This document shows, piece after piece, positions 1 through 64,000 of a DNA stretch of 64,000 nt (the stretch's first letter is position 1; each line of letters begins with the position of its first letter). This DNA comes from an uncultured Bacteroidales bacterium (lineage in GTDB: Bacteria > Bacteroidota > Bacteroidia > Bacteroidales > JAGOPY01). The notes beneath the pieces were generated by a model. It did no database searches, was not told the origin of the DNA, and saw only the letters and a program-made list of their open reading frames with translations. Position numbers and translations under genes: made by a program. The stretch spans positions 36,700-100,699 of the forward strand of contig CAWBCI010000060.1 of assembly GCA_963787195.1 (NCBI GenBank). Reading direction: 5' to 3'.

Positions 1-391
1 GCGCCACATGACAATATGAAACTGCAATATGGCCTCCGGGAATAATAAATGATTTCAGTTCAGGCAGTTCACTGTTCATTGCATCAATTTCTCTTTCCAG
101 CAGACTTATATCTTCTTCCTTCAACTGAGGCAACTTTGGTGCTACTCCGGCTTCCGGGTCCACGGCAATGAGGGATTCGAGTGTAAACAGACGGTCCTGT
201 ATCTCCAGTAAAATATCTTTACTGTGCTGATCTATATCCTGGTCCCTGACAAGGCCAATGAACGAATTCAGCTCATCTATGGTTCCATAAGTTTCTATCC
301 TGGGATGAAATTTCGGAACCCTTGTACCTCCTATTAAAGAAGTTTGGCCTGTATCGCCGGTTTTTGTATATATTTTAAACTCTTCAGACAT
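1..391 (-). CDS. Cob(I)alamin adenosyltransferase, PduO type (partial, runs off window start)
   Basis: Not in ORF track; hand translation from ATG at 391 gives MSEEFKIYTKTGDTGQTSLIGGTRVPKFHPRIETYGTIDELNS, the PduO signature (IYTKTGD..G.T, GTIDELNS). Confidence 0.9.
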   Translation of the reverse strand, partial: MSEEFKIYTKTGDTGQTSLIGGTRVPKFHPRIETYGTIDELNSFIGLVRDQDIDQHSKDILLEIQDRLFTLESLIAVDPEAGVAPKLPQLKEEDISLLEREIDAMNSELPELKSFIIPGGHIAVSYCHVA

Positions 392-465
392 TCGTTAATA
401 ATTAATTCCCGACCGAAGTTAAGAAATCATTCGGGAATTATAAATGAGCTCCTAAAAAATAAAAA

Positions 466-1200
466 TTAATTATTAGAGGGATTTTTAAATTCCCCAAGGC
501 TGGAATAGATTTCCTCATTTTTTTCATCTGAAGAGATCTCCCCGTCAATCAACCTGACAATTCGGTGTGCATAGCGGGCAATAGATTCTTCGTGAGTAAC
601 CACTATAATCGTATTTCCTGCCTGATGAATGATTTCCAGCAATGCCATAATCTCCACCGAGGTCTTGGAATCGAGGTTTCCGGTAGGTTCATCAGCAAGT
701 ATAATTGAAGGCTTATTCACCAGGGCGCGGGCCGTGGCAACCCTTTGACGCTGCCCTCCCGACAATTCATTCGGGCGATGGTTCATACGGTCAGACAAGC
801 CGACTTCCAGGAGTGCGTGGGTGGCCATTCGGATGCGATCGGCTTTATTTATCCCGGCATAAATCAATGGAAGCATTACATTTTCAAGGGCTGTCGAACG
901 GGGAAGCAAATTGAAAGTCTGAAATATAAAACCAATCTCTTTGTTCCTGATCTCAGCCAGATCATTGTCATTAAGCTTACTGACATCTTTGCCGTTCAGA
1001 ATATAAGATCCCGAGGTAGGAGTATCCAGACAGCCCAGCAGGTTCATAAGCGTAGACTTTCCTGATCCGGAAGGTCCCATAAGAGCAACAAACTCATTCC
1101 GGTGTATAGTGAGTGAAATACCCCTCAGTGCCTTCACAATCTCTGTTCCGACTTTAAAATGCCGGGTGATCTGATCTAAACGGATGACTTCGTCCTTCAT
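466..1200 (-). CDS. ABC transporter ATP-binding protein (LolD/MacB-like)
   Basis: Walker A GPSGSGKS, signature LSGGQRQR, Walker [12 protein letters not shown]. Confidence 0.92.
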
Positions 1201-1238
1201 TTCCTTTATTTTAATCGCTTCACAAATTTATAAAACAT

Positions 1239-2021
1239 TTACAGATATCTCAGGATAAAATCCTGACGGCTTGACTCTTTTCTGAAAAAGACCCAGCCCA
1301 TATGAAAAAGGTCTATACTTACAGTCACTTTCTCATGCTTTTTAATCTCCTCCCAGGCTTCCTCCATTTCCTCCGACCAATGGATATCATCAATGATAAA
1401 TACGCTGTCATTATGGGCATGCTCGAGACACCTGTAAAAATAATCCAGAGTCCCTCCTTTGCGGTGATTCCCATCAAAAAACACTAGGTCAAGACGCTTT
1501 ATATCCAGCAATACCTTGGGGAGGCTTTGTTCAAAGGCTCCTTCGACAATTTGCACCTGATCGAGGCCAATAGAAGAGAGATTTTCTCTCGCCAGGCGGG
1601 CGGTCTCCGGGCAGCCTTCTAAGGTGAACAAGCTGATTTCCGGATCTATGAGTTGAAGATAAGCGGCAGTAATCCCAAGGGATGTTCCGATTTCAAGCAT
1701 ATTCCTGGCCTGCATGAATTTTGCAAGGAAAACGATTTTTCTGATTTTTCGCTTTGAAGATAGAGAACCACGTGCAATTTCCGAGATTTTTACCCGGTAT
1801 TGCCCAGCCTCTCCCAGCCCTCCTGTACCAAAGTCAGTCTTCAATATACTCTGATGGTCATTCATAAGTCTTGACCTTAAGGCTTCCACCTGTGCAGATC
1901 CCTGAGGGCTTTTGCATGGGCGCATAGTCCTCATTATAAGCTCATATATAAAAGGAGAATGTACACTATACCTGGTATGGGAATTTTTCAGAAACCTCAG
2001 AAAACGGAGAATATATGCCAT
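1239..2021 (-). CDS. Class I SAM-dependent methyltransferase
   Basis: LEIGTSLG motif I, VFFDGNH, IIDDIHWS; start moved to ATG 2021 to avoid overlap with the upstream gene. Confidence 0.8.
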   Translation of the reverse strand: MAYILRFLRFLKNSHTRYSVHSPFIYELIMRTMRPCKSPQGSAQVEALRSRLMNDHQSILKTDFGTGGLGEAGQYRVKISEIARGSLSSKRKIRKIVFLAKFMQARNMLEIGTSLGITAAYLQLIDPEISLFTLEGCPETARLARENLSSIGLDQVQIVEGAFEQSLPKVLLDIKRLDLVFFDGNHRKGGTLDYFYRCLEHAHNDSVFIIDDIHWSEEMEEAWEEIKKHEKVTVSIDLFHMGWVFFRKESSRQDFILRYL

Positions 2022-2031
2022 CTGTCCTGAG

Positions 2032-3570
2032 CTATTCAAAAGATAATCGGTTTAAATAGAAGACAGTCCTCTTGTTTTCATTAGCAATCAGATTATTACG
2101 GATAGTTTGGTAGCCGGAGCAAAGAAATTGATGACCATACCATAATACTATGCGACCACCCTGGCTGTCCATCACTTTATCGCCTGAATGAAGGCTTTCC
2201 AGGTCGGTAAAAAGCATACCTTCCATTTCGGCTTCATTTATGAATACCTGGTAGGCAATACGATTTCCCTGGTTGGTATATAAGATTACCGGCAGACCAT
2301 CAAAATAATAATTCGCAAGACTATCCAGAAAATAGTTTGAAATACTCATTTCCATCCCGTCATCCCAAATCATTTCCCCATTTTTGGAAAATCCGACCAG
2401 AACCGTATTGGTAAAGCGATAACCTTCGAAAACCGTATAGGTTTGTGTGATGGGACGTCCCCAATAATCATAGCTTATATCGCTCACAGTCCGGTAATCA
2501 GGGTAATACGCTTCCGCCATGATAGAGAATTTGTCATTATGTAGTTCGAGATGATGCAAGACAAGCTGAAAGTTCAGGGATTGATCGGAATTTTCCCTGG
2601 AATGCTTTCGTTGCATACGATAAAGGTCCCTGCTGTTAAGTCCGTTCCTAAGGTTCTGGAATTCCATGAAATTATAATAATTGATGAATTCCTGTTGTCC
2701 TTCATGAAATTTTGTAGAAAACATACCGGTTGCTTCAAGCCCATCATAATCATTTGTCCCCGGGATTTTTGAGGGGAAGTTATTATAGGTACCTATCAGC
2801 ATCAGATCGCCGTTCTCAAGCGGAAAGACCCGGGCAGTATTCAGATATTTATCCTGAAGGGAAGCAAACACCTGGTAATTGTATAGAAAGCTGCCATCCA
2901 TGTTATAGCCCAGCAGGTACAGGCTATTCTGACGTTTGGATACATAATTACTGACCAGCACATTCACGGCGGAACGATCAGGGTCTACCCTTAATTCCTC
3001 GATATAAACCTGATCGGGAATATCAATGGAATGGTTGATAATAGTTCCGTTTTGAAGGCCAACGAAGACGAGCTGTGCCAGATTGTTCTTAAGGTTCAGA
3101 CCAATCACAGCGTTATTCCCGGCAATCCCAAAATCCACAACTTGCGATTCGGAAGGAATAAGACCTCTTATATGCGCTATCTGTCCTTCCGCCATTTTAT
3201 ATCCTGAAATCTGGAAATTTTCTGCTGCGCCCTTTATTTTACTAGTGTTTGCAAATAGAAGAAATACGGCATCCCCGATTGAAACGGATGACTGGAATTG
3301 TGCATTCGGAACGACAGGCACTTCCAATTTTCTGACCTCGTTCAGGAGGGTATCATATTGGATAAAAATCCACTTTTTATAAGCGTCATCAAAAAAGTCC
3401 CTGGTTTCATAGATAAGCAAGAGGCCATTATTTGAACAGGGAGCCAGATGATAAATTTCAGCATTCATTTCAGCCGGCAACTCTAAACGCACTACACCTT
3501 TTTGGGCAAAAACGGAATCCTGCCAAAATGCAAACAATAATGCCAGATAAAGGAAAATAAGCTTTCTCAT
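2032..3570 (-). CDS. Secreted hypothetical protein (probably beta-rich)
   Basis: 512-aa ORF with signal peptide ending VFA/Q; no recognisable catalytic motif. Confidence 0.7.
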   Translation of the reverse strand: MRKLIFLYLALLFAFWQDSVFAQKGVVRLELPAEMNAEIYHLAPCSNNGLLLIYETRDFFDDAYKKWIFIQYDTLLNEVRKLEVPVVPNAQFQSSVSIGDAVFLLFANTSKIKGAAENFQISGYKMAEGQIAHIRGLIPSESQVVDFGIAGNNAVIGLNLKNNLAQLVFVGLQNGTIINHSIDIPDQVYIEELRVDPDRSAVNVLVSNYVSKRQNSLYLLGYNMDGSFLYNYQVFASLQDKYLNTARVFPLENGDLMLIGTYNNFPSKIPGTNDYDGLEATGMFSTKFHEGQQEFINYYNFMEFQNLRNGLNSRDLYRMQRKHSRENSDQSLNFQLVLHHLELHNDKFSIMAEAYYPDYRTVSDISYDYWGRPITQTYTVFEGYRFTNTVLVGFSKNGEMIWDDGMEMSISNYFLDSLANYYFDGLPVILYTNQGNRIAYQVFINEAEMEGMLFTDLESLHSGDKVMDSQGGRIVLWYGHQFLCSGYQTIRNNLIANENKRTVFYLNRLSFE

Positions 3571-3672
3571 TTTTGGGAAAGTAGAATCACAAAGTTAAAA
3601 TAATAACTTCAAATTTTCCGACTTATTGGATACAGGCCTAAATTTCAGAAAAGTTATTTAACACAACAAAAC

Positions 3673-3702
3673 AAGGCGGACAATCGCAAAATTGCCCGCC
3701 TT
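3673..3702 (-). terminator. Intrinsic terminator of dnaK
   Basis: aaggcggacaat..attgcccgcctt hairpin followed by T-rich tract on the minus strand. Confidence 0.7.
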
Positions 3703-3730
3703 GATTATTTAGATATAATCAACACTTAAA

Positions 3731-5653
3731 TTACTTGACTTCTTCGAAATCAACGTCGGTCACTTCCCCGTCATCTTTCTTTCCGCCCTGCTGTTCATCT
3801 CCAGGTCCCTGCTGCGGGCCCGGACCTTCCTGCTGGGCATCATTTGCCTGACCGGCATTCTGATACATTTCAGTGCTTGCATTCTGCCACTGAGTATTGA
3901 GATTATTCATTGCGGCTTCAATAGCGGTGAGGTCCTGGCTCTTATATGCTTCTTTCAGCTCATTAAGAGCTTTTTCAATACCTTCTTTCTTATCAGCAGG
4001 TATCTTATCTCCGTATTCCTTGAGTTGTTTTTCCGTTTGAAAGATGAGGCCGTCAGCTGTATTCAATTTGTCGACTTTTTCTTTCATCTTACGGTCATTT
4101 TCCGCATTTTCGCTGGCTTCCTTTTTCATTCTTTCAACTTCATCCTGGCTCAGGCCGGAAGATGCTTCGATACGGATCTGCTGAGATTTTCCGGTAGCTT
4201 TATCTTTGGCTGAGACATGCAATATACCGTTCGCATCTATATCGAATGTCACTTCAACCTGTGGTATGCCTCTTGGGGCAGGTGGTATCCCATCCAGATG
4301 GAATCTGCCGATACTTTTGTTCTGGCTTGCCATAGGCCGTTCGCCCTGCAAAATATGGATCTCAACTGAAGTCTGGCTATCGCTGGCTGTAGAAAATGTT
4401 TCCGACTTTTTCGTTGGAATTGTAGTATTGGATTCGATGAGTTTGGTAAATACTCCACCCAGAGTTTCGATACCGAGTGAAAGCGGAGTCACATCAAGTA
4501 AAAGCACGTCTTTTACTTCCCCTGTAAGCACTCCTCCTTGTATCGCAGCACCCACGGCCACAACCTCATCAGGGTTAACACCCTTGGACGGTTCCTTTCC
4601 AAAGAAATCTTTTACAGTTTTCTGGATGATCGGAATACGAGTGGAACCCCCGACAAGGATAACTTCGTCTACATCGGCTGCTGTCATCCCGGCATCCTTA
4701 AGCGCCATGCGGCAAGGTTCAATAGTTGACTGAACATATTTATCAATCAGGTTTTCAAACTTAGAACGTGACAGCTTTTTAACAAGGTGCTTTGGCACTC
4801 CGTCAACAGGCATAATATACGGCAGGTTAATTTCTGTTTCATTTGAGCTGCTGAGTTCGATCTTGGCCTTTTCAGCAGCTTCTTTCAAACGCTGTAAAGC
4901 CATCGGGTCTTTTCTCAGATCAAGGCCTTCACTTTTCTGAAATTCATCTGCGAGCCAGTCGATAACAGTATGGTCAAAGTCATCTCCACCAAGATGAGTA
5001 TTCCCGTTGGTTGATTTAACTTCGAAAACCCCGTCTCCAAGTTCCAGGATGGAAATATCAAAAGTTCCGCCACCCAGGTCAAAAACGGCTATTTTAATGT
5101 CTTTATGCTTTTTATCAAGCCCATATGCCAGGGAGGCAGCAGTAGGTTCGTTGATGATCCTTCTGACCTTAAGCCCTGCTATTTCACCGGCTTCCTTGGT
5201 TGCCTGCCTCTGCGAATCACTGAAGTATGCCGGAACCGTAATGACGGCTTCGGTGACAGTTTGTCCCAGGTAATCTTCAGCAGTCTTCTTCATTTTCTGA
5301 AGTATCATTGCGGAAATTTCCTGGGGAGTATAAAACCTGTCATCAATTTTCACACGGGTGGTATTATTATCTCCCTTTTTAACTTCATACGTAACTCTTC
5401 CAATCTCCTTGGTAACCTGGTCAAAACTTTCCCCCATAAATCTTTTTATAGAAGAAACAGTTCTTTTAGGATTTGTAATAGCTTGTCTTTTAGCCGGATC
5501 ACCAACTTTTCTTTCATTATTATCAGTGAATGCGACTATGGAGGGAGTGGTCCTCCTTCCTTCACTATTAGGAATAACGACCGGCTCATTCCCTTCCATA
5601 ACGGCTACGCAGGAGTTCGTTGTTCCAAGGTCTATTCCTATAATCTTTCCCAT
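3731..5653 (-). CDS. dnaK: Chaperone DnaK
   Basis: [29 protein letters not shown] Hsp70 motifs. Confidence 0.99.
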
Positions 5654-5711
5654 ATTTTCAAATTTAATATATTAGTAATAAAATGAAATTCGTTTGATGC
5701 GCTCTTAATTG

Positions 5712-5726
5712 ACAAGGATTATGCCA
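5712..5726 (-). promoter_or_regulatory. Putative sigma54 (-24/-12) promoter of dnaK
   Basis: Minus strand reads TGGCATAATCCTTGT, exact spacing of TGGCACG-N4-TTGC. Confidence 0.55.
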
Positions 5727-5995
5727 TCCTACTGAAACGCCTTCTTCAAACTCTTCAAATTTCCAGGTATTCTTCTGAAATAAAAACCATCTTCAATTTA
5801 TATATACTTGTTTTACTGTTAATTAAGAGGATAATAATTAAAATATTGAGGATATGATTTGCCCTTCAGCATTTAATTAAAAGTGACAAAACGTCAGAAT
5901 AAGAATTTGGATAAGCTATTCAGCAAAGAGGTCCATGAAGATCCTTCAGGAAAAAAAGTCACCTTTTCAGTTAAGATGAGATACTGCCAAAAGGC

Positions 5996-6994
5996 TCAAT
6001 AAACAAAATGCAGGTTCAGGTTTTTAATTTCCTGAATCGTCACGCCCTGGCGAAGTTTTTTTTCACGGATTAATCGATTACGGCTTGAAAAAATGCCAAT
6101 AGCATTGGTAAGGTTAGTATATTCAGGTCGATCCTGAATGATGGAATTAGATGGTCCATTGACTTCCAGGTAAGTATTTAGCTCATCGCCTGCAACAGCT
6201 AACTGGTATTCTACGGTACTGGTAAAGCGTTCACTTACTGCAGCTTCTTTGGCCGGATCAGAATAGGGTATACTATTTTGCAGATTGGCGTAAAAACCAT
6301 TGTTTGTATAATTGGCAAACATGTCTTCCGAGCCTGCCGTGGTTTCCGATTTAAACGTACCAAGGAACCAGTCAACATGGCGGAAGATGGTGTCCGTGCT
6401 GCCATCCATAAGTTCTTTGAAATTAAATCGGATGTTTACTTCATAGCGTTTCCCGTATTTGGCTGACTTCCATTCAACCTTGGAATTTGGAACACTTCTT
6501 TTAAACTCAAAATCAGCAAGACCAGCGGACGGGATTTTCATTGTCAATCCGGCAATTGTATTTGTTGTCGCCTCAATTTCCTTATCATTTAAAGTAATAT
6601 TCAATTTATAAGTCCTGTCCGGAGAAACTGTCAGTGGTACGAAATAAAGTAACTGGTAAGGATTATAAAACAAACCATCCTGCTTATTGTCAATGGTAAG
6701 GGTATCTAATGTATAGGTATTAACTAAGGTATTGTTGTTATCAAGTTCACTCAATTCAACCTGCAATTTGGATTTATAATTGCTTGAATCGGCAATTTTA
6801 GCCATTTCAAGCACATTTCCGCTCCCGAGATATGCCTTGTTAATGCGCAGGAAAACGGTATCCTGGCTTGAGTCAAGCAATCCGTAAACAACGGAAATAT
6901 CCTTCCAGGGGGCATTTAATTCAAAATCTTCCTTGCAGGCACTTGAAAGAATCAGAAGCAAAAGTGAGTACAGTATAAGTCTGAAATTTTTCAT
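5996..6994 (-). CDS. Lipoprotein (DUF4249-like)
   Basis: Lipobox LSSAC after hydrophobic signal; C-terminal YTNL.NAIGIFSS; the TTG at 7015 lies within a TAAATTTG promoter box, so ATG 6994 is used. Confidence 0.7.
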   Translation of the reverse strand: MKNFRLILYSLLLLILSSACKEDFELNAPWKDISVVYGLLDSSQDTVFLRINKAYLGSGNVLEMAKIADSSNYKSKLQVELSELDNNNTLVNTYTLDTLTIDNKQDGLFYNPYQLLYFVPLTVSPDRTYKLNITLNDKEIEATTNTIAGLTMKIPSAGLADFEFKRSVPNSKVEWKSAKYGKRYEVNIRFNFKELMDGSTDTIFRHVDWFLGTFKSETTAGSEDMFANYTNNGFYANLQNSIPYSDPAKEAAVSERFTSTVEYQLAVAGDELNTYLEVNGPSNSIIQDRPEYTNLTNAIGIFSSRNRLIREKKLRQGVTIQEIKNLNLHFVY

Positions 6995-7063
6995 TTTGGT
7001 ATAATCAGGAGGCAAATTTACACAAAGGGATCGAAAACAACAACGCAGCTACTAAATTCTTTA

Positions 7064-7071
7064 TAACTTTG
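7064..7071 (+). promoter_or_regulatory. Bacteroidota -7 promoter box upstream of panB
   Basis: TAACTTTG matches TAnnTTTG; similar boxes at 15188 (purE), 59041 (sod), 62621 (yicC) and on minus at 14844, 17642, 21976, 61110. Confidence 0.6.
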
Positions 7072-7103
7072 CATTTTTATAAGTTTACACAGAACAAATT
7101 ATT

Positions 7104-7919
7104 ATGCCCGAAACCGGAAAATACGCCAAAATAACAACCCATGTTCTCCAGGAAATGAAGCTAAAAGGCGAAAAGATCGCCATGCTCACGGGCTATGATT
7201 TTTCATTGGCTCAGATCCTGGATGAATCAGGGATAGATGTGATCCTTGTAGGGGATTCGGCATCCAACGTGATGGCCGGTAATACAACCACCCTCCCCAT
7301 CACCCTGGACCAGATGATCTACCATGCATCTTCGGTGATGAGAGCGGTGAAGAGAGCCCTGGTGATAGTTGACCTGCCTTTTGGCACCTACCAGGGTAAT
7401 TCCAAAGAGGCGCTAAACTCGGCAATCCGGATCATGAAAGAATCAGGGGCCAATGCTGTAAAGCTGGAAGGCGGCAAGGAAATCCTCGAATCCGTCGACC
7501 GCATATTATCAGCCGGCATACCCGTAATGGGCCACCTGGGGCTGACCCCGCAATCTATCCACAAATTCGGAACTTATGTAGTCAGGGCCACGGAAAAGAA
7601 CGAAGCTGATAAACTCATGCAGGATGCACAGCTGCTTGAAAATGCCGGCTGTTTCGGTATCGTCCTGGAAAAGATCCCGGCCAATCTCGCCGGAGATGTT
7701 ACCAGGCAGCTTAAAATCCCTATTATAGGAATTGGAGCCGGCCCTCAAGTCGATGGACAGGTATTGGTTTTACATGATATGCTGGGAATCACCCAGAAAT
7801 TTTCACCACGTTTCCTCAGGAGGTATCACAATTTGCATGAGGAAGTGAAAGGGGCCGTTCAGAATTACATTCAGGATGTAAAAACACTTGATTTCCCAAA
7901 TGAAAGGGAACAATATTAG
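7104..7919 (+). CDS. panB: 3-methyl-2-oxobutanoate hydroxymethyltransferase
   Basis: [41 protein letters not shown]. Confidence 0.97.
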
Positions 7920-8003
7920 CTTTGATTTTGAATGGCGGGTTTCATATTTATGCCCCGGCAAACAAGCGGAGGATACGGGCCCGACTGATTAAGGATGTAA
8001 AAT

Positions 8004-8705
8004 ATGAAAGCTGCAGCTTTTGATTCAAACCGCGTACTTTTTGAAGACAACCATCTCATCATAATCAACAAACTCCCTTCGGAGATCGTTCAGGGCGATA
8101 AGACCGGCGATATGCCACTGAGCGAAATCATCAAAGAATACATTAAAATAAAATATAACAAACCAGGGAAAGTATTTCTGGGCGTGGTTCACCGGCTGGA
8201 CCGTCCGGTAAGCGGGGCTGTCATCTTCGCCAGGACCGGCAAGGCCCTCAGCCGCATGAATGAATTGATCAGGGAAAGGAATATTTCGAAAACATATTGG
8301 GCTATTGTAAAAGACAAGCCACCGGAAGAAGAGGGACTCCTGGTTCATTATCTGCGGAAAAATGAAGAAAAGAATATGTCAAGAGCTTATCCTTTGCCCG
8401 GAAAGGATAGATTGAAAGCTGAGCTGAAATACAGGGTCATCGACCGCAGCGATAATTATTATCTTCTCGAAGTGGAACTATTGACCGGAAGACATCACCA
8501 AATCAGAGTTCAGTTGGCGGCAATCGGCTGCCCGGTGAAAGGCGACCTGAAATACGGCTTTCCGCGTTCCAACCCGAACGGATCCATACATCTTCATTCC
8601 AGAAAAGTTGAATTCATTCATCCTGTTAAAGGAGAAGTGATCAGCCTTGTGGCAAAGCCGCCTCTTGATCCGCTCTGGAATTATTTTGAACAAAATGCCG
8701 ATTAA
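8004..8705 (+). CDS. RluA-family pseudouridine synthase
   Basis: HRLDRPVSG catalytic motif, TGRHHQIR, GDLKYG. Confidence 0.93.
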   Translation: MKAAAFDSNRVLFEDNHLIIINKLPSEIVQGDKTGDMPLSEIIKEYIKIKYNKPGKVFLGVVHRLDRPVSGAVIFARTGKALSRMNELIRERNISKTYWAIVKDKPPEEEGLLVHYLRKNEEKNMSRAYPLPGKDRLKAELKYRVIDRSDNYYLLEVELLTGRHHQIRVQLAAIGCPVKGDLKYGFPRSNPNGSIHLHSRKVEFIHPVKGEVISLVAKPPLDPLWNYFEQNAD

Positions 8706-8788
8706 TTTGTACTTTTATCTTACACTATTGATGCCGTTCATCTTCTCAACCCAAGGGTGATCATCATTCAAAATAAATAAGCCCATTT

Positions 8789-11650
8789 ATGAGACAGAGG
8801 TCACTTCCTCAGAAAATATTTCTAGTTCTATTTATTTCATTATTATCCTTTCTTTTTCAGGAAGTTAAAGCCCAATACTTTTCAATTGGCGTCAATCCGG
8901 CCTCCGTCAGGTGGGAACAAGTCAATACCCCGCACTTTCAACTCATCACTCCCAGGTCATTTGCCAAAAATGTTAATTACCTGGCCAATGCCATGGAATA
9001 TATTTATGGGCCTGGTTCAGCTTCCCTACACTCCCATCCTGTAAGAATCCCATTACTCCTGCATAATCTCAGCACAAATTCAAATGCCTTTGTACCCTAT
9101 GCTCCCAGGAGGATGGAATTTATTACCGTTCCTGAACAAAACACCTATGCACAGAATTGGATGGACCAGCTGGTATTGCATGAATTCCGTCATGTGGCAC
9201 AATATGCAGTCATAAACCAGGGATTTACACATGGGCTCACCTGGTTTTTTGGACAGCAGGCAGTTCCGGCGATGATAGCTTTATTCGTGCCTTTATGGTT
9301 TATCGAAGGGGATGCCGTAGGAACTGAAACTTCTTTAAGCATGTCGGGCCGCGGAAGGTCCCCATCCTTTTATCAACATCTTCGTGCTCAATTCCTGGAT
9401 AAAAAAATATATCATTATGACAAAGCCGTGAATGGATCTTTTCGCGACTTCATTCCTGATCGCTACGAACTGGGCTATCAATTGGTCGGGCTGACACGGG
9501 TGAAGTATGGTAAGGATGTCTGGGCCAATGTTTTGAAAAATGTTGGGCGTCGACCCTTCACATTTGTCCCTTTTTCACATTCTCTGAAAAAACAAACAGG
9601 ACTTGGAAAATATAAACTTTATGATAGCCTGACTACACAAATAAGAGGGCAATGGAGAGAAAGGGACCGGAGAACAGCATTGACTCCTTTCCGCGTCATG
9701 AGCCCGGTTGACAGTGTAAATTACACGAACTATACCTTGGCAAGCAGACTTCCGGAAGGAAATATCCTGGCTGTAAAATCCTCCATCAACGATATAACAA
9801 AGGTTGTAGAGATAAGTCCTGATAAAAAAGAAAAAACTTTGTTTCTAACAGGAGTGAGTTTTCCTGAAGAATCAATCAGCTCTGGAGGCAATCTGATTTG
9901 CTGGTCGGAACGATTGCTTGATCCCCGCTGGAGCCTGAGGGAATATTCGGTTATTTATACCTACGACCTCCTGAGCGGAAAAAAGAAACAGCTTACGCGA
10001 AAAAGCCGTTATTTTTCCCCGGCCATCTCCCCTGACGGAAGCAGGATCGCAACGGTGAAGGTGAGCCTCGATAATCAGTATTCATTATTAATCCTGGATG
10101 CTTCTAACGGTGAAATTCAACAAAGCATTAAAACCTCTGAAAATCTATATTTTATTCAACCTACCTGGACTTCCGACGGGAAAAATATTCTGAGTGTCGT
10201 GCTGGGAAATTATGGAAAAAGTATAGTGTGGGTCAACTTGCCAGATTCATCAACGCGTTTTCTGATCCCCTTTACCTCCAGCGATATCAGCAGGCCATTC
10301 GATTTCGGACATTACATTTTATATACCGGCCCCTATTCCGGGGTGGAGAATATTTTCGCACTTGACACGCTCACTAACAAAACCTACCGCGTAATCTCCT
10401 CCCGCTTCGGAGCGACTGACGGAAGTATTGCGCCCCATTCAAAAAATCTGCTGTATTCAAACTATACTGCTGATGGTTATCAAGTGGCAGAAACAGATCT
10501 GGATCCCGCGACCTGGACGGGTCCGGTACTCACCGGAAACTTCTCTACCCCACTGGCCGACAGCCTTGCAGCCATGGAAAACTTCCTTTACCGGAGCAAG
10601 GACGTACCGACTGAGATATACGATACGGTGAAATACCGGAAAGCCCTGAACCTGTTTGATTTCCATAGCTGGGCCCCGCTTTCTTTCAACCTTAATAATA
10701 TGACCATAAAACCCGGTGTGATGCTCATGTCACAAAACCTGCTGAGCAGCAGCTACACGACCCTGGGATGGGAGTACGACCTGAATGAAGAAACCGGAAA
10801 ATATTATCTGGATTACAGTTATGAAGGACTTTATCCGACTATAGGTTTGCATGCTGATTATGGGCTGCGAAGAAGTGTTTATCTGGGAAAAGACAGCTTG
10901 CTTATCCCTTATAAATGGAATGAACTTAACCTGCAACTCAACTTAGGAGTTCCTTTGAACTGGTATTCTGGCCCCTGGTACCTGGGAGTGCAGCCCACTA
11001 TTGGGTCCACATATAAATACCTGAAAATTGTAAAGGGTTCGGAACTACGCTTCAATCATGATCGTATCCAAAGCATGGATTACGATCTTTATGCCTATAC
11101 TCAATATAAGAAATCGCTTCGTGATTTATACCCAAAATGGGGGCAGCAGATCGAATTAACATACCATCATACTCCTTTTGACGGATATGACAATAATTCC
11201 ATTTTTTCGACCAACCTGGTACTCTACTTTCCAGGTATCATTCCTCACCAGGGTCTTAAATTATATGCAGGATACCAGGACAGGAAAGCAGCATATTATG
11301 ACTTCGGGAACCAGATAAACATGCCTCGGGGATATACCGGATTATTCCCTGGCCGGGCTTACAGTTTCTCGGGAACTTACGCTTTTCCGATTGCCTACCC
11401 CGATTGGCACGCGGGCAACTTCCTATACCTGAAAAGGATAAAAGGGGCTGTGTTTTATGATCACCTTATCGACACAAGCACTCCTTCTGCAATTACTTAT
11501 AATTCAATAGGTCTGGATATTTCGGTGGACTTACACATTCTAAGCTTCCTGGCGCCTTTTCAGATCGGGCTCCGGACCATATACAATATACAGGAACAAA
11601 GAATTGAAACCGCTTTACTATTCAATATCGATTATAATTCTTTATACTGA
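8789..11650 (+). CDS. Outer-membrane protein: gluzincin-like domain + TolB-like propeller + probable C-terminal beta-barrel
   Basis: Signal peptide; HEFRH plus WFIEG; SPDGSRIA and TWTSDGKNI PD40-like repeats; aromatic amphipathic C-terminal strands. Confidence 0.65.
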   Translation: MRQRSLPQKIFLVLFISLLSFLFQEVKAQYFSIGVNPASVRWEQVNTPHFQLITPRSFAKNVNYLANAMEYIYGPGSASLHSHPVRIPLLLHNLSTNSNAFVPYAPRRMEFITVPEQNTYAQNWMDQLVLHEFRHVAQYAVINQGFTHGLTWFFGQQAVPAMIALFVPLWFIEGDAVGTETSLSMSGRGRSPSFYQHLRAQFLDKKIYHYDKAVNGSFRDFIPDRYELGYQLVGLTRVKYGKDVWANVLKNVGRRPFTFVPFSHSLKKQTGLGKYKLYDSLTTQIRGQWRERDRRTALTPFRVMSPVDSVNYTNYTLASRLPEGNILAVKSSINDITKVVEISPDKKEKTLFLTGVSFPEESISSGGNLICWSERLLDPRWSLREYSVIYTYDLLSGKKKQLTRKSRYFSPAISPDGSRIATVKVSLDNQYSLLILDASNGEIQQSIKTSENLYFIQPTWTSDGKNILSVVLGNYGKSIVWVNLPDSSTRFLIPFTSSDISRPFDFGHYILYTGPYSGVENIFALDTLTNKTYRVISSRFGATDGSIAPHSKNLLYSNYTADGYQVAETDLDPATWTGPVLTGNFSTPLADSLAAMENFLYRSKDVPTEIYDTVKYRKALNLFDFHSWAPLSFNLNNMTIKPGVMLMSQNLLSSSYTTLGWEYDLNEETGKYYLDYSYEGLYPTIGLHADYGLRRSVYLGKDSLLIPYKWNELNLQLNLGVPLNWYSGPWYLGVQPTIGSTYKYLKIVKGSELRFNHDRIQSMDYDLYAYTQYKKSLRDLYPKWGQQIELTYHHTPFDGYDNNSIFSTNLVLYFPGIIPHQGLKLYAGYQDRKAAYYDFGNQINMPRGYTGLFPGRAYSFSGTYAFPIAYPDWHAGNFLYLKRIKGAVFYDHLIDTSTPSAITYNSIGLDISVDLHILSFLAPFQIGLRTIYNIQEQRIETALLFNIDYNSLY

Positions 11651-11731
11651 TAAGATATAGCAAATGCGCCTGTTCTCAGAATTTTTAATTCAGTGGGAAC
11701 AATTTTTGTATTTTCGTGACAAATTAATTCT

Positions 11732-12076
11732 ATGGATCTTCTGATAAAGTTACTTCTGCAAGCTATCGCGGTAATGGCCACTGCCTGGATACTTCCGGGA
11801 GTTCATATTAGGGACTTTTTGACAGCAATTATCGTGGCTGTAATACTTTCGCTGCTTAACATATTCCTGAAACCCTTGCTGATATTGCTCACGATTCCAA
11901 TTTCAATTTTCACTTTCGGCATCTTTTTATTGGTCATCAATGCGCTGATCATCCTGCTGGCAGGGAAGATAGTGCCGGGCTTTATCCTGGATGGATTCTG
12001 GTGGGCACTTCTATTCAGCATAATCCTCAGCCTGATTTCATATATCCTGGGAGTTAATAATTTCAGCAGATATTAA
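11732..12076 (+). CDS. 4-TM membrane protein, YvlD / phage holin 4_2 family
   Basis: LNIFLKPLL..LTIP...TFG.F.LVINA, GFWWALLFS. Confidence 0.85.
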   Translation: MDLLIKLLLQAIAVMATAWILPGVHIRDFLTAIIVAVILSLLNIFLKPLLILLTIPISIFTFGIFLLVINALIILLAGKIVPGFILDGFWWALLFSIILSLISYILGVNNFSRY

Positions 12077-12085
12077 ACTCATACT

Positions 12086-12547
12086 ATGAAAAATCGTCCC
12101 CTGACACATAAGGCAGAACTGGATGAGATCATCCTGAAATGCCAGTTTTGCAATGCCGGTATGGTTGATGAAGATAATCTGCCCTACGTCATTCCCATGA
12201 ATTTCGGTTATGACGGGGAAAACGTTTACCTGCATGGTTCGGCAACAGGCAAAAAGATTAATACACTTACAGCAAAGCCGGATATATGCCTGACCTTCAG
12301 CACTGATCATGAATTGCGTTATGTGAATGAAGATGTAGCATGCAGCTGGAGCATGCGCTACCGCAGTGTACTGGTGCATGGAAAGGTTGAATTTGTGGAT
12401 GATCTGAATGAAAAGGTGCGGATCCTGAATATCATCATGAAGCATTATTCCGGAAAAGAGTTTAAGTTTAATGATCCTGCAGTGAAGGAGGTTAAAGTAA
12501 TGAAGGTCAATATTAATAAGATGGAAGGCAGGGCCTACGGATATTAA
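12086..12547 (+). CDS. Pyridoxamine 5'-phosphate oxidase-like flavin-binding protein
   Basis: PYVIPMNFGY, YLHG..GKK, YRSV..HGK. Confidence 0.85.
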   Translation: MKNRPLTHKAELDEIILKCQFCNAGMVDEDNLPYVIPMNFGYDGENVYLHGSATGKKINTLTAKPDICLTFSTDHELRYVNEDVACSWSMRYRSVLVHGKVEFVDDLNEKVRILNIIMKHYSGKEFKFNDPAVKEVKVMKVNINKMEGRAYGY

Positions 12548-12593
12548 TTCAGGATAATTATAGACTGAAGGATTATTGCACAAAAATTAAGAG

Positions 12594-13180
12594 ATGCTCG
12601 AAATATTAAATAAATGGGATACATCGGTCTTCCTGGCTATCAACGGATGGCATAATTCCTTCTTCGACCTGGTGATGTACAGGGTCAGTAATCCATTCGT
12701 CTGGATTCCCCTGTATATAATATTTCTCTATTACCTGGTAAGACATTATGACAAAAGGGCCTGGATGATCCTTTTTTTCAGCGCCCTCATGATAGCGATC
12801 AGTGACCAGACCTCTGTCCACTTGTTCAAAGATGTTTTTCAACGACTCGACCATGCCATAATCCGGCCCTTGAAAACATAGTCCACCTTGTAAATGGTCA
12901 TTGCGGCGGGCAATACGGATTTGTATCATCCCATGCTTTTAACTTTTTTTCGCTGGTAGTATACCTTTCAATGATGTTAGGAAAAAAGCTGAAGTATTTT
13001 ACAATTTTGGTGATACTTTGGGCTGTACTAATAGCATACAGCAGAGTGTACCTTGGGGTGCATTATCCGGGAGATGTGCTGGTCGGGGCAATCTGCGGGA
13101 GTATTCTGGGTTGGTTGATGGGAAAATTTGTTTTATATCTTTTGATGAAATTTCCTTTAAATGCCAATAGGGGATTTTAA
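12594..13180 (+). pseudogene. PAP2 phosphatase, frameshifted near 12848 (pseudogene or sequencing error)
   Basis: Restoring one base gives KDVFQRLRPC..GFVSSHA..SRVYLGVHYPGD, all three PAP2 motifs; split across two ORFs in the track. Confidence 0.85.
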
Positions 13181-13274
13181 TCCTGAAGATCCCGAACAAG
13201 ACTTTGTCTTTTCAGGATCAATTCGACTCACAACTTTTTCTTCACTTCGTTTGAATATTTGAGTGTCATTGATT
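13170..13274. repeat. Truncated, diverged copy of the ~170-nt structured repeat
   Basis: agatcccgaacaagactttgtcttttcaggatcaattcgact..gagtgtcattgatt aligns with the copies at 35484 and 61171. Confidence 0.85.
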
Positions 13275-14255
13275 CAATTCCTTCCAGATCAGGTCTTTCA
13301 ATTTCATAATACCTTCTCCTGTTATAGAAGAAATAAATATAAAGGGCAATTTAGGAAGTGTCTTACGGATAGCAGTCTTTAATTCATCATCCAGCAGATC
13401 ACATTTGGAAACCGCCAACAGACGGGGTTTATCCAATAATTCAGGATTAAATTCCTTCAATTCATTTACAAGTATCTTGTATTCTTTTTTAATATCATCA
13501 GTATCTGCCGGGACTAAAAATAGCAAGAGGCTGTTCCTTTCGATATGTCTTAAAAATCTCAGGCCAAGTCCCCGGCCTTCATGCGCACCTTCGATGATGC
13601 CCGGGATATCAGCCATCACAAAGGAAGTTTTGTCACGATAGGATACTATACCCAAATTAGGAGTCAGGGTAGTGAAAGGATAATCGGCTATTTCAGGCCT
13701 GGCGGCGGATACGACTGAAAGAAGGGTGGATTTTCCTGCATTCGGAAATCCAACCAGGCCCACGTCGGCCAATAATTTCAGTTCCAGTATGACATCAGCT
13801 TCCAGTGCCGGTTCACCGGGCTGTGCAAATCGGGGAGTTTGATGTGTCGGGCTCTTGAAATGATCGTTCCCCTGACCACCCCTTCCACCTTCCAGGAGGA
13901 CACGGGTTTCTCCGTCTTCGGTGATCTCAAAAAGAACTTCTTCGGAATCAGCCATTTTCACAACTGTTCCAAGAGGCACCTCTATGGTTTTATCTTCACC
14001 CCCTGCACCACTCATGAGGTTTTTTCCGCCATGCTCCCCATGTCCGGCAATTATATGCTTGGTATAACGCAGATGCAGGAGCGTCCAGAGTTGCTTGTTC
14101 CCTTTCACATATACATGTCCTCCCCTGCCACCATCCCCGCCATCGGGACCGCCTTTAGGGATAAATTTGGCCCGGTGCAGGTGTGCCGATCCCGCACCGC
14201 CCTTTCCGGAACGGCAGTATATCTTTACGTAATCGACAAAATTTGGATTGGACAT
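13266..14255 (-). CDS. obgE: GTPase ObgE
   Basis: [30 protein letters not shown]. Confidence 0.98.
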
Positions 14256-14271
14256 GGGCTATTTTAATTTT

Positions 14272-14823
14272 TCAGACAACTTTATAAATATCAGGCAGGT
14301 TGCGGCCATGACCATCATAATCCAGGCCATAACCTACAATAAATTCGTTAGGGATCTCCATTCCGATATAATCGATGTGAAAATCTTTTTGAAAAGCTTC
14401 CGGTTTAAATAACATGGTAGCAATGCGGACTTCTTTGGCACCAAGTCCCATAATCCTGGTAATGAGATGATCCATGGTTATGCCGGTATCGATAATATCT
14501 TCCACAACCACTACGGTCCGTTCATTCAGGTCTTCGGTAAGTCCAACCAGTTCCCTGACAATCCCGGAAGATTTAGTACCGGCATAGGAAGTCAGTTTCA
14601 CAAAACTGATCTCACATTCCATTTCCAGCTTCTTGAACAGATCGGCTGCAAACATAAAAGCTCCGTTAAGGATTACCAGGAAAATCGGGTTAGTGCCCTG
14701 AAGATCATGATTTATTCTTGTGGCCACTGTGGTGATAGCCGCTTCCAGTTCATCCCTGGGGATGGAGAGGGAAAAGGCCCTGTCGTGTACCCTGATGGTA
14801 TTCAATGTGCTGGGATCTTGCAT
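14272..14823 (-). CDS. hpt: Hypoxanthine phosphoribosyltransferase
   Basis: VVEDIIDTGIT PRPP motif, FIVGYGLDY, RNLP. Confidence 0.95.
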   Translation of the reverse strand: MQDPSTLNTIRVHDRAFSLSIPRDELEAAITTVATRINHDLQGTNPIFLVILNGAFMFAADLFKKLEMECEISFVKLTSYAGTKSSGIVRELVGLTEDLNERTVVVVEDIIDTGITMDHLITRIMGLGAKEVRIATMLFKPEAFQKDFHIDYIGMEIPNEFIVGYGLDYDGHGRNLPDIYKVV

Positions 14824-14876
14824 CTTTTTCTTAAAAATATTTGCAAAGATAAGGGAATTTGGGAAGAGAGCCCGAA

Positions 14877-15183
14877 AGTCTTTAGTCTTTAGTCTTTAGT
14901 CTTTAGTCAATTTAAAAAAGAAACATATACAATTTTCAATTTACAATATAATATTTAATATTTCCATTCTGTGGATCTCCGTGAAAATCTCTGTGAACCT
15001 CTGTGAAACAAATAAAAAGGCTGCGGGTGTGATACATTTTATTATTACACGGAAATCCACTGAGGTAACGGAGTTACACAGAGAAAAGCTAAACACATTA
15101 ATAATTAAACAACACAAAGCATTGTATAATTAACATTTTCACTAAATCTGGCTGAAGACTTTAGACTAAAGACTAAAGACTTT
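14877..15183. repeat. Inverted heptamer arrays (AGTCTTT)4 / (GACTAAA)n enclosing a CTCYGTG..CACRGAG palindromic element
   Basis: Direct reading: arrays at 14877-14908 and ~15157-15183; inner element 14968-15084. Confidence 0.8.
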
Positions 15184-15227
15184 TTCCTACTTTTGTCCTG
15201 CCATTGTTAAACATCAAATCCTGAATA

Positions 15228-15731
15228 ATGAAAGCACTCGTAAGCATAATCATGGGCAGTACTTCCGACCTTCCGGTGATGGAAGATGCAGCTAAAGTCC
15301 TGAATGAGTTAGAAGTTCCTTTTGAAATAAATGCTCTCTCGGCCCACCGGACCCCAGAAAAAGTTGAAGAATTTGCTACTTCGGCAGTGGGTAGGGGAAT
15401 AAAGGTCATCATCGCCGGGGCAGGTATGGCAGCTCATTTGCCGGGCGTCATCGCCGCCATGACTCCCATTCCTGTGATAGGTGTGCCTATAAAATCTACG
15501 CTGGATGGATTGGATTCCCTCCTGGCCATCGTGCAAATGCCCCCGGGTATCCCGGTTGCAACTGTAGCTATAAACGGCGCTCGCAATGCTGCTATTTTAG
15601 CGGCACAAATCATTGCCACCGGTGATCCGGCCCTTTTTGAACGTACCATAAAATTCAAGGAGGATTTGAAAGGAAAGATAGTGAAAGCCAATGAAGAGCT
15701 TGCGAAGATTAAGTATGATTTTAAAGTTTGA
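15228..15731 (+). CDS. purE: N5-CAIR mutase
   Basis: IIMGSTSD, SAHRTP, AGMAAHLPG, QMPPGIPVATV. Confidence 0.98.
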   Translation: MKALVSIIMGSTSDLPVMEDAAKVLNELEVPFEINALSAHRTPEKVEEFATSAVGRGIKVIIAGAGMAAHLPGVIAAMTPIPVIGVPIKSTLDGLDSLLAIVQMPPGIPVATVAINGARNAAILAAQIIATGDPALFERTIKFKEDLKGKIVKANEELAKIKYDFKV

Positions 15732-15755
15732 AGAAGAAGATAAACAGGAAGAGCC

Positions 15756-16394
15756 TCACTTTTTCTGCATCATCATTACTCCGTCACGGATTGAGAGAAG
15801 GACATTTTCCACTCTTTCATCATTCTGAATATACTTATTGAAATCAATGATACCGCGGGTTTCTTTATCTGCTTTCTTATAATCCTCCAGCACCCTTCCA
15901 TACCATAAAGCATTATCGGCCAGGATCAATCCGCCCGGCCTGACTTTATCAAATAATTTCTGATAATAATCAATATAATGTTCTTTATCGGCATCGATGA
16001 AGACCATATCAAAGACTTCGTCCAGTTTAGGGATGATCTCCAGGGCATCTCCGAGATGCTGCTTAATCTTCTCATCCATTCCTGCTTCGCTTATGAATTT
16101 AGCTGCAAGCTGACGGGTTTCGGGATCTATGTCGATGGTGTGCAGGAGACCTCCTTCAGCCAGTCCCTGTGCCATGCAAATGGCAGAATAGCCCGTAAAC
16201 GTGCCCACCTCAAGTATTCTCCGGGGCCGGACCAGGCGGCTGATCATCATCAGGAACCTGCCCATCACCGGGCCGGAGAGCATACTGGGAAAGGCGCTGC
16301 TGAGATGCGTGGCACGATGGAGCCGGTGCAGGAGCTCCGGCTCGGGTGTGCTGTGAAGTTCGGTGTATTCTTCAAGAGCTTTTGAAAGGATCAT
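15756..16394 (-). CDS. O-methyltransferase (caffeoyl-CoA OMT / Methyltransf_3-like)
   Basis: LEVGTFTGYS, FIDADK, ADNALW.G. Confidence 0.92.
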   Translation of the reverse strand: MILSKALEEYTELHSTPEPELLHRLHRATHLSSAFPSMLSGPVMGRFLMMISRLVRPRRILEVGTFTGYSAICMAQGLAEGGLLHTIDIDPETRQLAAKFISEAGMDEKIKQHLGDALEIIPKLDEVFDMVFIDADKEHYIDYYQKLFDKVRPGGLILADNALWYGRVLEDYKKADKETRGIIDFNKYIQNDERVENVLLSIRDGVMMMQKK

Positions 16395-17623
16395 TTTTCA
16401 TTATTTTTAAAGACGAGGCTACTCAGGCCGGCAGGATCAAAGATTTCCCCGGCCACTTCCAGAATCTGTCCGGCAGTTACTGCCTCTATATTTTTAACAA
16501 GTTCCTCTATGGTTTTCACCTGATTATCGTGCAAATATGCTTTTCCCGCTGAAAGCATACGGTTCAGGTTCGACTCATTGGAAATGGCCACCTGCCCTAT
16601 CAGTTGCTTCCGGGCAAGCTGAAGCTGCATAGTACCGAGCTTTTCCCGTCTTAGCTTTTCCAGTTCTTTGAGTATAAGCGCTTCCGCCTTTTGCAAATAG
16701 CCATTGTCCATGCCGAGATAAATGCTGAAAACGCCGCTGTCGGTGTATGAAACATAAGCCGATTCGATGCTGTAGGTATAGCCATGCTTTTCCCTGACCG
16801 AAAGGTTCAACCTCGAATTTAAGGCCGGTCCTCCCAGGAGGTTGTTCAGCAATATCATAGTGAATTTATTCGGATGATTTCGGTCATAAGCGCTGGCCCC
16901 GATGATGCAATGAGTTTGGAAAGTCGAGCGCTCCATTTCTTTACGGAAAGGCTGATAGGATGAAAAGGCTTCGCGTTTCCGGCTCAAAGTCCCGGAAGGT
17001 ATCTGCTCAAAATACTTTGTTGCCAGCTTCTTCAGTTTATCAATTCCCATATTACCCACCGAACAAAGGACCATATTTTCGGCCAGATAATATTCCTTCA
17101 GGAAATGAAAGATCTGATCCCGGTTAAATGATTGCAAATGTTCAGGTGTGCCCAGGATATTCATTCCAAGAGGATGTCCCTTGAAAAGATTTTCCTCAAA
17201 AATATCATAGATCTCTTCAGCAGGGGCATCTTTATAGGAGTTGATCTCATCCTGTATGACCTCTTTCTCCTTTTTCAATTCCTTTTCAGGAAAGGTGCTG
17301 TTGTTAACTATGTCGGAGATCAATTCCATGGCTCTTTCAAAATGCTCATTCAAAAAAGAAGCATAGACACAGGTTTCTTCCTTGGTCGTGTAGGCATTCA
17401 GGTCTCCCCCGACACTTTCGAGCCGGGTCAGGATATGGTAGGCGCGGCGTTTAGCGGTGCCTTTGAAAATGGTATGTTCGATAAAATGGGCCAGTCCGTT
17501 CTCCATACTATCCTCATCCCGGGAACCGGCATTGATAAAAAGTCCGATATGGGCAACCGGTCCGGCTGCCGGCAAATGCAAGAGGCGCAATCCGTTTTTC
17601 AGGATTCCGAATTCAAATTCCAT
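16391..17623 (-). CDS. M16 family metallopeptidase
   Basis: HFIEH inverted zincin motif, NAYT, SRL...VREK.G..Y. Confidence 0.93.
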   Translation of the reverse strand: MEFEFGILKNGLRLLHLPAAGPVAHIGLFINAGSRDEDSMENGLAHFIEHTIFKGTAKRRAYHILTRLESVGGDLNAYTTKEETCVYASFLNEHFERAMELISDIVNNSTFPEKELKKEKEVIQDEINSYKDAPAEEIYDIFEENLFKGHPLGMNILGTPEHLQSFNRDQIFHFLKEYYLAENMVLCSVGNMGIDKLKKLATKYFEQIPSGTLSRKREAFSSYQPFRKEMERSTFQTHCIIGASAYDRNHPNKFTMILLNNLLGGPALNSRLNLSVREKHGYTYSIESAYVSYTDSGVFSIYLGMDNGYLQKAEALILKELEKLRREKLGTMQLQLARKQLIGQVAISNESNLNRMLSAGKAYLHDNQVKTIEELVKNIEAVTAGQILEVAGEIFDPAGLSSLVFKNNEK

Positions 17624-17668
17624 AAATAAAATTTAAGCCTGCAAAGATAGAAATAAAGCGCAGGCTAT

Positions 17669-18208
17669 CTAAAGTTTGGCGGGATAAGCTTTATCGAGAT
17701 AAATCCAGAACAGGAGTTGGTTATAGGTCTGGTTCCCCTCCTGATGTATGATCAGGGGAGCTATGCCGATAACTTTTTTATCAATCTGCAAGGATTTGGG
17801 ATCCCAGTTCCATTCTTCCATAAAACGGATCTTTTTAACATCCCGGTAGTCTGTTTTCCTTATCACAATCGTATCATATTCTGCGTAGGGCGGATATTCC
17901 CTTCTAAGAGTCTGGTATATAGTATCGATACCGGTAGCCCTGACCTCTTCAGGCGTCAGTTCCGTATTGAAATAATCATAGGCTTTCACTTCCCCGCTCA
18001 TGGCAGCTTCCATAATCCTTTTCACAAAAGGGTCACGCTTAGAGCCTTCAATATTATTCACCCACCAGTCCAGGTCGGGATTATCATTGCTGATCGGCAC
18101 ATCATACTGTATCCGTTTGGTAAGTTGTTCCATTTTGCTGTTGCTGCAGGAAGCGAGACTGATCATAAGGATAAAAGCCAGGCCGACAGAACTGAGTAGG
18201 GTCTTCAT
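17669..18208 (-). CDS. Lipoprotein with GldN/PorN-like domain
   Basis: Lipobox LASC; SGEVKAYD, IRFMEEWNWD..IGIAP, LLFWIY resemble GldN motifs. Confidence 0.55.
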   Translation of the reverse strand: MKTLLSSVGLAFILMISLASCSNSKMEQLTKRIQYDVPISNDNPDLDWWVNNIEGSKRDPFVKRIMEAAMSGEVKAYDYFNTELTPEEVRATGIDTIYQTLRREYPPYAEYDTIVIRKTDYRDVKKIRFMEEWNWDPKSLQIDKKVIGIAPLIIHQEGNQTYNQLLFWIYLDKAYPAKL

Positions 18209-18312
18209 AATATTTATTTTATGTTTTTAAGGAAAATTCAGTTCAAATTTAAGGAATTTGATGAAATGAAGAAACTGTATGATGTCTGCGAAATAGGGAT
18301 GGCCTGCGAAAT

Positions 18313-18413
18313 TCTCCGTGTAATCTCACTCCGTGAAACAAAAAAATGGCTGCCAGTGTGATACTTTTTTTTAATTACACGGAGTTCCGTGGAGGTAACG
18401 GAGATCCACGGAG
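18313..18413. repeat. Second copy of the CTCYGTG..CACRGAG palindromic element
   Basis: Shares gtgaaaca..ggctgc..gtgtgatac..attacacgga..gaggtaacggag with 14968-15084. Confidence 0.8.
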
Positions 18414-18440
18414 GAAAAAGTTAAGCACTTGGCTTTATCT

Positions 18441-18482
18441 CACCTTATCACCATATCACCTTATCACCCTATCACCTTATCA
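18441..18482. repeat. Octamer tandem repeat (CACCTTAT)x5, imperfect
   Basis: Direct reading. Confidence 0.9.
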
Positions 18483-18628
18483 TCCAATACCAAAAAAATA
18501 CATCTAATTTTAACAATTCGTTAACTTCTTTGTTAGTTAATTAAAACTAACTTGATCGAGCCAAAATTTTCCATCTGAAAATAAAATACATTATTCATTA
18601 ATCATCAAAATCCAACAAACACACTGCT

Positions 18629-18844
18629 ATGAAAAAAAACATGGGTTCTACTGACAAAGTTATCAGGCTGGTATTAGCAGCTTTATTTATCGTCCTTTAC
18701 GTAACCGGATATGTCACGGGCACCTGGGGTATCGTATTATTAGTCCTGGCGGGAATTTTTATTCTTACCAGCCTGATCACATTTTGCCCTTTATACTGGC
18801 CTTTCGGAATCAGTACCCGGAGTAAAAAAGAAAGCAAACAATAA
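18629..18844 (+). CDS. DUF2892 (YgaP-like) small membrane protein
   Basis: MKKNMG..D..IRL, FCPLY.PFGIST. Confidence 0.9.
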   Translation: MKKNMGSTDKVIRLVLAALFIVLYVTGYVTGTWGIVLLVLAGIFILTSLITFCPLYWPFGISTRSKKESKQ

Positions 18845-18880
18845 TCGAAGAAGAAACGGTTTTTAAATTTAATGTTGACT

Positions 18881-18923
18881 AAAATCCGTCGTATTGGAAA
18901 TATCCGGTACACGGATTTTTTTT
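18881..18923. terminator. Probable bidirectional terminator between convergent genes
   Basis: aaaatccgt..acggatttt stem with A and T tails. Confidence 0.6.
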
Positions 18924-18936
18924 GCTTTCTTCTATC

Positions 18937-21912
18937 CTATATTTCAGGCTTATAAATAACCCCCAGGTTTTTCCGCCCGTCAATTTCAACTTTCAGGGGC
19001 TTTTCAAAACGGATATGCCGGACCTGTTCATCTTCATAAACGCTGGGTAATTTTTGAAGAAATTCAAGGTCATAATACCCATCGTTCAGGAAGGGATTGA
19101 TTGTAAAATAGCCTACCCTGAAGGAGGTCAGGTTCTGGAAGAAATGAGTTCCCTGGCTGGGGTCGATCCTATAATCAGCCAATCCTGATTCGACAATCAC
19201 ACGGGCGCTGCTGATCTGTGACCATTTCACCGGGATACCCAGCCACGGATCCTGCGAACCCCAGCGCCCCGGACCAATCAGGATATAATTCTTATGTTCC
19301 CTGATGAACTGCTCATTCAACTTCCCGACTTTTTCGGCAAGTTCCGCATTATTGGCAGGATTGAAAGATTCAGGCCGGATATAGACCAGGTCGCAGATAT
19401 CAGTGATGGTCCCGTTTCCCAAGGCCGATTTACTGTAAATAATGCTGTCTTTATTTTTTACCTTGTCCAGATTGGTGGTAACGGTTTCCTTGTTATCAAC
19501 TATGGGCCTGATCTGCAAGAGATAGAATATTTTCGGCTCATTCGGGGGCCTGTTCAGGTCAACCGCGAATTCAATCTCCACCGGTTTACCCATTTCTTTC
19601 TGTCCGATATCAAGCACGGTCTCGAGAATTTCAGCCAGGGGGAAAGTATTATGTTTAAGGATATTCGAAAAAGTGATGATTTTCTTTCCTTCACTTTGAA
19701 CGCCGTCTCTTATGATATTATTTTGAAAATCATAGGTTGATGCGATCAACCTGAGGGAACCGTCTTTTTCGGCTTCCTTTATGGAAAGCTTCAAAATATT
19801 GACTCCATCGTCCACATCCGGTTTAAAACTTTCAGCCCTGAGGTCAAGTGCATAAAAATACTTCTGGGTCTCACGCAAAGCCATTTCAGGAGAATAAGTC
19901 TGGAGTACCCTTTTAGGATGCTTGGGTGAAAATCTCAGGGCAAGTCCCCCGTCAACGATATATTTTCCCAGCCCCAGGGCTATACTGGCTATGCCATCTT
20001 CGGGTTTTTCAGGTTCCAGGGGATAAAAATTGATGGACCGGGCAACCCCTGAGATGGAAGGATAAAACTTTTCTCCGTAACGGGTTCCGGCAACGATCTG
20101 CATTACAATTCCCATCTTCTCTTCGTCAATCACGTTGGAAGTGGCTGCCATGTATGCTTTGCTATCTTTAAAATAAGTAGAAGCGTACACGCTTTTAATG
20201 GCATTGCTGAGCATATCTATCATCTGCCTTTCACTATCCGGGATATAGGGGACCATATAGGTTGAATATATCCCGGCAAAAGGCTGGTAATGGGAATCTT
20301 CCAGGAGGCTTGACGACCTCACAGCGATAGGATTTCTGACGTAAGTAATAAGTGTATAAAGGTCTTCATGGATACGGAAAGGCAGCCGGGCCTGTACAAA
20401 TTCATTCAGGATCTCCTCATCGGAACGGTCTGAAAGCGCTATCTCATAGAGATTATTCTCCTCCATGAATTCATCGAAGATATCGGTTGAAAGCACTATG
20501 GTCCGGGGAATGGTGATGAATACATTGGGCCACTTCTCGAGTTTCCGGTTCCTTTTGATAAGCATGTCGAGAAATGCCAGGCCGCGGGCTTTACCGCCTA
20601 TGGAACCATCACCGATGCGGGTAAAAGTGAGGTACTCATCAAAACGGTCGCGGCGGAACTGGGCTATAACTCCCCTGGCCTTGCTGATCCTGAAACTGGC
20701 GAAAGCATCGAAAAGGTATCTCTTCACCTCATCCAGGTTCTCAAAATCATCCAGGGTGATATCGACTATCATTTCAGCCAATGGAAAAAGGGCCCTGGCG
20801 CGCAGCCATTTGGAAAACTGATTGCGGCTCAGCTGGTATTCAAGGGCATCATCAGGTACCTGGAATATCTTGTCCTGTATATTCTTCAGGTCATAGGCCC
20901 GGTCTATCTCCTTGCCGGTTTTGGGATCCACAAAAATAAAGTCCCCGAAGGCAAAATATTCCCGGATAAAATTCTTCAGTTCAATAGAAATTGTTTTGGA
21001 ATTTTTATTGATGAAACCCACATTCATTTCTTTCGCCAGGTTTTCAGCAGCAGGGTCGGAAGATTGCAGGAGCAGGGTCATGAATTTATCATCGCGCTGG
21101 ACTTTTTCACATAGCTTCAGGCCGGCATATTTATCCATTTTCCCATCCCTGGTATAGCTCATATCGGTGATGATCCCCAACAGATTGCGCTTATATTTTT
21201 CATAAAAGGAGATGGCTTCTTCGTAAGATGTAGCCAGGAGTATTTTCGGTCTCCCCCGCATCCTGAGCATTTGCTGGTGCTCATTCAGGCCTTCGGTCAT
21301 GAATTCCTTCGACTGTTTGAATATAATCTTGTAAATATTAGGGAGATAGCTGGAATAAAAGCGGATGGAGTCTTCCACCAGGATGATGGTCTGCACCCCG
21401 ACTTCTTTCACATCATGGTCCACATTCATCTTATCTTCAATAAGCTTGATGATGGCCAGTAAAAGATCCGCATTCCCAAGCCAGCAGAAAATATGATCGA
21501 TGATGCCTTTGGAATGTTCGCTCATGCGCAGGGTGACTTCCCGTGAAAAGGGGGTCAGCACTACGATAGGAATGGCAGGATATTGTTGCTTGATCTTTTC
21601 CGCCAGGCTGAAAGTGTCCATTTCTTCCGAACTGAGCATGGTGATGACCAGGTCTATATTCTCTTCTTTCAGGAGATCAAAGGCTTTTTTTTCAGAAGAA
21701 GCCAGGATAAACTGGGGAGGGTAGCGAAGGCTCAGCGACACGTATTCATTGAATATCTGCTCGTCGATACGCCCGTCATCCTCCAGCACAAAGGCATCAT
21801 AACTGCTGGAAATGAGCAGTACATGATAGATGCGTCTGCGCATCAGTTTATTAAATGAAGTATCGCTGAAGTAATATTTCGGGGCCCTGTAAGGGACCGT
21901 TGAATAAGGCAT
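18937..21912 (-). CDS. Receiver-domain / PPDK-type ATP-grasp protein (paralog 1), no PEP/pyruvate-binding barrel
   Basis: REC motifs LVED, ITD, QSS, FINK; ATP-grasp motifs IGGKARGL, AVRSS..ED..FAG, VEIEFA, LQIRP; C-terminal SQGTHFF; start at ATG 21912 after AGGAGG. Confidence 0.85.
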   Translation of the reverse strand: MPYSTVPYRAPKYYFSDTSFNKLMRRRIYHVLLISSSYDAFVLEDDGRIDEQIFNEYVSLSLRYPPQFILASSEKKAFDLLKEENIDLVITMLSSEEMDTFSLAEKIKQQYPAIPIVVLTPFSREVTLRMSEHSKGIIDHIFCWLGNADLLLAIIKLIEDKMNVDHDVKEVGVQTIILVEDSIRFYSSYLPNIYKIIFKQSKEFMTEGLNEHQQMLRMRGRPKILLATSYEEAISFYEKYKRNLLGIITDMSYTRDGKMDKYAGLKLCEKVQRDDKFMTLLLQSSDPAAENLAKEMNVGFINKNSKTISIELKNFIREYFAFGDFIFVDPKTGKEIDRAYDLKNIQDKIFQVPDDALEYQLSRNQFSKWLRARALFPLAEMIVDITLDDFENLDEVKRYLFDAFASFRISKARGVIAQFRRDRFDEYLTFTRIGDGSIGGKARGLAFLDMLIKRNRKLEKWPNVFITIPRTIVLSTDIFDEFMEENNLYEIALSDRSDEEILNEFVQARLPFRIHEDLYTLITYVRNPIAVRSSSLLEDSHYQPFAGIYSTYMVPYIPDSERQMIDMLSNAIKSVYASTYFKDSKAYMAATSNVIDEEKMGIVMQIVAGTRYGEKFYPSISGVARSINFYPLEPEKPEDGIASIALGLGKYIVDGGLALRFSPKHPKRVLQTYSPEMALRETQKYFYALDLRAESFKPDVDDGVNILKLSIKEAEKDGSLRLIASTYDFQNNIIRDGVQSEGKKIITFSNILKHNTFPLAEILETVLDIGQKEMGKPVEIEFAVDLNRPPNEPKIFYLLQIRPIVDNKETVTTNLDKVKNKDSIIYSKSALGNGTITDICDLVYIRPESFNPANNAELAEKVGKLNEQFIREHKNYILIGPGRWGSQDPWLGIPVKWSQISSARVIVESGLADYRIDPSQGTHFFQNLTSFRVGYFTINPFLNDGYYDLEFLQKLPSVYEDEQVRHIRFEKPLKVEIDGRKNLGVIYKPEI

Positions 21913-22045
21913 ATCTCCTCCTTTTAGATTTTTTGGCCGGACTATGCCGCTTTTTCCCCAGGCATTCATCCTCCGCAAATTTACTTAAAATTAGAAAGTT
22001 TTGTATATATCAGGATTTTGTATATTTATGCCAAAACTATCTATT

Positions 22046-22495
22046 ATGGAAAAACCTCTTATTAATGATTCAGCCCTTTTTTACCTCAACGAGGCGAGGA
22101 AATGGGCAAAATTTTTGGCCATTCTGGGATTTATCGGAATTGGAATTATGGTGCTTGGTGGTATAATCATGGGAACGGCTATGAGCTTTATACCAGGGAT
22201 ATCACAGACCCCGATGGGCATGATCCCTTCCGGCTTTTTTGTACTCTTTTACCTGGTCATGGCCATCATTTACTTTTTCCCTGTCTACTATCTTTACCGT
22301 TTCTCGGTGAGCATGGGCATATCTTTGAATTCCGGGAGTGAATCTGAACTTTCAAATGCCTTCAGGAACCTTCGGGCACATTATAAATTTGTGGGGATAC
22401 TGATCATCGTTTCATTTGTAATCGGGCTGCTCGCGATGATAATCGGAATCTTTGCCGCTGTATTCGGACTGGCCGCCACACATATGCAGATGTAA
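22046..22495 (+). CDS. Membrane protein (DUF5362-like)
   Basis: L.E.RKWAKFLAILGFI, YFFP.YYLYRFS, L..HYKF.GI. Confidence 0.75.
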   Translation: MEKPLINDSALFYLNEARKWAKFLAILGFIGIGIMVLGGIIMGTAMSFIPGISQTPMGMIPSGFFVLFYLVMAIIYFFPVYYLYRFSVSMGISLNSGSESELSNAFRNLRAHYKFVGILIIVSFVIGLLAMIIGIFAAVFGLAATHMQM

Positions 22496-22595
22496 TTTGA
22501 ATTCATTGCAGGAATTCTTATAAGTACACAGAATACATTCTAAAGTTATTAATCCGGATGTAAAATTTATATCTATAGATTATATAAGATACTTT

Positions 22596-23057
22596 ATGAA
22601 AAGAGCTCCCCTACCTGTTTATTTTCTCTGGATTCTTATCTTTTTTCTATCTATAGGGGCCTGGTATGGAGGTTTATCCCTGATAACTGATCCTTCAGGC
22701 AGTCTACTGCAAATAACAACTTCTTACCTGGATAACAGTCCTTTCAATGACTTTTTAATACCTGGATTAATCTTATTGATTTTCCTGGGAATCTTCCCTT
22801 TATTCTTGTTATTTGGTTTTATAAAGAAGGATAAAATCAAGTGGGCCGGGATACTGAATATTTATTTGGACCAGCACTGGGCCTGGACTTACAGCTTATA
22901 TCTTTCCATAATGCTTATCATCTGGATAAATATTCAGATCATTATGGTGGGTTATGATATTTTACAATCGGTTTACTCTTTATATGGAGTAGTGATCCTT
23001 ATCCTGACCCTGCTTCCCGGGGTAAAGGCTTACTTTTCTTTGGACAGGAATGGATGA
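22596..23057 (+). CDS. Hypothetical 4-TM membrane protein
   Basis: GG.SLI.DPSG, SPF.DFLIPGL.L, hydrophobic segments. Confidence 0.7.
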   Translation: MKRAPLPVYFLWILIFFLSIGAWYGGLSLITDPSGSLLQITTSYLDNSPFNDFLIPGLILLIFLGIFPLFLLFGFIKKDKIKWAGILNIYLDQHWAWTYSLYLSIMLIIWINIQIIMVGYDILQSVYSLYGVVILILTLLPGVKAYFSLDRNG

Positions 23058-23114
23058 AGGAGCTTTTAAACAAAAAGCACCCTCTGTCTGTTAATTTATC
23101 CTAATGACTTTCTT

Positions 23115-23714
23115 ATGAAGAGGGCACTACTCATAATACTCACCAGTCTATCCACCTCCTTGCTGTATTCCCAGGAAGCCGACTATATCCTTTCAAATTT
23201 TCTAATAGCCCGCCAGGGAGATAAAATTTACCTTCGCTGGACCATACGTTCCGGCAATACATGTGAAGATACTTATATTGAGCGTGCCACCAGTCATGGG
23301 GATTTTAAACGTATAGGTATTATTGGCGGAATCTGCGGAAGTCCCAACGTGCCGGTAACATACAGTTATACTGACACCCTGCCCCTGCCCAATCAAATAA
23401 ATTCTTACAGGCTCAACCTTGGGAATATAGGCTATTCTTCATCCAAACAATTAGAATTTATACTGCTCGGTAATGAAGGAATTTCGATAAGGCCCAATCC
23501 GCTTGTGAATAATGCTGTCATTTATTTTGAGAATGAGAGGAAGGATTTATGTGAATTCCGGCTCAGCGATATGAATGGAAAGACAGTCAAAATTCTTTCA
23601 ACTCACGGGAATTCATTGTTATTGAACAGGGAAGGACTGGAAGCAGGCGTATATTTTTATATTATCCGGAAAAATAAGCATGATAGCTACCGGGGTAAAA
23701 TAATAATTATCTGA
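23115..23714 (+). CDS. Small T9SS cargo protein with type A CTD
   Basis: Signal peptide; PNP..D.NGK.V..GVYFY..KIII C-terminal domain. Confidence 0.8.
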   Translation: MKRALLIILTSLSTSLLYSQEADYILSNFLIARQGDKIYLRWTIRSGNTCEDTYIERATSHGDFKRIGIIGGICGSPNVPVTYSYTDTLPLPNQINSYRLNLGNIGYSSSKQLEFILLGNEGISIRPNPLVNNAVIYFENERKDLCEFRLSDMNGKTVKILSTHGNSLLLNREGLEAGVYFYIIRKNKHDSYRGKIIII

Positions 23715-23741
23715 TCTTTAAATTCTGCCTATCCCCAAAGT

Positions 23742-23772
23742 AAAAGGCCTGCCCTGATTCAGAGCAAGCCTT
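23742..23772. terminator. Probable terminator between convergent genes
   Basis: aaaaggcctgccctga..tcagagcaagcctt imperfect hairpin. Confidence 0.5.
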
Positions 23773-23805
23773 TCCAAATATTAATTAACCTAAACTTTTC
23801 GTTAA

Positions 23806-24261
23806 TTAATTTTCCCTTAAAACATAATCATCATATTCTATTTCAAAACGCAACTTATGCCTTGATTCTTCCATGGACAGCGTAAGGAAAACTTCCTTTA
23901 ATTCATCATTGGGGGCTCTCTCGGCCAGGTTGGTATATAGCTTAAAAGCAGCCTTTTCCTTTTTCATCGCAAGGATGAGAGCCTCTTCATAAGACATGTT
24001 CGGGCTGGCAGTTACATTGACTATATAGTCGCTGATCTTTAAATCAGCCACATGCTGTTTGGGCATGGTAAAAATACCTTCCTCCCGGATTTGGGTAAGT
24101 CGGCTTTTATGCTTGATCTCTTCTCCGGCAAATTCGAGGAATACCTCTTTCATTTCTTCAGACTTCGACTGGGAAGCGAGTTCAGTATAGAAATCTACCG
24201 CCTTCTGCTCTTCGTTGATGGCAAATTCCAGAATATTGTCAACCGATGTGAATTCTTTCAT
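23806..24261 (-). CDS. Rubrerythrin/erythrin-type ferritin-like diiron protein (no rubredoxin domain)
   Basis: Two EExxH motifs (EEIKH, EESRH) preceded by E..A..FY helices. Confidence 0.88.
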   Translation of the reverse strand: MKEFTSVDNILEFAINEEQKAVDFYTELASQSKSEEMKEVFLEFAGEEIKHKSRLTQIREEGIFTMPKQHVADLKISDYIVNVTASPNMSYEEALILAMKKEKAAFKLYTNLAERAPNDELKEVFLTLSMEESRHKLRFEIEYDDYVLREN

Positions 24262-24272
24262 AGTATTCTGAA

Positions 24273-27200
24273 TTAATTGTTTTTAAATGCATTTTCAAAT
24301 TCGTCGTCGAAATATTTTACGATAGCATCGCAGCCGTAATCATACAACCTGTTATGGTTATCTTCCAGGGTATTCGCGAAAACATGCTTAGGATTTTCGG
24401 TTTTTTGTGGAAGGAGCGAAAGGGCCTCCTTTAAAACCTCGTCTACATCATCGACTTGTTTGCAACCAAGCTTGTTCAGAAGATCGGCAAGTTGCTGTAC
24501 GCCACTTTTCTCAATTTTGGATTTGAATTCAGGACTAAAAACCTGGATCATCTTCTGGGTATTGGTAAAACTACCGCCTGATTCCACCGGGAAACCGGCA
24601 GGCATGATCAGATCCGCATGCTTTGCTGTCTCCGTCATGAAATAATCCTGTACCATCACAAAATCGGAAATTGAAAGCCAGCCCGCAACCTGCACTTTAT
24701 GCCGCGTAGTCCCAAGAGGATCTTCCCCGAAAATGAAAAGATTCTTTAGTTTGCCGGCCTCCAGCCTGTCGTAGATATCAGTATGGATAGCAGAGGGTAT
24801 TTCCTTCACTTTCCATACTTTCTTTAATTTTTCAATATAATCAGGATCATTTACAGGAACCCCGCCAACTCCATAAGTCATGCACAATCCCATATCATGT
24901 AATCCCTGGGAATTATTTTTCTCCTTGAGGGCAATCAGCCCGCTGCTCGTCTTTCCAAGCTTGCCGGTGATCATAGCCAGGTTGAACAATCCGAGGGAAG
25001 CATTTGCTGAAATTTCCTTCTCCGAAAAAATAATAATGGCATTCATCTCATTATTATAATTCTTGGCAAATTCAATCACCTGATCCATAAACTCAACCCC
25101 TGCTTTCTGCACCAGGTCCACAAAATTTTCTTTCAGCAGATTTTGTTTATATTCTTCAAAACCTTCACAATTATCATTAATAAATAAAGCATTGTGGAAA
25201 TTATTGGCCACCAGGTAATAATTAACCGCCTTGATAAAGTGGTAATATGATTTGATCCTCATGATCCCATCCACTTTATGATCCATGGTGGTCTTATCTT
25301 TAATTGTAATCAATTCCACTGGAATATTATTCCGCAGACGGGAATTATTCACCATAAAACCGACCACGGCATTATCCTGGTTGATCTCTGAACCAATGAG
25401 ATATATCTTGCTGGCACCGCCGATCTGATCGAAAGGAACATTGGCCCTGGTATTATTCATATAACCCAATCCGCGTTTCAGGTAATGGAAGCTGGTCACA
25501 TTATTGGTCCCGGCGCCGGCACGGGCCAATTTCTGGATCAGATACTGTTCTTCATTGGTCAAACGGGCCCCGGCGAAAAACACATTGTCGTCGGCCGGAA
25601 CTGCTTTTATACGTTCTTTGATAAGTTCATAAGCTTTATCAAAGCTGATCTCCTCGAAACGGCCATTGACCTTCATCATAGGCTTGGTAATGCGGTTCCG
25701 GTCATTCAGGTAATGATAACCGAATTTAGCATAACGGCAAAGGTTCCCGTCAGTATTTACCATGCCGTCAAGTCCTGAAACCTGCATCACAAACTGACTT
25801 TTATGGTCAAGGGAAATTTTACATCCCACCGAGCAATAATTGCAGATCGTTTCGGCAGAATCCAGCTTCACAGGGCCGGGCTTGAAAATCACATTTTCAG
25901 TTATAGCACCTGTAGGACAGGTGGAGATGCACATCCCGCAGGATTCGCAGGTAGTATCCTGCAAAGCATCCCCCATACTCGGAGCTACATAGGTATCAAA
26001 TCCGCGGTTCACCAGGCCAAGGGCATCCGCACCAACAACTTCACGGCATATCCGGATGCAGCGGCTGCAGAGTATGCATTTATTACTGTCGATTTCGATA
26101 TAGGGATGCCTGAAATCCACAGAATATTCCCTGAAATCGCCTTTCAGATTTTCCTGGCTGGCGCCGTATTGAGAAGAATATTTTTTCAGGTCACATGTAT
26201 AGACTGCTGTACAACCACATTCGAGACAACGCTGGGTTTCATTTTGTGCTATTTCTTCGGAAGCATAGCCAAGTTCGACTTCAGTGAAGTTATTCCGTTT
26301 GGCCGGATCAAGTGTCGGCATCTCTTCCCTTTGCTGCTCAGGAAAAAATCCTTTGTATTCAGCCATTTCCTGAACTTTGAAATTATCTTTCCGGCTGAAA
26401 AATTCATTTTCAGGAGGAATGACGGGAGATTCTTTCAGGAAGAGATCACAAGAGTGTGAAGCCAGCTTGGCCTGTGCAATGGCCTGGATAAGGGTTGCGG
26501 GTCCCGTCACCCCGTCACCGGCGGCAAATATTGATTTTACACCGGTTTGAAGTGTTTTCGGGTCGGCTTCAATATCTCCCCAGCGGTTTACTTTCAACTC
26601 AGCCCCTTTGGAGACATTCTTATTGATATCATCCAGAAACTCAACAGCGGTTTTCTGACCGATGGCAGCCAGCACATAATCGACTTCCACTTCAAATTCA
26701 GAATCCGCCACAGGCACCGGCCTTCTTCTTCCGGATGCATCCGGCTCGCCCAATTCCATTTTAAGGCAGGTGATTGATTTTACTTTCCCCTTTTCATCCG
26801 GGTTTATACGGGTTGGATTTGTCAGGAGAAGATATTCAACCCCTTCCAGTTTGGATTCATGGATTTCGATGGGATTGGCAGGCATTTCATTTTCGGTACG
26901 GCGATAGATTACATAGACTTTATCAGCCCCGCAACGCATGGAAGTCCTGCAACAGTCCATGGCAGTATTACCACCTCCGATCACTGCAACTTTCTTCCCT
27001 TTAAAATCAAACTTCTCCCCTGTCATCTCCATATTTTTCAGGAAATCAATTCCGGAGAAAACGTTTTCAGCTTCTTCACCTTCGCATCCTATCATGGTCC
27101 CTTTCTGGGAACCTATACTCAGGATCACCGAATCATATTGAGTCTTCAGCTCTTTATAGGAGATATTTTCACCTAATTTTTTATTATAGAAGATATTCAC

Positions 27201-27980
27201 CCCCATTTCGGTGATGTTATCCACTTCTTTCTGGAGCAGGTCATTCGGCAGGCGATATTCGGGGATCCCGTATCTGAGCCATCCTCCGGCTTTTGGGCTA
27301 CCCTCGTAGATATCAACCTGGTGTCCTTCTTTCTGAAGGAAGAATCCGGCAGAAAGACCTCCCGGACCGGCACCGATCACAGCAACTTTTTTCCCTGTTG
27401 AAGCTTTGATTTCCGGCATCCACTTATCTTCCGACATAAGATCGATGTCTGAAGCAAAGCGCTTCAGGTAATCGATTCCAACCGCAGCTCCTTCGTCCAG
27501 CAGGTTCCTGCGGCAAGCCACTTCACAGGGCCTCACGCAAACCCTGCCGCAGATGGCGGGCAGAGGGTTGGTTTCCTTGATAAGGGCAACAGCTTCGTGA
27601 TACTGGCCTTTTTCAATATGTGAGATATATCCCTGCACATCTACGCCCGCCGGGCAGGTTTGTTTACAAGGGCCGATACAGTCAGCATAATGGTTGCTCA
27701 CCAGCAGGTCAAGTGCCGTTTTGCGGGCTTTCTTCACCTTCTCGTTCTGGGTATCTATCTTCATACCCTCCGAAATCTTCGTGGAACAGGAGGGCTGCAA
27801 TCCGCGCATACCTTCCACTTCCACCACACAGACATAACAGGAAGTATAGGGTTGCAGCCTTTTATCATTGCAAAGGGTCGGGATTTCTATCCCATGCCGG
27901 TTTGCAAGCTGAAGTATGCTTTCCCCCTTGATACCCTGGACTATATCTCCATTCAGAATTATATTTACTTTTTCGATCAT
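24273..27980 (-). CDS. StnC/BfuA-like subunit: [2Fe-2S] + GltD/NfnB-like FAD/NADP module + NuoG-like [4Fe-4S] domain + cofactor-less molybdopterin-fold domain
   Basis: IPTLC..CYVCVVE..C; CKQTCP, CGRVCVRPCE; GAGPGG; GGGNTAMD; CILCSRC, CESCGMC; CNYCSVGC; FDH catalytic Cys/Sec site replaced (GTNNVTSFHY). Confidence 0.85.
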   Translation of the reverse strand: MIEKVNIILNGDIVQGIKGESILQLANRHGIEIPTLCNDKRLQPYTSCYVCVVEVEGMRGLQPSCSTKISEGMKIDTQNEKVKKARKTALDLLVSNHYADCIGPCKQTCPAGVDVQGYISHIEKGQYHEAVALIKETNPLPAICGRVCVRPCEVACRRNLLDEGAAVGIDYLKRFASDIDLMSEDKWMPEIKASTGKKVAVIGAGPGGLSAGFFLQKEGHQVDIYEGSPKAGGWLRYGIPEYRLPNDLLQKEVDNITEMGVNIFYNKKLGENISYKELKTQYDSVILSIGSQKGTMIGCEGEEAENVFSGIDFLKNMEMTGEKFDFKGKKVAVIGGGNTAMDCCRTSMRCGADKVYVIYRRTENEMPANPIEIHESKLEGVEYLLLTNPTRINPDEKGKVKSITCLKMELGEPDASGRRRPVPVADSEFEVEVDYVLAAIGQKTAVEFLDDINKNVSKGAELKVNRWGDIEADPKTLQTGVKSIFAAGDGVTGPATLIQAIAQAKLASHSCDLFLKESPVIPPENEFFSRKDNFKVQEMAEYKGFFPEQQREEMPTLDPAKRNNFTEVELGYASEEIAQNETQRCLECGCTAVYTCDLKKYSSQYGASQENLKGDFREYSVDFRHPYIEIDSNKCILCSRCIRICREVVGADALGLVNRGFDTYVAPSMGDALQDTTCESCGMCISTCPTGAITENVIFKPGPVKLDSAETICNYCSVGCKISLDHKSQFVMQVSGLDGMVNTDGNLCRYAKFGYHYLNDRNRITKPMMKVNGRFEEISFDKAYELIKERIKAVPADDNVFFAGARLTNEEQYLIQKLARAGAGTNNVTSFHYLKRGLGYMNNTRANVPFDQIGGASKIYLIGSEINQDNAVVGFMVNNSRLRNNIPVELITIKDKTTMDHKVDGIMRIKSYYHFIKAVNYYLVANNFHNALFINDNCEGFEEYKQNLLKENFVDLVQKAGVEFMDQVIEFAKNYNNEMNAIIIFSEKEISANASLGLFNLAMITGKLGKTSSGLIALKEKNNSQGLHDMGLCMTYGVGGVPVNDPDYIEKLKKVWKVKEIPSAIHTDIYDRLEAGKLKNLFIFGEDPLGTTRHKVQVAGWLSISDFVMVQDYFMTETAKHADLIMPAGFPVESGGSFTNTQKMIQVFSPEFKSKIEKSGVQQLADLLNKLGCKQVDDVDEVLKEALSLLPQKTENPKHVFANTLEDNHNRLYDYGCDAIVKYFDDEFENAFKNN

Positions 27981-28010
27981 TAACGTTTGGAATTTAAAGC
28001 GTTAAACTTT

Positions 28011-29789
28011 TTAATAGAGCCGTATCGCGTTAAACTTACATTTTGTATAGCACATACCGCATTTAATGCAGGCGTCCTGCCGGATGAAATGTATCCCTTT
28101 GCGCTCCCCGTCAATGGCATCGACCGGGCAATTTTTCGCGCAGACAGTACATCCGGTACAATTTTCCGGGACTACTTCATAAGTCAATAGAGGTTTGCAG
28201 GCTTTCGCCGGGCATTTTTTATCATAGATATGAGCTTCATATTCATTTCTGAAGTAGCGGATAGTGGTCAGTACCGGGTTAGGCGCAGTCTGTCCCAATC
28301 CGCAGAGCGAATTATCCTTGATCTCATATGCAAGGTCTTCCAGCCTTTCGATGTCACCGGGCTCACCTTTTCCTTCGGTAATCCTGGTGAGGATTTCCAG
28401 CATCCTTTTAGTTCCTACCCTGCAGAATGTACACTTGCCGCAGCTTTCCTTCTGGGTAAAGTCAAGGAAGAACTTAGCCACATCGACCATACAGGTATCT
28501 TCATCCATGACGACCATACCTCCCGAACCCATGATGGCGCCGGTTGCATTCACCGAATCATAATCGACTATAGTGTGCACCAGATGTTCCGGGATACAGC
28601 CGCCGGAAGGGCCTCCCATCTGGACAGCCTTGAATTTCTTATTTCCCTGTATGCCCCCTCCAAGTTTAAAGATCACATCCTCTATGGTCATTCCCATGGG
28701 AACTTCCACCAGTCCTGAACGTTTGATCTTCCCGGCTAAGGCAAACACCTTGGTACCTTTGCTCTTCTCGGTCCCGTATTTAGCATAGGCCTCGCCCCCG
28801 TTGGTGATTATCCAGGGTATATTGGCAAAGGTTTCGACATTATTGATATTGGTAGGTTTTTTCCAGAGCCCCGATGCAGCCGGAAAAGGCGGGCGTTTCC
28901 GTGGCATTCCCCTCTCCCCTTCAACCGAAGCGATCAAGGCGGTTTCTTCACCGCAGACAAAAGCTCCGGCTCCTTCTTTAATATAAATATCCAGGTTAAA
29001 GCCTTCTATTCCTAATATATTTTTTCCGAGATAACCTTTGGCCCTGGCCTGCCCCAGTGCAATATTAAGACGTTTGATAGCCAGCGGGTATTCGGCCCTG
29101 CAGTAGATGACCCCGCCTGTAGCTTCGATGGCATAGGCCGCGATGATCATGCCTTCGACCACGCTGTGGGGATCACCTTCCAGGACCGAGCGGTCCATGA
29201 AAGCACCAGGGTCGCCTTCATCAGCATTGCAGATGATATACTTTTCGTCGGATTTATTATTGCTGGCGAATTTCCATTTCAGGCCGGTCGGGAAACCTCC
29301 GCCGCCACGGCCCCTCAAACCCGAACTCAGGATAGTTTGTATCACATCCATGCGCGACATTTGTTGTCCTGCAATCTTCTTGATGGCCCTGTATCCATTC
29401 CGGGCTTCATATTCTTCAATGCTTTCAGGATCGATGTAACCACAATTTCTCAGGACTATCTTAACCTGTCCTTCAAGGAAAGTTTTATCCACCGTCTCCA
29501 CTATGTCCGACTTCACAATGTATTCGTTGACAGGAGTATTCTGATGGATATGCTTTTCGATGATTTCAATGATCTTTTCTTCATTGACTTCGCCATAGAG
29601 GTAAGAACCCGATTCATCGATAATCTCAACCAGGGGTTCGCGATAACACATCCCTACGCAGCTGGTCTTTTTGAGTTCAATGTCGAGATTTTCCGCCTTT
29701 TTCAGCGCTTCTATCTTTGCATATACCTTATTGGCCCCGGCTGCTATTCCGCAGCTTCCCAATCCCACTATAACTTTGGTTAATTCCAT
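28011..29789 (-). CDS. StnB/HydB/NuoF-like FMN NADH-binding subunit
   Basis: GRGGGGFPTG.KW, CNADEGDPGAFMDR, GGPSGG, SCGKCTFCR..C, C-terminal 2x[4Fe-4S]. Confidence 0.93.
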   Translation of the reverse strand: MELTKVIVGLGSCGIAAGANKVYAKIEALKKAENLDIELKKTSCVGMCYREPLVEIIDESGSYLYGEVNEEKIIEIIEKHIHQNTPVNEYIVKSDIVETVDKTFLEGQVKIVLRNCGYIDPESIEEYEARNGYRAIKKIAGQQMSRMDVIQTILSSGLRGRGGGGFPTGLKWKFASNNKSDEKYIICNADEGDPGAFMDRSVLEGDPHSVVEGMIIAAYAIEATGGVIYCRAEYPLAIKRLNIALGQARAKGYLGKNILGIEGFNLDIYIKEGAGAFVCGEETALIASVEGERGMPRKRPPFPAASGLWKKPTNINNVETFANIPWIITNGGEAYAKYGTEKSKGTKVFALAGKIKRSGLVEVPMGMTIEDVIFKLGGGIQGNKKFKAVQMGGPSGGCIPEHLVHTIVDYDSVNATGAIMGSGGMVVMDEDTCMVDVAKFFLDFTQKESCGKCTFCRVGTKRMLEILTRITEGKGEPGDIERLEDLAYEIKDNSLCGLGQTAPNPVLTTIRYFRNEYEAHIYDKKCPAKACKPLLTYEVVPENCTGCTVCAKNCPVDAIDGERKGIHFIRQDACIKCGMCYTKCKFNAIRLY

Positions 29790-29825
29790 TTTCAGCTTGA
29801 ATTATGTTGGCCCGTCAGGCCCTCA

Positions 29826-30353
29826 TTAATTGCTTTGTTTTATTTCGTTTATGCGGAAATTTTTAAGTATCCTGACAGCAGAGGTGCCATTCAGCTTGCC
29901 AAAGGTTTCATCCCCTATGCTCATCACCGGAGCCAGCGAGCAGCAACCCAGGCAGGCCACCGATTCGAGGGTAAATAGGCCATCTTCGGTGGTTTCACCG
30001 TCATTCACTTTAAGGGCTTCCTTCAGGGAATCAGTAATGGTGTTGGCGTTCTGCACATGGCAGGCCGTACCGTGACAAACTTTGATGATATGTTTTCCGA
30101 CAGGCTTCAGGCGGAACTGGGCATAAAAGGTTGCAACACCATACATTTCACTAAGCTCCAAACCTGTATCCTCTGCCAATTTTTCAAATGCCTCTCTCGG
30201 GATATAGCCAAACAGGTTTTGTATCCCCTGGAGAAGCGGGATGACGGCACCCTTTTTGCCTTTATATTTTTTAATCAGAGGATCAATGAGAGCCAGGTCA
30301 ATTTGATCCTGTTTCTCCCTGATTTCAATCTGTTTTATTCTTTCAATTCGCAT
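29826..30353 (-). CDS. StnA/HydC/NuoE-like [2Fe-2S] subunit
   Basis: VATFYAQF, CHGTAC, CLGCC.LAP. Confidence 0.93.
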   Translation of the reverse strand: MRIERIKQIEIREKQDQIDLALIDPLIKKYKGKKGAVIPLLQGIQNLFGYIPREAFEKLAEDTGLELSEMYGVATFYAQFRLKPVGKHIIKVCHGTACHVQNANTITDSLKEALKVNDGETTEDGLFTLESVACLGCCSLAPVMSIGDETFGKLNGTSAVRILKNFRINEIKQSN

Positions 30354-30595
30354 AATTCCGACGTATTTAACGGCGGTAAAATTATGCAAAGTTTTACGGA
30401 TAGAAGGCCCTGAAAATCAATTTATAGTTAGTCTAAATTATTTATATTTAATTGATTATACGATATTTATAATGATGACTTATGCATCATATCTAAATTG
30501 ACAGATACAGACCTGAATTTTTTGTGAAATGATTAACAGAAAGGAGGGATATAAGAATTCAGAATTATCATGCAACCTTTAACACAGGGACTACC

Positions 30596-30733
30596 AGATC
30601 CCTCCTGCGTCGGGACGATCTTTGGGAGGTTCTTATAAAATGGGCGGGTCGGCCTTTGAAAATTCAAAGGCCGACCCGCCCATTTCTTCTAAAAAACTTC
30701 TTTGCCGTCATCCCGAACGTATGTGAGGGATCT
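30596..30733. repeat. REP-like composite: two inverted GTCATCCCG..GGGATCT-type units around a perfect 23-bp hairpin
   Basis: Hairpin arms 30638-30660 and 30663-30685; units at 30596-30619 and 30707-30733. Confidence 0.8.
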
Positions 30734-30784
30734 GGTTGATATCGGTTTTCAGCACACCAACTGCTGACTGCTGACTGCTGACTG

Positions 30785-32596
30785 TCACTTCCCCCCCTTC
30801 TTCCTGGCCGGCTTCTCAGCCGAAAGCTTTGCGTGCATCGCATTAGCTGCAATACGCCCGGCCCCCATGGCCTGGATAACAGTAGCGGAACCTGTAACTA
30901 TATCCCCACCGGCATACACATTTTCCATAGTGGTTTCCATGGTTTCAGGATTGGCTTCGACATAGCCCCATTTATTCCGTTTTACTTTAGGAGAAGACTG
31001 GAAGATCACCGGGTTGGGCCCGTTTCCTATAGCTACGATCACCATATCACATTCCTCTATAAAATTCGAACCTTCGATAGGTACCGGTCTTCTTCTTCCG
31101 GAGGCATCAGCTTCCCCGAGTTTCATGCGGATACATTCTATTGCCTTCACTCTGTTGGTATCCGTACCTATGTATTTTACGGGATTTGTAAGTAGTTTGA
31201 ATTTGATCCCTTCCTCTTCCGCGTGGTGCACTTCCTCAGCCCTGGCAGGCAGCTCGTGACGGGAACGGCGATAGACAATAGTAACATCCGAACAGCCGGT
31301 CCGTTTTGCAGTCCTTGCACAGTCCATAGCGACATTTCCACCGCCAAGTACCACCACGCTGGAAGCTTTTGGCATAGGGGTGTCATATTCAGGAAATTTA
31401 TAGGCTTTCATCAGGTTCATACGGGTCAGGTACTCATTTGCAGAGAAAACATTTCCAAGGCTTTCCCCCTCGATGCCCATAAATACAGGCAAACCTGCTC
31501 CAACACCGATATAAACCGCATCGAAATTTTCCAGCAATTCTTCCACGGTAAATATATTTCCGATTACGTGGTTCAGTTCAAACCTGACGCCCATCTGTTT
31601 CAGGTAATCGATCTCAAATTGCACAATGGCTTTGGGCAGCCTGAATTCGGGGATGCCATAGGTTAAAACCCCTCCGGTTTCATGCAAAGCCTCGAACACG
31701 GTAACACTGTAACCCAGTTGCCGCATGTCGGAGGCAACGGTCAGTCCGCCCGGACCTGAACCCACTACCGCGATTTTCTTACTTGTATTTGCGCTGATCA
31801 TGGGGACTTTCACCAGGTCCATCTTGCGTTCGTAATCAGCCACGAAACGCTCGAGCCGTCCAATAGCTACAGGGTCATCTTTCACCCCCATTATGCATTT
31901 ACTCTCGCATTGGGCTTCCTGCGGACAAACCCTGCCGCAGATAGCAGGGAAAACATTTCTTTCCTTGATCTTCTTCGCGGCAGCATCAAATTCACCTTCC
32001 GAAACCAGGGCGATGAATGAAGGAATATCTACATTTACCGGACAACCGGTTACACAAAGCGGGTTCTTGCATTGCAGGCAACGCCCGGCTTCCAGAAGGG
32101 CAAGCTCGGAGGTAAAACCATAGGGTACTTCCTGGAAATTATGCACCCTGAGTGTCTGGTCCTGCTCAGGCATGGCCTGGCGCGGAATTTTCAGCTTGAT
32201 ATGGCGCTCGTCCTTTTTGCTCAGGCCGTGCCATTCGCAACCATATTTGGTGCAGATGTAAAAGTGGATCAGCTTCGATAGAGCTGAGATAGTTACCTGG
32301 GCCACATCCGATCCACATTCCCCGCATTTCACTTCCTTGCTTATAAGGCTCACGCCGCAGTGGGGACAAAGCAAATCATCCACCTTATCCCCTTTATCAA
32401 TCGGGACAGAGGTTTCCACCTCGAATACATCAAGGTAAGGACTCAGGTAAAGATCAATAGTCTCCCCTTTATATCTGGCTTTGAATTCAATTTGTTTGTG
32501 ACTCTTCTTATCTACATTGAAAGAGTTCTGGCAGTGAGGGCAGTAGGTGTTAAGATAAGTCTTAAACTTTAGGTATTTTACATCCAGGTCAAGCAT
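30785..32596 (-). CDS. nfnB: NfnB (SudA/GltD-like) large subunit with an extra N-terminal 8-Cys domain
   Basis: RCLQCKNPLCVTGCP, CGRVCPQEAQCE, GSGPGG, YGIPEFRLP, GGGNVAMD; ~130 extra N-terminal residues. Confidence 0.85.
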   Translation of the reverse strand: MLDLDVKYLKFKTYLNTYCPHCQNSFNVDKKSHKQIEFKARYKGETIDLYLSPYLDVFEVETSVPIDKGDKVDDLLCPHCGVSLISKEVKCGECGSDVAQVTISALSKLIHFYICTKYGCEWHGLSKKDERHIKLKIPRQAMPEQDQTLRVHNFQEVPYGFTSELALLEAGRCLQCKNPLCVTGCPVNVDIPSFIALVSEGEFDAAAKKIKERNVFPAICGRVCPQEAQCESKCIMGVKDDPVAIGRLERFVADYERKMDLVKVPMISANTSKKIAVVGSGPGGLTVASDMRQLGYSVTVFEALHETGGVLTYGIPEFRLPKAIVQFEIDYLKQMGVRFELNHVIGNIFTVEELLENFDAVYIGVGAGLPVFMGIEGESLGNVFSANEYLTRMNLMKAYKFPEYDTPMPKASSVVVLGGGNVAMDCARTAKRTGCSDVTIVYRRSRHELPARAEEVHHAEEEGIKFKLLTNPVKYIGTDTNRVKAIECIRMKLGEADASGRRRPVPIEGSNFIEECDMVIVAIGNGPNPVIFQSSPKVKRNKWGYVEANPETMETTMENVYAGGDIVTGSATVIQAMGAGRIAANAMHAKLSAEKPARKKGGK

Positions 32597-32606
32597 AGCA
32601 TCAATT

Positions 32607-33431
32607 TTATCGGATCGAAAACAATAATGAATCTTTTTCTTCTTTCAGATAGAGTGAATTGCGGTTCATGAGCTCGTCGAAATCCACAAGCTGGCCGTCG
32701 AAGTCAGGGCCGTCAACGCAGCAGAACTGAGTAGCTCCGTCAACTTTAACCCTGCATCCTCCGCACATCCCCGTACCATCAATCATGACAGGATTCAGGC
32801 TTACCATCGTCTTCACATTGTATTTTTTAGTAAGCTTCACAATGTTTTTCATCATGATTATGGGGCCAATGGCGTATACCAGTTTGATATCATAACGTTC
32901 ATCCAGGTATTTTTTCAGCGGGTCGGTGACGAAGCCTCTGATACCGTGACTCCCGTCATCAGTTGTGACGACCAGTTCATCGCTGATAAATCCCATTTCC
33001 CTTTCAAGTATGAGGAGTTCCTCATCTTTTGCACCTATGATGCTGATCACGTTATTTCCCGCTTCCTTGAAAGCCTTGGCAACATGGTGCAAAATGGCGA
33101 CGCCGGTTCCACCCCCGATCATAACCACTGTTCCGAGGTTTTCCACTTCAGCCGGGCGTCCCAGGGGGCCTACCACATCCCTGATCAAATCGCCTTCTTT
33201 AAGAGAGCGCATCAGGGCCGTGGTTTTTCCCACAACCTGGAAAATGATGGAAATCGTCCCTGCAAATTCATCTTTATCAGCCACGGTCAGTGGGATTCTT
33301 TCACCTGTCTCATTCACACGGATGATCACAAATTGACCCGCTTTCACTTTGCGGGCGATTTTTGGTGCATTCAGGTCGAAGCGGACGATCGTCCCTTTGG
33401 CCATTTCCTGTCTCCTTACAATCTGGAACAT
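32607..33431 (-). CDS. nfnA: NfnA (SudB-like) small subunit
   Basis: GQFVI, ERIPLT, GPLG, MIDGTGMCGGCRV..CVDGP Asp-ligated [2Fe-2S] motif. Confidence 0.9.
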   Translation of the reverse strand: MFQIVRRQEMAKGTIVRFDLNAPKIARKVKAGQFVIIRVNETGERIPLTVADKDEFAGTISIIFQVVGKTTALMRSLKEGDLIRDVVGPLGRPAEVENLGTVVMIGGGTGVAILHHVAKAFKEAGNNVISIIGAKDEELLILEREMGFISDELVVTTDDGSHGIRGFVTDPLKKYLDERYDIKLVYAIGPIIMMKNIVKLTKKYNVKTMVSLNPVMIDGTGMCGGCRVKVDGATQFCCVDGPDFDGQLVDFDELMNRNSLYLKEEKDSLLFSIR

Positions 33432-33499
33432 CTTTTAGATTTATTAGTTAGCATTCAGATTTGTTCTTCATTCACAAAAATTGATTGCCTGAGGAATTT

Positions 33500-34366
33500 C
33501 TACCACTCCAGGCTGTCTTCCAGCCGGATCTCATTCAGGTCCTCCCCGCTCAGCCCATGCCATTTGCAACCTTTCTTGGTACAGAGATAAAAGTCAATCA
33601 GTTTGGTCCGGGCAGTTACGGCGATCCGGGCAACCGGTGATCCGCAACGACCGCAGGTTTTATCCTTTACGATCAGGCTTTTATCGCAATGCCAGCATTT
33701 AACATCGCTGACCACCTTATCTTCCGGAAGGAAAACAGTGGATTTTGAAGAGAAAACATTCAAATATGGACTGAGCATCAGCACCCCTTCTTCCCCATTA
33801 CGGATCTTCAGCTTCAGCATCTCATCTTCTATCAGTGATTTCCGGCAATAAGGGCAATAGGTCTGCAGGAAAGCGCCTGTTTCAATGATTTCACTTGTTT
33901 CATTTTTCGGGGCGACCTCCACCGGAGTCTCCTGCGCTCTTCTTACCGGCCTGACACCTTTAGCACCAAAGCCGTATTCCTGGTAAAGTTTTTTCAGGGC
34001 CACTGAAAGATCGTCAAACTCAACAAAGTGGCCTTTACAGCCGCTCCGTGAGCAGATGCTGACCTTTCCTCCCATGTCCAGGTAAAAAGGCGCCATGGGC
34101 GCCCCACAGGTCATACATTCAGTATTGGAAGTAATTTCTTCCTCACAATGAGGGCAATAGAAATGTGCGATCTCATCTTTTGGAAGATCAATAGTTGATT
34201 TGAAATTATAACTCCCATAGATGGAACTCAGCCATATGGTTCCTTTTTCACCCTTACACTCGATATTCAGCATAATGCTCGGCTCATTATCGATCTTTTG
34301 CTCGTGTTCCATCAGGGATTTGCCACATTTGGGGCATTTTAGCTTAAGCGACATCAGTTCATACAT
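33500..34366 (-). CDS. Cys-rich hypothetical protein with two 8-Cys/1-His domains
   Basis: C11/14/71/74/84/87/105/110/H113 and C171/174/224/227/238/241/262/267/H270; first gene of the nfn operon. Confidence 0.85.
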   Translation of the reverse strand: MYELMSLKLKCPKCGKSLMEHEQKIDNEPSIMLNIECKGEKGTIWLSSIYGSYNFKSTIDLPKDEIAHFYCPHCEEEITSNTECMTCGAPMAPFYLDMGGKVSICSRSGCKGHFVEFDDLSVALKKLYQEYGFGAKGVRPVRRAQETPVEVAPKNETSEIIETGAFLQTYCPYCRKSLIEDEMLKLKIRNGEEGVLMLSPYLNVFSSKSTVFLPEDKVVSDVKCWHCDKSLIVKDKTCGRCGSPVARIAVTARTKLIDFYLCTKKGCKWHGLSGEDLNEIRLEDSLEW

Positions 34367-34741
34367 AGTGTCAGCACATTATAAGATTAATAACTAGCAC
34401 AATGATAATAATTTTTATGATGGGAAATTTAGACAAACAGGATTATACTGCATTTACCCTGATTTCATTCTTTAATAAGAATTTGATAATCTATATTTTA
34501 GATATGTTAAATCCTTCTTTTAAGGGAATAATTTGGACAGGATTTAAATAGAAAAGAGACCTTTTTCGTCTGACGACGACGCAGACAGGAACCTACATTT
34601 GAAATATCGAACTTTCGAAATATCGAAATGTCGAGATTACGAAGTAAAGGATATATCGAACTTCCCACTTCACTTCGTGATATCGTCATATCGTGATATC
34701 GCTACTTCGAAAGTTTGATAACTTCTCTGCACATCTCTATC

Positions 34742-34884
34742 AGATACTTCACTTCGTTCAGGATGACGGCAATTAAATGTATAATGGAAAAGCGGCGCGG
34801 CACGCCTTTGGAAATCTTCATGGAGTGCCGCGCCGCTTTTATATTGCCCCACAGAGATCGTCATCCCGGCGTAGGCCGGGATCT
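34742..34884. repeat. REP-like composite: inverted GATGAC / GTCATC units around a GC-rich hairpin
   Basis: Units at 34742-34767 and 34860-34884; hairpin aaaagcggcgcggcac..gtgccgcgccgctttt at 34788-34840. Confidence 0.8.
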
Positions 34885-35483
34885 GTAAGCGAAATGCAAA
34901 CAGATTATTCTTTAGCCAGATGAAAGTGCATTTCGTCATATTGTGATATCGATAAATCGAAAGTTTGATTACCATCCTATGAAATGATTAATAATTAATT
35001 ATTTCGAAACAACCTCTATTCTAATATTTGACTTATGAAGCCTGGTATAGAAGTAATCTTGATAGTCCAGTTTAAGATTCCAAACCCATACAGAGAGCCT
35101 ATAATTTTAATTATTTCAAATAACCTTAAGCGATTATCAACTCTCATCATTGTGTGATACTTAGTGAATCCGTGATTTTGTGGCTAAATTATAAGTACGG
35201 CATTTTGAGGTTTCGCCCTTTAGCCACCAAGTCACAAAATCTCAAAGAATTTCACAAAAAAATTAAACCATTTGGATTTCTAAATTTATTAAGCTAATAA
35301 TAGTGGTTTAAGCACAGATATTAAATTGAAATTGCAAATTCAGATTAACTATTTTAAGTTTATTTAGGATTTGATTTTGCTGAAATCTATTTCTTTCTTT
35401 TAAATTTTCAAATCCAATTAAAGACATCAGCAAATAATGTGATGATTGCCAGGATTATCAAAACAATAAGATTAATTCATATC

Positions 35484-35659
35484 AATGAACCGTCCCGCCG
35501 CAAGCAGCGGGGTATCTTAAGGAAATATCTCTTATTCGTCTCACGAGATGGGGAATTTAGTCCCATCAGATCCCGAATAAGACTTCGTCTTTTCGGGATC
35601 AATTCGACTAACAATTTTTTCTTCGCTTCGCTTGAAAAAATTGAGTCTCATTGATTAAA
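35484..35659. mobile_element. ~170-nt structured dispersed element, possible non-autonomous IS200/IS605 derivative
   Basis: Near-identical to 61171-61346; nested hairpins; minus-strand 3' end is a CCCCGC..GCGGG hairpin followed by GTTCA. Confidence 0.6.
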
Positions 35660-35969
35660 AAAAGTATAATAAAGATATTTACAAGAATGAAGATATTCTA
35701 TTCGTGAATGCTGATTGCTTATTTTAAATCGGTATAAACTAAACTTTTTTAATAAAAATAATTACCCATAACTTCCGGCAGGACGGGGAATACAGTGCTT
35801 AAGCAAACGATCAGAATGTTAGCATTTTACTGAATATACCAGAATAATCCTGTCCAAAATCTTAATACTAATCAGAATATCTACATTTAAAACAAAATTT
35901 ATTTTCTTCATTTCTATGTGTGATTAAAAAGATATTTTATCGTAAATTAGGCTGCATATTAATCCAGCC

Positions 35970-38900
35970 ATGAAAAAAATTATACTCCTCACAGCAGCTT
36001 GTTTACTTTTTAGCCTTGTTTATTCACAAAATAACAAGCCGGTAATCGTAAACTACACCATCGAAATGATGCAGCAGACGACCCTTGACATCAATGCCCT
36101 GCAGAATGATTATGATCCCGACGGAGATGCTATACATATTAAAGAGTGGAGTGTACTGGTCGGGAATGCCGATACGGTAAATGGTCTTTTCCGTTATACA
36201 GCACCTTCCAATTGTGAACAGGATAAAATCTCTTACCGGATTGAGGACAATGGAACGCCTCCCATGACTTCATTACAAGGAAAAGTTATCATTAATCTAA
36301 GCCTGAACCCGGATGCGCCGGTCGCAAATCCGGATATCTATGAATTGCTTGTGCCAAAGCCCGCTGATTTGGATATTTTGAGTAATGACACGGACCCAAA
36401 TGGTGATGCGATAAAAATCTTAAAAATAACGGGGGTTTACAATTGCAATGTGATCATCCATGAAGATTCCATGTCGGTGACTGTGATGCCAATTGCGAAT
36501 TCTGATATGCAGGCTGGATTTAATTATATTGCCAGTGAAAGGAATACGACAGGAAAGCTGGAATCAAACGAAGCTCATGTATATATCAGCCTGAAGCCGA
36601 ATCCCGATGCGCCGGTGGCACTTTCCGATACAGCCAGTACTTTCGGCGGATCACCGGTTTCTATCCCGGTCCTCCAGAACGATTATGATCCACTTGGAGA
36701 CCCCATCGAAATACAGAATTTCACTAATCCTCACAACGGGCAGGTATATAAGAATGGAGCCAGTTTCATTTATGTCCCGGAAGTCTCTTTCCAGGGCCCG
36801 GATGATTTCAGCTATACCGTAAGAAAAATTCAGGATACCCTGATATATTCATCGGAGGCCCGGGTGTCTATTCAAGTCAGCAAAAACCCGGACTGCCCCG
36901 TCGGGGTGCCAGATCAGGCTGCAGGTATGACATTAATGCCCATCACCTTTGATGTTCTTTCCAATGATTATGACCCAACGGGCAAAAGCCTCGAGATATG
37001 GGATGTAAAGCCGGAAGAAAGCTCTCAGATTTCGGGTAATGAGATTACTTATACTCCCGGACCTCTGAAAATAAACCATGACACAATATATTACCGTTGC
37101 CGGGAAATTGACCGGCCGGAGTTCTATTCTGAGTGGACGCCCGTTTATTTAGACCTGAGCGTTAATCCGGAATTACCCATTGCCGTCAATGATACCGCTG
37201 ATGTAGAAGCTTGTTATAGCGTTCTGATTTCTCCCCTGGACAATGATATCAGGAATGGCGCCGATACGCTGGGTCTGCATATTATTGTTTCATCACAGTT
37301 AGATAAAGGTTATGCCACCGGTATAGGCGACAACATGATTTCATACCGTGCTTTTTCGAATGTGGATGGTCAGGATATAGTGGATTATTTAATTTATGAT
37401 ATTCATAATCAGAACATGATGGCCCGGGGACATATTATCATAAATATCACCGGGGCGCATTATTTTGATTCCCTGATGATCAATAATATTAATGCCGGGG
37501 TAAATGCAGACGGGATGTTGTTTTGTGATAACAATGAAATTCCTGATCTGGGTTCGGGAGGAAATATGAAAGCTCACTTCGAATATCCAAAAGGTTCGGG
37601 TACGAGTACTATCTTCAATAGCCTACTTTGGATCGGAGGCTTATCTGACCAGGACACTTTGTTTTTCGCAGGTGAGAAATACAGGATGAACGGAACTGAT
37701 TTCCAGCCCGGGCCTGTTTCATCGCTTTATGACTCAGCTTATGCAAGAAAGTACTGGAAATTATGGAAGCTCAACAAATCAGATGTGGATTTCCACCAGG
37801 CAAACTGGTGGAAAGAGGGCTATCAAGCCATAGAAGACATTTCTTCCTGGCCGGGAAACGGGGACCCTCAAAATGGGCAGGCTGAACAACTGGCCCCTTA
37901 TTATGATTCCAACCAGGATGGGAAATACACTCCTTTGCTGGGAGATTATCCTTTGATCAGGGGAGATCAGTGCATCTTTTTTATGTGTAATGATGATAGA
38001 ATCCATACCGAATCGATGGGGAAGCCGCTGAAGGTGGAAATTCACGGGATGGTTTACGCTTACAATGCACCGGATGACAGCGTACTTTCAAATACAGTCT
38101 TTGTACATTATGACCTGATAAATCATTCACAAAATACCTATTATAATACCTACGCCGGTATCTTTACCGAACTCGATCTGGGTAATCCATGGGATGATTA
38201 TGTCGGGTCAGAAGTCACAAGAAGTTCCTTTTATTGTTATAATGGGGATGCTTTTGATGATGATTTCACTTTTAGTAATTCTGATACCAGAAACAAGGGA
38301 TACGGAGCCTTTCCCCCCGCCCAGTCAGTGACGGTTCTTGCCGGCCCCTTTATGGATAAGGATGGCAGTGATAATCCGGGCGGAGGATGTGATTTCAGTG
38401 TGAACGGCCTGAACTTTGGAAACGGCATTCCGGATGACGAAAGGATAGGCCTCACACACTTTACATATTCACCCCCAAGCACTGGCCCTATACCTCCCTA
38501 TTTTCAATATTATCCGGAAGATTTTTATAACTCGATGCAAGGAATCTGGCATGACGAAACGCCATTTAGTTATGGATGGAGAGCATTCAGTTATGATCCG
38601 CGATCGGTGGGGCCTGCCTGTAATTTTATATTCCCCGGCGATTCCGATCCTCTGAACTGGGGGACCAATTGCGTTTTCCCGAACGATGGCTACAACCAGG
38701 ACGGGAAATTCTGGACCGACAGTGCCACTGCAGTTCCCGGCGACAGGAGAGGGCTGGGGTCATTGGGGCCATTTACCTTTGAACCCGGGCAGGTGCAGGA
38801 AATTGAACTTGCATTTTGTGCCGCCAACGGCTGGAATGGACCACAATCATCCATAGACCAACTGATGAAGAATATAGATTCGCTCCGTGCAAAAGTGAGA

Positions 38901-39200
38901 AATGGAAAGATCATCATTCCCAATGATTATCTTGGATACAGGGAGAATAAACTTTCAGGAAAAATTCTGAAAATCTTCCCTAATCCTGCAAATGATCATC
39001 TGATATTAATCCTTCCGGAAAATATTGATCCCGGAACCGGATATCTGATTCAAAATATACTTGGGGAAACTGTAAAATCAGGAAGCATAAACTCCGCTCC
39101 GGAGTTCAGAATAGATATTAATCAACTCAAGGCCGGATTTTATATCCTCAATCTGAATTCGAATGAAGGAAGGCTCTCAGCGAAATTTATCAAGCAATAA
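35970..39200 (+). CDS. Large T9SS cargo protein with five Ig-like repeats and type A CTD
   Basis: Signal peptide; five ND.D..G-type repeats; IFPNPA..G.Y.L..KFIKQ CTD. Confidence 0.88.
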   Translation: MKKIILLTAACLLFSLVYSQNNKPVIVNYTIEMMQQTTLDINALQNDYDPDGDAIHIKEWSVLVGNADTVNGLFRYTAPSNCEQDKISYRIEDNGTPPMTSLQGKVIINLSLNPDAPVANPDIYELLVPKPADLDILSNDTDPNGDAIKILKITGVYNCNVIIHEDSMSVTVMPIANSDMQAGFNYIASERNTTGKLESNEAHVYISLKPNPDAPVALSDTASTFGGSPVSIPVLQNDYDPLGDPIEIQNFTNPHNGQVYKNGASFIYVPEVSFQGPDDFSYTVRKIQDTLIYSSEARVSIQVSKNPDCPVGVPDQAAGMTLMPITFDVLSNDYDPTGKSLEIWDVKPEESSQISGNEITYTPGPLKINHDTIYYRCREIDRPEFYSEWTPVYLDLSVNPELPIAVNDTADVEACYSVLISPLDNDIRNGADTLGLHIIVSSQLDKGYATGIGDNMISYRAFSNVDGQDIVDYLIYDIHNQNMMARGHIIINITGAHYFDSLMINNINAGVNADGMLFCDNNEIPDLGSGGNMKAHFEYPKGSGTSTIFNSLLWIGGLSDQDTLFFAGEKYRMNGTDFQPGPVSSLYDSAYARKYWKLWKLNKSDVDFHQANWWKEGYQAIEDISSWPGNGDPQNGQAEQLAPYYDSNQDGKYTPLLGDYPLIRGDQCIFFMCNDDRIHTESMGKPLKVEIHGMVYAYNAPDDSVLSNTVFVHYDLINHSQNTYYNTYAGIFTELDLGNPWDDYVGSEVTRSSFYCYNGDAFDDDFTFSNSDTRNKGYGAFPPAQSVTVLAGPFMDKDGSDNPGGGCDFSVNGLNFGNGIPDDERIGLTHFTYSPPSTGPIPPYFQYYPEDFYNSMQGIWHDETPFSYGWRAFSYDPRSVGPACNFIFPGDSDPLNWGTNCVFPNDGYNQDGKFWTDSATAVPGDRRGLGSLGPFTFEPGQVQEIELAFCAANGWNGPQSSIDQLMKNIDSLRAKVRNGKIIIPNDYLGYRENKLSGKILKIFPNPANDHLILILPENIDPGTGYLIQNILGETVKSGSINSAPEFRIDINQLKAGFYILNLNSNEGRLSAKFIKQ

Positions 39201-39765
39201 TATACTATGGACTAAGTCTGCTACAAATATGTCGCTCCTAAGGTTCTCGTTCATTTCTCATTTCGCAATGGCATCTCTCATATAGCAATTTAATATATTC
39301 TATTTTCAATATTATATTTAATATTCCCCCCTCTGTGGCCCTCCATTTTCCCTTGTGAATTTTCCCGATGGCTCTCTTTTCAACACATAGGCACAGTAGA
39401 GCACATAGGTATCACATAGGATATAATTTTCATTCCTTTTAATATTTGAAATTTTCTATATAATATTTAATATTTCCCCCTCCGTGAATCTCCGATTTCC
39501 TCGGTGAAACTCAGTGAAATAAAAAAAACAGGTGGAAAAGTGAAAAGGTGGAAAGGTGGAAAAGAATTCAGGATTTGGGAATTATGGTTTATGGTCTATG
39601 GTTACTGATCAATGATCCATCGTCAATCAGCGATATTCAATGTTCAATGCGTCGATGAATGAAAATTCATGGTGCCTTGTGCGCTACCACCATTTATGCC
39701 CCACGGGCATGGGCTTTTGATTGAAGTCTACTGCCTACTGTTGACCGCGGACTGCTGACCGCTGA

Positions 39766-42700
39766 CTAATCACTCTCCCACGTAATCACCGCCAGCCTCT
39801 TCTTCCCGTCCATACTGACCGTAATGGGTTTTTTAAAGCGGACATGCCTGAAGTACTTGGTTTTTGAAACCAGCTCCTGTGCATCCAGGATATCATACCG
39901 GATAAAACTTTTCGATATCTCAGGTTGAACGCTTAAGTAGCCGACACTCATAGATACCACATTGTGAAAGAAATGCGAACCGGATGATTCGTCCAGGGGA
40001 TAGCCTTCAAGGCTGGTCTCGACAATGACTTTTGCATTGGAGATCTGGGCCCAGTTTACCGGGATCCCTATCCAGCGATCGCGGGTACCCCAGCGACCGG
40101 GGCCTATCAAAATATACTTCCTGTGATCCGCGCTAAATTGCTTGTTTAACTCTTCGATCTCATCCGCCATTTGAAGTGTCGCAGCCTTATCAAAATATTC
40201 TTTATCTATATAAATCACATCCTGAATATTCTCCAGCATACCATTGCCCATGCACTTTTCAGACAATAATAATATCCTTTCCTTAGGAAAGCGATCCATA
40301 TTGACATTATAATCCGTAGCGCTTCCGATCAGGGGTTTTATCTGCAAAAGATAAAACGAAGCCCGGTTCTGTTTATCCTTATTCAGGTCGACGGCAAATT
40401 CAATCTCCACCGGCGAACCCATGGCCTCTTTGACTACATCCAAAACCACCTCAATTGCCTGTGCCAGCGGGACATAATTATATTTCAGGATATTCGCAAA
40501 ATTTACAATCCGCGGGCCGGCATGTGTCAGTCCTGGGATTATGACATTATTATTGGGATCATAAACTGAGGCACAGTGCTTAAGTGTACCTTGTATTTCA
40601 GCCATATCGATATCCAGCCTGGCCAGTCCGGCCGTATCTCCCTCCATCAGGTTGATATCCTTTTTCCCAAGGTCAACGGCATAGAACTCCACCTGTGAAT
40701 TCAGGAACTGGTCTTTAGAGGAACTGATCTCCACATCCGGGTATTTGGGCGAAAAACGATAGGCCTTTTCACCATCCACCACATATTTCCCCAAGCCGAC
40801 CGCGGTCACGGCGAAGCCTTCATCGGGCTTCATATGGGCATAAGGATAGAAATTATATGATTGGGCAACACCGCTGATATGCGGATAGAAATAATTACCG
40901 AATTTATTCCCGACCACTTCCTGTATGACCACCGCCATCTTTTCCTCTTCTATCTTATAATTAACCGCTTCGATATAGCCCCTGGCATCATCGGAATAAA
41001 CCGAAGCATAAACCAGCTTTATAGCATCCATAACTTGTTTCAGCCTGACCTTAGGGTCGGGATGGCTATTGGGCAGAAGATAAGTTTCGAATATACCGGC
41101 AAAGGGCTGCATCAGAGAATCCTCAAAAAGCCCGGAAGACCTGATGGCCAGGGGTTTCTTAATTTTCATTAAAAGAGTCCTCAGACGCTTTACAAGGGTA
41201 TCGGTGAGCTTGCCTTCCAGGAAAACTTTTTTGACTTGATCGTAATCTGGATTTGATGCCAGGAAATCCCTTAATGAATTCCTTTCAATAAAATATTCAA
41301 ATTCCTCGGTCCCTATCACCGATGTTTTGGGAGAAATAATGTTGATATTCGGGACTTGTTGTGAAAAATCAACGTTTTGAATGAGGGAGTTCACAAATGC
41401 AAGACCCCGGCCTTTTCCTCCGAGAGAACCTTCGGCCAGGCTCACCACATTCGTTTCGTCATTAATGGCCGATTCTTCAAAGGGAATGATCTTACCCTGA
41501 TTCTGTTCGTTCCGGAAACGCCGGATGACTTCAATAAGATAATCACGGATAGACTGGGGGTCATCAAAATCGGTAACCTTATGAGGGTTGAGAATCTTGG
41601 CTGCCTGTATCTCCCCTCTGGCCATCAGCCAGAGTGAAAAATGATCACGCCGGGCATGATAGAGGAGCGACTCGTCGGGTATGGTCTCCAGAAATTTTTC
41701 AAATTCCCTGAGTGACCTGGCCTCCGCAATTTTCACCCCCTTTTCGTTCCGGTAAACGAAATTTCCAAATCCCAGGAAATGGGTGATAAAACTCTTGAAA
41801 TCCTGGCTCAGGGACTCTGAATTTTTATTTATGAAAGTGCATTTGAAGTCAAATGCCATTTTGGCATTTGATTCATCCGAAGATTGAATAATGATAGGCA
41901 GGTCTTTTATTTGACCCCTGGCATATTTCACCAGGTTGAATCCGGCCGATTCGTCTTCATTTCCGTCCTTCTGGAACTTTACATCTGTAATAAGACATAA
42001 GAGGAAGTCACGGTATCTGTCAAGGATATCCACCGCCTCTTCATACGTTGAAGCCAGTAATATTTTGGGCCGGGCCCTGAGCCGGAGGACCTTGTATAAT
42101 TCGTCGGTACTCACATCGTCAATGATCCTCTTGGTCTGTTCCAGCACGATATAATAAAGCATGGGAAGGTAGCGGGAAAAATATTTGGGCGAGTCCTCCA
42201 CAAGTAATATAACCCTCACCATCCCAAATTCTGTATCATTTTCAACATTGATCCGGTCCTCCACATGTTTGATCATTGCAAAAAACACCGAGGATTCCCC
42301 GTTCCAGATAAATACCTTGTCGATATGTTCAAGGGCATTTTTGGTCTCACTTATGAGGACCATATCCGAATTATTATTCAGCAAAAGAAAGACAGGGATA
42401 TAGGGGAATTCCCTTTTGACCTTACAACTCAGCCCTATGGGAGTCCGTTTGTCGGCCCCCATCATGAGGATGATCAGATCGAAATGCTTGGTCCGGATCT
42501 GACCCATAGCTTCTTCGATGGATGAAACCCCGGTGATTCTTGGGATCGATGTCAGGTTCAGCTGATTATATTCGCCCAGCACATGTTCCGAAAAACGTCC
42601 TTCCTTCTCTATACTATAAGCATCATACAAATTAGCCACCAGCAAAATCTCCTTAACTTTGAAAGGCATCAGGTCATGGTAAATATCCCGGTCCTGGTTG

Positions 42701-43227
42701 CTTTTATTCAGGAAGCGCTGCAGTAACTGCCGGCTGCTGACACCCGGAATTTGCACGTCAGCAGGAGGTGGGACCGGAACCTGGGTCCTTCCCTTTATAA
42801 TGGATTTGGCCAGGATACTATTTATGTAACCCGTGATAATATTGCAGAGGTTTTCAATCAGGTGTCTCTCTTCCAACAAAAAAGGCCCTTCATCCATATC
42901 CGGAAATTTCCGGAGATAATAGATCTCAATAGCACCGCTTTTATTGTCAATGGTCTGGAATTTCTGTCTTTGCACCCACTGGGTCGGGGCAAAATCGGAT
43001 GAGTTGTATTCCTTGCCATCATAGAGGATACGGGCGACGGTAAACTGAGGGTACTGCCATGCCGGAGGAAGTATAATGCAGATCTGACGGAGGGTTTCTT
43101 CAACCGATTTACCTTCCTTTATGATCTGGGTAGTCCGGTTAATGGCTGCCAGCTCTTTTAATCGCTCTATATTTTCAGCCCTGAGTTTCTGATATTTATT
43201 ATTGCTGTTTCCGGTGTTGTCTGTCAT
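39766..43227 (-). CDS. GAF-like + receiver + PPDK-type ATP-grasp protein (paralog 2)
   Basis: N-terminal ERLKEL..PPAWQYP..ARI..GPFL.EER; LVED, ITD, QSS, FINK; LGGKGRGL, IRSS..ED..FAG, LQIKP; SSGSHFF. Confidence 0.85.
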   Translation of the reverse strand: MTDNTGNSNNKYQKLRAENIERLKELAAINRTTQIIKEGKSVEETLRQICIILPPAWQYPQFTVARILYDGKEYNSSDFAPTQWVQRQKFQTIDNKSGAIEIYYLRKFPDMDEGPFLLEERHLIENLCNIITGYINSILAKSIIKGRTQVPVPPPADVQIPGVSSRQLLQRFLNKSNQDRDIYHDLMPFKVKEILLVANLYDAYSIEKEGRFSEHVLGEYNQLNLTSIPRITGVSSIEEAMGQIRTKHFDLIILMMGADKRTPIGLSCKVKREFPYIPVFLLLNNNSDMVLISETKNALEHIDKVFIWNGESSVFFAMIKHVEDRINVENDTEFGMVRVILLVEDSPKYFSRYLPMLYYIVLEQTKRIIDDVSTDELYKVLRLRARPKILLASTYEEAVDILDRYRDFLLCLITDVKFQKDGNEDESAGFNLVKYARGQIKDLPIIIQSSDESNAKMAFDFKCTFINKNSESLSQDFKSFITHFLGFGNFVYRNEKGVKIAEARSLREFEKFLETIPDESLLYHARRDHFSLWLMARGEIQAAKILNPHKVTDFDDPQSIRDYLIEVIRRFRNEQNQGKIIPFEESAINDETNVVSLAEGSLGGKGRGLAFVNSLIQNVDFSQQVPNINIISPKTSVIGTEEFEYFIERNSLRDFLASNPDYDQVKKVFLEGKLTDTLVKRLRTLLMKIKKPLAIRSSGLFEDSLMQPFAGIFETYLLPNSHPDPKVRLKQVMDAIKLVYASVYSDDARGYIEAVNYKIEEEKMAVVIQEVVGNKFGNYFYPHISGVAQSYNFYPYAHMKPDEGFAVTAVGLGKYVVDGEKAYRFSPKYPDVEISSSKDQFLNSQVEFYAVDLGKKDINLMEGDTAGLARLDIDMAEIQGTLKHCASVYDPNNNVIIPGLTHAGPRIVNFANILKYNYVPLAQAIEVVLDVVKEAMGSPVEIEFAVDLNKDKQNRASFYLLQIKPLIGSATDYNVNMDRFPKERILLLSEKCMGNGMLENIQDVIYIDKEYFDKAATLQMADEIEELNKQFSADHRKYILIGPGRWGTRDRWIGIPVNWAQISNAKVIVETSLEGYPLDESSGSHFFHNVVSMSVGYLSVQPEISKSFIRYDILDAQELVSKTKYFRHVRFKKPITVSMDGKKRLAVITWESD

Positions 43228-43432
43228 AAGTTGCGCGAATAATTGAATGTCTAAAGGTACGGAAATTAGGCACCGGTATTAGATATTGGGTATTGGGGAA
43301 ATCTAATATCTCATACGTCGAATACATCGTGCAATTGTGTATCGCATATCGGATATAGGATATAAAAACCTTTTTTCAACACAGTAGGCACATAGAACAC
43401 ATTAGGATTCACATAGGACTTTTCCACTTTTC

Positions 43433-43520
43433 CACCATATCACCTTATCACCTTATCACCTTATCACCTATACCTTATCACCTTATCACCTTATCACCTT
43501 ATCACCTTATCACCTTATCA
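43433..43520. repeat. Octamer tandem repeat (CACCTTAT)x~11
   Basis: Direct reading; one unit shortened at 43465-43470. Confidence 0.95.
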
Positions 43521-43640
43521 CTTCCCCCCGTCCCAACTTAAACCCAATCTAAATTATAAACTAAGTGTTAATTTTTGTGAAACTTATAACAGTAAAACCT
43601 ATTTTTTCACTAATATTGCCACGCTTTAAAATTTCTTTAA

Positions 43641-45017
<1,377 letters not shown>

Positions 45018-45038
45018 TTTAAACAATCATATATACTC

Positions 45039-45071
45039 AAAAGGCTGCTCCGGATTCCGGGCAGCCTTTTT
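45039..45071 (+). terminator. Intrinsic terminator of gdhA
   Basis: aaaaggctgc..gcagcctttt hairpin plus T tract. Confidence 0.8.
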
Positions 45072-45101
45072 CTTTATTCTATATACTGATTCTTCTTATA
45101 T

Positions 45102-45128
45102 AAAAAAACTGACGGGTAAACCCGTCAG
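45102..45128 (-). terminator. Intrinsic terminator of the gldF operon
   Basis: ctgacggg-taaa-cccgtcag stem with poly-T on the minus strand. Confidence 0.65.
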
Positions 45129-45209
45129 CTGTATGACTTCCATTAAAACCCCATAATTTAACCGGGCGGTTCAGCCCCAACGAAATTAATCCGCCAAAAA
45201 GCCGGCATT

Positions 45210-46292
45210 TCATTTGGCTGCTTTTTTCCCTGACTTTTCCTTGCCCAATAAATAATCCAGATTCCGGAGTACTTTGTCAAAAACAAAATACTGGATAAGG
45301 ACAAAATCCTGACCTTTATTAACTAAAGCATATGCCCGGTCCAGGTCGGCAGGTTCCATCGCTGCGCCATCCTGATTATAATATTGCGAAAAACCAGCCT
45401 TCTTAAAAATCTTAACAATATTCTGACTTCCGTCCCTACTGCTGAGGGTGATAATTGTGCTTGGCTGAGTGGCAAGTACCGAATCAATGGTAGTCTTAGG
45501 AATCAAATTATTCAGCAGGGATTCAAACCTTATATCATTAAAAGAAGTCAGGAAATTCAATACCCTTATTGTATCATAATTATCAACCTCACGATTGTCC
45601 TGCAAAGCCTTTATGCTGATATGCTGATCCGGGCTTACCTTTAAAAGGTAAGATTCAGCCGGATCTGAAGGAAATTCCAATTCAATCGACGCAATGTCTG
45701 CCAGTTTTTCCTGAAATACGGTATAATCCCTCCAATCGTCAGCCAATGTCGAATAACGGCTGGAAACAAAGCCCCTGAAACCAGGAATAAAAACTATATA
45801 AGGTTCTTCAGCCCCCTCCATCAGCATATAGGTTCCTTCATTGTCCTGAGTTACATCACCTACATAATAAGTCTTGGTTTTTTTTTCATGAGGAAATAAT
45901 TTCAATCCGAAAATATTGATTCGAGGTACCTCCTGGTAAATCTCTATTTTCCTGGCCAGGACCGACATTCTTTTGATGACATTATTGCGCGCTTTTAAAG
46001 GCACGGGAGCCTTCACCTCGAGATCCGCCAGGGTCTTCAGAAAAAAGTTGATCTTCACCTGCTGGGCAAGGTTTTTTCCGTCCACCAGCCATCTAGCTTT
46101 CCCTATCCGGTTCAGTATAACCTCCTTGTCATGCTTATCGGCAATAAATAATTTTGTGATGCTCCCGGTATCTTTAACACTGAAATCACTAAGCTTTTTC
46201 CTGAGTGTGCCGGAAGAACTGTTCCAGACTAAAAAAGCAGCAACAAGCAGCATGAGGAGTGCAATAAAAAGTATTATCCTGTTTTTTTTCAT
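45210..46292 (-). CDS. DUF4340-like membrane-anchored protein
   Basis: N-terminal TM anchor, IPGFRGF..RY..WRD; position after gldG. Confidence 0.7.
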   Translation of the reverse strand: MKKNRIILFIALLMLLVAAFLVWNSSSGTLRKKLSDFSVKDTGSITKLFIADKHDKEVILNRIGKARWLVDGKNLAQQVKINFFLKTLADLEVKAPVPLKARNNVIKRMSVLARKIEIYQEVPRINIFGLKLFPHEKKTKTYYVGDVTQDNEGTYMLMEGAEEPYIVFIPGFRGFVSSRYSTLADDWRDYTVFQEKLADIASIELEFPSDPAESYLLKVSPDQHISIKALQDNREVDNYDTIRVLNFLTSFNDIRFESLLNNLIPKTTIDSVLATQPSTIITLSSRDGSQNIVKIFKKAGFSQYYNQDGAAMEPADLDRAYALVNKGQDFVLIQYFVFDKVLRNLDYLLGKEKSGKKAAK

Positions 46293-46338
46293 TTTCAGAA
46301 ATTCTGTTAAATGTTCATTTTTTAGCTACTAACTCATA

Positions 46339-48108
46339 TTAGCGATGAGTTGAGCTATATTTTCGTTTGCGGATATAAAACTGGATGATCCCAAATATGA
46401 TTACCAACAATACAGGCAAAATTGTATTCAAAACCTGCCAGAAAATTTTATTATTATTCACCCTTGTCATATCCAGCAGCCTCAGTTTCAAATCTCTTGA
46501 ACGGATGCTTATCAAACCGGAGGCATCTGTAAGATAATCCATTGCATTCAAAATAAAATCCTTATTTCCATAAGTTTCGTCGGTATACTGATCATAGCCC
46601 AGTGGAAGCGCATATCCTTTCGAATAATGTAACTGGTTTTTGATAATGTCACCGTCGGAAACGACGATCATTTTGGTAGGACGGCTTACTTCGTCAAAGC
46701 CAATTTCCCCATTATTTGCAAGGACCGGAGGGATACGGTTCTCATAAAGGGACCTGAATTTACCTTCCAGCAACACACCAACGTTCTGAGGCGGCCCCGG
46801 AAATTCCCTTGGATCAGGCTTTTGGTTAAGGATGTTCAGAGAGATCAGGACAGGTGTATTTGCGACCCTTGAATACCGGGAAGTTCGTAGCAATATGGTT
46901 TTTTTCACACCCCTTAGCCTGGTTGTATCCAGGCTGCTGACAAATTCGGTTTTGATAGCATTCAGATTTTTTACGATGGGGTTATCAGAGCTCGGGGTCA
47001 AAAGAGGAAAATAATACCAGGGGTAAAAATCAATTTGTGGCTGGTTGCCTATCTGACCGGTTTTAAGCGGAATACGAAGGGCATTCAGGTCCAACACCAA
47101 ATCACTGTTTATCCTCACGCCATATTCAAAGAGCATGTCTTCAAGGTTCAGGTCCATATCAATTCCGAGGGTAGTTCCGGTATTCTGCAGACTGTCCATA
47201 GAGGCATTTACTTTATCAATCAGCCATAACACCTTTCCACCCTTCATAATAAATTGATCGATAATAAATTTGTCCATTTCACTAAAAGCAGAGTCAGGCT
47301 TAGCTATAATCAGGGCGTCAAATTTATTAATGATGCGGGCCTTGTCGGGCCCGATACTATCCCTTTTGGCAAGACTGGAGAGCTGCCCATTAATGATCAC
47401 CCTTTCAACCGAATACTGTTTAGAAAGTGCCTGGGCAGCATCTTGAATATACTTATCTCCCAGTTCGCCTTGTCCTCCCAGGAAGGCAATTTTCGGCTTC
47501 TGACTAATGGTAAGGTTGCGGATAACGCTGGCCAGTCTGAATTCCAATGACTCCACCGAATTATTCAGGACTTCTTCAGGAGGTACACCCATCTGGGTAT
47601 TCAAGAGGTCGACCGGGAGTTCTCTCCCTTTATAAGATGCAATCGCACCCGGAAAAATGACTTGTTGTTCCTTCCCCTGTTTCGTATTGACCTGCAGGTC
47701 GGTAGGCTGAAGTCCTTTCTGTATCAATAATTGGTAAGTGTCGCTCCTTTCTTTGGCATCATCACTGCTGGATGGATTGATGAATTCATACTGAATATTT
47801 TTATTATAGGCCCTGAATTCATCAAGCATATCCACGGTTGCACTGCGCAGGCGCTTGAAACCGGAAGGAAAATCCCCATCAAGATAAACCTGAAAATAAA
47901 CAATATCATCCACCTTCTCCAAAAGAGCTTTGGTTGCATCCGACAGCGAATGCCTCTTATCGGATGTGAGATCAAGGCGGGTATAAGATTTCCTGGGAAT
48001 ATAGGATACGATTACATTAGCCAGTATAATAATGATAATCCAGGCTACAAGTTGAAGAAGATTATTTCTTCTCACATTCTTACGTTTGTTTTCACCTTTT
48101 CTTCCCAT
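46339..48108 (-). CDS. gldG: Gliding-motility ABC transporter subunit GldG
   Basis: RLDLT.DKR.SLS, IDQFIM.GG, SDGD.IKNQ, LGYD.YT, GNKDF.LN. Confidence 0.92.
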   Translation of the reverse strand: MGRKGENKRKNVRRNNLLQLVAWIIIIILANVIVSYIPRKSYTRLDLTSDKRHSLSDATKALLEKVDDIVYFQVYLDGDFPSGFKRLRSATVDMLDEFRAYNKNIQYEFINPSSSDDAKERSDTYQLLIQKGLQPTDLQVNTKQGKEQQVIFPGAIASYKGRELPVDLLNTQMGVPPEEVLNNSVESLEFRLASVIRNLTISQKPKIAFLGGQGELGDKYIQDAAQALSKQYSVERVIINGQLSSLAKRDSIGPDKARIINKFDALIIAKPDSAFSEMDKFIIDQFIMKGGKVLWLIDKVNASMDSLQNTGTTLGIDMDLNLEDMLFEYGVRINSDLVLDLNALRIPLKTGQIGNQPQIDFYPWYYFPLLTPSSDNPIVKNLNAIKTEFVSSLDTTRLRGVKKTILLRTSRYSRVANTPVLISLNILNQKPDPREFPGPPQNVGVLLEGKFRSLYENRIPPVLANNGEIGFDEVSRPTKMIVVSDGDIIKNQLHYSKGYALPLGYDQYTDETYGNKDFILNAMDYLTDASGLISIRSRDLKLRLLDMTRVNNNKIFWQVLNTILPVLLVIIFGIIQFYIRKRKYSSTHR

Positions 48109-48111
48109 AAC

Positions 48112-48843
48112 TTACCATTTTCTGCGTTCAAGTGAATTTTTCGCCAGAAGTATAAAGAGGGTGATAACACTCAGGTAATAAATCACATCCCTCAGGTCGA
48201 TGACTCCCCGGCTCATTGACTGATAATGGGCATTGATCCCGAGTGAGCGTATCAAGAGGTCGAAGTTTCCGAAAATATTCAGTGAAAAGATAAAATCGAA
48301 ACCTATATAAAGGAAACCACTTAAAAAAACCGCGATGATAAAGGAGACTATCTGGTTATCACTGATGGTTGAAGAGAACAATCCGATAGCCACAAAAGAA
48401 GCTCCCAGGAAAAGAAGGCCGATATAGGAACCCCACATTCCTCCCATATCGATATTCCCTTTTGGAAGTCCTAACTGATATACCGAAAAAAAGTAAATCA
48501 GGGTAGGTATAAGGGAGAAAATCACCAGGATAAGTCCGGCGAAATACTTTGCAAGAACTATTTTCAAGTCCGTCAAAGGTTTGGTCATGATAAATTCTAT
48601 GGTACCTGATCGCTTTTCTTCAGCGAAGGAACGCATGGTAATGGCCGGTATCAGGAATAGGAAAACAAAAGGGGCGATCATGAATAATCCGTCAATATTA
48701 GCATATCCATAATCCAGTATGTTGAAATTCCCCTCGAATACCCACAGAAAGAGTCCGTTGATCAAAAGAAACACCGTAATCACGATATATCCAATCAAAG
48801 AACTCAGGAAGGAGCTGATCTCTTTTCTCAGCAAAGTTAACAT
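48112..48843 (-). CDS. gldF: Gliding-motility ABC transporter permease GldF
   Basis: KEI.SF.SSLIGY, PAITMRSFAEE..GT.E, HY.SMSRGVID. Confidence 0.93.
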   Translation of the reverse strand: MLTLLRKEISSFLSSLIGYIVITVFLLINGLFLWVFEGNFNILDYGYANIDGLFMIAPFVFLFLIPAITMRSFAEEKRSGTIEFIMTKPLTDLKIVLAKYFAGLILVIFSLIPTLIYFFSVYQLGLPKGNIDMGGMWGSYIGLLFLGASFVAIGLFSSTISDNQIVSFIIAVFLSGFLYIGFDFIFSLNIFGNFDLLIRSLGINAHYQSMSRGVIDLRDVIYYLSVITLFILLAKNSLERRKW

Positions 48844-49021
48844 AGACTTTCTCTTTTACTCATCAATATCTTCACCTGACCCATTGAACAGGCAGCTGCA
48901 AAATTATCATTTTTAGCTAAACGAATGGTATTACCTATTATTATAGAATGAAGATGAAGGTTTAGGAAAACGGAAGGAAAGAATTAATTTAAAATGAATT
49001 ATAAGCCTCAGAAATAGTACA

Positions 49022-49795
49022 TCAGAAAAACTCAACCCTTACCGGGTCATTCATGTATAATCCCATTAAACTGCTGGCATTGCCCTGGTTGATTGCAATT
49101 TCGAGGTTTCCTGTTGATCCGAATAGTGCCAGGGGTTCTCCCACCGGAACATCCAGGTACGAGCGGCTAATCTTTGCGATTTTTTCACCCCGGCATTCAA
49201 TCAGGAATTTTTTACTTTTCACTGTCTTGTGGAATAATTCCTCTGTGATATTGGTGATTACATTCTCGTAATTATCAACGTAAATAATCATTCCCTTGAT
49301 TAACTGACCTGCTATTACTGGTTTGAATAGCATTTGTTCCGACCAGTGGTCCTTCAGATTACCTAATTCCTCAATCGCTCCCCCCTTTGCCAGGTGAATA
49401 GCTGCTTTCACAAAACGGTCACGACTTGAAAAGGTAAAATAATCTGTATCCTGTGTGATGGTGATCTCCACTATTTTATCCGGGGGCCTGTCAAAGATCA
49501 TCGAAAACATTCCATTATCATTACCTATAAAAAACTGGCCCTCAATTTCTATAGCCATATGGCTGTTATTTACCGATTCTTCCGATTGTATCCCGATAAT
49601 GTGAATAGTTCCTTTTGGAAATTGCGGATAGCTGTTCCTGATAATAAATGATGCCTGTTTGAGGTCAAAGGGATCAACCTGGTGGGAAATATCTATAATA
49701 TTAGCTTCCGGGAGCCGGCTCAGGATACTTCCTTTTACAGCAGCCAGATAATGATCCTTAATCCCCCAGTCGCTTGTTAGTGTGATGATCGGCAT
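49022..49795 (-). CDS. SAM hydroxide adenosyltransferase (DUF62) family
   Basis: ITLTSDWG, IDISH, Y.DNYEN.ITN, LEIAIN.G. Confidence 0.88.
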   Translation of the reverse strand: MPIITLTSDWGIKDHYLAAVKGSILSRLPEANIIDISHQVDPFDLKQASFIIRNSYPQFPKGTIHIIGIQSEESVNNSHMAIEIEGQFFIGNDNGMFSMIFDRPPDKIVEITITQDTDYFTFSSRDRFVKAAIHLAKGGAIEELGNLKDHWSEQMLFKPVIAGQLIKGMIIYVDNYENVITNITEELFHKTVKSKKFLIECRGEKIAKISRSYLDVPVGEPLALFGSTGNLEIAINQGNASSLMGLYMNDPVRVEFF

Positions 49796-49957
49796 TTTCT
49801 GACGCGAAACTTTTATTGGATTATCAACTTGCGGATTTAGCCTGCAAGTCCTACTTTTGTACTATTCAAAATTAGTAATTAATCACAGAACTATAGCATT
49901 TTTTGATACTTTTGGACCGCTGGTTAATATTTACATTCATTCTGAATTAAGACATAC

Positions 49958-50917
49958 ATGAGCGAACGCATAGTTTCCATTGAAGGATATAATCCTCTTG
50001 AAATTTATGGGGTGAATGATGTCCTCCTCAACCTGATCAAGAAACAGTTTCCAAAACTTAAGATTGTTGCCCGTGGGGACATGATAAAAGTGATGGGAGA
50101 TACGAAGGAAATGGATGCTTTCGAAAGAAAATTTTCACTTCTCTTACTTAGTTTCGATAAATTCGGACATATTACCGAAAACGATATCATGCAAATAATG
50201 CAGGGAAAAGATGAAGAAACCGACCTGATGATCCAGACTCCCCAGTCCGATGATGTGCTGGTTCACGGCAGGGACGGCAGGTTGATCAAGGCACTCACGA
50301 TAAACCAGCAAAAAATGGTCGAAAGTTCTTTTCAGAATGACCTGGTTTTTGCCATTGGGCCGGCCGGCACAGGAAAAACTTATACCGCAGTTGCATTGGC
50401 AGTGAGGGCATTAAAAGAAAAACAGGTAAAGCGCATCATTCTTACCCGCCCGGCCGTGGAAGCCGGTGAAAACCTGGGTTTCCTTCCGGGAGACTTAAAA
50501 GATAAGCTGGACCCTTACCTGCAACCTCTTTACGATGCACTGAGGGACATGCTTCCCACACAAAGGCTGCTCACTTTCCTGGAAGACGGCACCATAGAAG
50601 TGGCCCCCCTGGCTTTCATGCGTGGAAGGACCCTCGATCATTCATTTGTTATCCTTGATGAAGCCCAAAATACGACCTCCAACCAGCTGAAAATGTTCCT
50701 GACACGTATGGGCAAATCTTCCAAATTCATTGTTACGGGTGACATCACACAGGTTGATCTGCCCCGCAACCAGTCATCCGGCCTGATTCATGCCATGAAG
50801 ATCCTCAAGAACATCAAGGGAATGGAATTTATCCTCCTGGATGAAAGGGACATTGTAAGGCACCGCCTGGTTACCCGTATCATCCAGGCTTATGAAAAAG
50901 ACAGAGAAAAATCATAA
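49958..50917 (+). CDS. phoH: PhoH-family ATPase
   Basis: [37 protein letters not shown]. Confidence 0.95.
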
Positions 50918-50928
50918 AATTTATCCTG

Positions 50929-51900
50929 ATGAAAAACGTAATACTCCGTACCGATTATAAATTTCCGGGACTCAAGAATGTTTACCATGGGAAAGTCCGG
51001 GATGTATACAATATCAATGATGAGCTCTTGGTGATGATCGCCACCGACCGGATTTCGGCTTTCGATGTGGTGCTGCCCAGGGCTATCCCCTACAAGGGAC
51101 AGGTGCTGAACCAGATCGCCGCCAAGTTCCTGCATGCTACCCGGGATATTGTCCCCAACTGGATGATCGCCAGTCCTGATCCGATGGTCACCATAGGTCA
51201 TTATTGCGAACCCTTCCCGGTGGAAATGATCATTCGGGGCTATCTAACGGGAAGTTCCTGGAGATCTTACAAAAACGGTAGCAGAGAGATCTGTGGTGTA
51301 GCCATTCCGGATGGAATGAGAGAACACCAGAAATTCCCCTCCCCCATCCTGACCCCTACAACCAAGGCAACTGAAGGGCATGATGAGGATATTTCCCGCG
51401 AGGAGATTATTAATTCAGGACTTATTGCGGAATCAGATTATCTCCAACTTGAAAAATATACTGCAGGACTGTTCCAGCGGGGAACTGAAATGGCTGATGA
51501 TAAAGGTCTGATCCTGGTCGATACCAAGTATGAGTTCGGGAAAGCCAAGGGACAAATTTACCTTATCGACGAAATACATACACCAGACTCTTCCCGTTAT
51601 TTTTATAAAGATGGATATGAGGAGCGTTTTGCAAGGGGAGAACAACAAAAACAACTTTCCAAGGAATTCGTGAGAGAATGGCTGATGGAAAATGGATTCC
51701 AGGGAAAAACCGGCCAGCAGGTTCCGGAAATGTCAGATCAATTCGTAGATTCTGTTTCAGAAAGATATATTGAATTGTATGAAAAGATAACGGCTGAGAA
51801 ATTTGTTCGTTCGGATGTGTCGGATATCCTCCTGAGGGTCGAATCCAATATCAATGATTTCCTGGAAGATTATTACGGGAAGAAAAAGGGAATGAACTAA
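50929..51900 (+). CDS. purC: SAICAR synthetase
   Basis: [39 protein letters not shown]. Confidence 0.97.
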
Positions 51901-52769
51901 TCCATGATATCCAGCAAGTCTTTGAGTTCATCTGCCTTTGCAGGATTTCCCGATTGATTGTAGACAAATATAAGTTCATTGATCAGCCTGCGGATTATGG
52001 TTTTATTACTGCAGGGCAGGTAATATGAATCTTTATTATCAAGCCCGAGTTGCTTAACAAAAAGTTCAATTTCATTTCGCGTAAATACAGCTCCTTTATT
52101 AAAGGGATTAATATAGAAGAGTACATCGCCTGAAGGTTCATCTTTAAGTTCCCTGCTGGGGTCATCCATATATGCCAAAACAAAATGCCTTGGCAGGTCA
52201 ACTCCATAAATCGGAATATTCAGGCTTTGGGCAATGATGACATATATCATTCCAAGTGAAAGAGGAGTTCCTTTCTGGTGTTCCAACAGGTTCTTGATAT
52301 AATAATTTTCCGGAGCCTGTATATTTGTGACATTCCCTGCAAATTTATAAACCTCGAAAAGAATGTGATTGATAACCTTGATCTTTTCCAGTCCGGTCAG
52401 GTTATTATTGAGTTCCAGCCATACATCCTGGGAAATCTGCCCTATCTTCTTGATAAGCATTTCCTGGTCCAGATCCGGATACTGGAACCTGGAAACCAAT
52501 AGATAGCCTAAGAGTAGATCATGATTCTTAAACTGGGACCAGTTCTTCAGTTCTCTTTTCAACTCATCCTGTTCTATCGCATGAATAATTTCTTCGATGC
52601 GGTGCTGTATGAAAGGGTCAAAAGAATTTTCCCATACATGTTCCAGAATGGGAATAGCAGCCGGTCCATAAGTATAAATCTTGTCCCTGACAGCTACAAA
52701 GATCTCTTCATTGGGCTCATCCAGCAAGTCCATCAAGGCATCAAGTTCTTTATTTGCTTTCTCGCTCAT
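51897..52769 (-). CDS. Transglutaminase-like / SirB1 family protein
   Basis: [21 protein letters not shown]. Confidence 0.8.
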
Positions 52770-52799
52770 TTTATTCGTCCAAAAGGAACATTCAGGATG

Positions 52800-53675
52800 C
52801 TAGGAAGTTAACTTTTCAAGCACATATGTTATCAATTGCCTCACTGTCTTTTTATAATCCTTACTATAGACCCCCTGTATGCGGTTCGCCAGAATAACGC
52901 ATACACTGGCCACATCATGGCCCAGCATGTGCCCCAGCCCGTAAAGCGATGAAGTTTCCATTTCATAGTTCATCACCTTCAATCCCTGGTATTCGAAATT
53001 CATCAAATGATCATTCAATTCAGGAAAGGCTAATTCCAGTCTGACTATGCGCCCCTGGGGTGCATAAAAGCCGGGAGCCGTGGCCGTAATTCCCGTGTAC
53101 TGCCCTTTGGAGAGCAGATCGGTAAGGCGCTCAGTACCCGGAATAACATAAGGTAAAGGGAGTGCAACCGGCCAGGCCGTCTGGCTTACAAATTCAGCTG
53201 TAAGCGCTTTGTCTTTGACTTTATCCAGGTCTGCATAAAAGTTAAGTGAACCATCCAGGCCTAATCCGTATTTAGAAACCACGAACGAATCTACCGGGAT
53301 ATCCCTTTGCATTGAACCGGATGTTCCCAGGCGGATTATCGAAAGTTTTTTCCGCTCTGTTTTAGGTTTACGGCTATTAAGATCCATATTAACGGCTGCA
53401 TCCAGTTCATTCATTACTATATCAATATTGTCAGGCCCAATGCCAGTCGACAAAACCGTTAGCCTTTTTCCGTTTAATCTCCCTGTATGAGTGTGAAACT
53501 CGCGGTTTTCTATGCGAAACTCAACCAGATCAAAAAGCTTCGATATCTCATTTACTCGATTTAGGTCACCCACGATAATAACCGTATCAGCAATATGTTC
53601 CGGCCGCAAATGCAGATGAAATACACTACCGTCATTGTTCAGAATAAGGTCGGCATCCAACACTTTCATATTCAT
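52800..53675 (-). CDS. Nucleoside (uridine/purine) phosphorylase
   Basis: HLHL.P, STGIG.DN, IRLGTSG, GFYAPQGR, EMET. Confidence 0.93.
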   Translation of the reverse strand: MNMKVLDADLILNNDGSVFHLHLRPEHIADTVIIVGDLNRVNEISKLFDLVEFRIENREFHTHTGRLNGKRLTVLSTGIGPDNIDIVMNELDAAVNMDLNSRKPKTERKKLSIIRLGTSGSMQRDIPVDSFVVSKYGLGLDGSLNFYADLDKVKDKALTAEFVSQTAWPVALPLPYVIPGTERLTDLLSKGQYTGITATAPGFYAPQGRIVRLELAFPELNDHLMNFEYQGLKVMNYEMETSSLYGLGHMLGHDVASVCVILANRIQGVYSKDYKKTVRQLITYVLEKLTS

Positions 53676-53829
53676 TTCCTTCCTTTTGTTTAAATAAACT
53701 CCACGAACTTTTTGTGAACATAGTCTTTGAAAATGGAGTTATTTATTATAAAGACCGTTTAGCACAAATTTGTTCAAATATACCTTGTAAAACGGACTTT
53801 TACAACCGGCAGTATATTAATTTTGCTTT

Positions 53830-55080
53830 ATGAATGCAGAGATCATATCAATCGGAGACGAACTCCTTGTAGGACAGGTAGTCAATACAAATGCCACTGT
53901 GATGGCAGCGAAACTTCATTCGATCGGAATAGGTGTGGGCCGTATTACAGCGATTGCGGATGATGGCAATGAAATTAAACATGCTCTTGATGAGGCAAAG
54001 ACCAGGGCTGATATTATCCTGCTCTCTGGAGGACTCGGGCCAACCAGGGATGACCTGACAAAAAAAACCTTGTGTGAATATTTTCAAACCGGCCTGGTTC
54101 TGCATGAGGAATCCCTGGAGAACATCCGAAGGTTTTTTGCTAACAGGGGTTTTGAACTTACGGAGAGGAACCGTGAACAAGCGGAAGTTCCGGCCAATTG
54201 CGATCCCCTGGTAAATCATAATGGTACGGCGCCGGGAATGTGGTTCGAAAGCGATGGCCGGATCATCGTCTCTATGCCTGGGGTACCCTTCGAAATGGAA
54301 GGCATGATGGATGACTATATTCTTCCCCGGCTAAGAAAGAACCATAATGATGTAGTGGTAGTTCATCGTACCGTGCTGACTCATGGAATGGGTGAATCTT
54401 TCCTTTCGGATATTATATCTGCCTGGGAAGAGGCGCTTCCGGAAAATATTGGCCTGGCTTATCTGCCTCAGCCGGGTATAGTCAGATTAAGGTTAACTGG
54501 TAAGGGAAAAGACTGGCAGACAGTTTCAGATCAGATTGATGAAGAAATTTCAAGACTTCAAAAGCTGATCCCTGATTTGATATTCGGTTATGAAGACGAA
54601 AGTATGGAAGAAGTGGTGGGGGTAGGCCTGATCAAAGCCCATCGCACTCTATGCACAGCCGAAAGCTGCACGGGTGGCTATATTGCCCATCTTATCACCA
54701 GTGTGGCCGGTTCTTCCAGATATTATAAAGGCTCGGTGGTAGCTTATTCCAATGAGATCAAAGAAAAGATTTTGGGTGTAAAATCCCTTAGCCTGGAAAA
54801 ATACGGGGCTGTGAGCGAGGAAGTTGTCAGGGAAATGGCCGAGGCTGCCCGACTGAAATTCGGGACTGATTATGCCATCTCAACATCCGGAATTGCAGGA
54901 CCGGACGGGGGAACAATTGAAAAACCGGTTGGGACCGTCTGGATAGCTGTAGCATCTGCAAAAGGCACCCTTACTCAAAAATTTCTTTTCGGTGAGCATC
55001 GTGGACGAAATATCCGCCGGGCAGCACTTTCAGCATTAAATATGTTAAGGCTGAAAACGATTTCTGAAAGCTCAGATTAG
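53830..55080 (+). CDS. cinA: CinA (MoCF domain + NMN deamidase)
   Basis: IGDELL.GQ..NTN, GGLGPT.DD, TAESCTGG, SGIAGP.GG. Confidence 0.95.
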   Translation: MNAEIISIGDELLVGQVVNTNATVMAAKLHSIGIGVGRITAIADDGNEIKHALDEAKTRADIILLSGGLGPTRDDLTKKTLCEYFQTGLVLHEESLENIRRFFANRGFELTERNREQAEVPANCDPLVNHNGTAPGMWFESDGRIIVSMPGVPFEMEGMMDDYILPRLRKNHNDVVVVHRTVLTHGMGESFLSDIISAWEEALPENIGLAYLPQPGIVRLRLTGKGKDWQTVSDQIDEEISRLQKLIPDLIFGYEDESMEEVVGVGLIKAHRTLCTAESCTGGYIAHLITSVAGSSRYYKGSVVAYSNEIKEKILGVKSLSLEKYGAVSEEVVREMAEAARLKFGTDYAISTSGIAGPDGGTIEKPVGTVWIAVASAKGTLTQKFLFGEHRGRNIRRAALSALNMLRLKTISESSD

Positions 55081-55211
55081 TTTCTCATCTCTTCAATCTC
55101 TTTATTATTCATCTTTGATAAAAATTAAAATTACTAATCTTCTTGTGTAATTCGAAAATAATCACGTTCTTTGCACTCCGTTTTTGGAATCAACCATTTA
55201 AATCTAAAGAA

Positions 55212-55451
55212 ATGGCACGAGTTTGTGAAATCACAGGTAAGACCGTTATTACAGGAAACAGTGTTTCCCATTCCAATATCAAGACCAGAAGAAGGTTCTA
55301 TCCTAACCTTCAAACCAAACGCTTCTTCATACCTGAAGAAGATCGTTGGATATGCTTGAAAGTTTCAACTGAGGCTATTCGCAATATCAATAAAAAAGGT
55401 ATCAGCGCATGTCTCAAAGAAGCCCGTGAAAAAGGCTTTCTGAACAAGTAA
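55212..55451 (+). CDS. rpmB: 50S ribosomal protein L28
   Basis: MARVCEITGK..GNSVSHSN.KTRRRF.PNLQ. Confidence 0.97.
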   Translation: MARVCEITGKTVITGNSVSHSNIKTRRRFYPNLQTKRFFIPEEDRWICLKVSTEAIRNINKKGISACLKEAREKGFLNK

Positions 55452-55474
55452 TACTGTATTTTATGACGAACTTG

Positions 55475-55507
55475 TGCTGTTATCCTCATCGGGTAACAGC
55501 ATTTTTT
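55475..55507 (+). terminator. Intrinsic terminator after rpmB
   Basis: tgctgttatcc..gggtaacagca stem followed by T run. Confidence 0.7.
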
Positions 55508-55674
55508 ATTTTTAGCCATGAACCAAAAACACAGCATCAGACCCAATTATAATGAACTTATTACTTCCCTGATCTGTTATTTTACCATAATAAAATAATT
55601 GGTTCACCGTTAAAAATCTAATAATTATCTTTACGAGCAAAATACATAATCCTGAATTTTTACCAACAGCAGTT

Positions 55675-56343
55675 ATGAAAAATTTCCGTAAAACATCCAT
55701 TTTACTCCTGCTGTTACTTTCAGCTCCTTTATTAAAAGCTCAGGAATCAAACGATAATGATTCAATATACACTAAAAACCTTGTTCAGTTTACCGGTGTT
55801 GTTGTCACCGGCGACAGCCTCAAGCCCATCCCTTTTACGAATATTTTGGATAGAAATACGGGGCATGGTACTATCAGTGATTATTTCGGATATTTCTCAT
55901 TTGTAGCCCGTAAAGGCGATAGTATACAGTTCTCTTCGGTCGGATTTAAAAAAAATATCTTCATCATTCCGGATACCATTCGAAACAATCGCTATACCAT
56001 GTTCCAGGTCATGAATTCAGATACGATTTACCTGAGCGAAACTGTCATTTATCCCTGGCCTACAAAGGAGCAGTTCAAAGATGCCTTCCTGAACCTGGTT
56101 ATTCCTGATGATGATCTGGTGATCGCCCGTAAAAATTTAGAAAAGAGTGAAATGGCCGCACGGGCAGATGCAATGCCAATGAATGCCAATATGAATTACC
56201 GGAATGTTGTGGATCAAAGGATAGACAAACTTTATTACGCCGGCCAGACACAACCTATCACAGTATTAAACCCCTTTGCCTGGGCACAGTTTTTTAAAGC
56301 CTGGAAAGAAGGAAAATTCAAAAGGAAAAAGTATGAGGATTAA
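55675..56343 (+). CDS. Secreted protein with carboxypeptidase regulatory-like domain
   Basis: Signal peptide; G.V..DSL.PIPF.NI, SD..GYFS, FSSVGF. Confidence 0.8.
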   Translation: MKNFRKTSILLLLLLSAPLLKAQESNDNDSIYTKNLVQFTGVVVTGDSLKPIPFTNILDRNTGHGTISDYFGYFSFVARKGDSIQFSSVGFKKNIFIIPDTIRNNRYTMFQVMNSDTIYLSETVIYPWPTKEQFKDAFLNLVIPDDDLVIARKNLEKSEMAARADAMPMNANMNYRNVVDQRIDKLYYAGQTQPITVLNPFAWAQFFKAWKEGKFKRKKYED

Positions 56344-56363
56344 CCGGACCTAATAAACCAATA

Positions 56364-58895
56364 ATGCGAATCAGACAGTTTGTACTTTTAACCATATTTT
56401 CATTTCTTTTTTCAACACTTGCAAAGTCCCAGGGTTCTGCAATTTTATCGGGATATGTGAGCGATCAGGATAATCAGCCTATCGAAATGGTGAATGTAGC
56501 TTTGGTGGGTTTTGCATCCGGTACTACCACCGACAAGAAAGGACATTACGAATTAAAGATCCCGGCAGGTACTACCTATGTTGTAGATTTTTCATTTATA
56601 GGATTTGAACGACAGCAATACAGGATCACTTTGGATGCCGGGGAAACCAAGGAACTGGACATTAAACTGGCCTTCACTTCAACCGATCTGCCCGGATTCG
56701 AAGTAAAAGAGGAACAAAACCGTAGTACCAACTTTACAAGGTTGAATCCAAAGGAAGCCACCTTTATACCTTCCATCTCCGGAAATATAGAAGCATTGCT
56801 AAAAACCCTGCCCGGAGTTTCATCCACAAATGAATTAAGTTCCCAATACTCGGTAAGAGGCGGGAATTTCGATGAGAACCTGGTGTATGTGAATGGAATT
56901 GAAATTTATCGTCCATTCCTGATACGCTCAGGCCAGCAGGAAGGCCTCAGCTTTGTGAACTCAGACCTGGTTTCAGGGATACAGTTTTCAGCCGGTGGCT
57001 TCGAAGCAAGATATGGTGATAAAATGTCATCGGTGCTGGATATACAATACAAAAGGCCTACAAAATTTGCAGGCTCTGCCCAGGCCAGCCTGCTGGGAGC
57101 ACAGGCCCACGTTGAAGGGCTAAGCAAAAACACCCGCTTTACCTATCTTGCCGGTGCCCGGTACAAAACAACCCAGTATATACTCAAATCGCTGGATACC
57201 AAAGGAGATTATAAGCCAAATTTTGTGGATGTCCAATCTCTGTTCACATATGATATTACTGAAAAACTGGAACTTTCGTTCCTCGGGTATTATTCCCGGA
57301 ATTCTTATCAGCTGATTCCCCAGAGCAGGGAAACCAACTTCGGTACTTTTAATGAAGCCTACCGTTTGAATATTTATTTTGACGGACAGGAGATTGATAA
57401 TTACAAAACTTATCTGGGAGCCCTCACTCTCAATTATAAGACATCCGAAAACCTCTATCTGAAATTCATTGCGTCGACTTTTCAGACTTTGGAAAGCGAA
57501 ACCTTTGATATCCGGGGGCAATACTGGATTGGGAAACTGGAATCGGACCAGTCGAATGGTCAGTTCGGTAAAGTTGTGGACGTGCAGGGTATTGGCACCT
57601 TCCTTGATCATGCCCGGAACTACATGCAGGGTACCGTTATGAATATAGAACATAAAGGGACCTGGTCGAAAAATATTAATTATTTACAATGGGGCCTGAA
57701 ATACCAGCATGAGATCATACATGATAAGCTGAACGAATGGGAAGTACATGATTCTGCCGGCTATTCCCTGCCAAACCCCCTGACTGTCATAGGCGAACTG
57801 AACTTTCCCCCGCAGCCCTTTGATATATATTCCGCCGTTAAAACAAAAGCTGATATTTCTTCCAACCGCTATACCGGTTTTGTCCAGAACACATGGGATT
57901 TAGATGGGAATGCAAAAAAGATCACGGTGAATGCCGGCTTACGCTTCAATTACTGGGATTATAACAAGCAATTTCTTCTCAGTCCGAGGGCCTCTGTTTC
58001 TTTTAAACCTGACTGGAAGAAAGACATATTGTTCCGCTTTTCAACAGGTTATTATTATCAACCTCCGTTTTACAAGGAGCTCCGTAACCTGGAAGGACAG
58101 ATTAATCCGAACCTTAAAGCTCAGCGCTCTATTCATTTCGTTCTTGGAAGCGATTGGAATTTCATCGCCTGGAACCGTCCTTTCAAATTCATCACCGAGA
58201 TCTATTATAAAAAACTTGATAATCTTATCCCTTATATAGTTGACAATGTCAGGATCCGTTACCTTGCTAAAAACATGGCCCATGGTTATGCGACCGGTAT
58301 CGATTTTAAAGTGAATGGTGAATTTATTAAAGGAATAGAATCCTGGGCGAGCCTTTCGGTAATGAAAACCCAGCAGGATATTGAAGGCGATTATTATTAT
58401 AATTATTATAATGCGGAAGGGAAAAAGATTATTCCCGGCTACACCACGGATAATGTTGCAGTCGATAGTATGATCGTGCATCCGGGTTATATTCCGCGAC
58501 CAACGGATCAGAGGGTCAATTTCTCTTTATTTTTCCAGGATTACCTGCCTTCTAACCCCTCTTACAAAATGCATCTCACTTTGATTTTCGGAACAGGTTT
58601 GCCATTCGGAGCGCCTAATTCTCCCTTGTATGAACATACACTGCGTTTTCCTCCATACCGCCGGGTGGATATAGGCTTTTCCAAATTACTAATCGGAGAA
58701 AAAAGTAAATTCAGGGAGAAAAATCCCTTGCGTTATATTAAAAATGCCTGGATTACACTTGAAGTATTCAATCTTCTTGGAGTCAACAATACCGTATCCT
58801 ATATCTGGGTCACCGACATTACCAACAGGCAATATGCCGTACCCAACTACCTAACTTACCGCCAGTTAAACCTTCGTCTTATTCTCGATTTCTGA
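56364..58895 (+). CDS. TonB-dependent receptor
   Basis: CarboxypepD-like N-terminus, plug LPGV..VRGG..DEN, GGF.ARYG, C-terminal F. Confidence 0.9.
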   Translation: MRIRQFVLLTIFSFLFSTLAKSQGSAILSGYVSDQDNQPIEMVNVALVGFASGTTTDKKGHYELKIPAGTTYVVDFSFIGFERQQYRITLDAGETKELDIKLAFTSTDLPGFEVKEEQNRSTNFTRLNPKEATFIPSISGNIEALLKTLPGVSSTNELSSQYSVRGGNFDENLVYVNGIEIYRPFLIRSGQQEGLSFVNSDLVSGIQFSAGGFEARYGDKMSSVLDIQYKRPTKFAGSAQASLLGAQAHVEGLSKNTRFTYLAGARYKTTQYILKSLDTKGDYKPNFVDVQSLFTYDITEKLELSFLGYYSRNSYQLIPQSRETNFGTFNEAYRLNIYFDGQEIDNYKTYLGALTLNYKTSENLYLKFIASTFQTLESETFDIRGQYWIGKLESDQSNGQFGKVVDVQGIGTFLDHARNYMQGTVMNIEHKGTWSKNINYLQWGLKYQHEIIHDKLNEWEVHDSAGYSLPNPLTVIGELNFPPQPFDIYSAVKTKADISSNRYTGFVQNTWDLDGNAKKITVNAGLRFNYWDYNKQFLLSPRASVSFKPDWKKDILFRFSTGYYYQPPFYKELRNLEGQINPNLKAQRSIHFVLGSDWNFIAWNRPFKFITEIYYKKLDNLIPYIVDNVRIRYLAKNMAHGYATGIDFKVNGEFIKGIESWASLSVMKTQQDIEGDYYYNYYNAEGKKIIPGYTTDNVAVDSMIVHPGYIPRPTDQRVNFSLFFQDYLPSNPSYKMHLTLIFGTGLPFGAPNSPLYEHTLRFPPYRRVDIGFSKLLIGEKSKFREKNPLRYIKNAWITLEVFNLLGVNNTVSYIWVTDITNRQYAVPNYLTYRQLNLRLILDF

Positions 58896-59116
58896 TGTTC
58901 TGAATTATTTTCATAATGATATTTACTACTGCTTAATAATGATGTAGGAAAATAATCCCTTAATTTACTGAGCTTGAACCAAGCTTCCGAATTTACACTT
59001 TTTTAACATTTTTTATTTGACTTATGCAGATTATTTAATATAACTTTGCCCTGTTGATTTAGACTGAATTAAAATAATAAATATCAATATTTATTATTAA
59101 AAAAAGGAGATAAAAC

Positions 59117-59734
59117 ATGAATTTCAAATTTGAGGATTTACCATATTCTTTCGGAGCTTTGGAACCTTACATTGATGCAAAAACAATGGAACTCCATTAT
59201 ACCAAGCATTACCGTGGATATTATGATAAATTCCTTGCTGCCATCGCTGGTTCGGAAATGGAAAATATGAGCCTTAAAGATATTTTCAAAAATATCAGCA
59301 AATATTCTGCTGGTGTGAGAAATAATGGAGGCGGGTATTTTAACCATCAATTATTTTGGAATGTAATGGGACCTCAGGCAGGTGGAAATCCTGAAGGTGA
59401 GTTGGCGGATGCAATCAACAAGCAATTTAGTTCTTTCGATTCTTTTAAAAACGTATTCACTAATGCAGCTGCTACCCGTTTTGGAAGCGGATGGGCATGG
59501 TTATGTGTTGAGGCAGATAAGAGCCTCAGCGTTTGTTCAACACCTAATCAGGACAATCCCCTGATGGATGTTTCGGAATGTAAGGGAACACCAATATTTG
59601 GGCTGGATGTTTGGGAACATGCCTATTATCTGAAATATCAAAACCGTCGTCCCGAATATATAGATGCATTCTGGAATGTTGTGAACTGGAAGAATGTTGC
59701 AAGCAACTATCAAAAAGTAATTAGCGGTACTTAA
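59117..59734 (+). CDS. Fe/Mn superoxide dismutase
   Basis: ALEPYID, H..KH, FGSGWAWL, DVWEHAYY. Confidence 0.97.
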   Translation: MNFKFEDLPYSFGALEPYIDAKTMELHYTKHYRGYYDKFLAAIAGSEMENMSLKDIFKNISKYSAGVRNNGGGYFNHQLFWNVMGPQAGGNPEGELADAINKQFSSFDSFKNVFTNAAATRFGSGWAWLCVEADKSLSVCSTPNQDNPLMDVSECKGTPIFGLDVWEHAYYLKYQNRRPEYIDAFWNVVNWKNVASNYQKVISGT

Positions 59735-59804
59735 AATTTCATACGTACGTTATTTGATTCCTCATCAAATAACTCTTTTGGTTTGGTTAATAATCGGCAA
59801 ATTT

Positions 59805-59827
59805 GGCCCCGTCCCGCGGGGCCTTTT
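59805..59827. terminator. Terminator between sod and rocD
   Basis: ggccccg..cggggcc stem plus tttt. Confidence 0.65.
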
Positions 59828-59837
59828 GCTTTTTATA

Positions 59838-61067
59838 CTAACTCATCGCGAGTATTGACTTCCGGATAATTTCAACTGCCTCATGGATTTGTTCTTCATT
59901 TATTACCAGTGGAGGCGCAAAACGTATGATATGATCATGAGTTGGTTTAGCAAGTAAGCCGTTCTCAGCCATTTTCAAACAAACATCCCAGGCTGTTGTA
60001 TTATTTTTGGGACGGATCACAATCGCATTCAGGAGGCCTTTTCCCCTGACGATCTCAATCCGGTCGTTCTGAATCTTTTTAATCTCATCCCTGAATATCT
60101 TACCAAGGCGTTCAGCATTCGCAGCTAATTTTTCGTCCCTTATTACTTCAAGGGCCGCAACGGCGACTTTCGCGGCTATTGGATTTCCGCCAAAGGTTGA
60201 TCCATGTTCACCCGGCTTGATGCACATCATTATCTCATCATTGGCAAGCACGGCAGAAATAGGGTAAACACCGCCTGAAAGGGCTTTTCCAAGGATCAGC
60301 ATATCCGGTTTCACATTTTCATGGTCACAGGCCAGCAATTTCCCGGTACGCGCAATTCCTGTCTGAACTTCATCTGCAATAAAGAGTACGTTTTTCTGTT
60401 TGCACATATCAGCGGCTTTTGCCAGATATCCTTCATCGGGAACAAAAACTCCTGCTTCGCCCTGTATGGGTTCTACCAGGAAACCAGCCACATCCGGGTC
60501 CTGAAGCGCCCCCTCTAAAGCCTTCAAATTGTTATAGGGTATAGTGATGAATCCCGGGGTATAAGGCCCAAAATCTTTTTTTGCATCCGGATCGGTCGAC
60601 ATGGAAACAATGGTAATGGTACGGCCGTGAAAATTATTCTCACAAACGATGATTTTGGCTTTGTTCTCAGGTAAGCCCTTTTTCATATAAGCCCATTTAC
60701 GGCAAAGCTTGAGGGCGGTTTCAACGCCTTCCGCACCACTATTCATCGGAAGCACTTTATCAAATCCAAAATATCCGGTGACAAATTTTTCATAAACCCC
60801 CAGAGTGTCATTGAAGAAAGCCCTGGAAGTGAGCGTCAGGGTTTTAGCCTGGTCAATCAGAGCCTGCACAATTTTAGGATGGCAGTGGCCCTGGTTCACG
60901 GCTGAATAAGCTGAAAGAAAATCAAAATACTTTTTCCCTTCCACATCCCAGACATATACACCTTCCCCGCGCGATAATACAACCGGTAAGGGATGATAAT
61001 TGTGAGCTCCGTATTTATCTTCAAGTTCAATCGCCTTCTTCGAGCTAATTACATCTGTCAGTTCCAT
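59838..61067 (-). CDS. rocD: Ornithine--oxo-acid transaminase
   Basis: [43 protein letters not shown]. Confidence 0.96.
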
Positions 61068-61170
61068 AAAATATTTATTTTTAATTAGAAATTAGTTATT
61101 TAAGCATTACAAAGGTAGGTTTTTTAGAGGACTCCTAAGGATCGAGGGTAAATATTTAAGCTATCCGCAT

Positions 61171-61346
61171 AATGAACTACCCCTCGGCAAGCAGCGGGGT
61201 ATCTTAAGGAAATATCTCTTATTCGTCTCTAGATACGGGGAATTTAGTCCCATCAGATCCCGAATAAGACTTCGTCTTTTCGGGATCAATTCGACTAAAA
61301 ATTTTTTCTTCGCTTCGCTTGAAAAAATTGAGTCTCATTGATTAAA
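61171..61346. mobile_element. Second full copy of the ~170-nt structured element
   Basis: Near-identical to 35484-35659. Confidence 0.6.
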
Positions 61347-62418
61347 GGAGATGGCGGAAAGGCAGTAAAAGCCATTCCACAAAGCGTTGCAGACGGTTCC
61401 TGTTAAGCCATTGTTCGTAACTGAATGGCTCTGATTCTGCAATGGTTAATTCAATATGCTTGTTCAATTGCCGGGCAACTTCTTCCTGCTTTCCAATTAA
61501 TACAATTTCATGCATATACCTGAATGAACGGTAATCAAAATTGGGTGAGCCAATTGCCCAGATATTTCCATCGATCAGCATGGCCTTGGCATGCAGATTA
61601 GAAATTGTATAATACAGAAAGTTTATATTCTGAAGGTGCAAAGGGCCCAGGTACTTATTGCGGAGCAGATCAACCAGACGGATATCAGAATGTTTGGGAA
61701 GGATTACCGTAACTTTCACACCTCTTTTAGAAGCTTCTGTGAGGGCCCGTCTCAGAAAATATCCTGGTAGAAAATAAGGGGTCTCAATAAAGATATCCTT
61801 ACCAGCATTTTTAATTAGGTGAATGAATTTTTTATTGATCCTTTTTTTAGTGATAGATGGCACATCCCTTACAATTTCAAAATCATCATGACGGATCAGG
61901 CGGATATAAGCATTCTTTTCATAAAAATATTTATTATAAATTCTGAAATCCAGATTGAAGACTTTTTTGAATGAAACCGCAAGGTCCCCTTTTATCCGGA
62001 GCATCATCTCCCTCCAATTCATACAGTAATCGTTGATATTAGCCGACCCTATATAAGTGATAACATCATCGATTATGAGAAATTTACGATGGTTACGACG
62101 GTGGTTCTTGGTGAAAAAATCTATGAAAAATTTGATTTTTGTAAAAAACCTGACCTTCCCCCCTGCCTTGATCAGTTCAACAAAATAAGCTTCAGAAACT
62201 CCGGATCCCCAGGAATCGATCAGGAGCCGGACTTCAACTCCCTGCCTGGCTTTTTTGATCAATGCTTCCCGAAAACGATTCCCGATGCTATCATCATAAT
62301 ATTTATAAACTTCCAGATAAATATAATGAGCAGCCTGACGAATATCCTCCAGCATCGATTCATAGAAATTCATCGGTACATCGAACAGTTTGTAATCAGC
62401 GGTTTCAGGGATACTCAT
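61342..62418 (-). CDS. Cardiolipin synthase-like phospholipase D
   Basis: Two HKD motifs (HRKFLIID, HAKAMLID); lacks N-terminal TM helices. Confidence 0.9.
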   Translation of the reverse strand: MSIPETADYKLFDVPMNFYESMLEDIRQAAHYIYLEVYKYYDDSIGNRFREALIKKARQGVEVRLLIDSWGSGVSEAYFVELIKAGGKVRFFTKIKFFIDFFTKNHRRNHRKFLIIDDVITYIGSANINDYCMNWREMMLRIKGDLAVSFKKVFNLDFRIYNKYFYEKNAYIRLIRHDDFEIVRDVPSITKKRINKKFIHLIKNAGKDIFIETPYFLPGYFLRRALTEASKRGVKVTVILPKHSDIRLVDLLRNKYLGPLHLQNINFLYYTISNLHAKAMLIDGNIWAIGSPNFDYRSFRYMHEIVLIGKQEEVARQLNKHIELTIAESEPFSYEQWLNRNRLQRFVEWLLLPFRHLL

Positions 62419-62647
62419 ATGGTCTTATTTCATCATCATAAAGCCTTTATAATTAATTACTGCGACGATGGCATCGCAAATTTAGAAAAAAAGCGAATGA
62501 GTATTGCAAAGCATTTGCACCGGGCAGAATTAAATCCAGTATAGCAAGCTTCACAAATTTTCGCTTTTGCAACGAATTCTTAAAATCGTTCGCAGTCTTT
62601 GTCCTCTCAGCGATTAAGCTTACATTTGTTAATCAATTTTTAGATTT

Positions 62648-63523
62648 ATGATTAAATCCATGACCGGATTTGGCAAGAGCCAGATCGACTTCAAAGAAAA
62701 GACCATTACCATAGAGATCAAATCCCTCAACAGTAAACAACTTGACCTGGGAACCCGGATAGCCGGAACTTACCGCGAAAAAGAGCTGGACATCAGGAAT
62801 ATTCTTAGCCAGCGCCTGGAAAGGGGTAAGATAGATTTCTTTTTGACGATGGAATATAAAGAAGGTGAAACCGCCTATACCCTAAATAAGAGCCTGGCAT
62901 TAAAATATTATGAGCAACTGAAGGACCTGGCAGGTTCCATGTCGGATGATGAAAATCACAATTATTTATCCATAGTGGTTCGTCTGCCGGAAGTACTCAA
63001 AGCAGAAAAGGAAGAACTCAACGAAGAGGAATGGGAAGAAATTCTGAAAGGCCTTGAGGTTGCCCTGGCAAGGATTGAAGATTTCAGGCAGAAAGAAGGA
63101 ATGGCCCTCTTTTCCGATATGAAAATGAGGATAATGACTATAGTAAAATTACTCGAAGAAGTACCCCCTTTCGAAGAAAGCCGTATTCTTACCCTGCGTG
63201 AAAGGATCATGAATCAGGTGAATGAAGTATTTACCGGCGACAGTGTTGACCGGAACCGTTTTGAACAGGAAATGATTTATTATCTTGAAAAGTTGGATAT
63301 CACCGAAGAAAAAGTAAGACTGCGGAAGCATTGTGAATACTTTCTTGAAACCATGGAGAAGGAATCCTCCGCCGGGAAAAAACTTGGATTCATAAGCCAG
63401 GAGATAGGACGTGAGATCAATACCCTGGGTGCCAAAGCCAATGAAGTAAACATTCAGAAAATCGTCATACAAATGAAGGACGAACTGGAGAAAATCAAGG
63501 AACAACTTTCGAATATATTATAG
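62648..63523 (+). CDS. yicC: YicC/YloC family endoribonuclease
   Basis: SMTGFG, LERGK, LDITEE..RL, QEIGREINTLG.K. Confidence 0.95.
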   Translation: MIKSMTGFGKSQIDFKEKTITIEIKSLNSKQLDLGTRIAGTYREKELDIRNILSQRLERGKIDFFLTMEYKEGETAYTLNKSLALKYYEQLKDLAGSMSDDENHNYLSIVVRLPEVLKAEKEELNEEEWEEILKGLEVALARIEDFRQKEGMALFSDMKMRIMTIVKLLEEVPPFEESRILTLRERIMNQVNEVFTGDSVDRNRFEQEMIYYLEKLDITEEKVRLRKHCEYFLETMEKESSAGKKLGFISQEIGREINTLGAKANEVNIQKIVIQMKDELEKIKEQLSNIL

Positions 63524-64000
63524 ATGGAAGGTAAGCTGGTGATAGTTTCTGCTCCCTCGGGCGCTGGCAAAACCACAATAGTGAAGCATCTCCTGGATTC
63601 CGGCCTGGAACTGGAGTTCTCCGTTTCAGCATGTAGCCGTCCCCCAAGGGAAAATGAAGTAAATGGGAAGGATTATTATTTTCTGACAGTAGACGAGTTC
63701 AGAGAAAAGATCTCGGCAGGTGAATTTCTGGAATGGCAGGAAGTATATGAAAATCAATATTACGGGACCCTCCGTTCCGAAGCCGAAAGGATTTGGAATA
63801 AAGGGCATCATATTATTTTTGATGTAGATGTAAAAGGGGGATTAAATCTGAAGAAATTATTTCCCAATTTATCCATAGCCCTTTTTATCATGCCCCCTAC
63901 TTTTGAAGTTTTGGAAGAACGCCTCCGGAAAAGATCTACTGAAGATGAAGCCAGCCTCCGGAAAAGACTGGGAAAAGTCAGGGCTGAATTGGAATTTGCA
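63524..64000 (+). CDS. gmk: Guanylate kinase (partial, runs off window end)
   Basis: Not in ORF track; hand translation gives MEGKLVIVSAPSGAGKTTIVKHLL..FSVSACSRPPRENEVNGKDYYF. Confidence 0.95.
   Translation, partial: MEGKLVIVSAPSGAGKTTIVKHLLDSGLELEFSVSACSRPPRENEVNGKDYYFLTVDEFREKISAGEFLEWQEVYENQYYGTLRSEAERIWNKGHHIIFDVDVKGGLNLKKLFPNLSIALFIMPPTFEVLEERLRKRSTEDEASLRKRLGKVRAELEFA

Follow-up and report, generated by a model that had tools for sequence, protein, structure and literature searches.

The window analysed here is a 64-kb stretch (64,000 nucleotides) of an uncultured Bacteroidales genome. Three of its genes lie together on the minus strand. The first, ORF288 (33500..34366), encodes a 288-aa protein in which a linker of ~25–35 residues joins two copies of one domain, repeat 1 (residues 1–135; 33962..34366) and repeat 2 (residues 160–288; 33503..33889). 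It is followed by an nfnA-like gene (32607..33431; 274 aa) with FAD/NAD-binding domains and a [2Fe-2S]-binding domain (Pfam FAD_binding_6, NAD_binding_1 and DHODB_Fe-S_bind; NCBIfam NF004862 at 388 bits, cut-off 220). This gene stops 10 bp ahead of the start of an nfnB-like gene (30785..32596; 603 aa). Judged by sequence, the 603-aa protein is NfnB: it has Fer4_20 (E 4.4e-43, residues 150–259) and FAD/NADPH oxidoreductase domains (Pyr_redox_2, E 2.7e-35, residues 274–580), matches NCBIfam TIGR01316 at 578.7 bits (cut-off 471.75), resembles solved NfnB proteins and is encoded next to nfnA. Its usual NfnB core spans residues 139–594, to which residues 5–462 of Thermotoga maritima NfnB (4ylf_B, 468 aa) align at E 2e-167; residues 8–474 of Pyrococcus furiosus NfnI (5jca_L) align to residues 139–595 at E 7e-144. 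Because solved NfnB chains align only from residue 139, residues 1–138 (32183..32596) are extra, and they contain a third copy of the domain. This agrees with the original prediction, made from the DNA alone, that characterised NfnB proteins lack such an N-terminal domain. Contigs from an RNA library were identical to positions 32303-32604, in the region of the NfnB N-terminal domain, a weak hint of expression.

About 100 bp past the nfnB stop codon, a palindrome scan (plus-strand listing) and reading of the sequence located a perfect palindrome (30640..30683) with a 20-bp stem containing 13 G–C pairs, followed in the minus-strand reading by TTTTAT. It looks like an intrinsic terminator closing the ORF288-nfnA-nfnB unit. 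Beyond it, also on the minus strand, is a separate unit (24273..30389) encoding a NuoE-like protein (29826-30389; NuoE-type domain, E 5.6e-50), a 592-aa NuoF-like protein (28011-29789; 9n5u_B at 2.1e-259, 8oh5_B at 4.3e-257, also 9bov_B) and a 1235-aa protein with 2Fe-2S, GltD-like and NuoG/Fdh-like parts (24273-27980; 9bov_A at 7e-236, 8oh5_C at 1.1e-230, 9n5u_A at 4.7e-185). With three subunit types close to those of solved complexes in Pfam, NCBIfam and PDB searches, these are predicted genes of a Bfu-type NfnABC/StnABC-like transhydrogenase. The unit is closed by a 151-aa ferritin-like or rubrerythrin-like gene (23806..24261, minus strand), whose weak NCBIfam matches all fall short of the cut-offs (ferrit_encaps, E 1.2e-8; rubrerythrin, E 4.4e-4) and whose product has no rubredoxin domain. 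ORF288 had been taken as the first gene of an operon; it is indeed the first of the three-gene unit, but the Stn-like genes fall outside, split from the trio by the 20-bp-stem hairpin, its T-run and a 395-bp spacer. In two relatives, the 8–11 kb downstream of the trio showed no Stn gene.

We searched the six-frame translation of the whole window with the expression CxxC-x(45-60)-CxxC-x(8-11)-CxxC-x(15-22)-CxxxxCxxH and obtained exactly three matches, at 34028-34336, 33557-33856 and 32228-32542. The putative ligands are C11/14/71/74/84/87/105/110/H113 in repeat 1 (spacers of 56, 9 and 17 residues), C171/174/224/227/238/241/262/267/H270 in repeat 2 (49, 10 and 20) and C19/22/77/80/91/94/115/120/H123 in NfnB (54, 10 and 20). 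The predicted 8-Cys/1-His pattern, twice in ORF288 and once at the NfnB N-terminus, is thus borne out, with spacers inside the ranges originally given. An alignment of the three copies has 23 invariant columns, and on sequence evidence they are homologous, beyond mere sharing of a pattern. The ligands would form two nested sites, an outer one from CxxC and CxxxxCxxH and an inner one from CPxC and CxxC.

The family extends well beyond the locus. A 51-sequence family profile recovered the three copies from the window's own genome at E 1e-30 to 1e-51, together with a fourth, single-domain copy on another contig; the wider profile search yielded 369 representative proteins at E≤1e-3, of which 172 reach E≤1e-10. 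Each of the eight Cys columns is kept in 126–135 of 135 copies (93–100%), as expected for two Cys4 metal sites, and the His ligand position in 111 of the 135. Among the same 135 copies there are also conserved non-ligand positions: L (86%), S (81%), R (76%), G (85%) and H (82%). Pfam and NCBIfam hold no dedicated model and none that spans the whole domain, in keeping with the prediction that it is unnamed; Pfam matches are to generic zinc ribbons only (DZR, 30.5 bits, cut-off 27.3; Zn_ribbon_3, 28.3, cut-off 27; Zn_Ribbon_1, 27.4, cut-off 25; also Zn_ribbon_6). An AlphaFold2 model of the NfnB N-terminal domain is all-beta and confident (pLDDT 90.1, pTM 0.82); that of the full-length protein is poor. 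The pattern, the Pfam matches and this predicted fold agree that the domain has paired CxxC knuckles of the zinc-ribbon/rubredoxin-like Cys4 kind. The family profile found no sequence relative among solved structures in the PDB, and structure searches with the domain model gave no clear PDB match (Foldseek E≥0.1). The three copies therefore belong to an undescribed family, defined by an all-beta domain of 125–135 residues with two nested putative Cys4 sites. Of 1177 candidates with lengths of 158–504 aa, 658 were homologous to ORF288 at E≤1e-3. Among the 120 homologues listed, most are nameless; those with an NCBI name all read "hypothetical protein", and JGI entries have automatically assigned zinc-finger or zinc-ribbon names and, once, "methionyl-tRNA synthetase".

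The two repeats of ORF288 differ in type. ORF288 is 47–50% identical to free-standing 136-aa homologues, and the family tree places 13 of 14 tandem first repeats in a large division with the free-standing copies; repeat 1 groups with these single-domain proteins, and we call it the general type. All 14 tandem second repeats and all seven NfnB-fused copies form one group (SH-aLRT 94). The close match between the NfnB copy and repeat 2 that had been noticed at the outset also holds, at 46% identity versus 22% to repeat 1. Repeat 2 and the NfnB domain thus form one subtype, which fits a paired origin of the two.

Among 362 candidates searched at E≤1e-5, fusion of the domain to NfnB was seen in 288 clusters, those with names coming from Bacteroidota, Ignavibacteria and Cloacimonadota. 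The ORF288-nfnA-nfnB trio occurs in all seven NfnB-fusion loci examined from the window's own family and, judged by coordinates, in four genomes of another class; these synteny counts, like those below, come mostly from related genomes and are not independent. Three relatives keep an ORF288 homologue and have no NfnB orthologue, and at two other loci an NfnB fusion has no adjacent ORF288, so the partnership is not obligatory. The proposal of a three-component Nfn is upheld as far as the conserved trio goes (7/7 loci), but it is weakened by the separate Stn genes, by the relatives with ORF288 and no NfnB, and by the occurrence of the domain outside Nfn.

The survey of fusions and neighbours confirmed a real family recurrent with Fe-S flavoenzymes. 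We scanned 20 multi-domain representatives for partner domains and found NuoE-type [2Fe-2S] domains in six, NfnB (Fer4_20) in four, CBS pairs in four, an adenylate cyclase with AAA_16 in one, a Mur-ligase domain in one and no recognised partner in four. In the NuoE fusions the domain sits at the C-terminus, directly after the 2Fe-2S_thioredx domain; a NuoF-like gene is next in 17 of the 20 loci examined, and in 13 of those 17 HoxU-like and GltB-FMN-like genes lie within range. Free-standing copies keep similar company. One lies between hypE and hypB in a hox-hyp cluster for an NAD-linked [NiFe] hydrogenase, in the window's own genome and eight relatives; others close an operon for an Mvh-type [NiFe] hydrogenase that includes an HdrA-like gene, or stand first, ahead of a selenocysteine FdhA and a NuoE-F fusion (an NAD-linked formate dehydrogenase), or adjoin a GlcD-like/GltB-like/GXGXG operon (18 of 20 loci of another class). 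Beside four free-standing copies no redox neighbour was found within the range examined. We also noted a gene reading as a Rex-type regulator, named from its sequence and not by a family search, next to the hyp-linked copy, and putative selenium-utilisation genes next to two other copies. Because the domain is fused to or encoded beside Fe-S flavoenzyme complexes in several groups of bacteria, these electron-transfer complexes probably have in it an accessory part not described before. The repeated ties to NfnB, NuoE, hydrogenases, formate dehydrogenase and GltB-like proteins run counter to one outcome that would have told against the original prediction, membership in a well-characterised family unrelated to redox complexes.

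As to what the domain does, we tentatively prefer a zinc-stabilised docking or assembly adaptor, an accessory of Fe-S flavoenzymes with ORF288 as adaptor subunit; we rate this as possible and somewhat short of probable. Both sites would hold structural zinc, and the domain would act as a rigid docking or assembly module. In the window, repeat 2 of ORF288 would pair with the NfnB N-terminal domain of the same subtype, leaving repeat 1, of the general type, free to bind something else, perhaps a second NfnAB protomer, the neighbouring Stn-type enzyme or ferredoxin.

The redox contexts count against the adaptor in that they are equally expected for a small iron-based electron carrier. The Cys4 sites would then bind iron in a rubredoxin-like manner as a redox centre extending the low-potential branch, and the same enzymes would be served by the free and tandem proteins as soluble carriers. 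We consider this account rather unlikely. It gains from the fact that all enzyme contexts are electron-transfer complexes, and that the fusion points adjoin cluster-bearing domains (Fer4_20, from residue 150, in NfnB; 2Fe-2S_thioredx in NuoE); on NfnB the domain stands ahead of the two-[4Fe-4S] domain, from which ferredoxin receives its electrons. Rubredoxin genes (hoxR, hupI) are found in [NiFe]-hydrogenase clusters, and the last gene of the Stn-like unit in the window encodes a ferritin-like or rubrerythrin-like protein without a rubredoxin domain. There is a precedent in TA0289, described in PMC7521041 as a CBS protein fused to an iron-binding zinc-ribbon domain. However, the Pfam rubredoxin family was not among the matches at E≤0.1, nor TA0289 among PDB matches of the family profile at E≤10, and the outer site has degenerated in one set of copies, those in histidine kinases (see below). 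We regard as unlikely a fuller version, in which a two-iron rubredoxin-like cofactor module serves both as a built-in low-potential acceptor on NfnB and NuoE-like subunits and as a class of 15-kDa and tandem 32-kDa soluble carriers linking NfnAB, Stn/Bfu, hydrogenases, formate dehydrogenases and GltB-like enzymes in anaerobes of the Bacteroidota, the Planctomycetota and further phyla, with the kinase, CBS and cyclase copies reading the same redox pool.

In the histidine kinases the domain is inserted in the ATP-binding domain. A sample of the phylum comprising 400 other genomes showed the domain in 25. The frame is 616–637 aa long in all 20 loci examined, and the three scanned with Pfam are HAMP-HisKA-HATPase_c. 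The kinase copies have partly lost the outer site and kept the inner, fold-defining one, a pattern that a structural role accommodates more readily than a fixed two-centre electron path does. The histidine-kinase, CBS and cyclase contexts nevertheless suggest signalling over docking, and so count against the adaptor. Zinc-thiolates, or a pocket of LSxxYG, CSRxGC and His, might sense redox state or a ligand, responding to oxidants or a metabolite, and so act as a switch on the enzyme, kinase, cyclase or CBS protein that carries them. The kinase insertion, the fusions to CBS pairs, to the cyclase with AAA_16 and to a receiver domain with NuoE, the conserved non-ligand L, S, R, G and H positions and the putative Rex-type gene all point this way. 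Yet signalling fusions are a minority of the representatives, and the kinase copies form one clade (SH-aLRT 99), suggesting one insertion event; we find such a sensor distinctly unlikely as the general function.

Position between hypE and hypB would also suit a factor that acts transiently in cofactor insertion or complex assembly, like HypA with nickel, and is not a stable subunit. The adjoining selenium-utilisation genes are in line with this, as is a weak match to the HypA zinc ribbon (E 7e-4; 20 bits, cut-off 28.9). That the domain is permanently fused to NfnB and NuoE speaks instead for a stable part of the enzymes, and the window's genome has a true HypA at another place (113.6 bits); we hold a maturation factor to be very unlikely.

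Much work has gone into NfnAB and the Bfu family, flavin-based bifurcating enzymes whose parts lists were thought known. Here a domain that is conserved, confidently modelled and unnamed in the libraries is joined by three different routes to the subunits bearing their terminal clusters. A docking module would predict that transhydrogenases and hydrogenases come together in supercomplexes or higher-order assemblies; a domain with iron would provide a new site of electron entry or exit and a new carrier family. Either way a family model is merited, since several hundred proteins are now called "hypothetical protein" or "NADPH-dependent glutamate synthase".

The known domains nearest in build are zinc-ribbon and rubredoxin-like domains and the connective peptide of methionyl-tRNA synthetase, which likewise have four CxxC-type knuckles with the inner pair nested in the outer. 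Residues 121–186 of the Pyrococcus abyssi synthetase gave a weak structural match to the domain model (Z 2.3, rmsd 3.9, 59 residues aligned). By contrast with these knuckles, the window domain has 49–56 residues of beta structure between its first two, bringing it to 130 residues. We rejected identity with the synthetase (PF09334): only profile positions 109–173 of 391 match (22.8 bits), and there is no synthetase domain. Zinc-pinned beta domains (RIG-I/LGP2/DRH-3 C-terminal, Yippee/Mis18 and MsrB) recur as weak structural neighbours, with Z-scores well short of establishing a common fold and in the range below 8 that the tool's note calls common (LGP2 3.0, rmsd 5.7, 73 residues aligned; RIG-I 2.8; Mis18a 2.7; MsrB1 2.2) and DRH-3 at Foldseek ranks 2, 3 and 6 (E 0.1–0.3, weak); they have one zinc site, as opposed to two putative sites here. 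Zinc accessory subunits of NuoEFG-type modules exist, e.g. NDUFS6/NUMM of complex I, to which we found no homology of the domain. Bfu enzymes contain intrinsic structural zinc sites, which PMC11829005 places inside BfuB, whereas here a separate domain is found on a NuoE-like subunit. HypA is, like the hyp-linked copy, a small zinc-knuckle protein of hyp clusters. Its identity with the domain (PF01155) was rejected as well, the match being confined to profile positions 68–99 and scoring below the cut-off. The hyp-linked copy is no replacement for HypA, because the true HypA is encoded elsewhere in the genome, and its N-terminus is MPKVV, unlike the nickel-binding MHE with which HypA starts.

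Among complete systems, a close known one is NfnAB (NfnSL), the NADH-dependent ferredoxin:NADP+ oxidoreductase. The likeness to the T. maritima (4ylf) and P. furiosus (5jca) enzymes is full-length over NfnA and NfnB 139–594, and the nfnA-nfnB order is common to them. A 2019 survey of Nfn architectures describes four patterns, A–D (PMC6405883); "zinc" and "third subunit" are absent from its main text. Unlike the solved NfnAB, the window NfnB carries 138 extra N-terminal residues, and a third gene, ORF288, lies upstream.

A regular expression for the 8-Cys/1-His pattern, run in six frames over the whole window, matched in three places only: both halves of ORF288 (33500–34366, minus strand) and residues 19–123 of the 603-aa NfnB-like protein, whose gene (30785–32596, minus strand) lies beyond that of the 274-aa NfnA-like protein (32607–33431, minus strand). 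The original prediction, of two copies in ORF288 and one at the NfnB N-terminus, is thereby borne out. Alignment of the three copies gave 23 invariant columns, all eight Cys and the His included. The NfnB copy had also been said to resemble the second ORF288 repeat, and it does, at 46% identity vs 22% to repeat 1; we call repeat 2 and the NfnB copy the NfnB subtype, and repeat 1 the general type. Solved NfnB chains (4ylf_B, E 2e-167; 5jca_L, E 7e-144) begin aligning, from their residue 5–8, at residue 139 of the window NfnB. Residues 1–138 are therefore an addition, and characterised NfnB proteins do lack such an N-terminal domain, as had been stated.

The domain is a new, nameable family inside the broad zinc-ribbon-like class. 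Pfam returned generic zinc-ribbon models barely above their cut-offs (DZR at 30.5 bits, Zn_ribbon_3, Zn_Ribbon_1 and Zn_ribbon_6), and no NCBIfam model scored above cut-off. The Pfam MetRS model matched the knuckle part only (positions 109–173), and on this ground we rejected the MetRS-fragment identity implied by automatic JGI and Atlas names. Searching PDB sequences with a 51-member family profile revealed no relative; below E 0.01 there was nothing besides chance matches to the C2H2-finger motif 'CPxCGKSF'. ORF288 homologues numbered 658 at E≤1e-3, of 1177 candidates sized 158–504 aa. Among the 120 matches listed, those named by NCBI were all 'hypothetical protein' from Bacteroidales or Bacteroidota, JGI rows bore automatic zinc-finger or zinc-ribbon names, one of them 'methionyl-tRNA synthetase', and the majority of all rows were unnamed.

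A three-sequence profile run against 1.84 billion representative proteins matched 369 at E≤1e-3, 172 at ≤1e-10 and 23 at ≤1e-30, most of them single-domain proteins of 125–160 aa. Conservation was counted on 135 domain copies from 150 listed representatives: Cys occupies each of the eight columns in 126–135 copies and His its column in 111, with L (86%), S (81%), R (76%) and G (85%) conserved elsewhere in the domain. Judging by its named members and Atlas clusters, the family is present in Bacteroidota, Ignavibacteriota, Elusimicrobia, Aminicenantota, Acidobacteriota (Thermoanaerobaculia), Cloacimonadota, candidate division CSSED10-310 and Planctomycetota. Two groups of more distant relatives, present in many genomes, were also noted (for instance at fetched loci L061 8008–8490 and L075 9298–9804). 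Proteins of the first group (160–183 aa) match profile positions 8–119 at E about 1e-17, with CYCPNGHN replacing the first knuckle; those of the second (131–217 aa, mostly about 135–150) match positions 8–83 only, at E 1e-6 to 1e-9.

AlphaFold2, given the 51-member alignment, modelled the NfnB domain with pLDDT 90.1 and pTM 0.82, as ten beta strands plus a short helix at the C-terminus. This conserved domain is folded in the model, and its motif has two Cys4-type sites: an outer one formed by CxxC and CxxxxCxxH (knuckles 1 and 4) and an inner one formed by CPxC and CxxC. Foldseek found no PDB match at E≤0.001 (top match E 0.057), and an exhaustive structure aligner found no neighbour above Z 3.3. 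Zinc-pinned beta domains recurred as weak neighbours: the C-terminal domains of LGP2 and RIG-I (Z 2.8–3.0), Mis18a/Yippee (2.7), MsrB1 (2.2), the P. abyssi MetRS knuckles (2.3) and TFIIS/Rpb9 ribbons (2.2–2.5). We leave the fold without assignment because these values lie in the range that the aligner itself calls common.

In the window, ORF288 is separated from nfnA by 68 bp, and nfnA from nfnB by 10 bp. About 100 bp past the nfnB stop lies a perfect palindrome (30640–30683) whose 20-bp stem includes 13 G-C pairs, followed on the coding strand by TTTTAT and then by 250 bp of A+T-rich sequence up to a NuoE-like gene. We read it as a predicted terminator, which would make the trio of ORF288, nfnA and nfnB one transcription unit and the Stn-like genes another. 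ORF288 would accordingly open a three-gene unit, and not an operon that takes in the Stn genes as well, as this terminator-like palindrome parts the two. Proteins of the downstream unit include one of 1235 aa (9bov_A, E 7e-236; 8oh5_C, 1.1e-230) and one of 592 aa (9n5u_B, E 2.1e-259), and a ferritin-like gene follows the Stn-like genes. Judged by these matches, the unit is a Bfu-type NfnABC/StnABC-like transhydrogenase. Two transhydrogenase systems of unrelated design adjoin, NfnAB (NfnSL-type) at 30785–33431 and the Bfu-type system at 24273–30389. The region is flanked by paralogous minus-strand ORFs of 1013 aa (18937–21978) and 1153 aa (39766–43227) that share long stretches.

TTGTGAAATGATTAACAG (30522–30539), which lies past the hairpin and about 130 bp ahead of the NuoE-like gene, differs at two positions from the Rex operator consensus. 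Scanning the whole window with this consensus gave 10 matches at ≤3 mismatches vs 4.9 expected, non-significant overall, and the candidate Rex site is only a lead. Contigs of a salt-marsh RNA library (sequencing run X8) were identical to the window at 32303–32472, 32444–32551 and 32522–32604, and a fourth piece (32522–32625) had four differences. These matches hint only weakly at expression of the domain-coding part of nfnB, as DNA carry-over is possible; the library covered 7 of 30 bins, as contigs, and the uncovered parts are uninformative. No sequencing run held half of the sampled words; salt-marsh and soil metagenome DNA runs held up to about a quarter.

The trio was present in 7 of 7 NfnB-fusion loci fetched from the window's family (counts of neighbourhoods inside one family or class, here and below, are non-independent). 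Stn genes follow it in five, those of the window's own genome and of sampled genomes G402, G403, G405 and G408; in G406 and G413 no Stn gene was found within the 8–11 kb fetched downstream. By coordinates, four genomes from a different class (that of G461) have matching trio spacing, in which a tandem protein is followed after about 0.9 kb by the NfnB domain. The three-component Nfn that had been proposed is supported only in part. The trio is constant at the seven NfnB-fusion loci, but G401, G409 and G412 keep an ORF288 homologue (67–70% identity) with no NfnB orthologue found, only StnC-like GltD matches, and G453 (L074) and G558 (L136) have nfnA and the nfnB fusion with no ORF288 adjoining. 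Upstream of the orphan ORF288 in G412 is a homologue of the flanking 1013/1153-aa ORFs (L072 5070–8027). G402 has a second ORF288 paralogue, tail to tail with another cluster (L085 3405–11237) that encodes StnA-like, StnB-like, 798-aa NuoG-like, NfnA-like and 487-aa NfnB-like proteins, the last without the N-terminal domain.

A quick tree, with 85 of 156 inner branches unresolved, placed all 14 tandem second repeats and all seven NfnB-fused copies in one group (SH-aLRT 94), and 13 of the 14 first repeats among free-standing copies and those linked to NuoE, CBS pairs or kinases. Complex prediction for NfnB (603 aa) and ORF288, from alignments of 12 and 40 rows and run without controls, scored 0.00 vs a mark of 0.32, which weighs neither for nor against binding; the AlphaFold2 model of full-length NfnB on the 12-row alignment was too poor (pLDDT 58.2, pTM 0.46) to place the N-terminal domain on the core.

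Beyond the trio, three different kinds of fusion and a number of unrelated operons associate the domain with Fe-S flavoenzyme complexes. A fourth copy in the window's own genome, a 136-aa protein on a different contig, is encoded between hypE and hypB; hypF, hypD, HoxF-like and HoxU-like genes adjoin, with HoxH just beyond, and the hypE/hypB placement is repeated in eight relatives (L056–L059, L062, L067, L068, L071). A transient role in maturation would fit this hyp context, but permanent fusions of the domain do not fit it, and we consider such a role improbable. That this copy substitutes for HypA was rejected, the genome encoding a true HypA elsewhere. A Rex-like gene adjoins the hyp cluster on contig C87 (L005 10773–11432).

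In G406 an operon for an Mvh-type [NiFe] hydrogenase ends with a paralogue, which comes after the large subunit; by Pfam this operon also has the small subunit, MvhD, a gene resembling HdrA and one for a Fer4 protein. G412 likewise has a paralogue last after an Mvh-type large subunit. In G444, from another family of the same order, the domain gene comes first, then an FdhA with selenocysteine, split at its Sec codon, and a fusion of NuoE with NuoF. In the class of G461, where 42 of 301 genomes have the domain, a domain gene of 133–162 aa sits beside a four-gene operon in 18 of 20 loci fetched. This operon encodes a GlcD-like FAD protein with Fer4, two Fer4 proteins with Glu_synthase-FMN and an 810-aa GXGXG protein (Pfam on one locus and two variants, BLAST for the rest). 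At L097–L115 (for example, L104 155–7765) the single-domain gene follows the operon, and a [NiFe] hydrogenase is often within 3 kb. In 7 of the 20 loci the contig stops about 0.6 kb or less from the domain gene, a pattern suggestive of a repeat further on. For some copies (L064, L066, L069, L116) no redox neighbour was found in the range fetched.

Fusions to NfnB are common, with 288 clusters at E≤1e-5 of 362 candidates sized 331–1056 aa; the named ones are 'NADPH-dependent glutamate synthase'. Fusion partners were tallied by a Pfam scan of 20 multi-domain representatives. Six have a NuoE-type thioredoxin-like [2Fe-2S] domain N-terminal to ours, one of them with a receiver domain as well; four are NfnB-type proteins or fragments (Fer4_20), four have a CBS pair, one is an adenylate cyclase with AAA_16, one has a Mur-ligase middle domain, and in four no Pfam partner was seen. 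Of 301 genomes from the phylum of a Planctomycetota MAG, 16 encode the domain, and NuoE fusions made up 17 of 20 loci fetched from the samples of that phylum and the G461 class. A NuoF-like gene follows in 17/17, in many as a fusion with a GltD-like part (about 1060 aa), and HoxU-like and GltB-FMN-like genes are also within range in 13. The resulting four-gene operon (NuoE-domain fusion, NuoF-like, HoxU-like and a 527–570-aa Glu_synthase-FMN-domain protein) is conserved at L117–L127 and L130–L135 (for example, L134 5689–12051), and looks like an undescribed Bfu-type enzyme around a GltB-like subunit.

A sample of 400 genomes from other classes of the window's phylum included 25 with the domain, and in 20 of 20 loci fetched (L036–L055; for example, L036 8459–10333) it occupies about residues 425–565 of a 616–637-aa protein. 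The three scanned with Pfam were all HAMP-HisKA-HATPase_c histidine kinases, in which the HATPase_c match resumes at profile position 31–35 right after the domain; the domain is therefore inserted in the ATP-binding domain. Kinase copies form one clade of the quick tree (SH-aLRT 99) and have a degenerate outer site, knuckle 1 being reduced to C-P-K-x-H and knuckle 4 missing in many. We found no paper on HAMP-HisKA kinases carrying this domain. A sensor role would fit the kinase, CBS and cyclase fusions; we hold it to be unlikely.

The survey of fusions and neighbours proposed with the original prediction has thus yielded NfnB, NuoE, CBS, cyclase and kinase fusions together with hydrogenase, formate-dehydrogenase and GltB-like operons, and it links the domain recurrently, physically by fusion as well as genetically, to Fe-S flavoenzyme complexes. 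An iron-based electron carrier would fit every redox context equally well and has one precedent, TA0289; we regard this as possible, if rather doubtful. We tentatively favour a zinc-stabilised docking or assembly module, because most knuckle domains of this type are structural, because kinase copies do without an intact outer site, and because the two subtypes co-occur in one operon. As such a module, ORF288 would act as an adaptor, its NfnB-type repeat pairing with the domain on NfnB.

Our literature search, with most subscription journals outside it, found no description of the domain, neither in NfnAB nor with CBS domains. The extra domain and third gene are likewise absent from the available text of a survey of Nfn architectures (PMC6405883) and from the zinc passages of the Bfu papers (PMC11829005). 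In their cores, NfnA and NfnB of the window are typical of NfnAB; with the added domain and ORF288, the unit is a three-gene variant of that enzyme, and the domain bears on a much-studied enzyme class.
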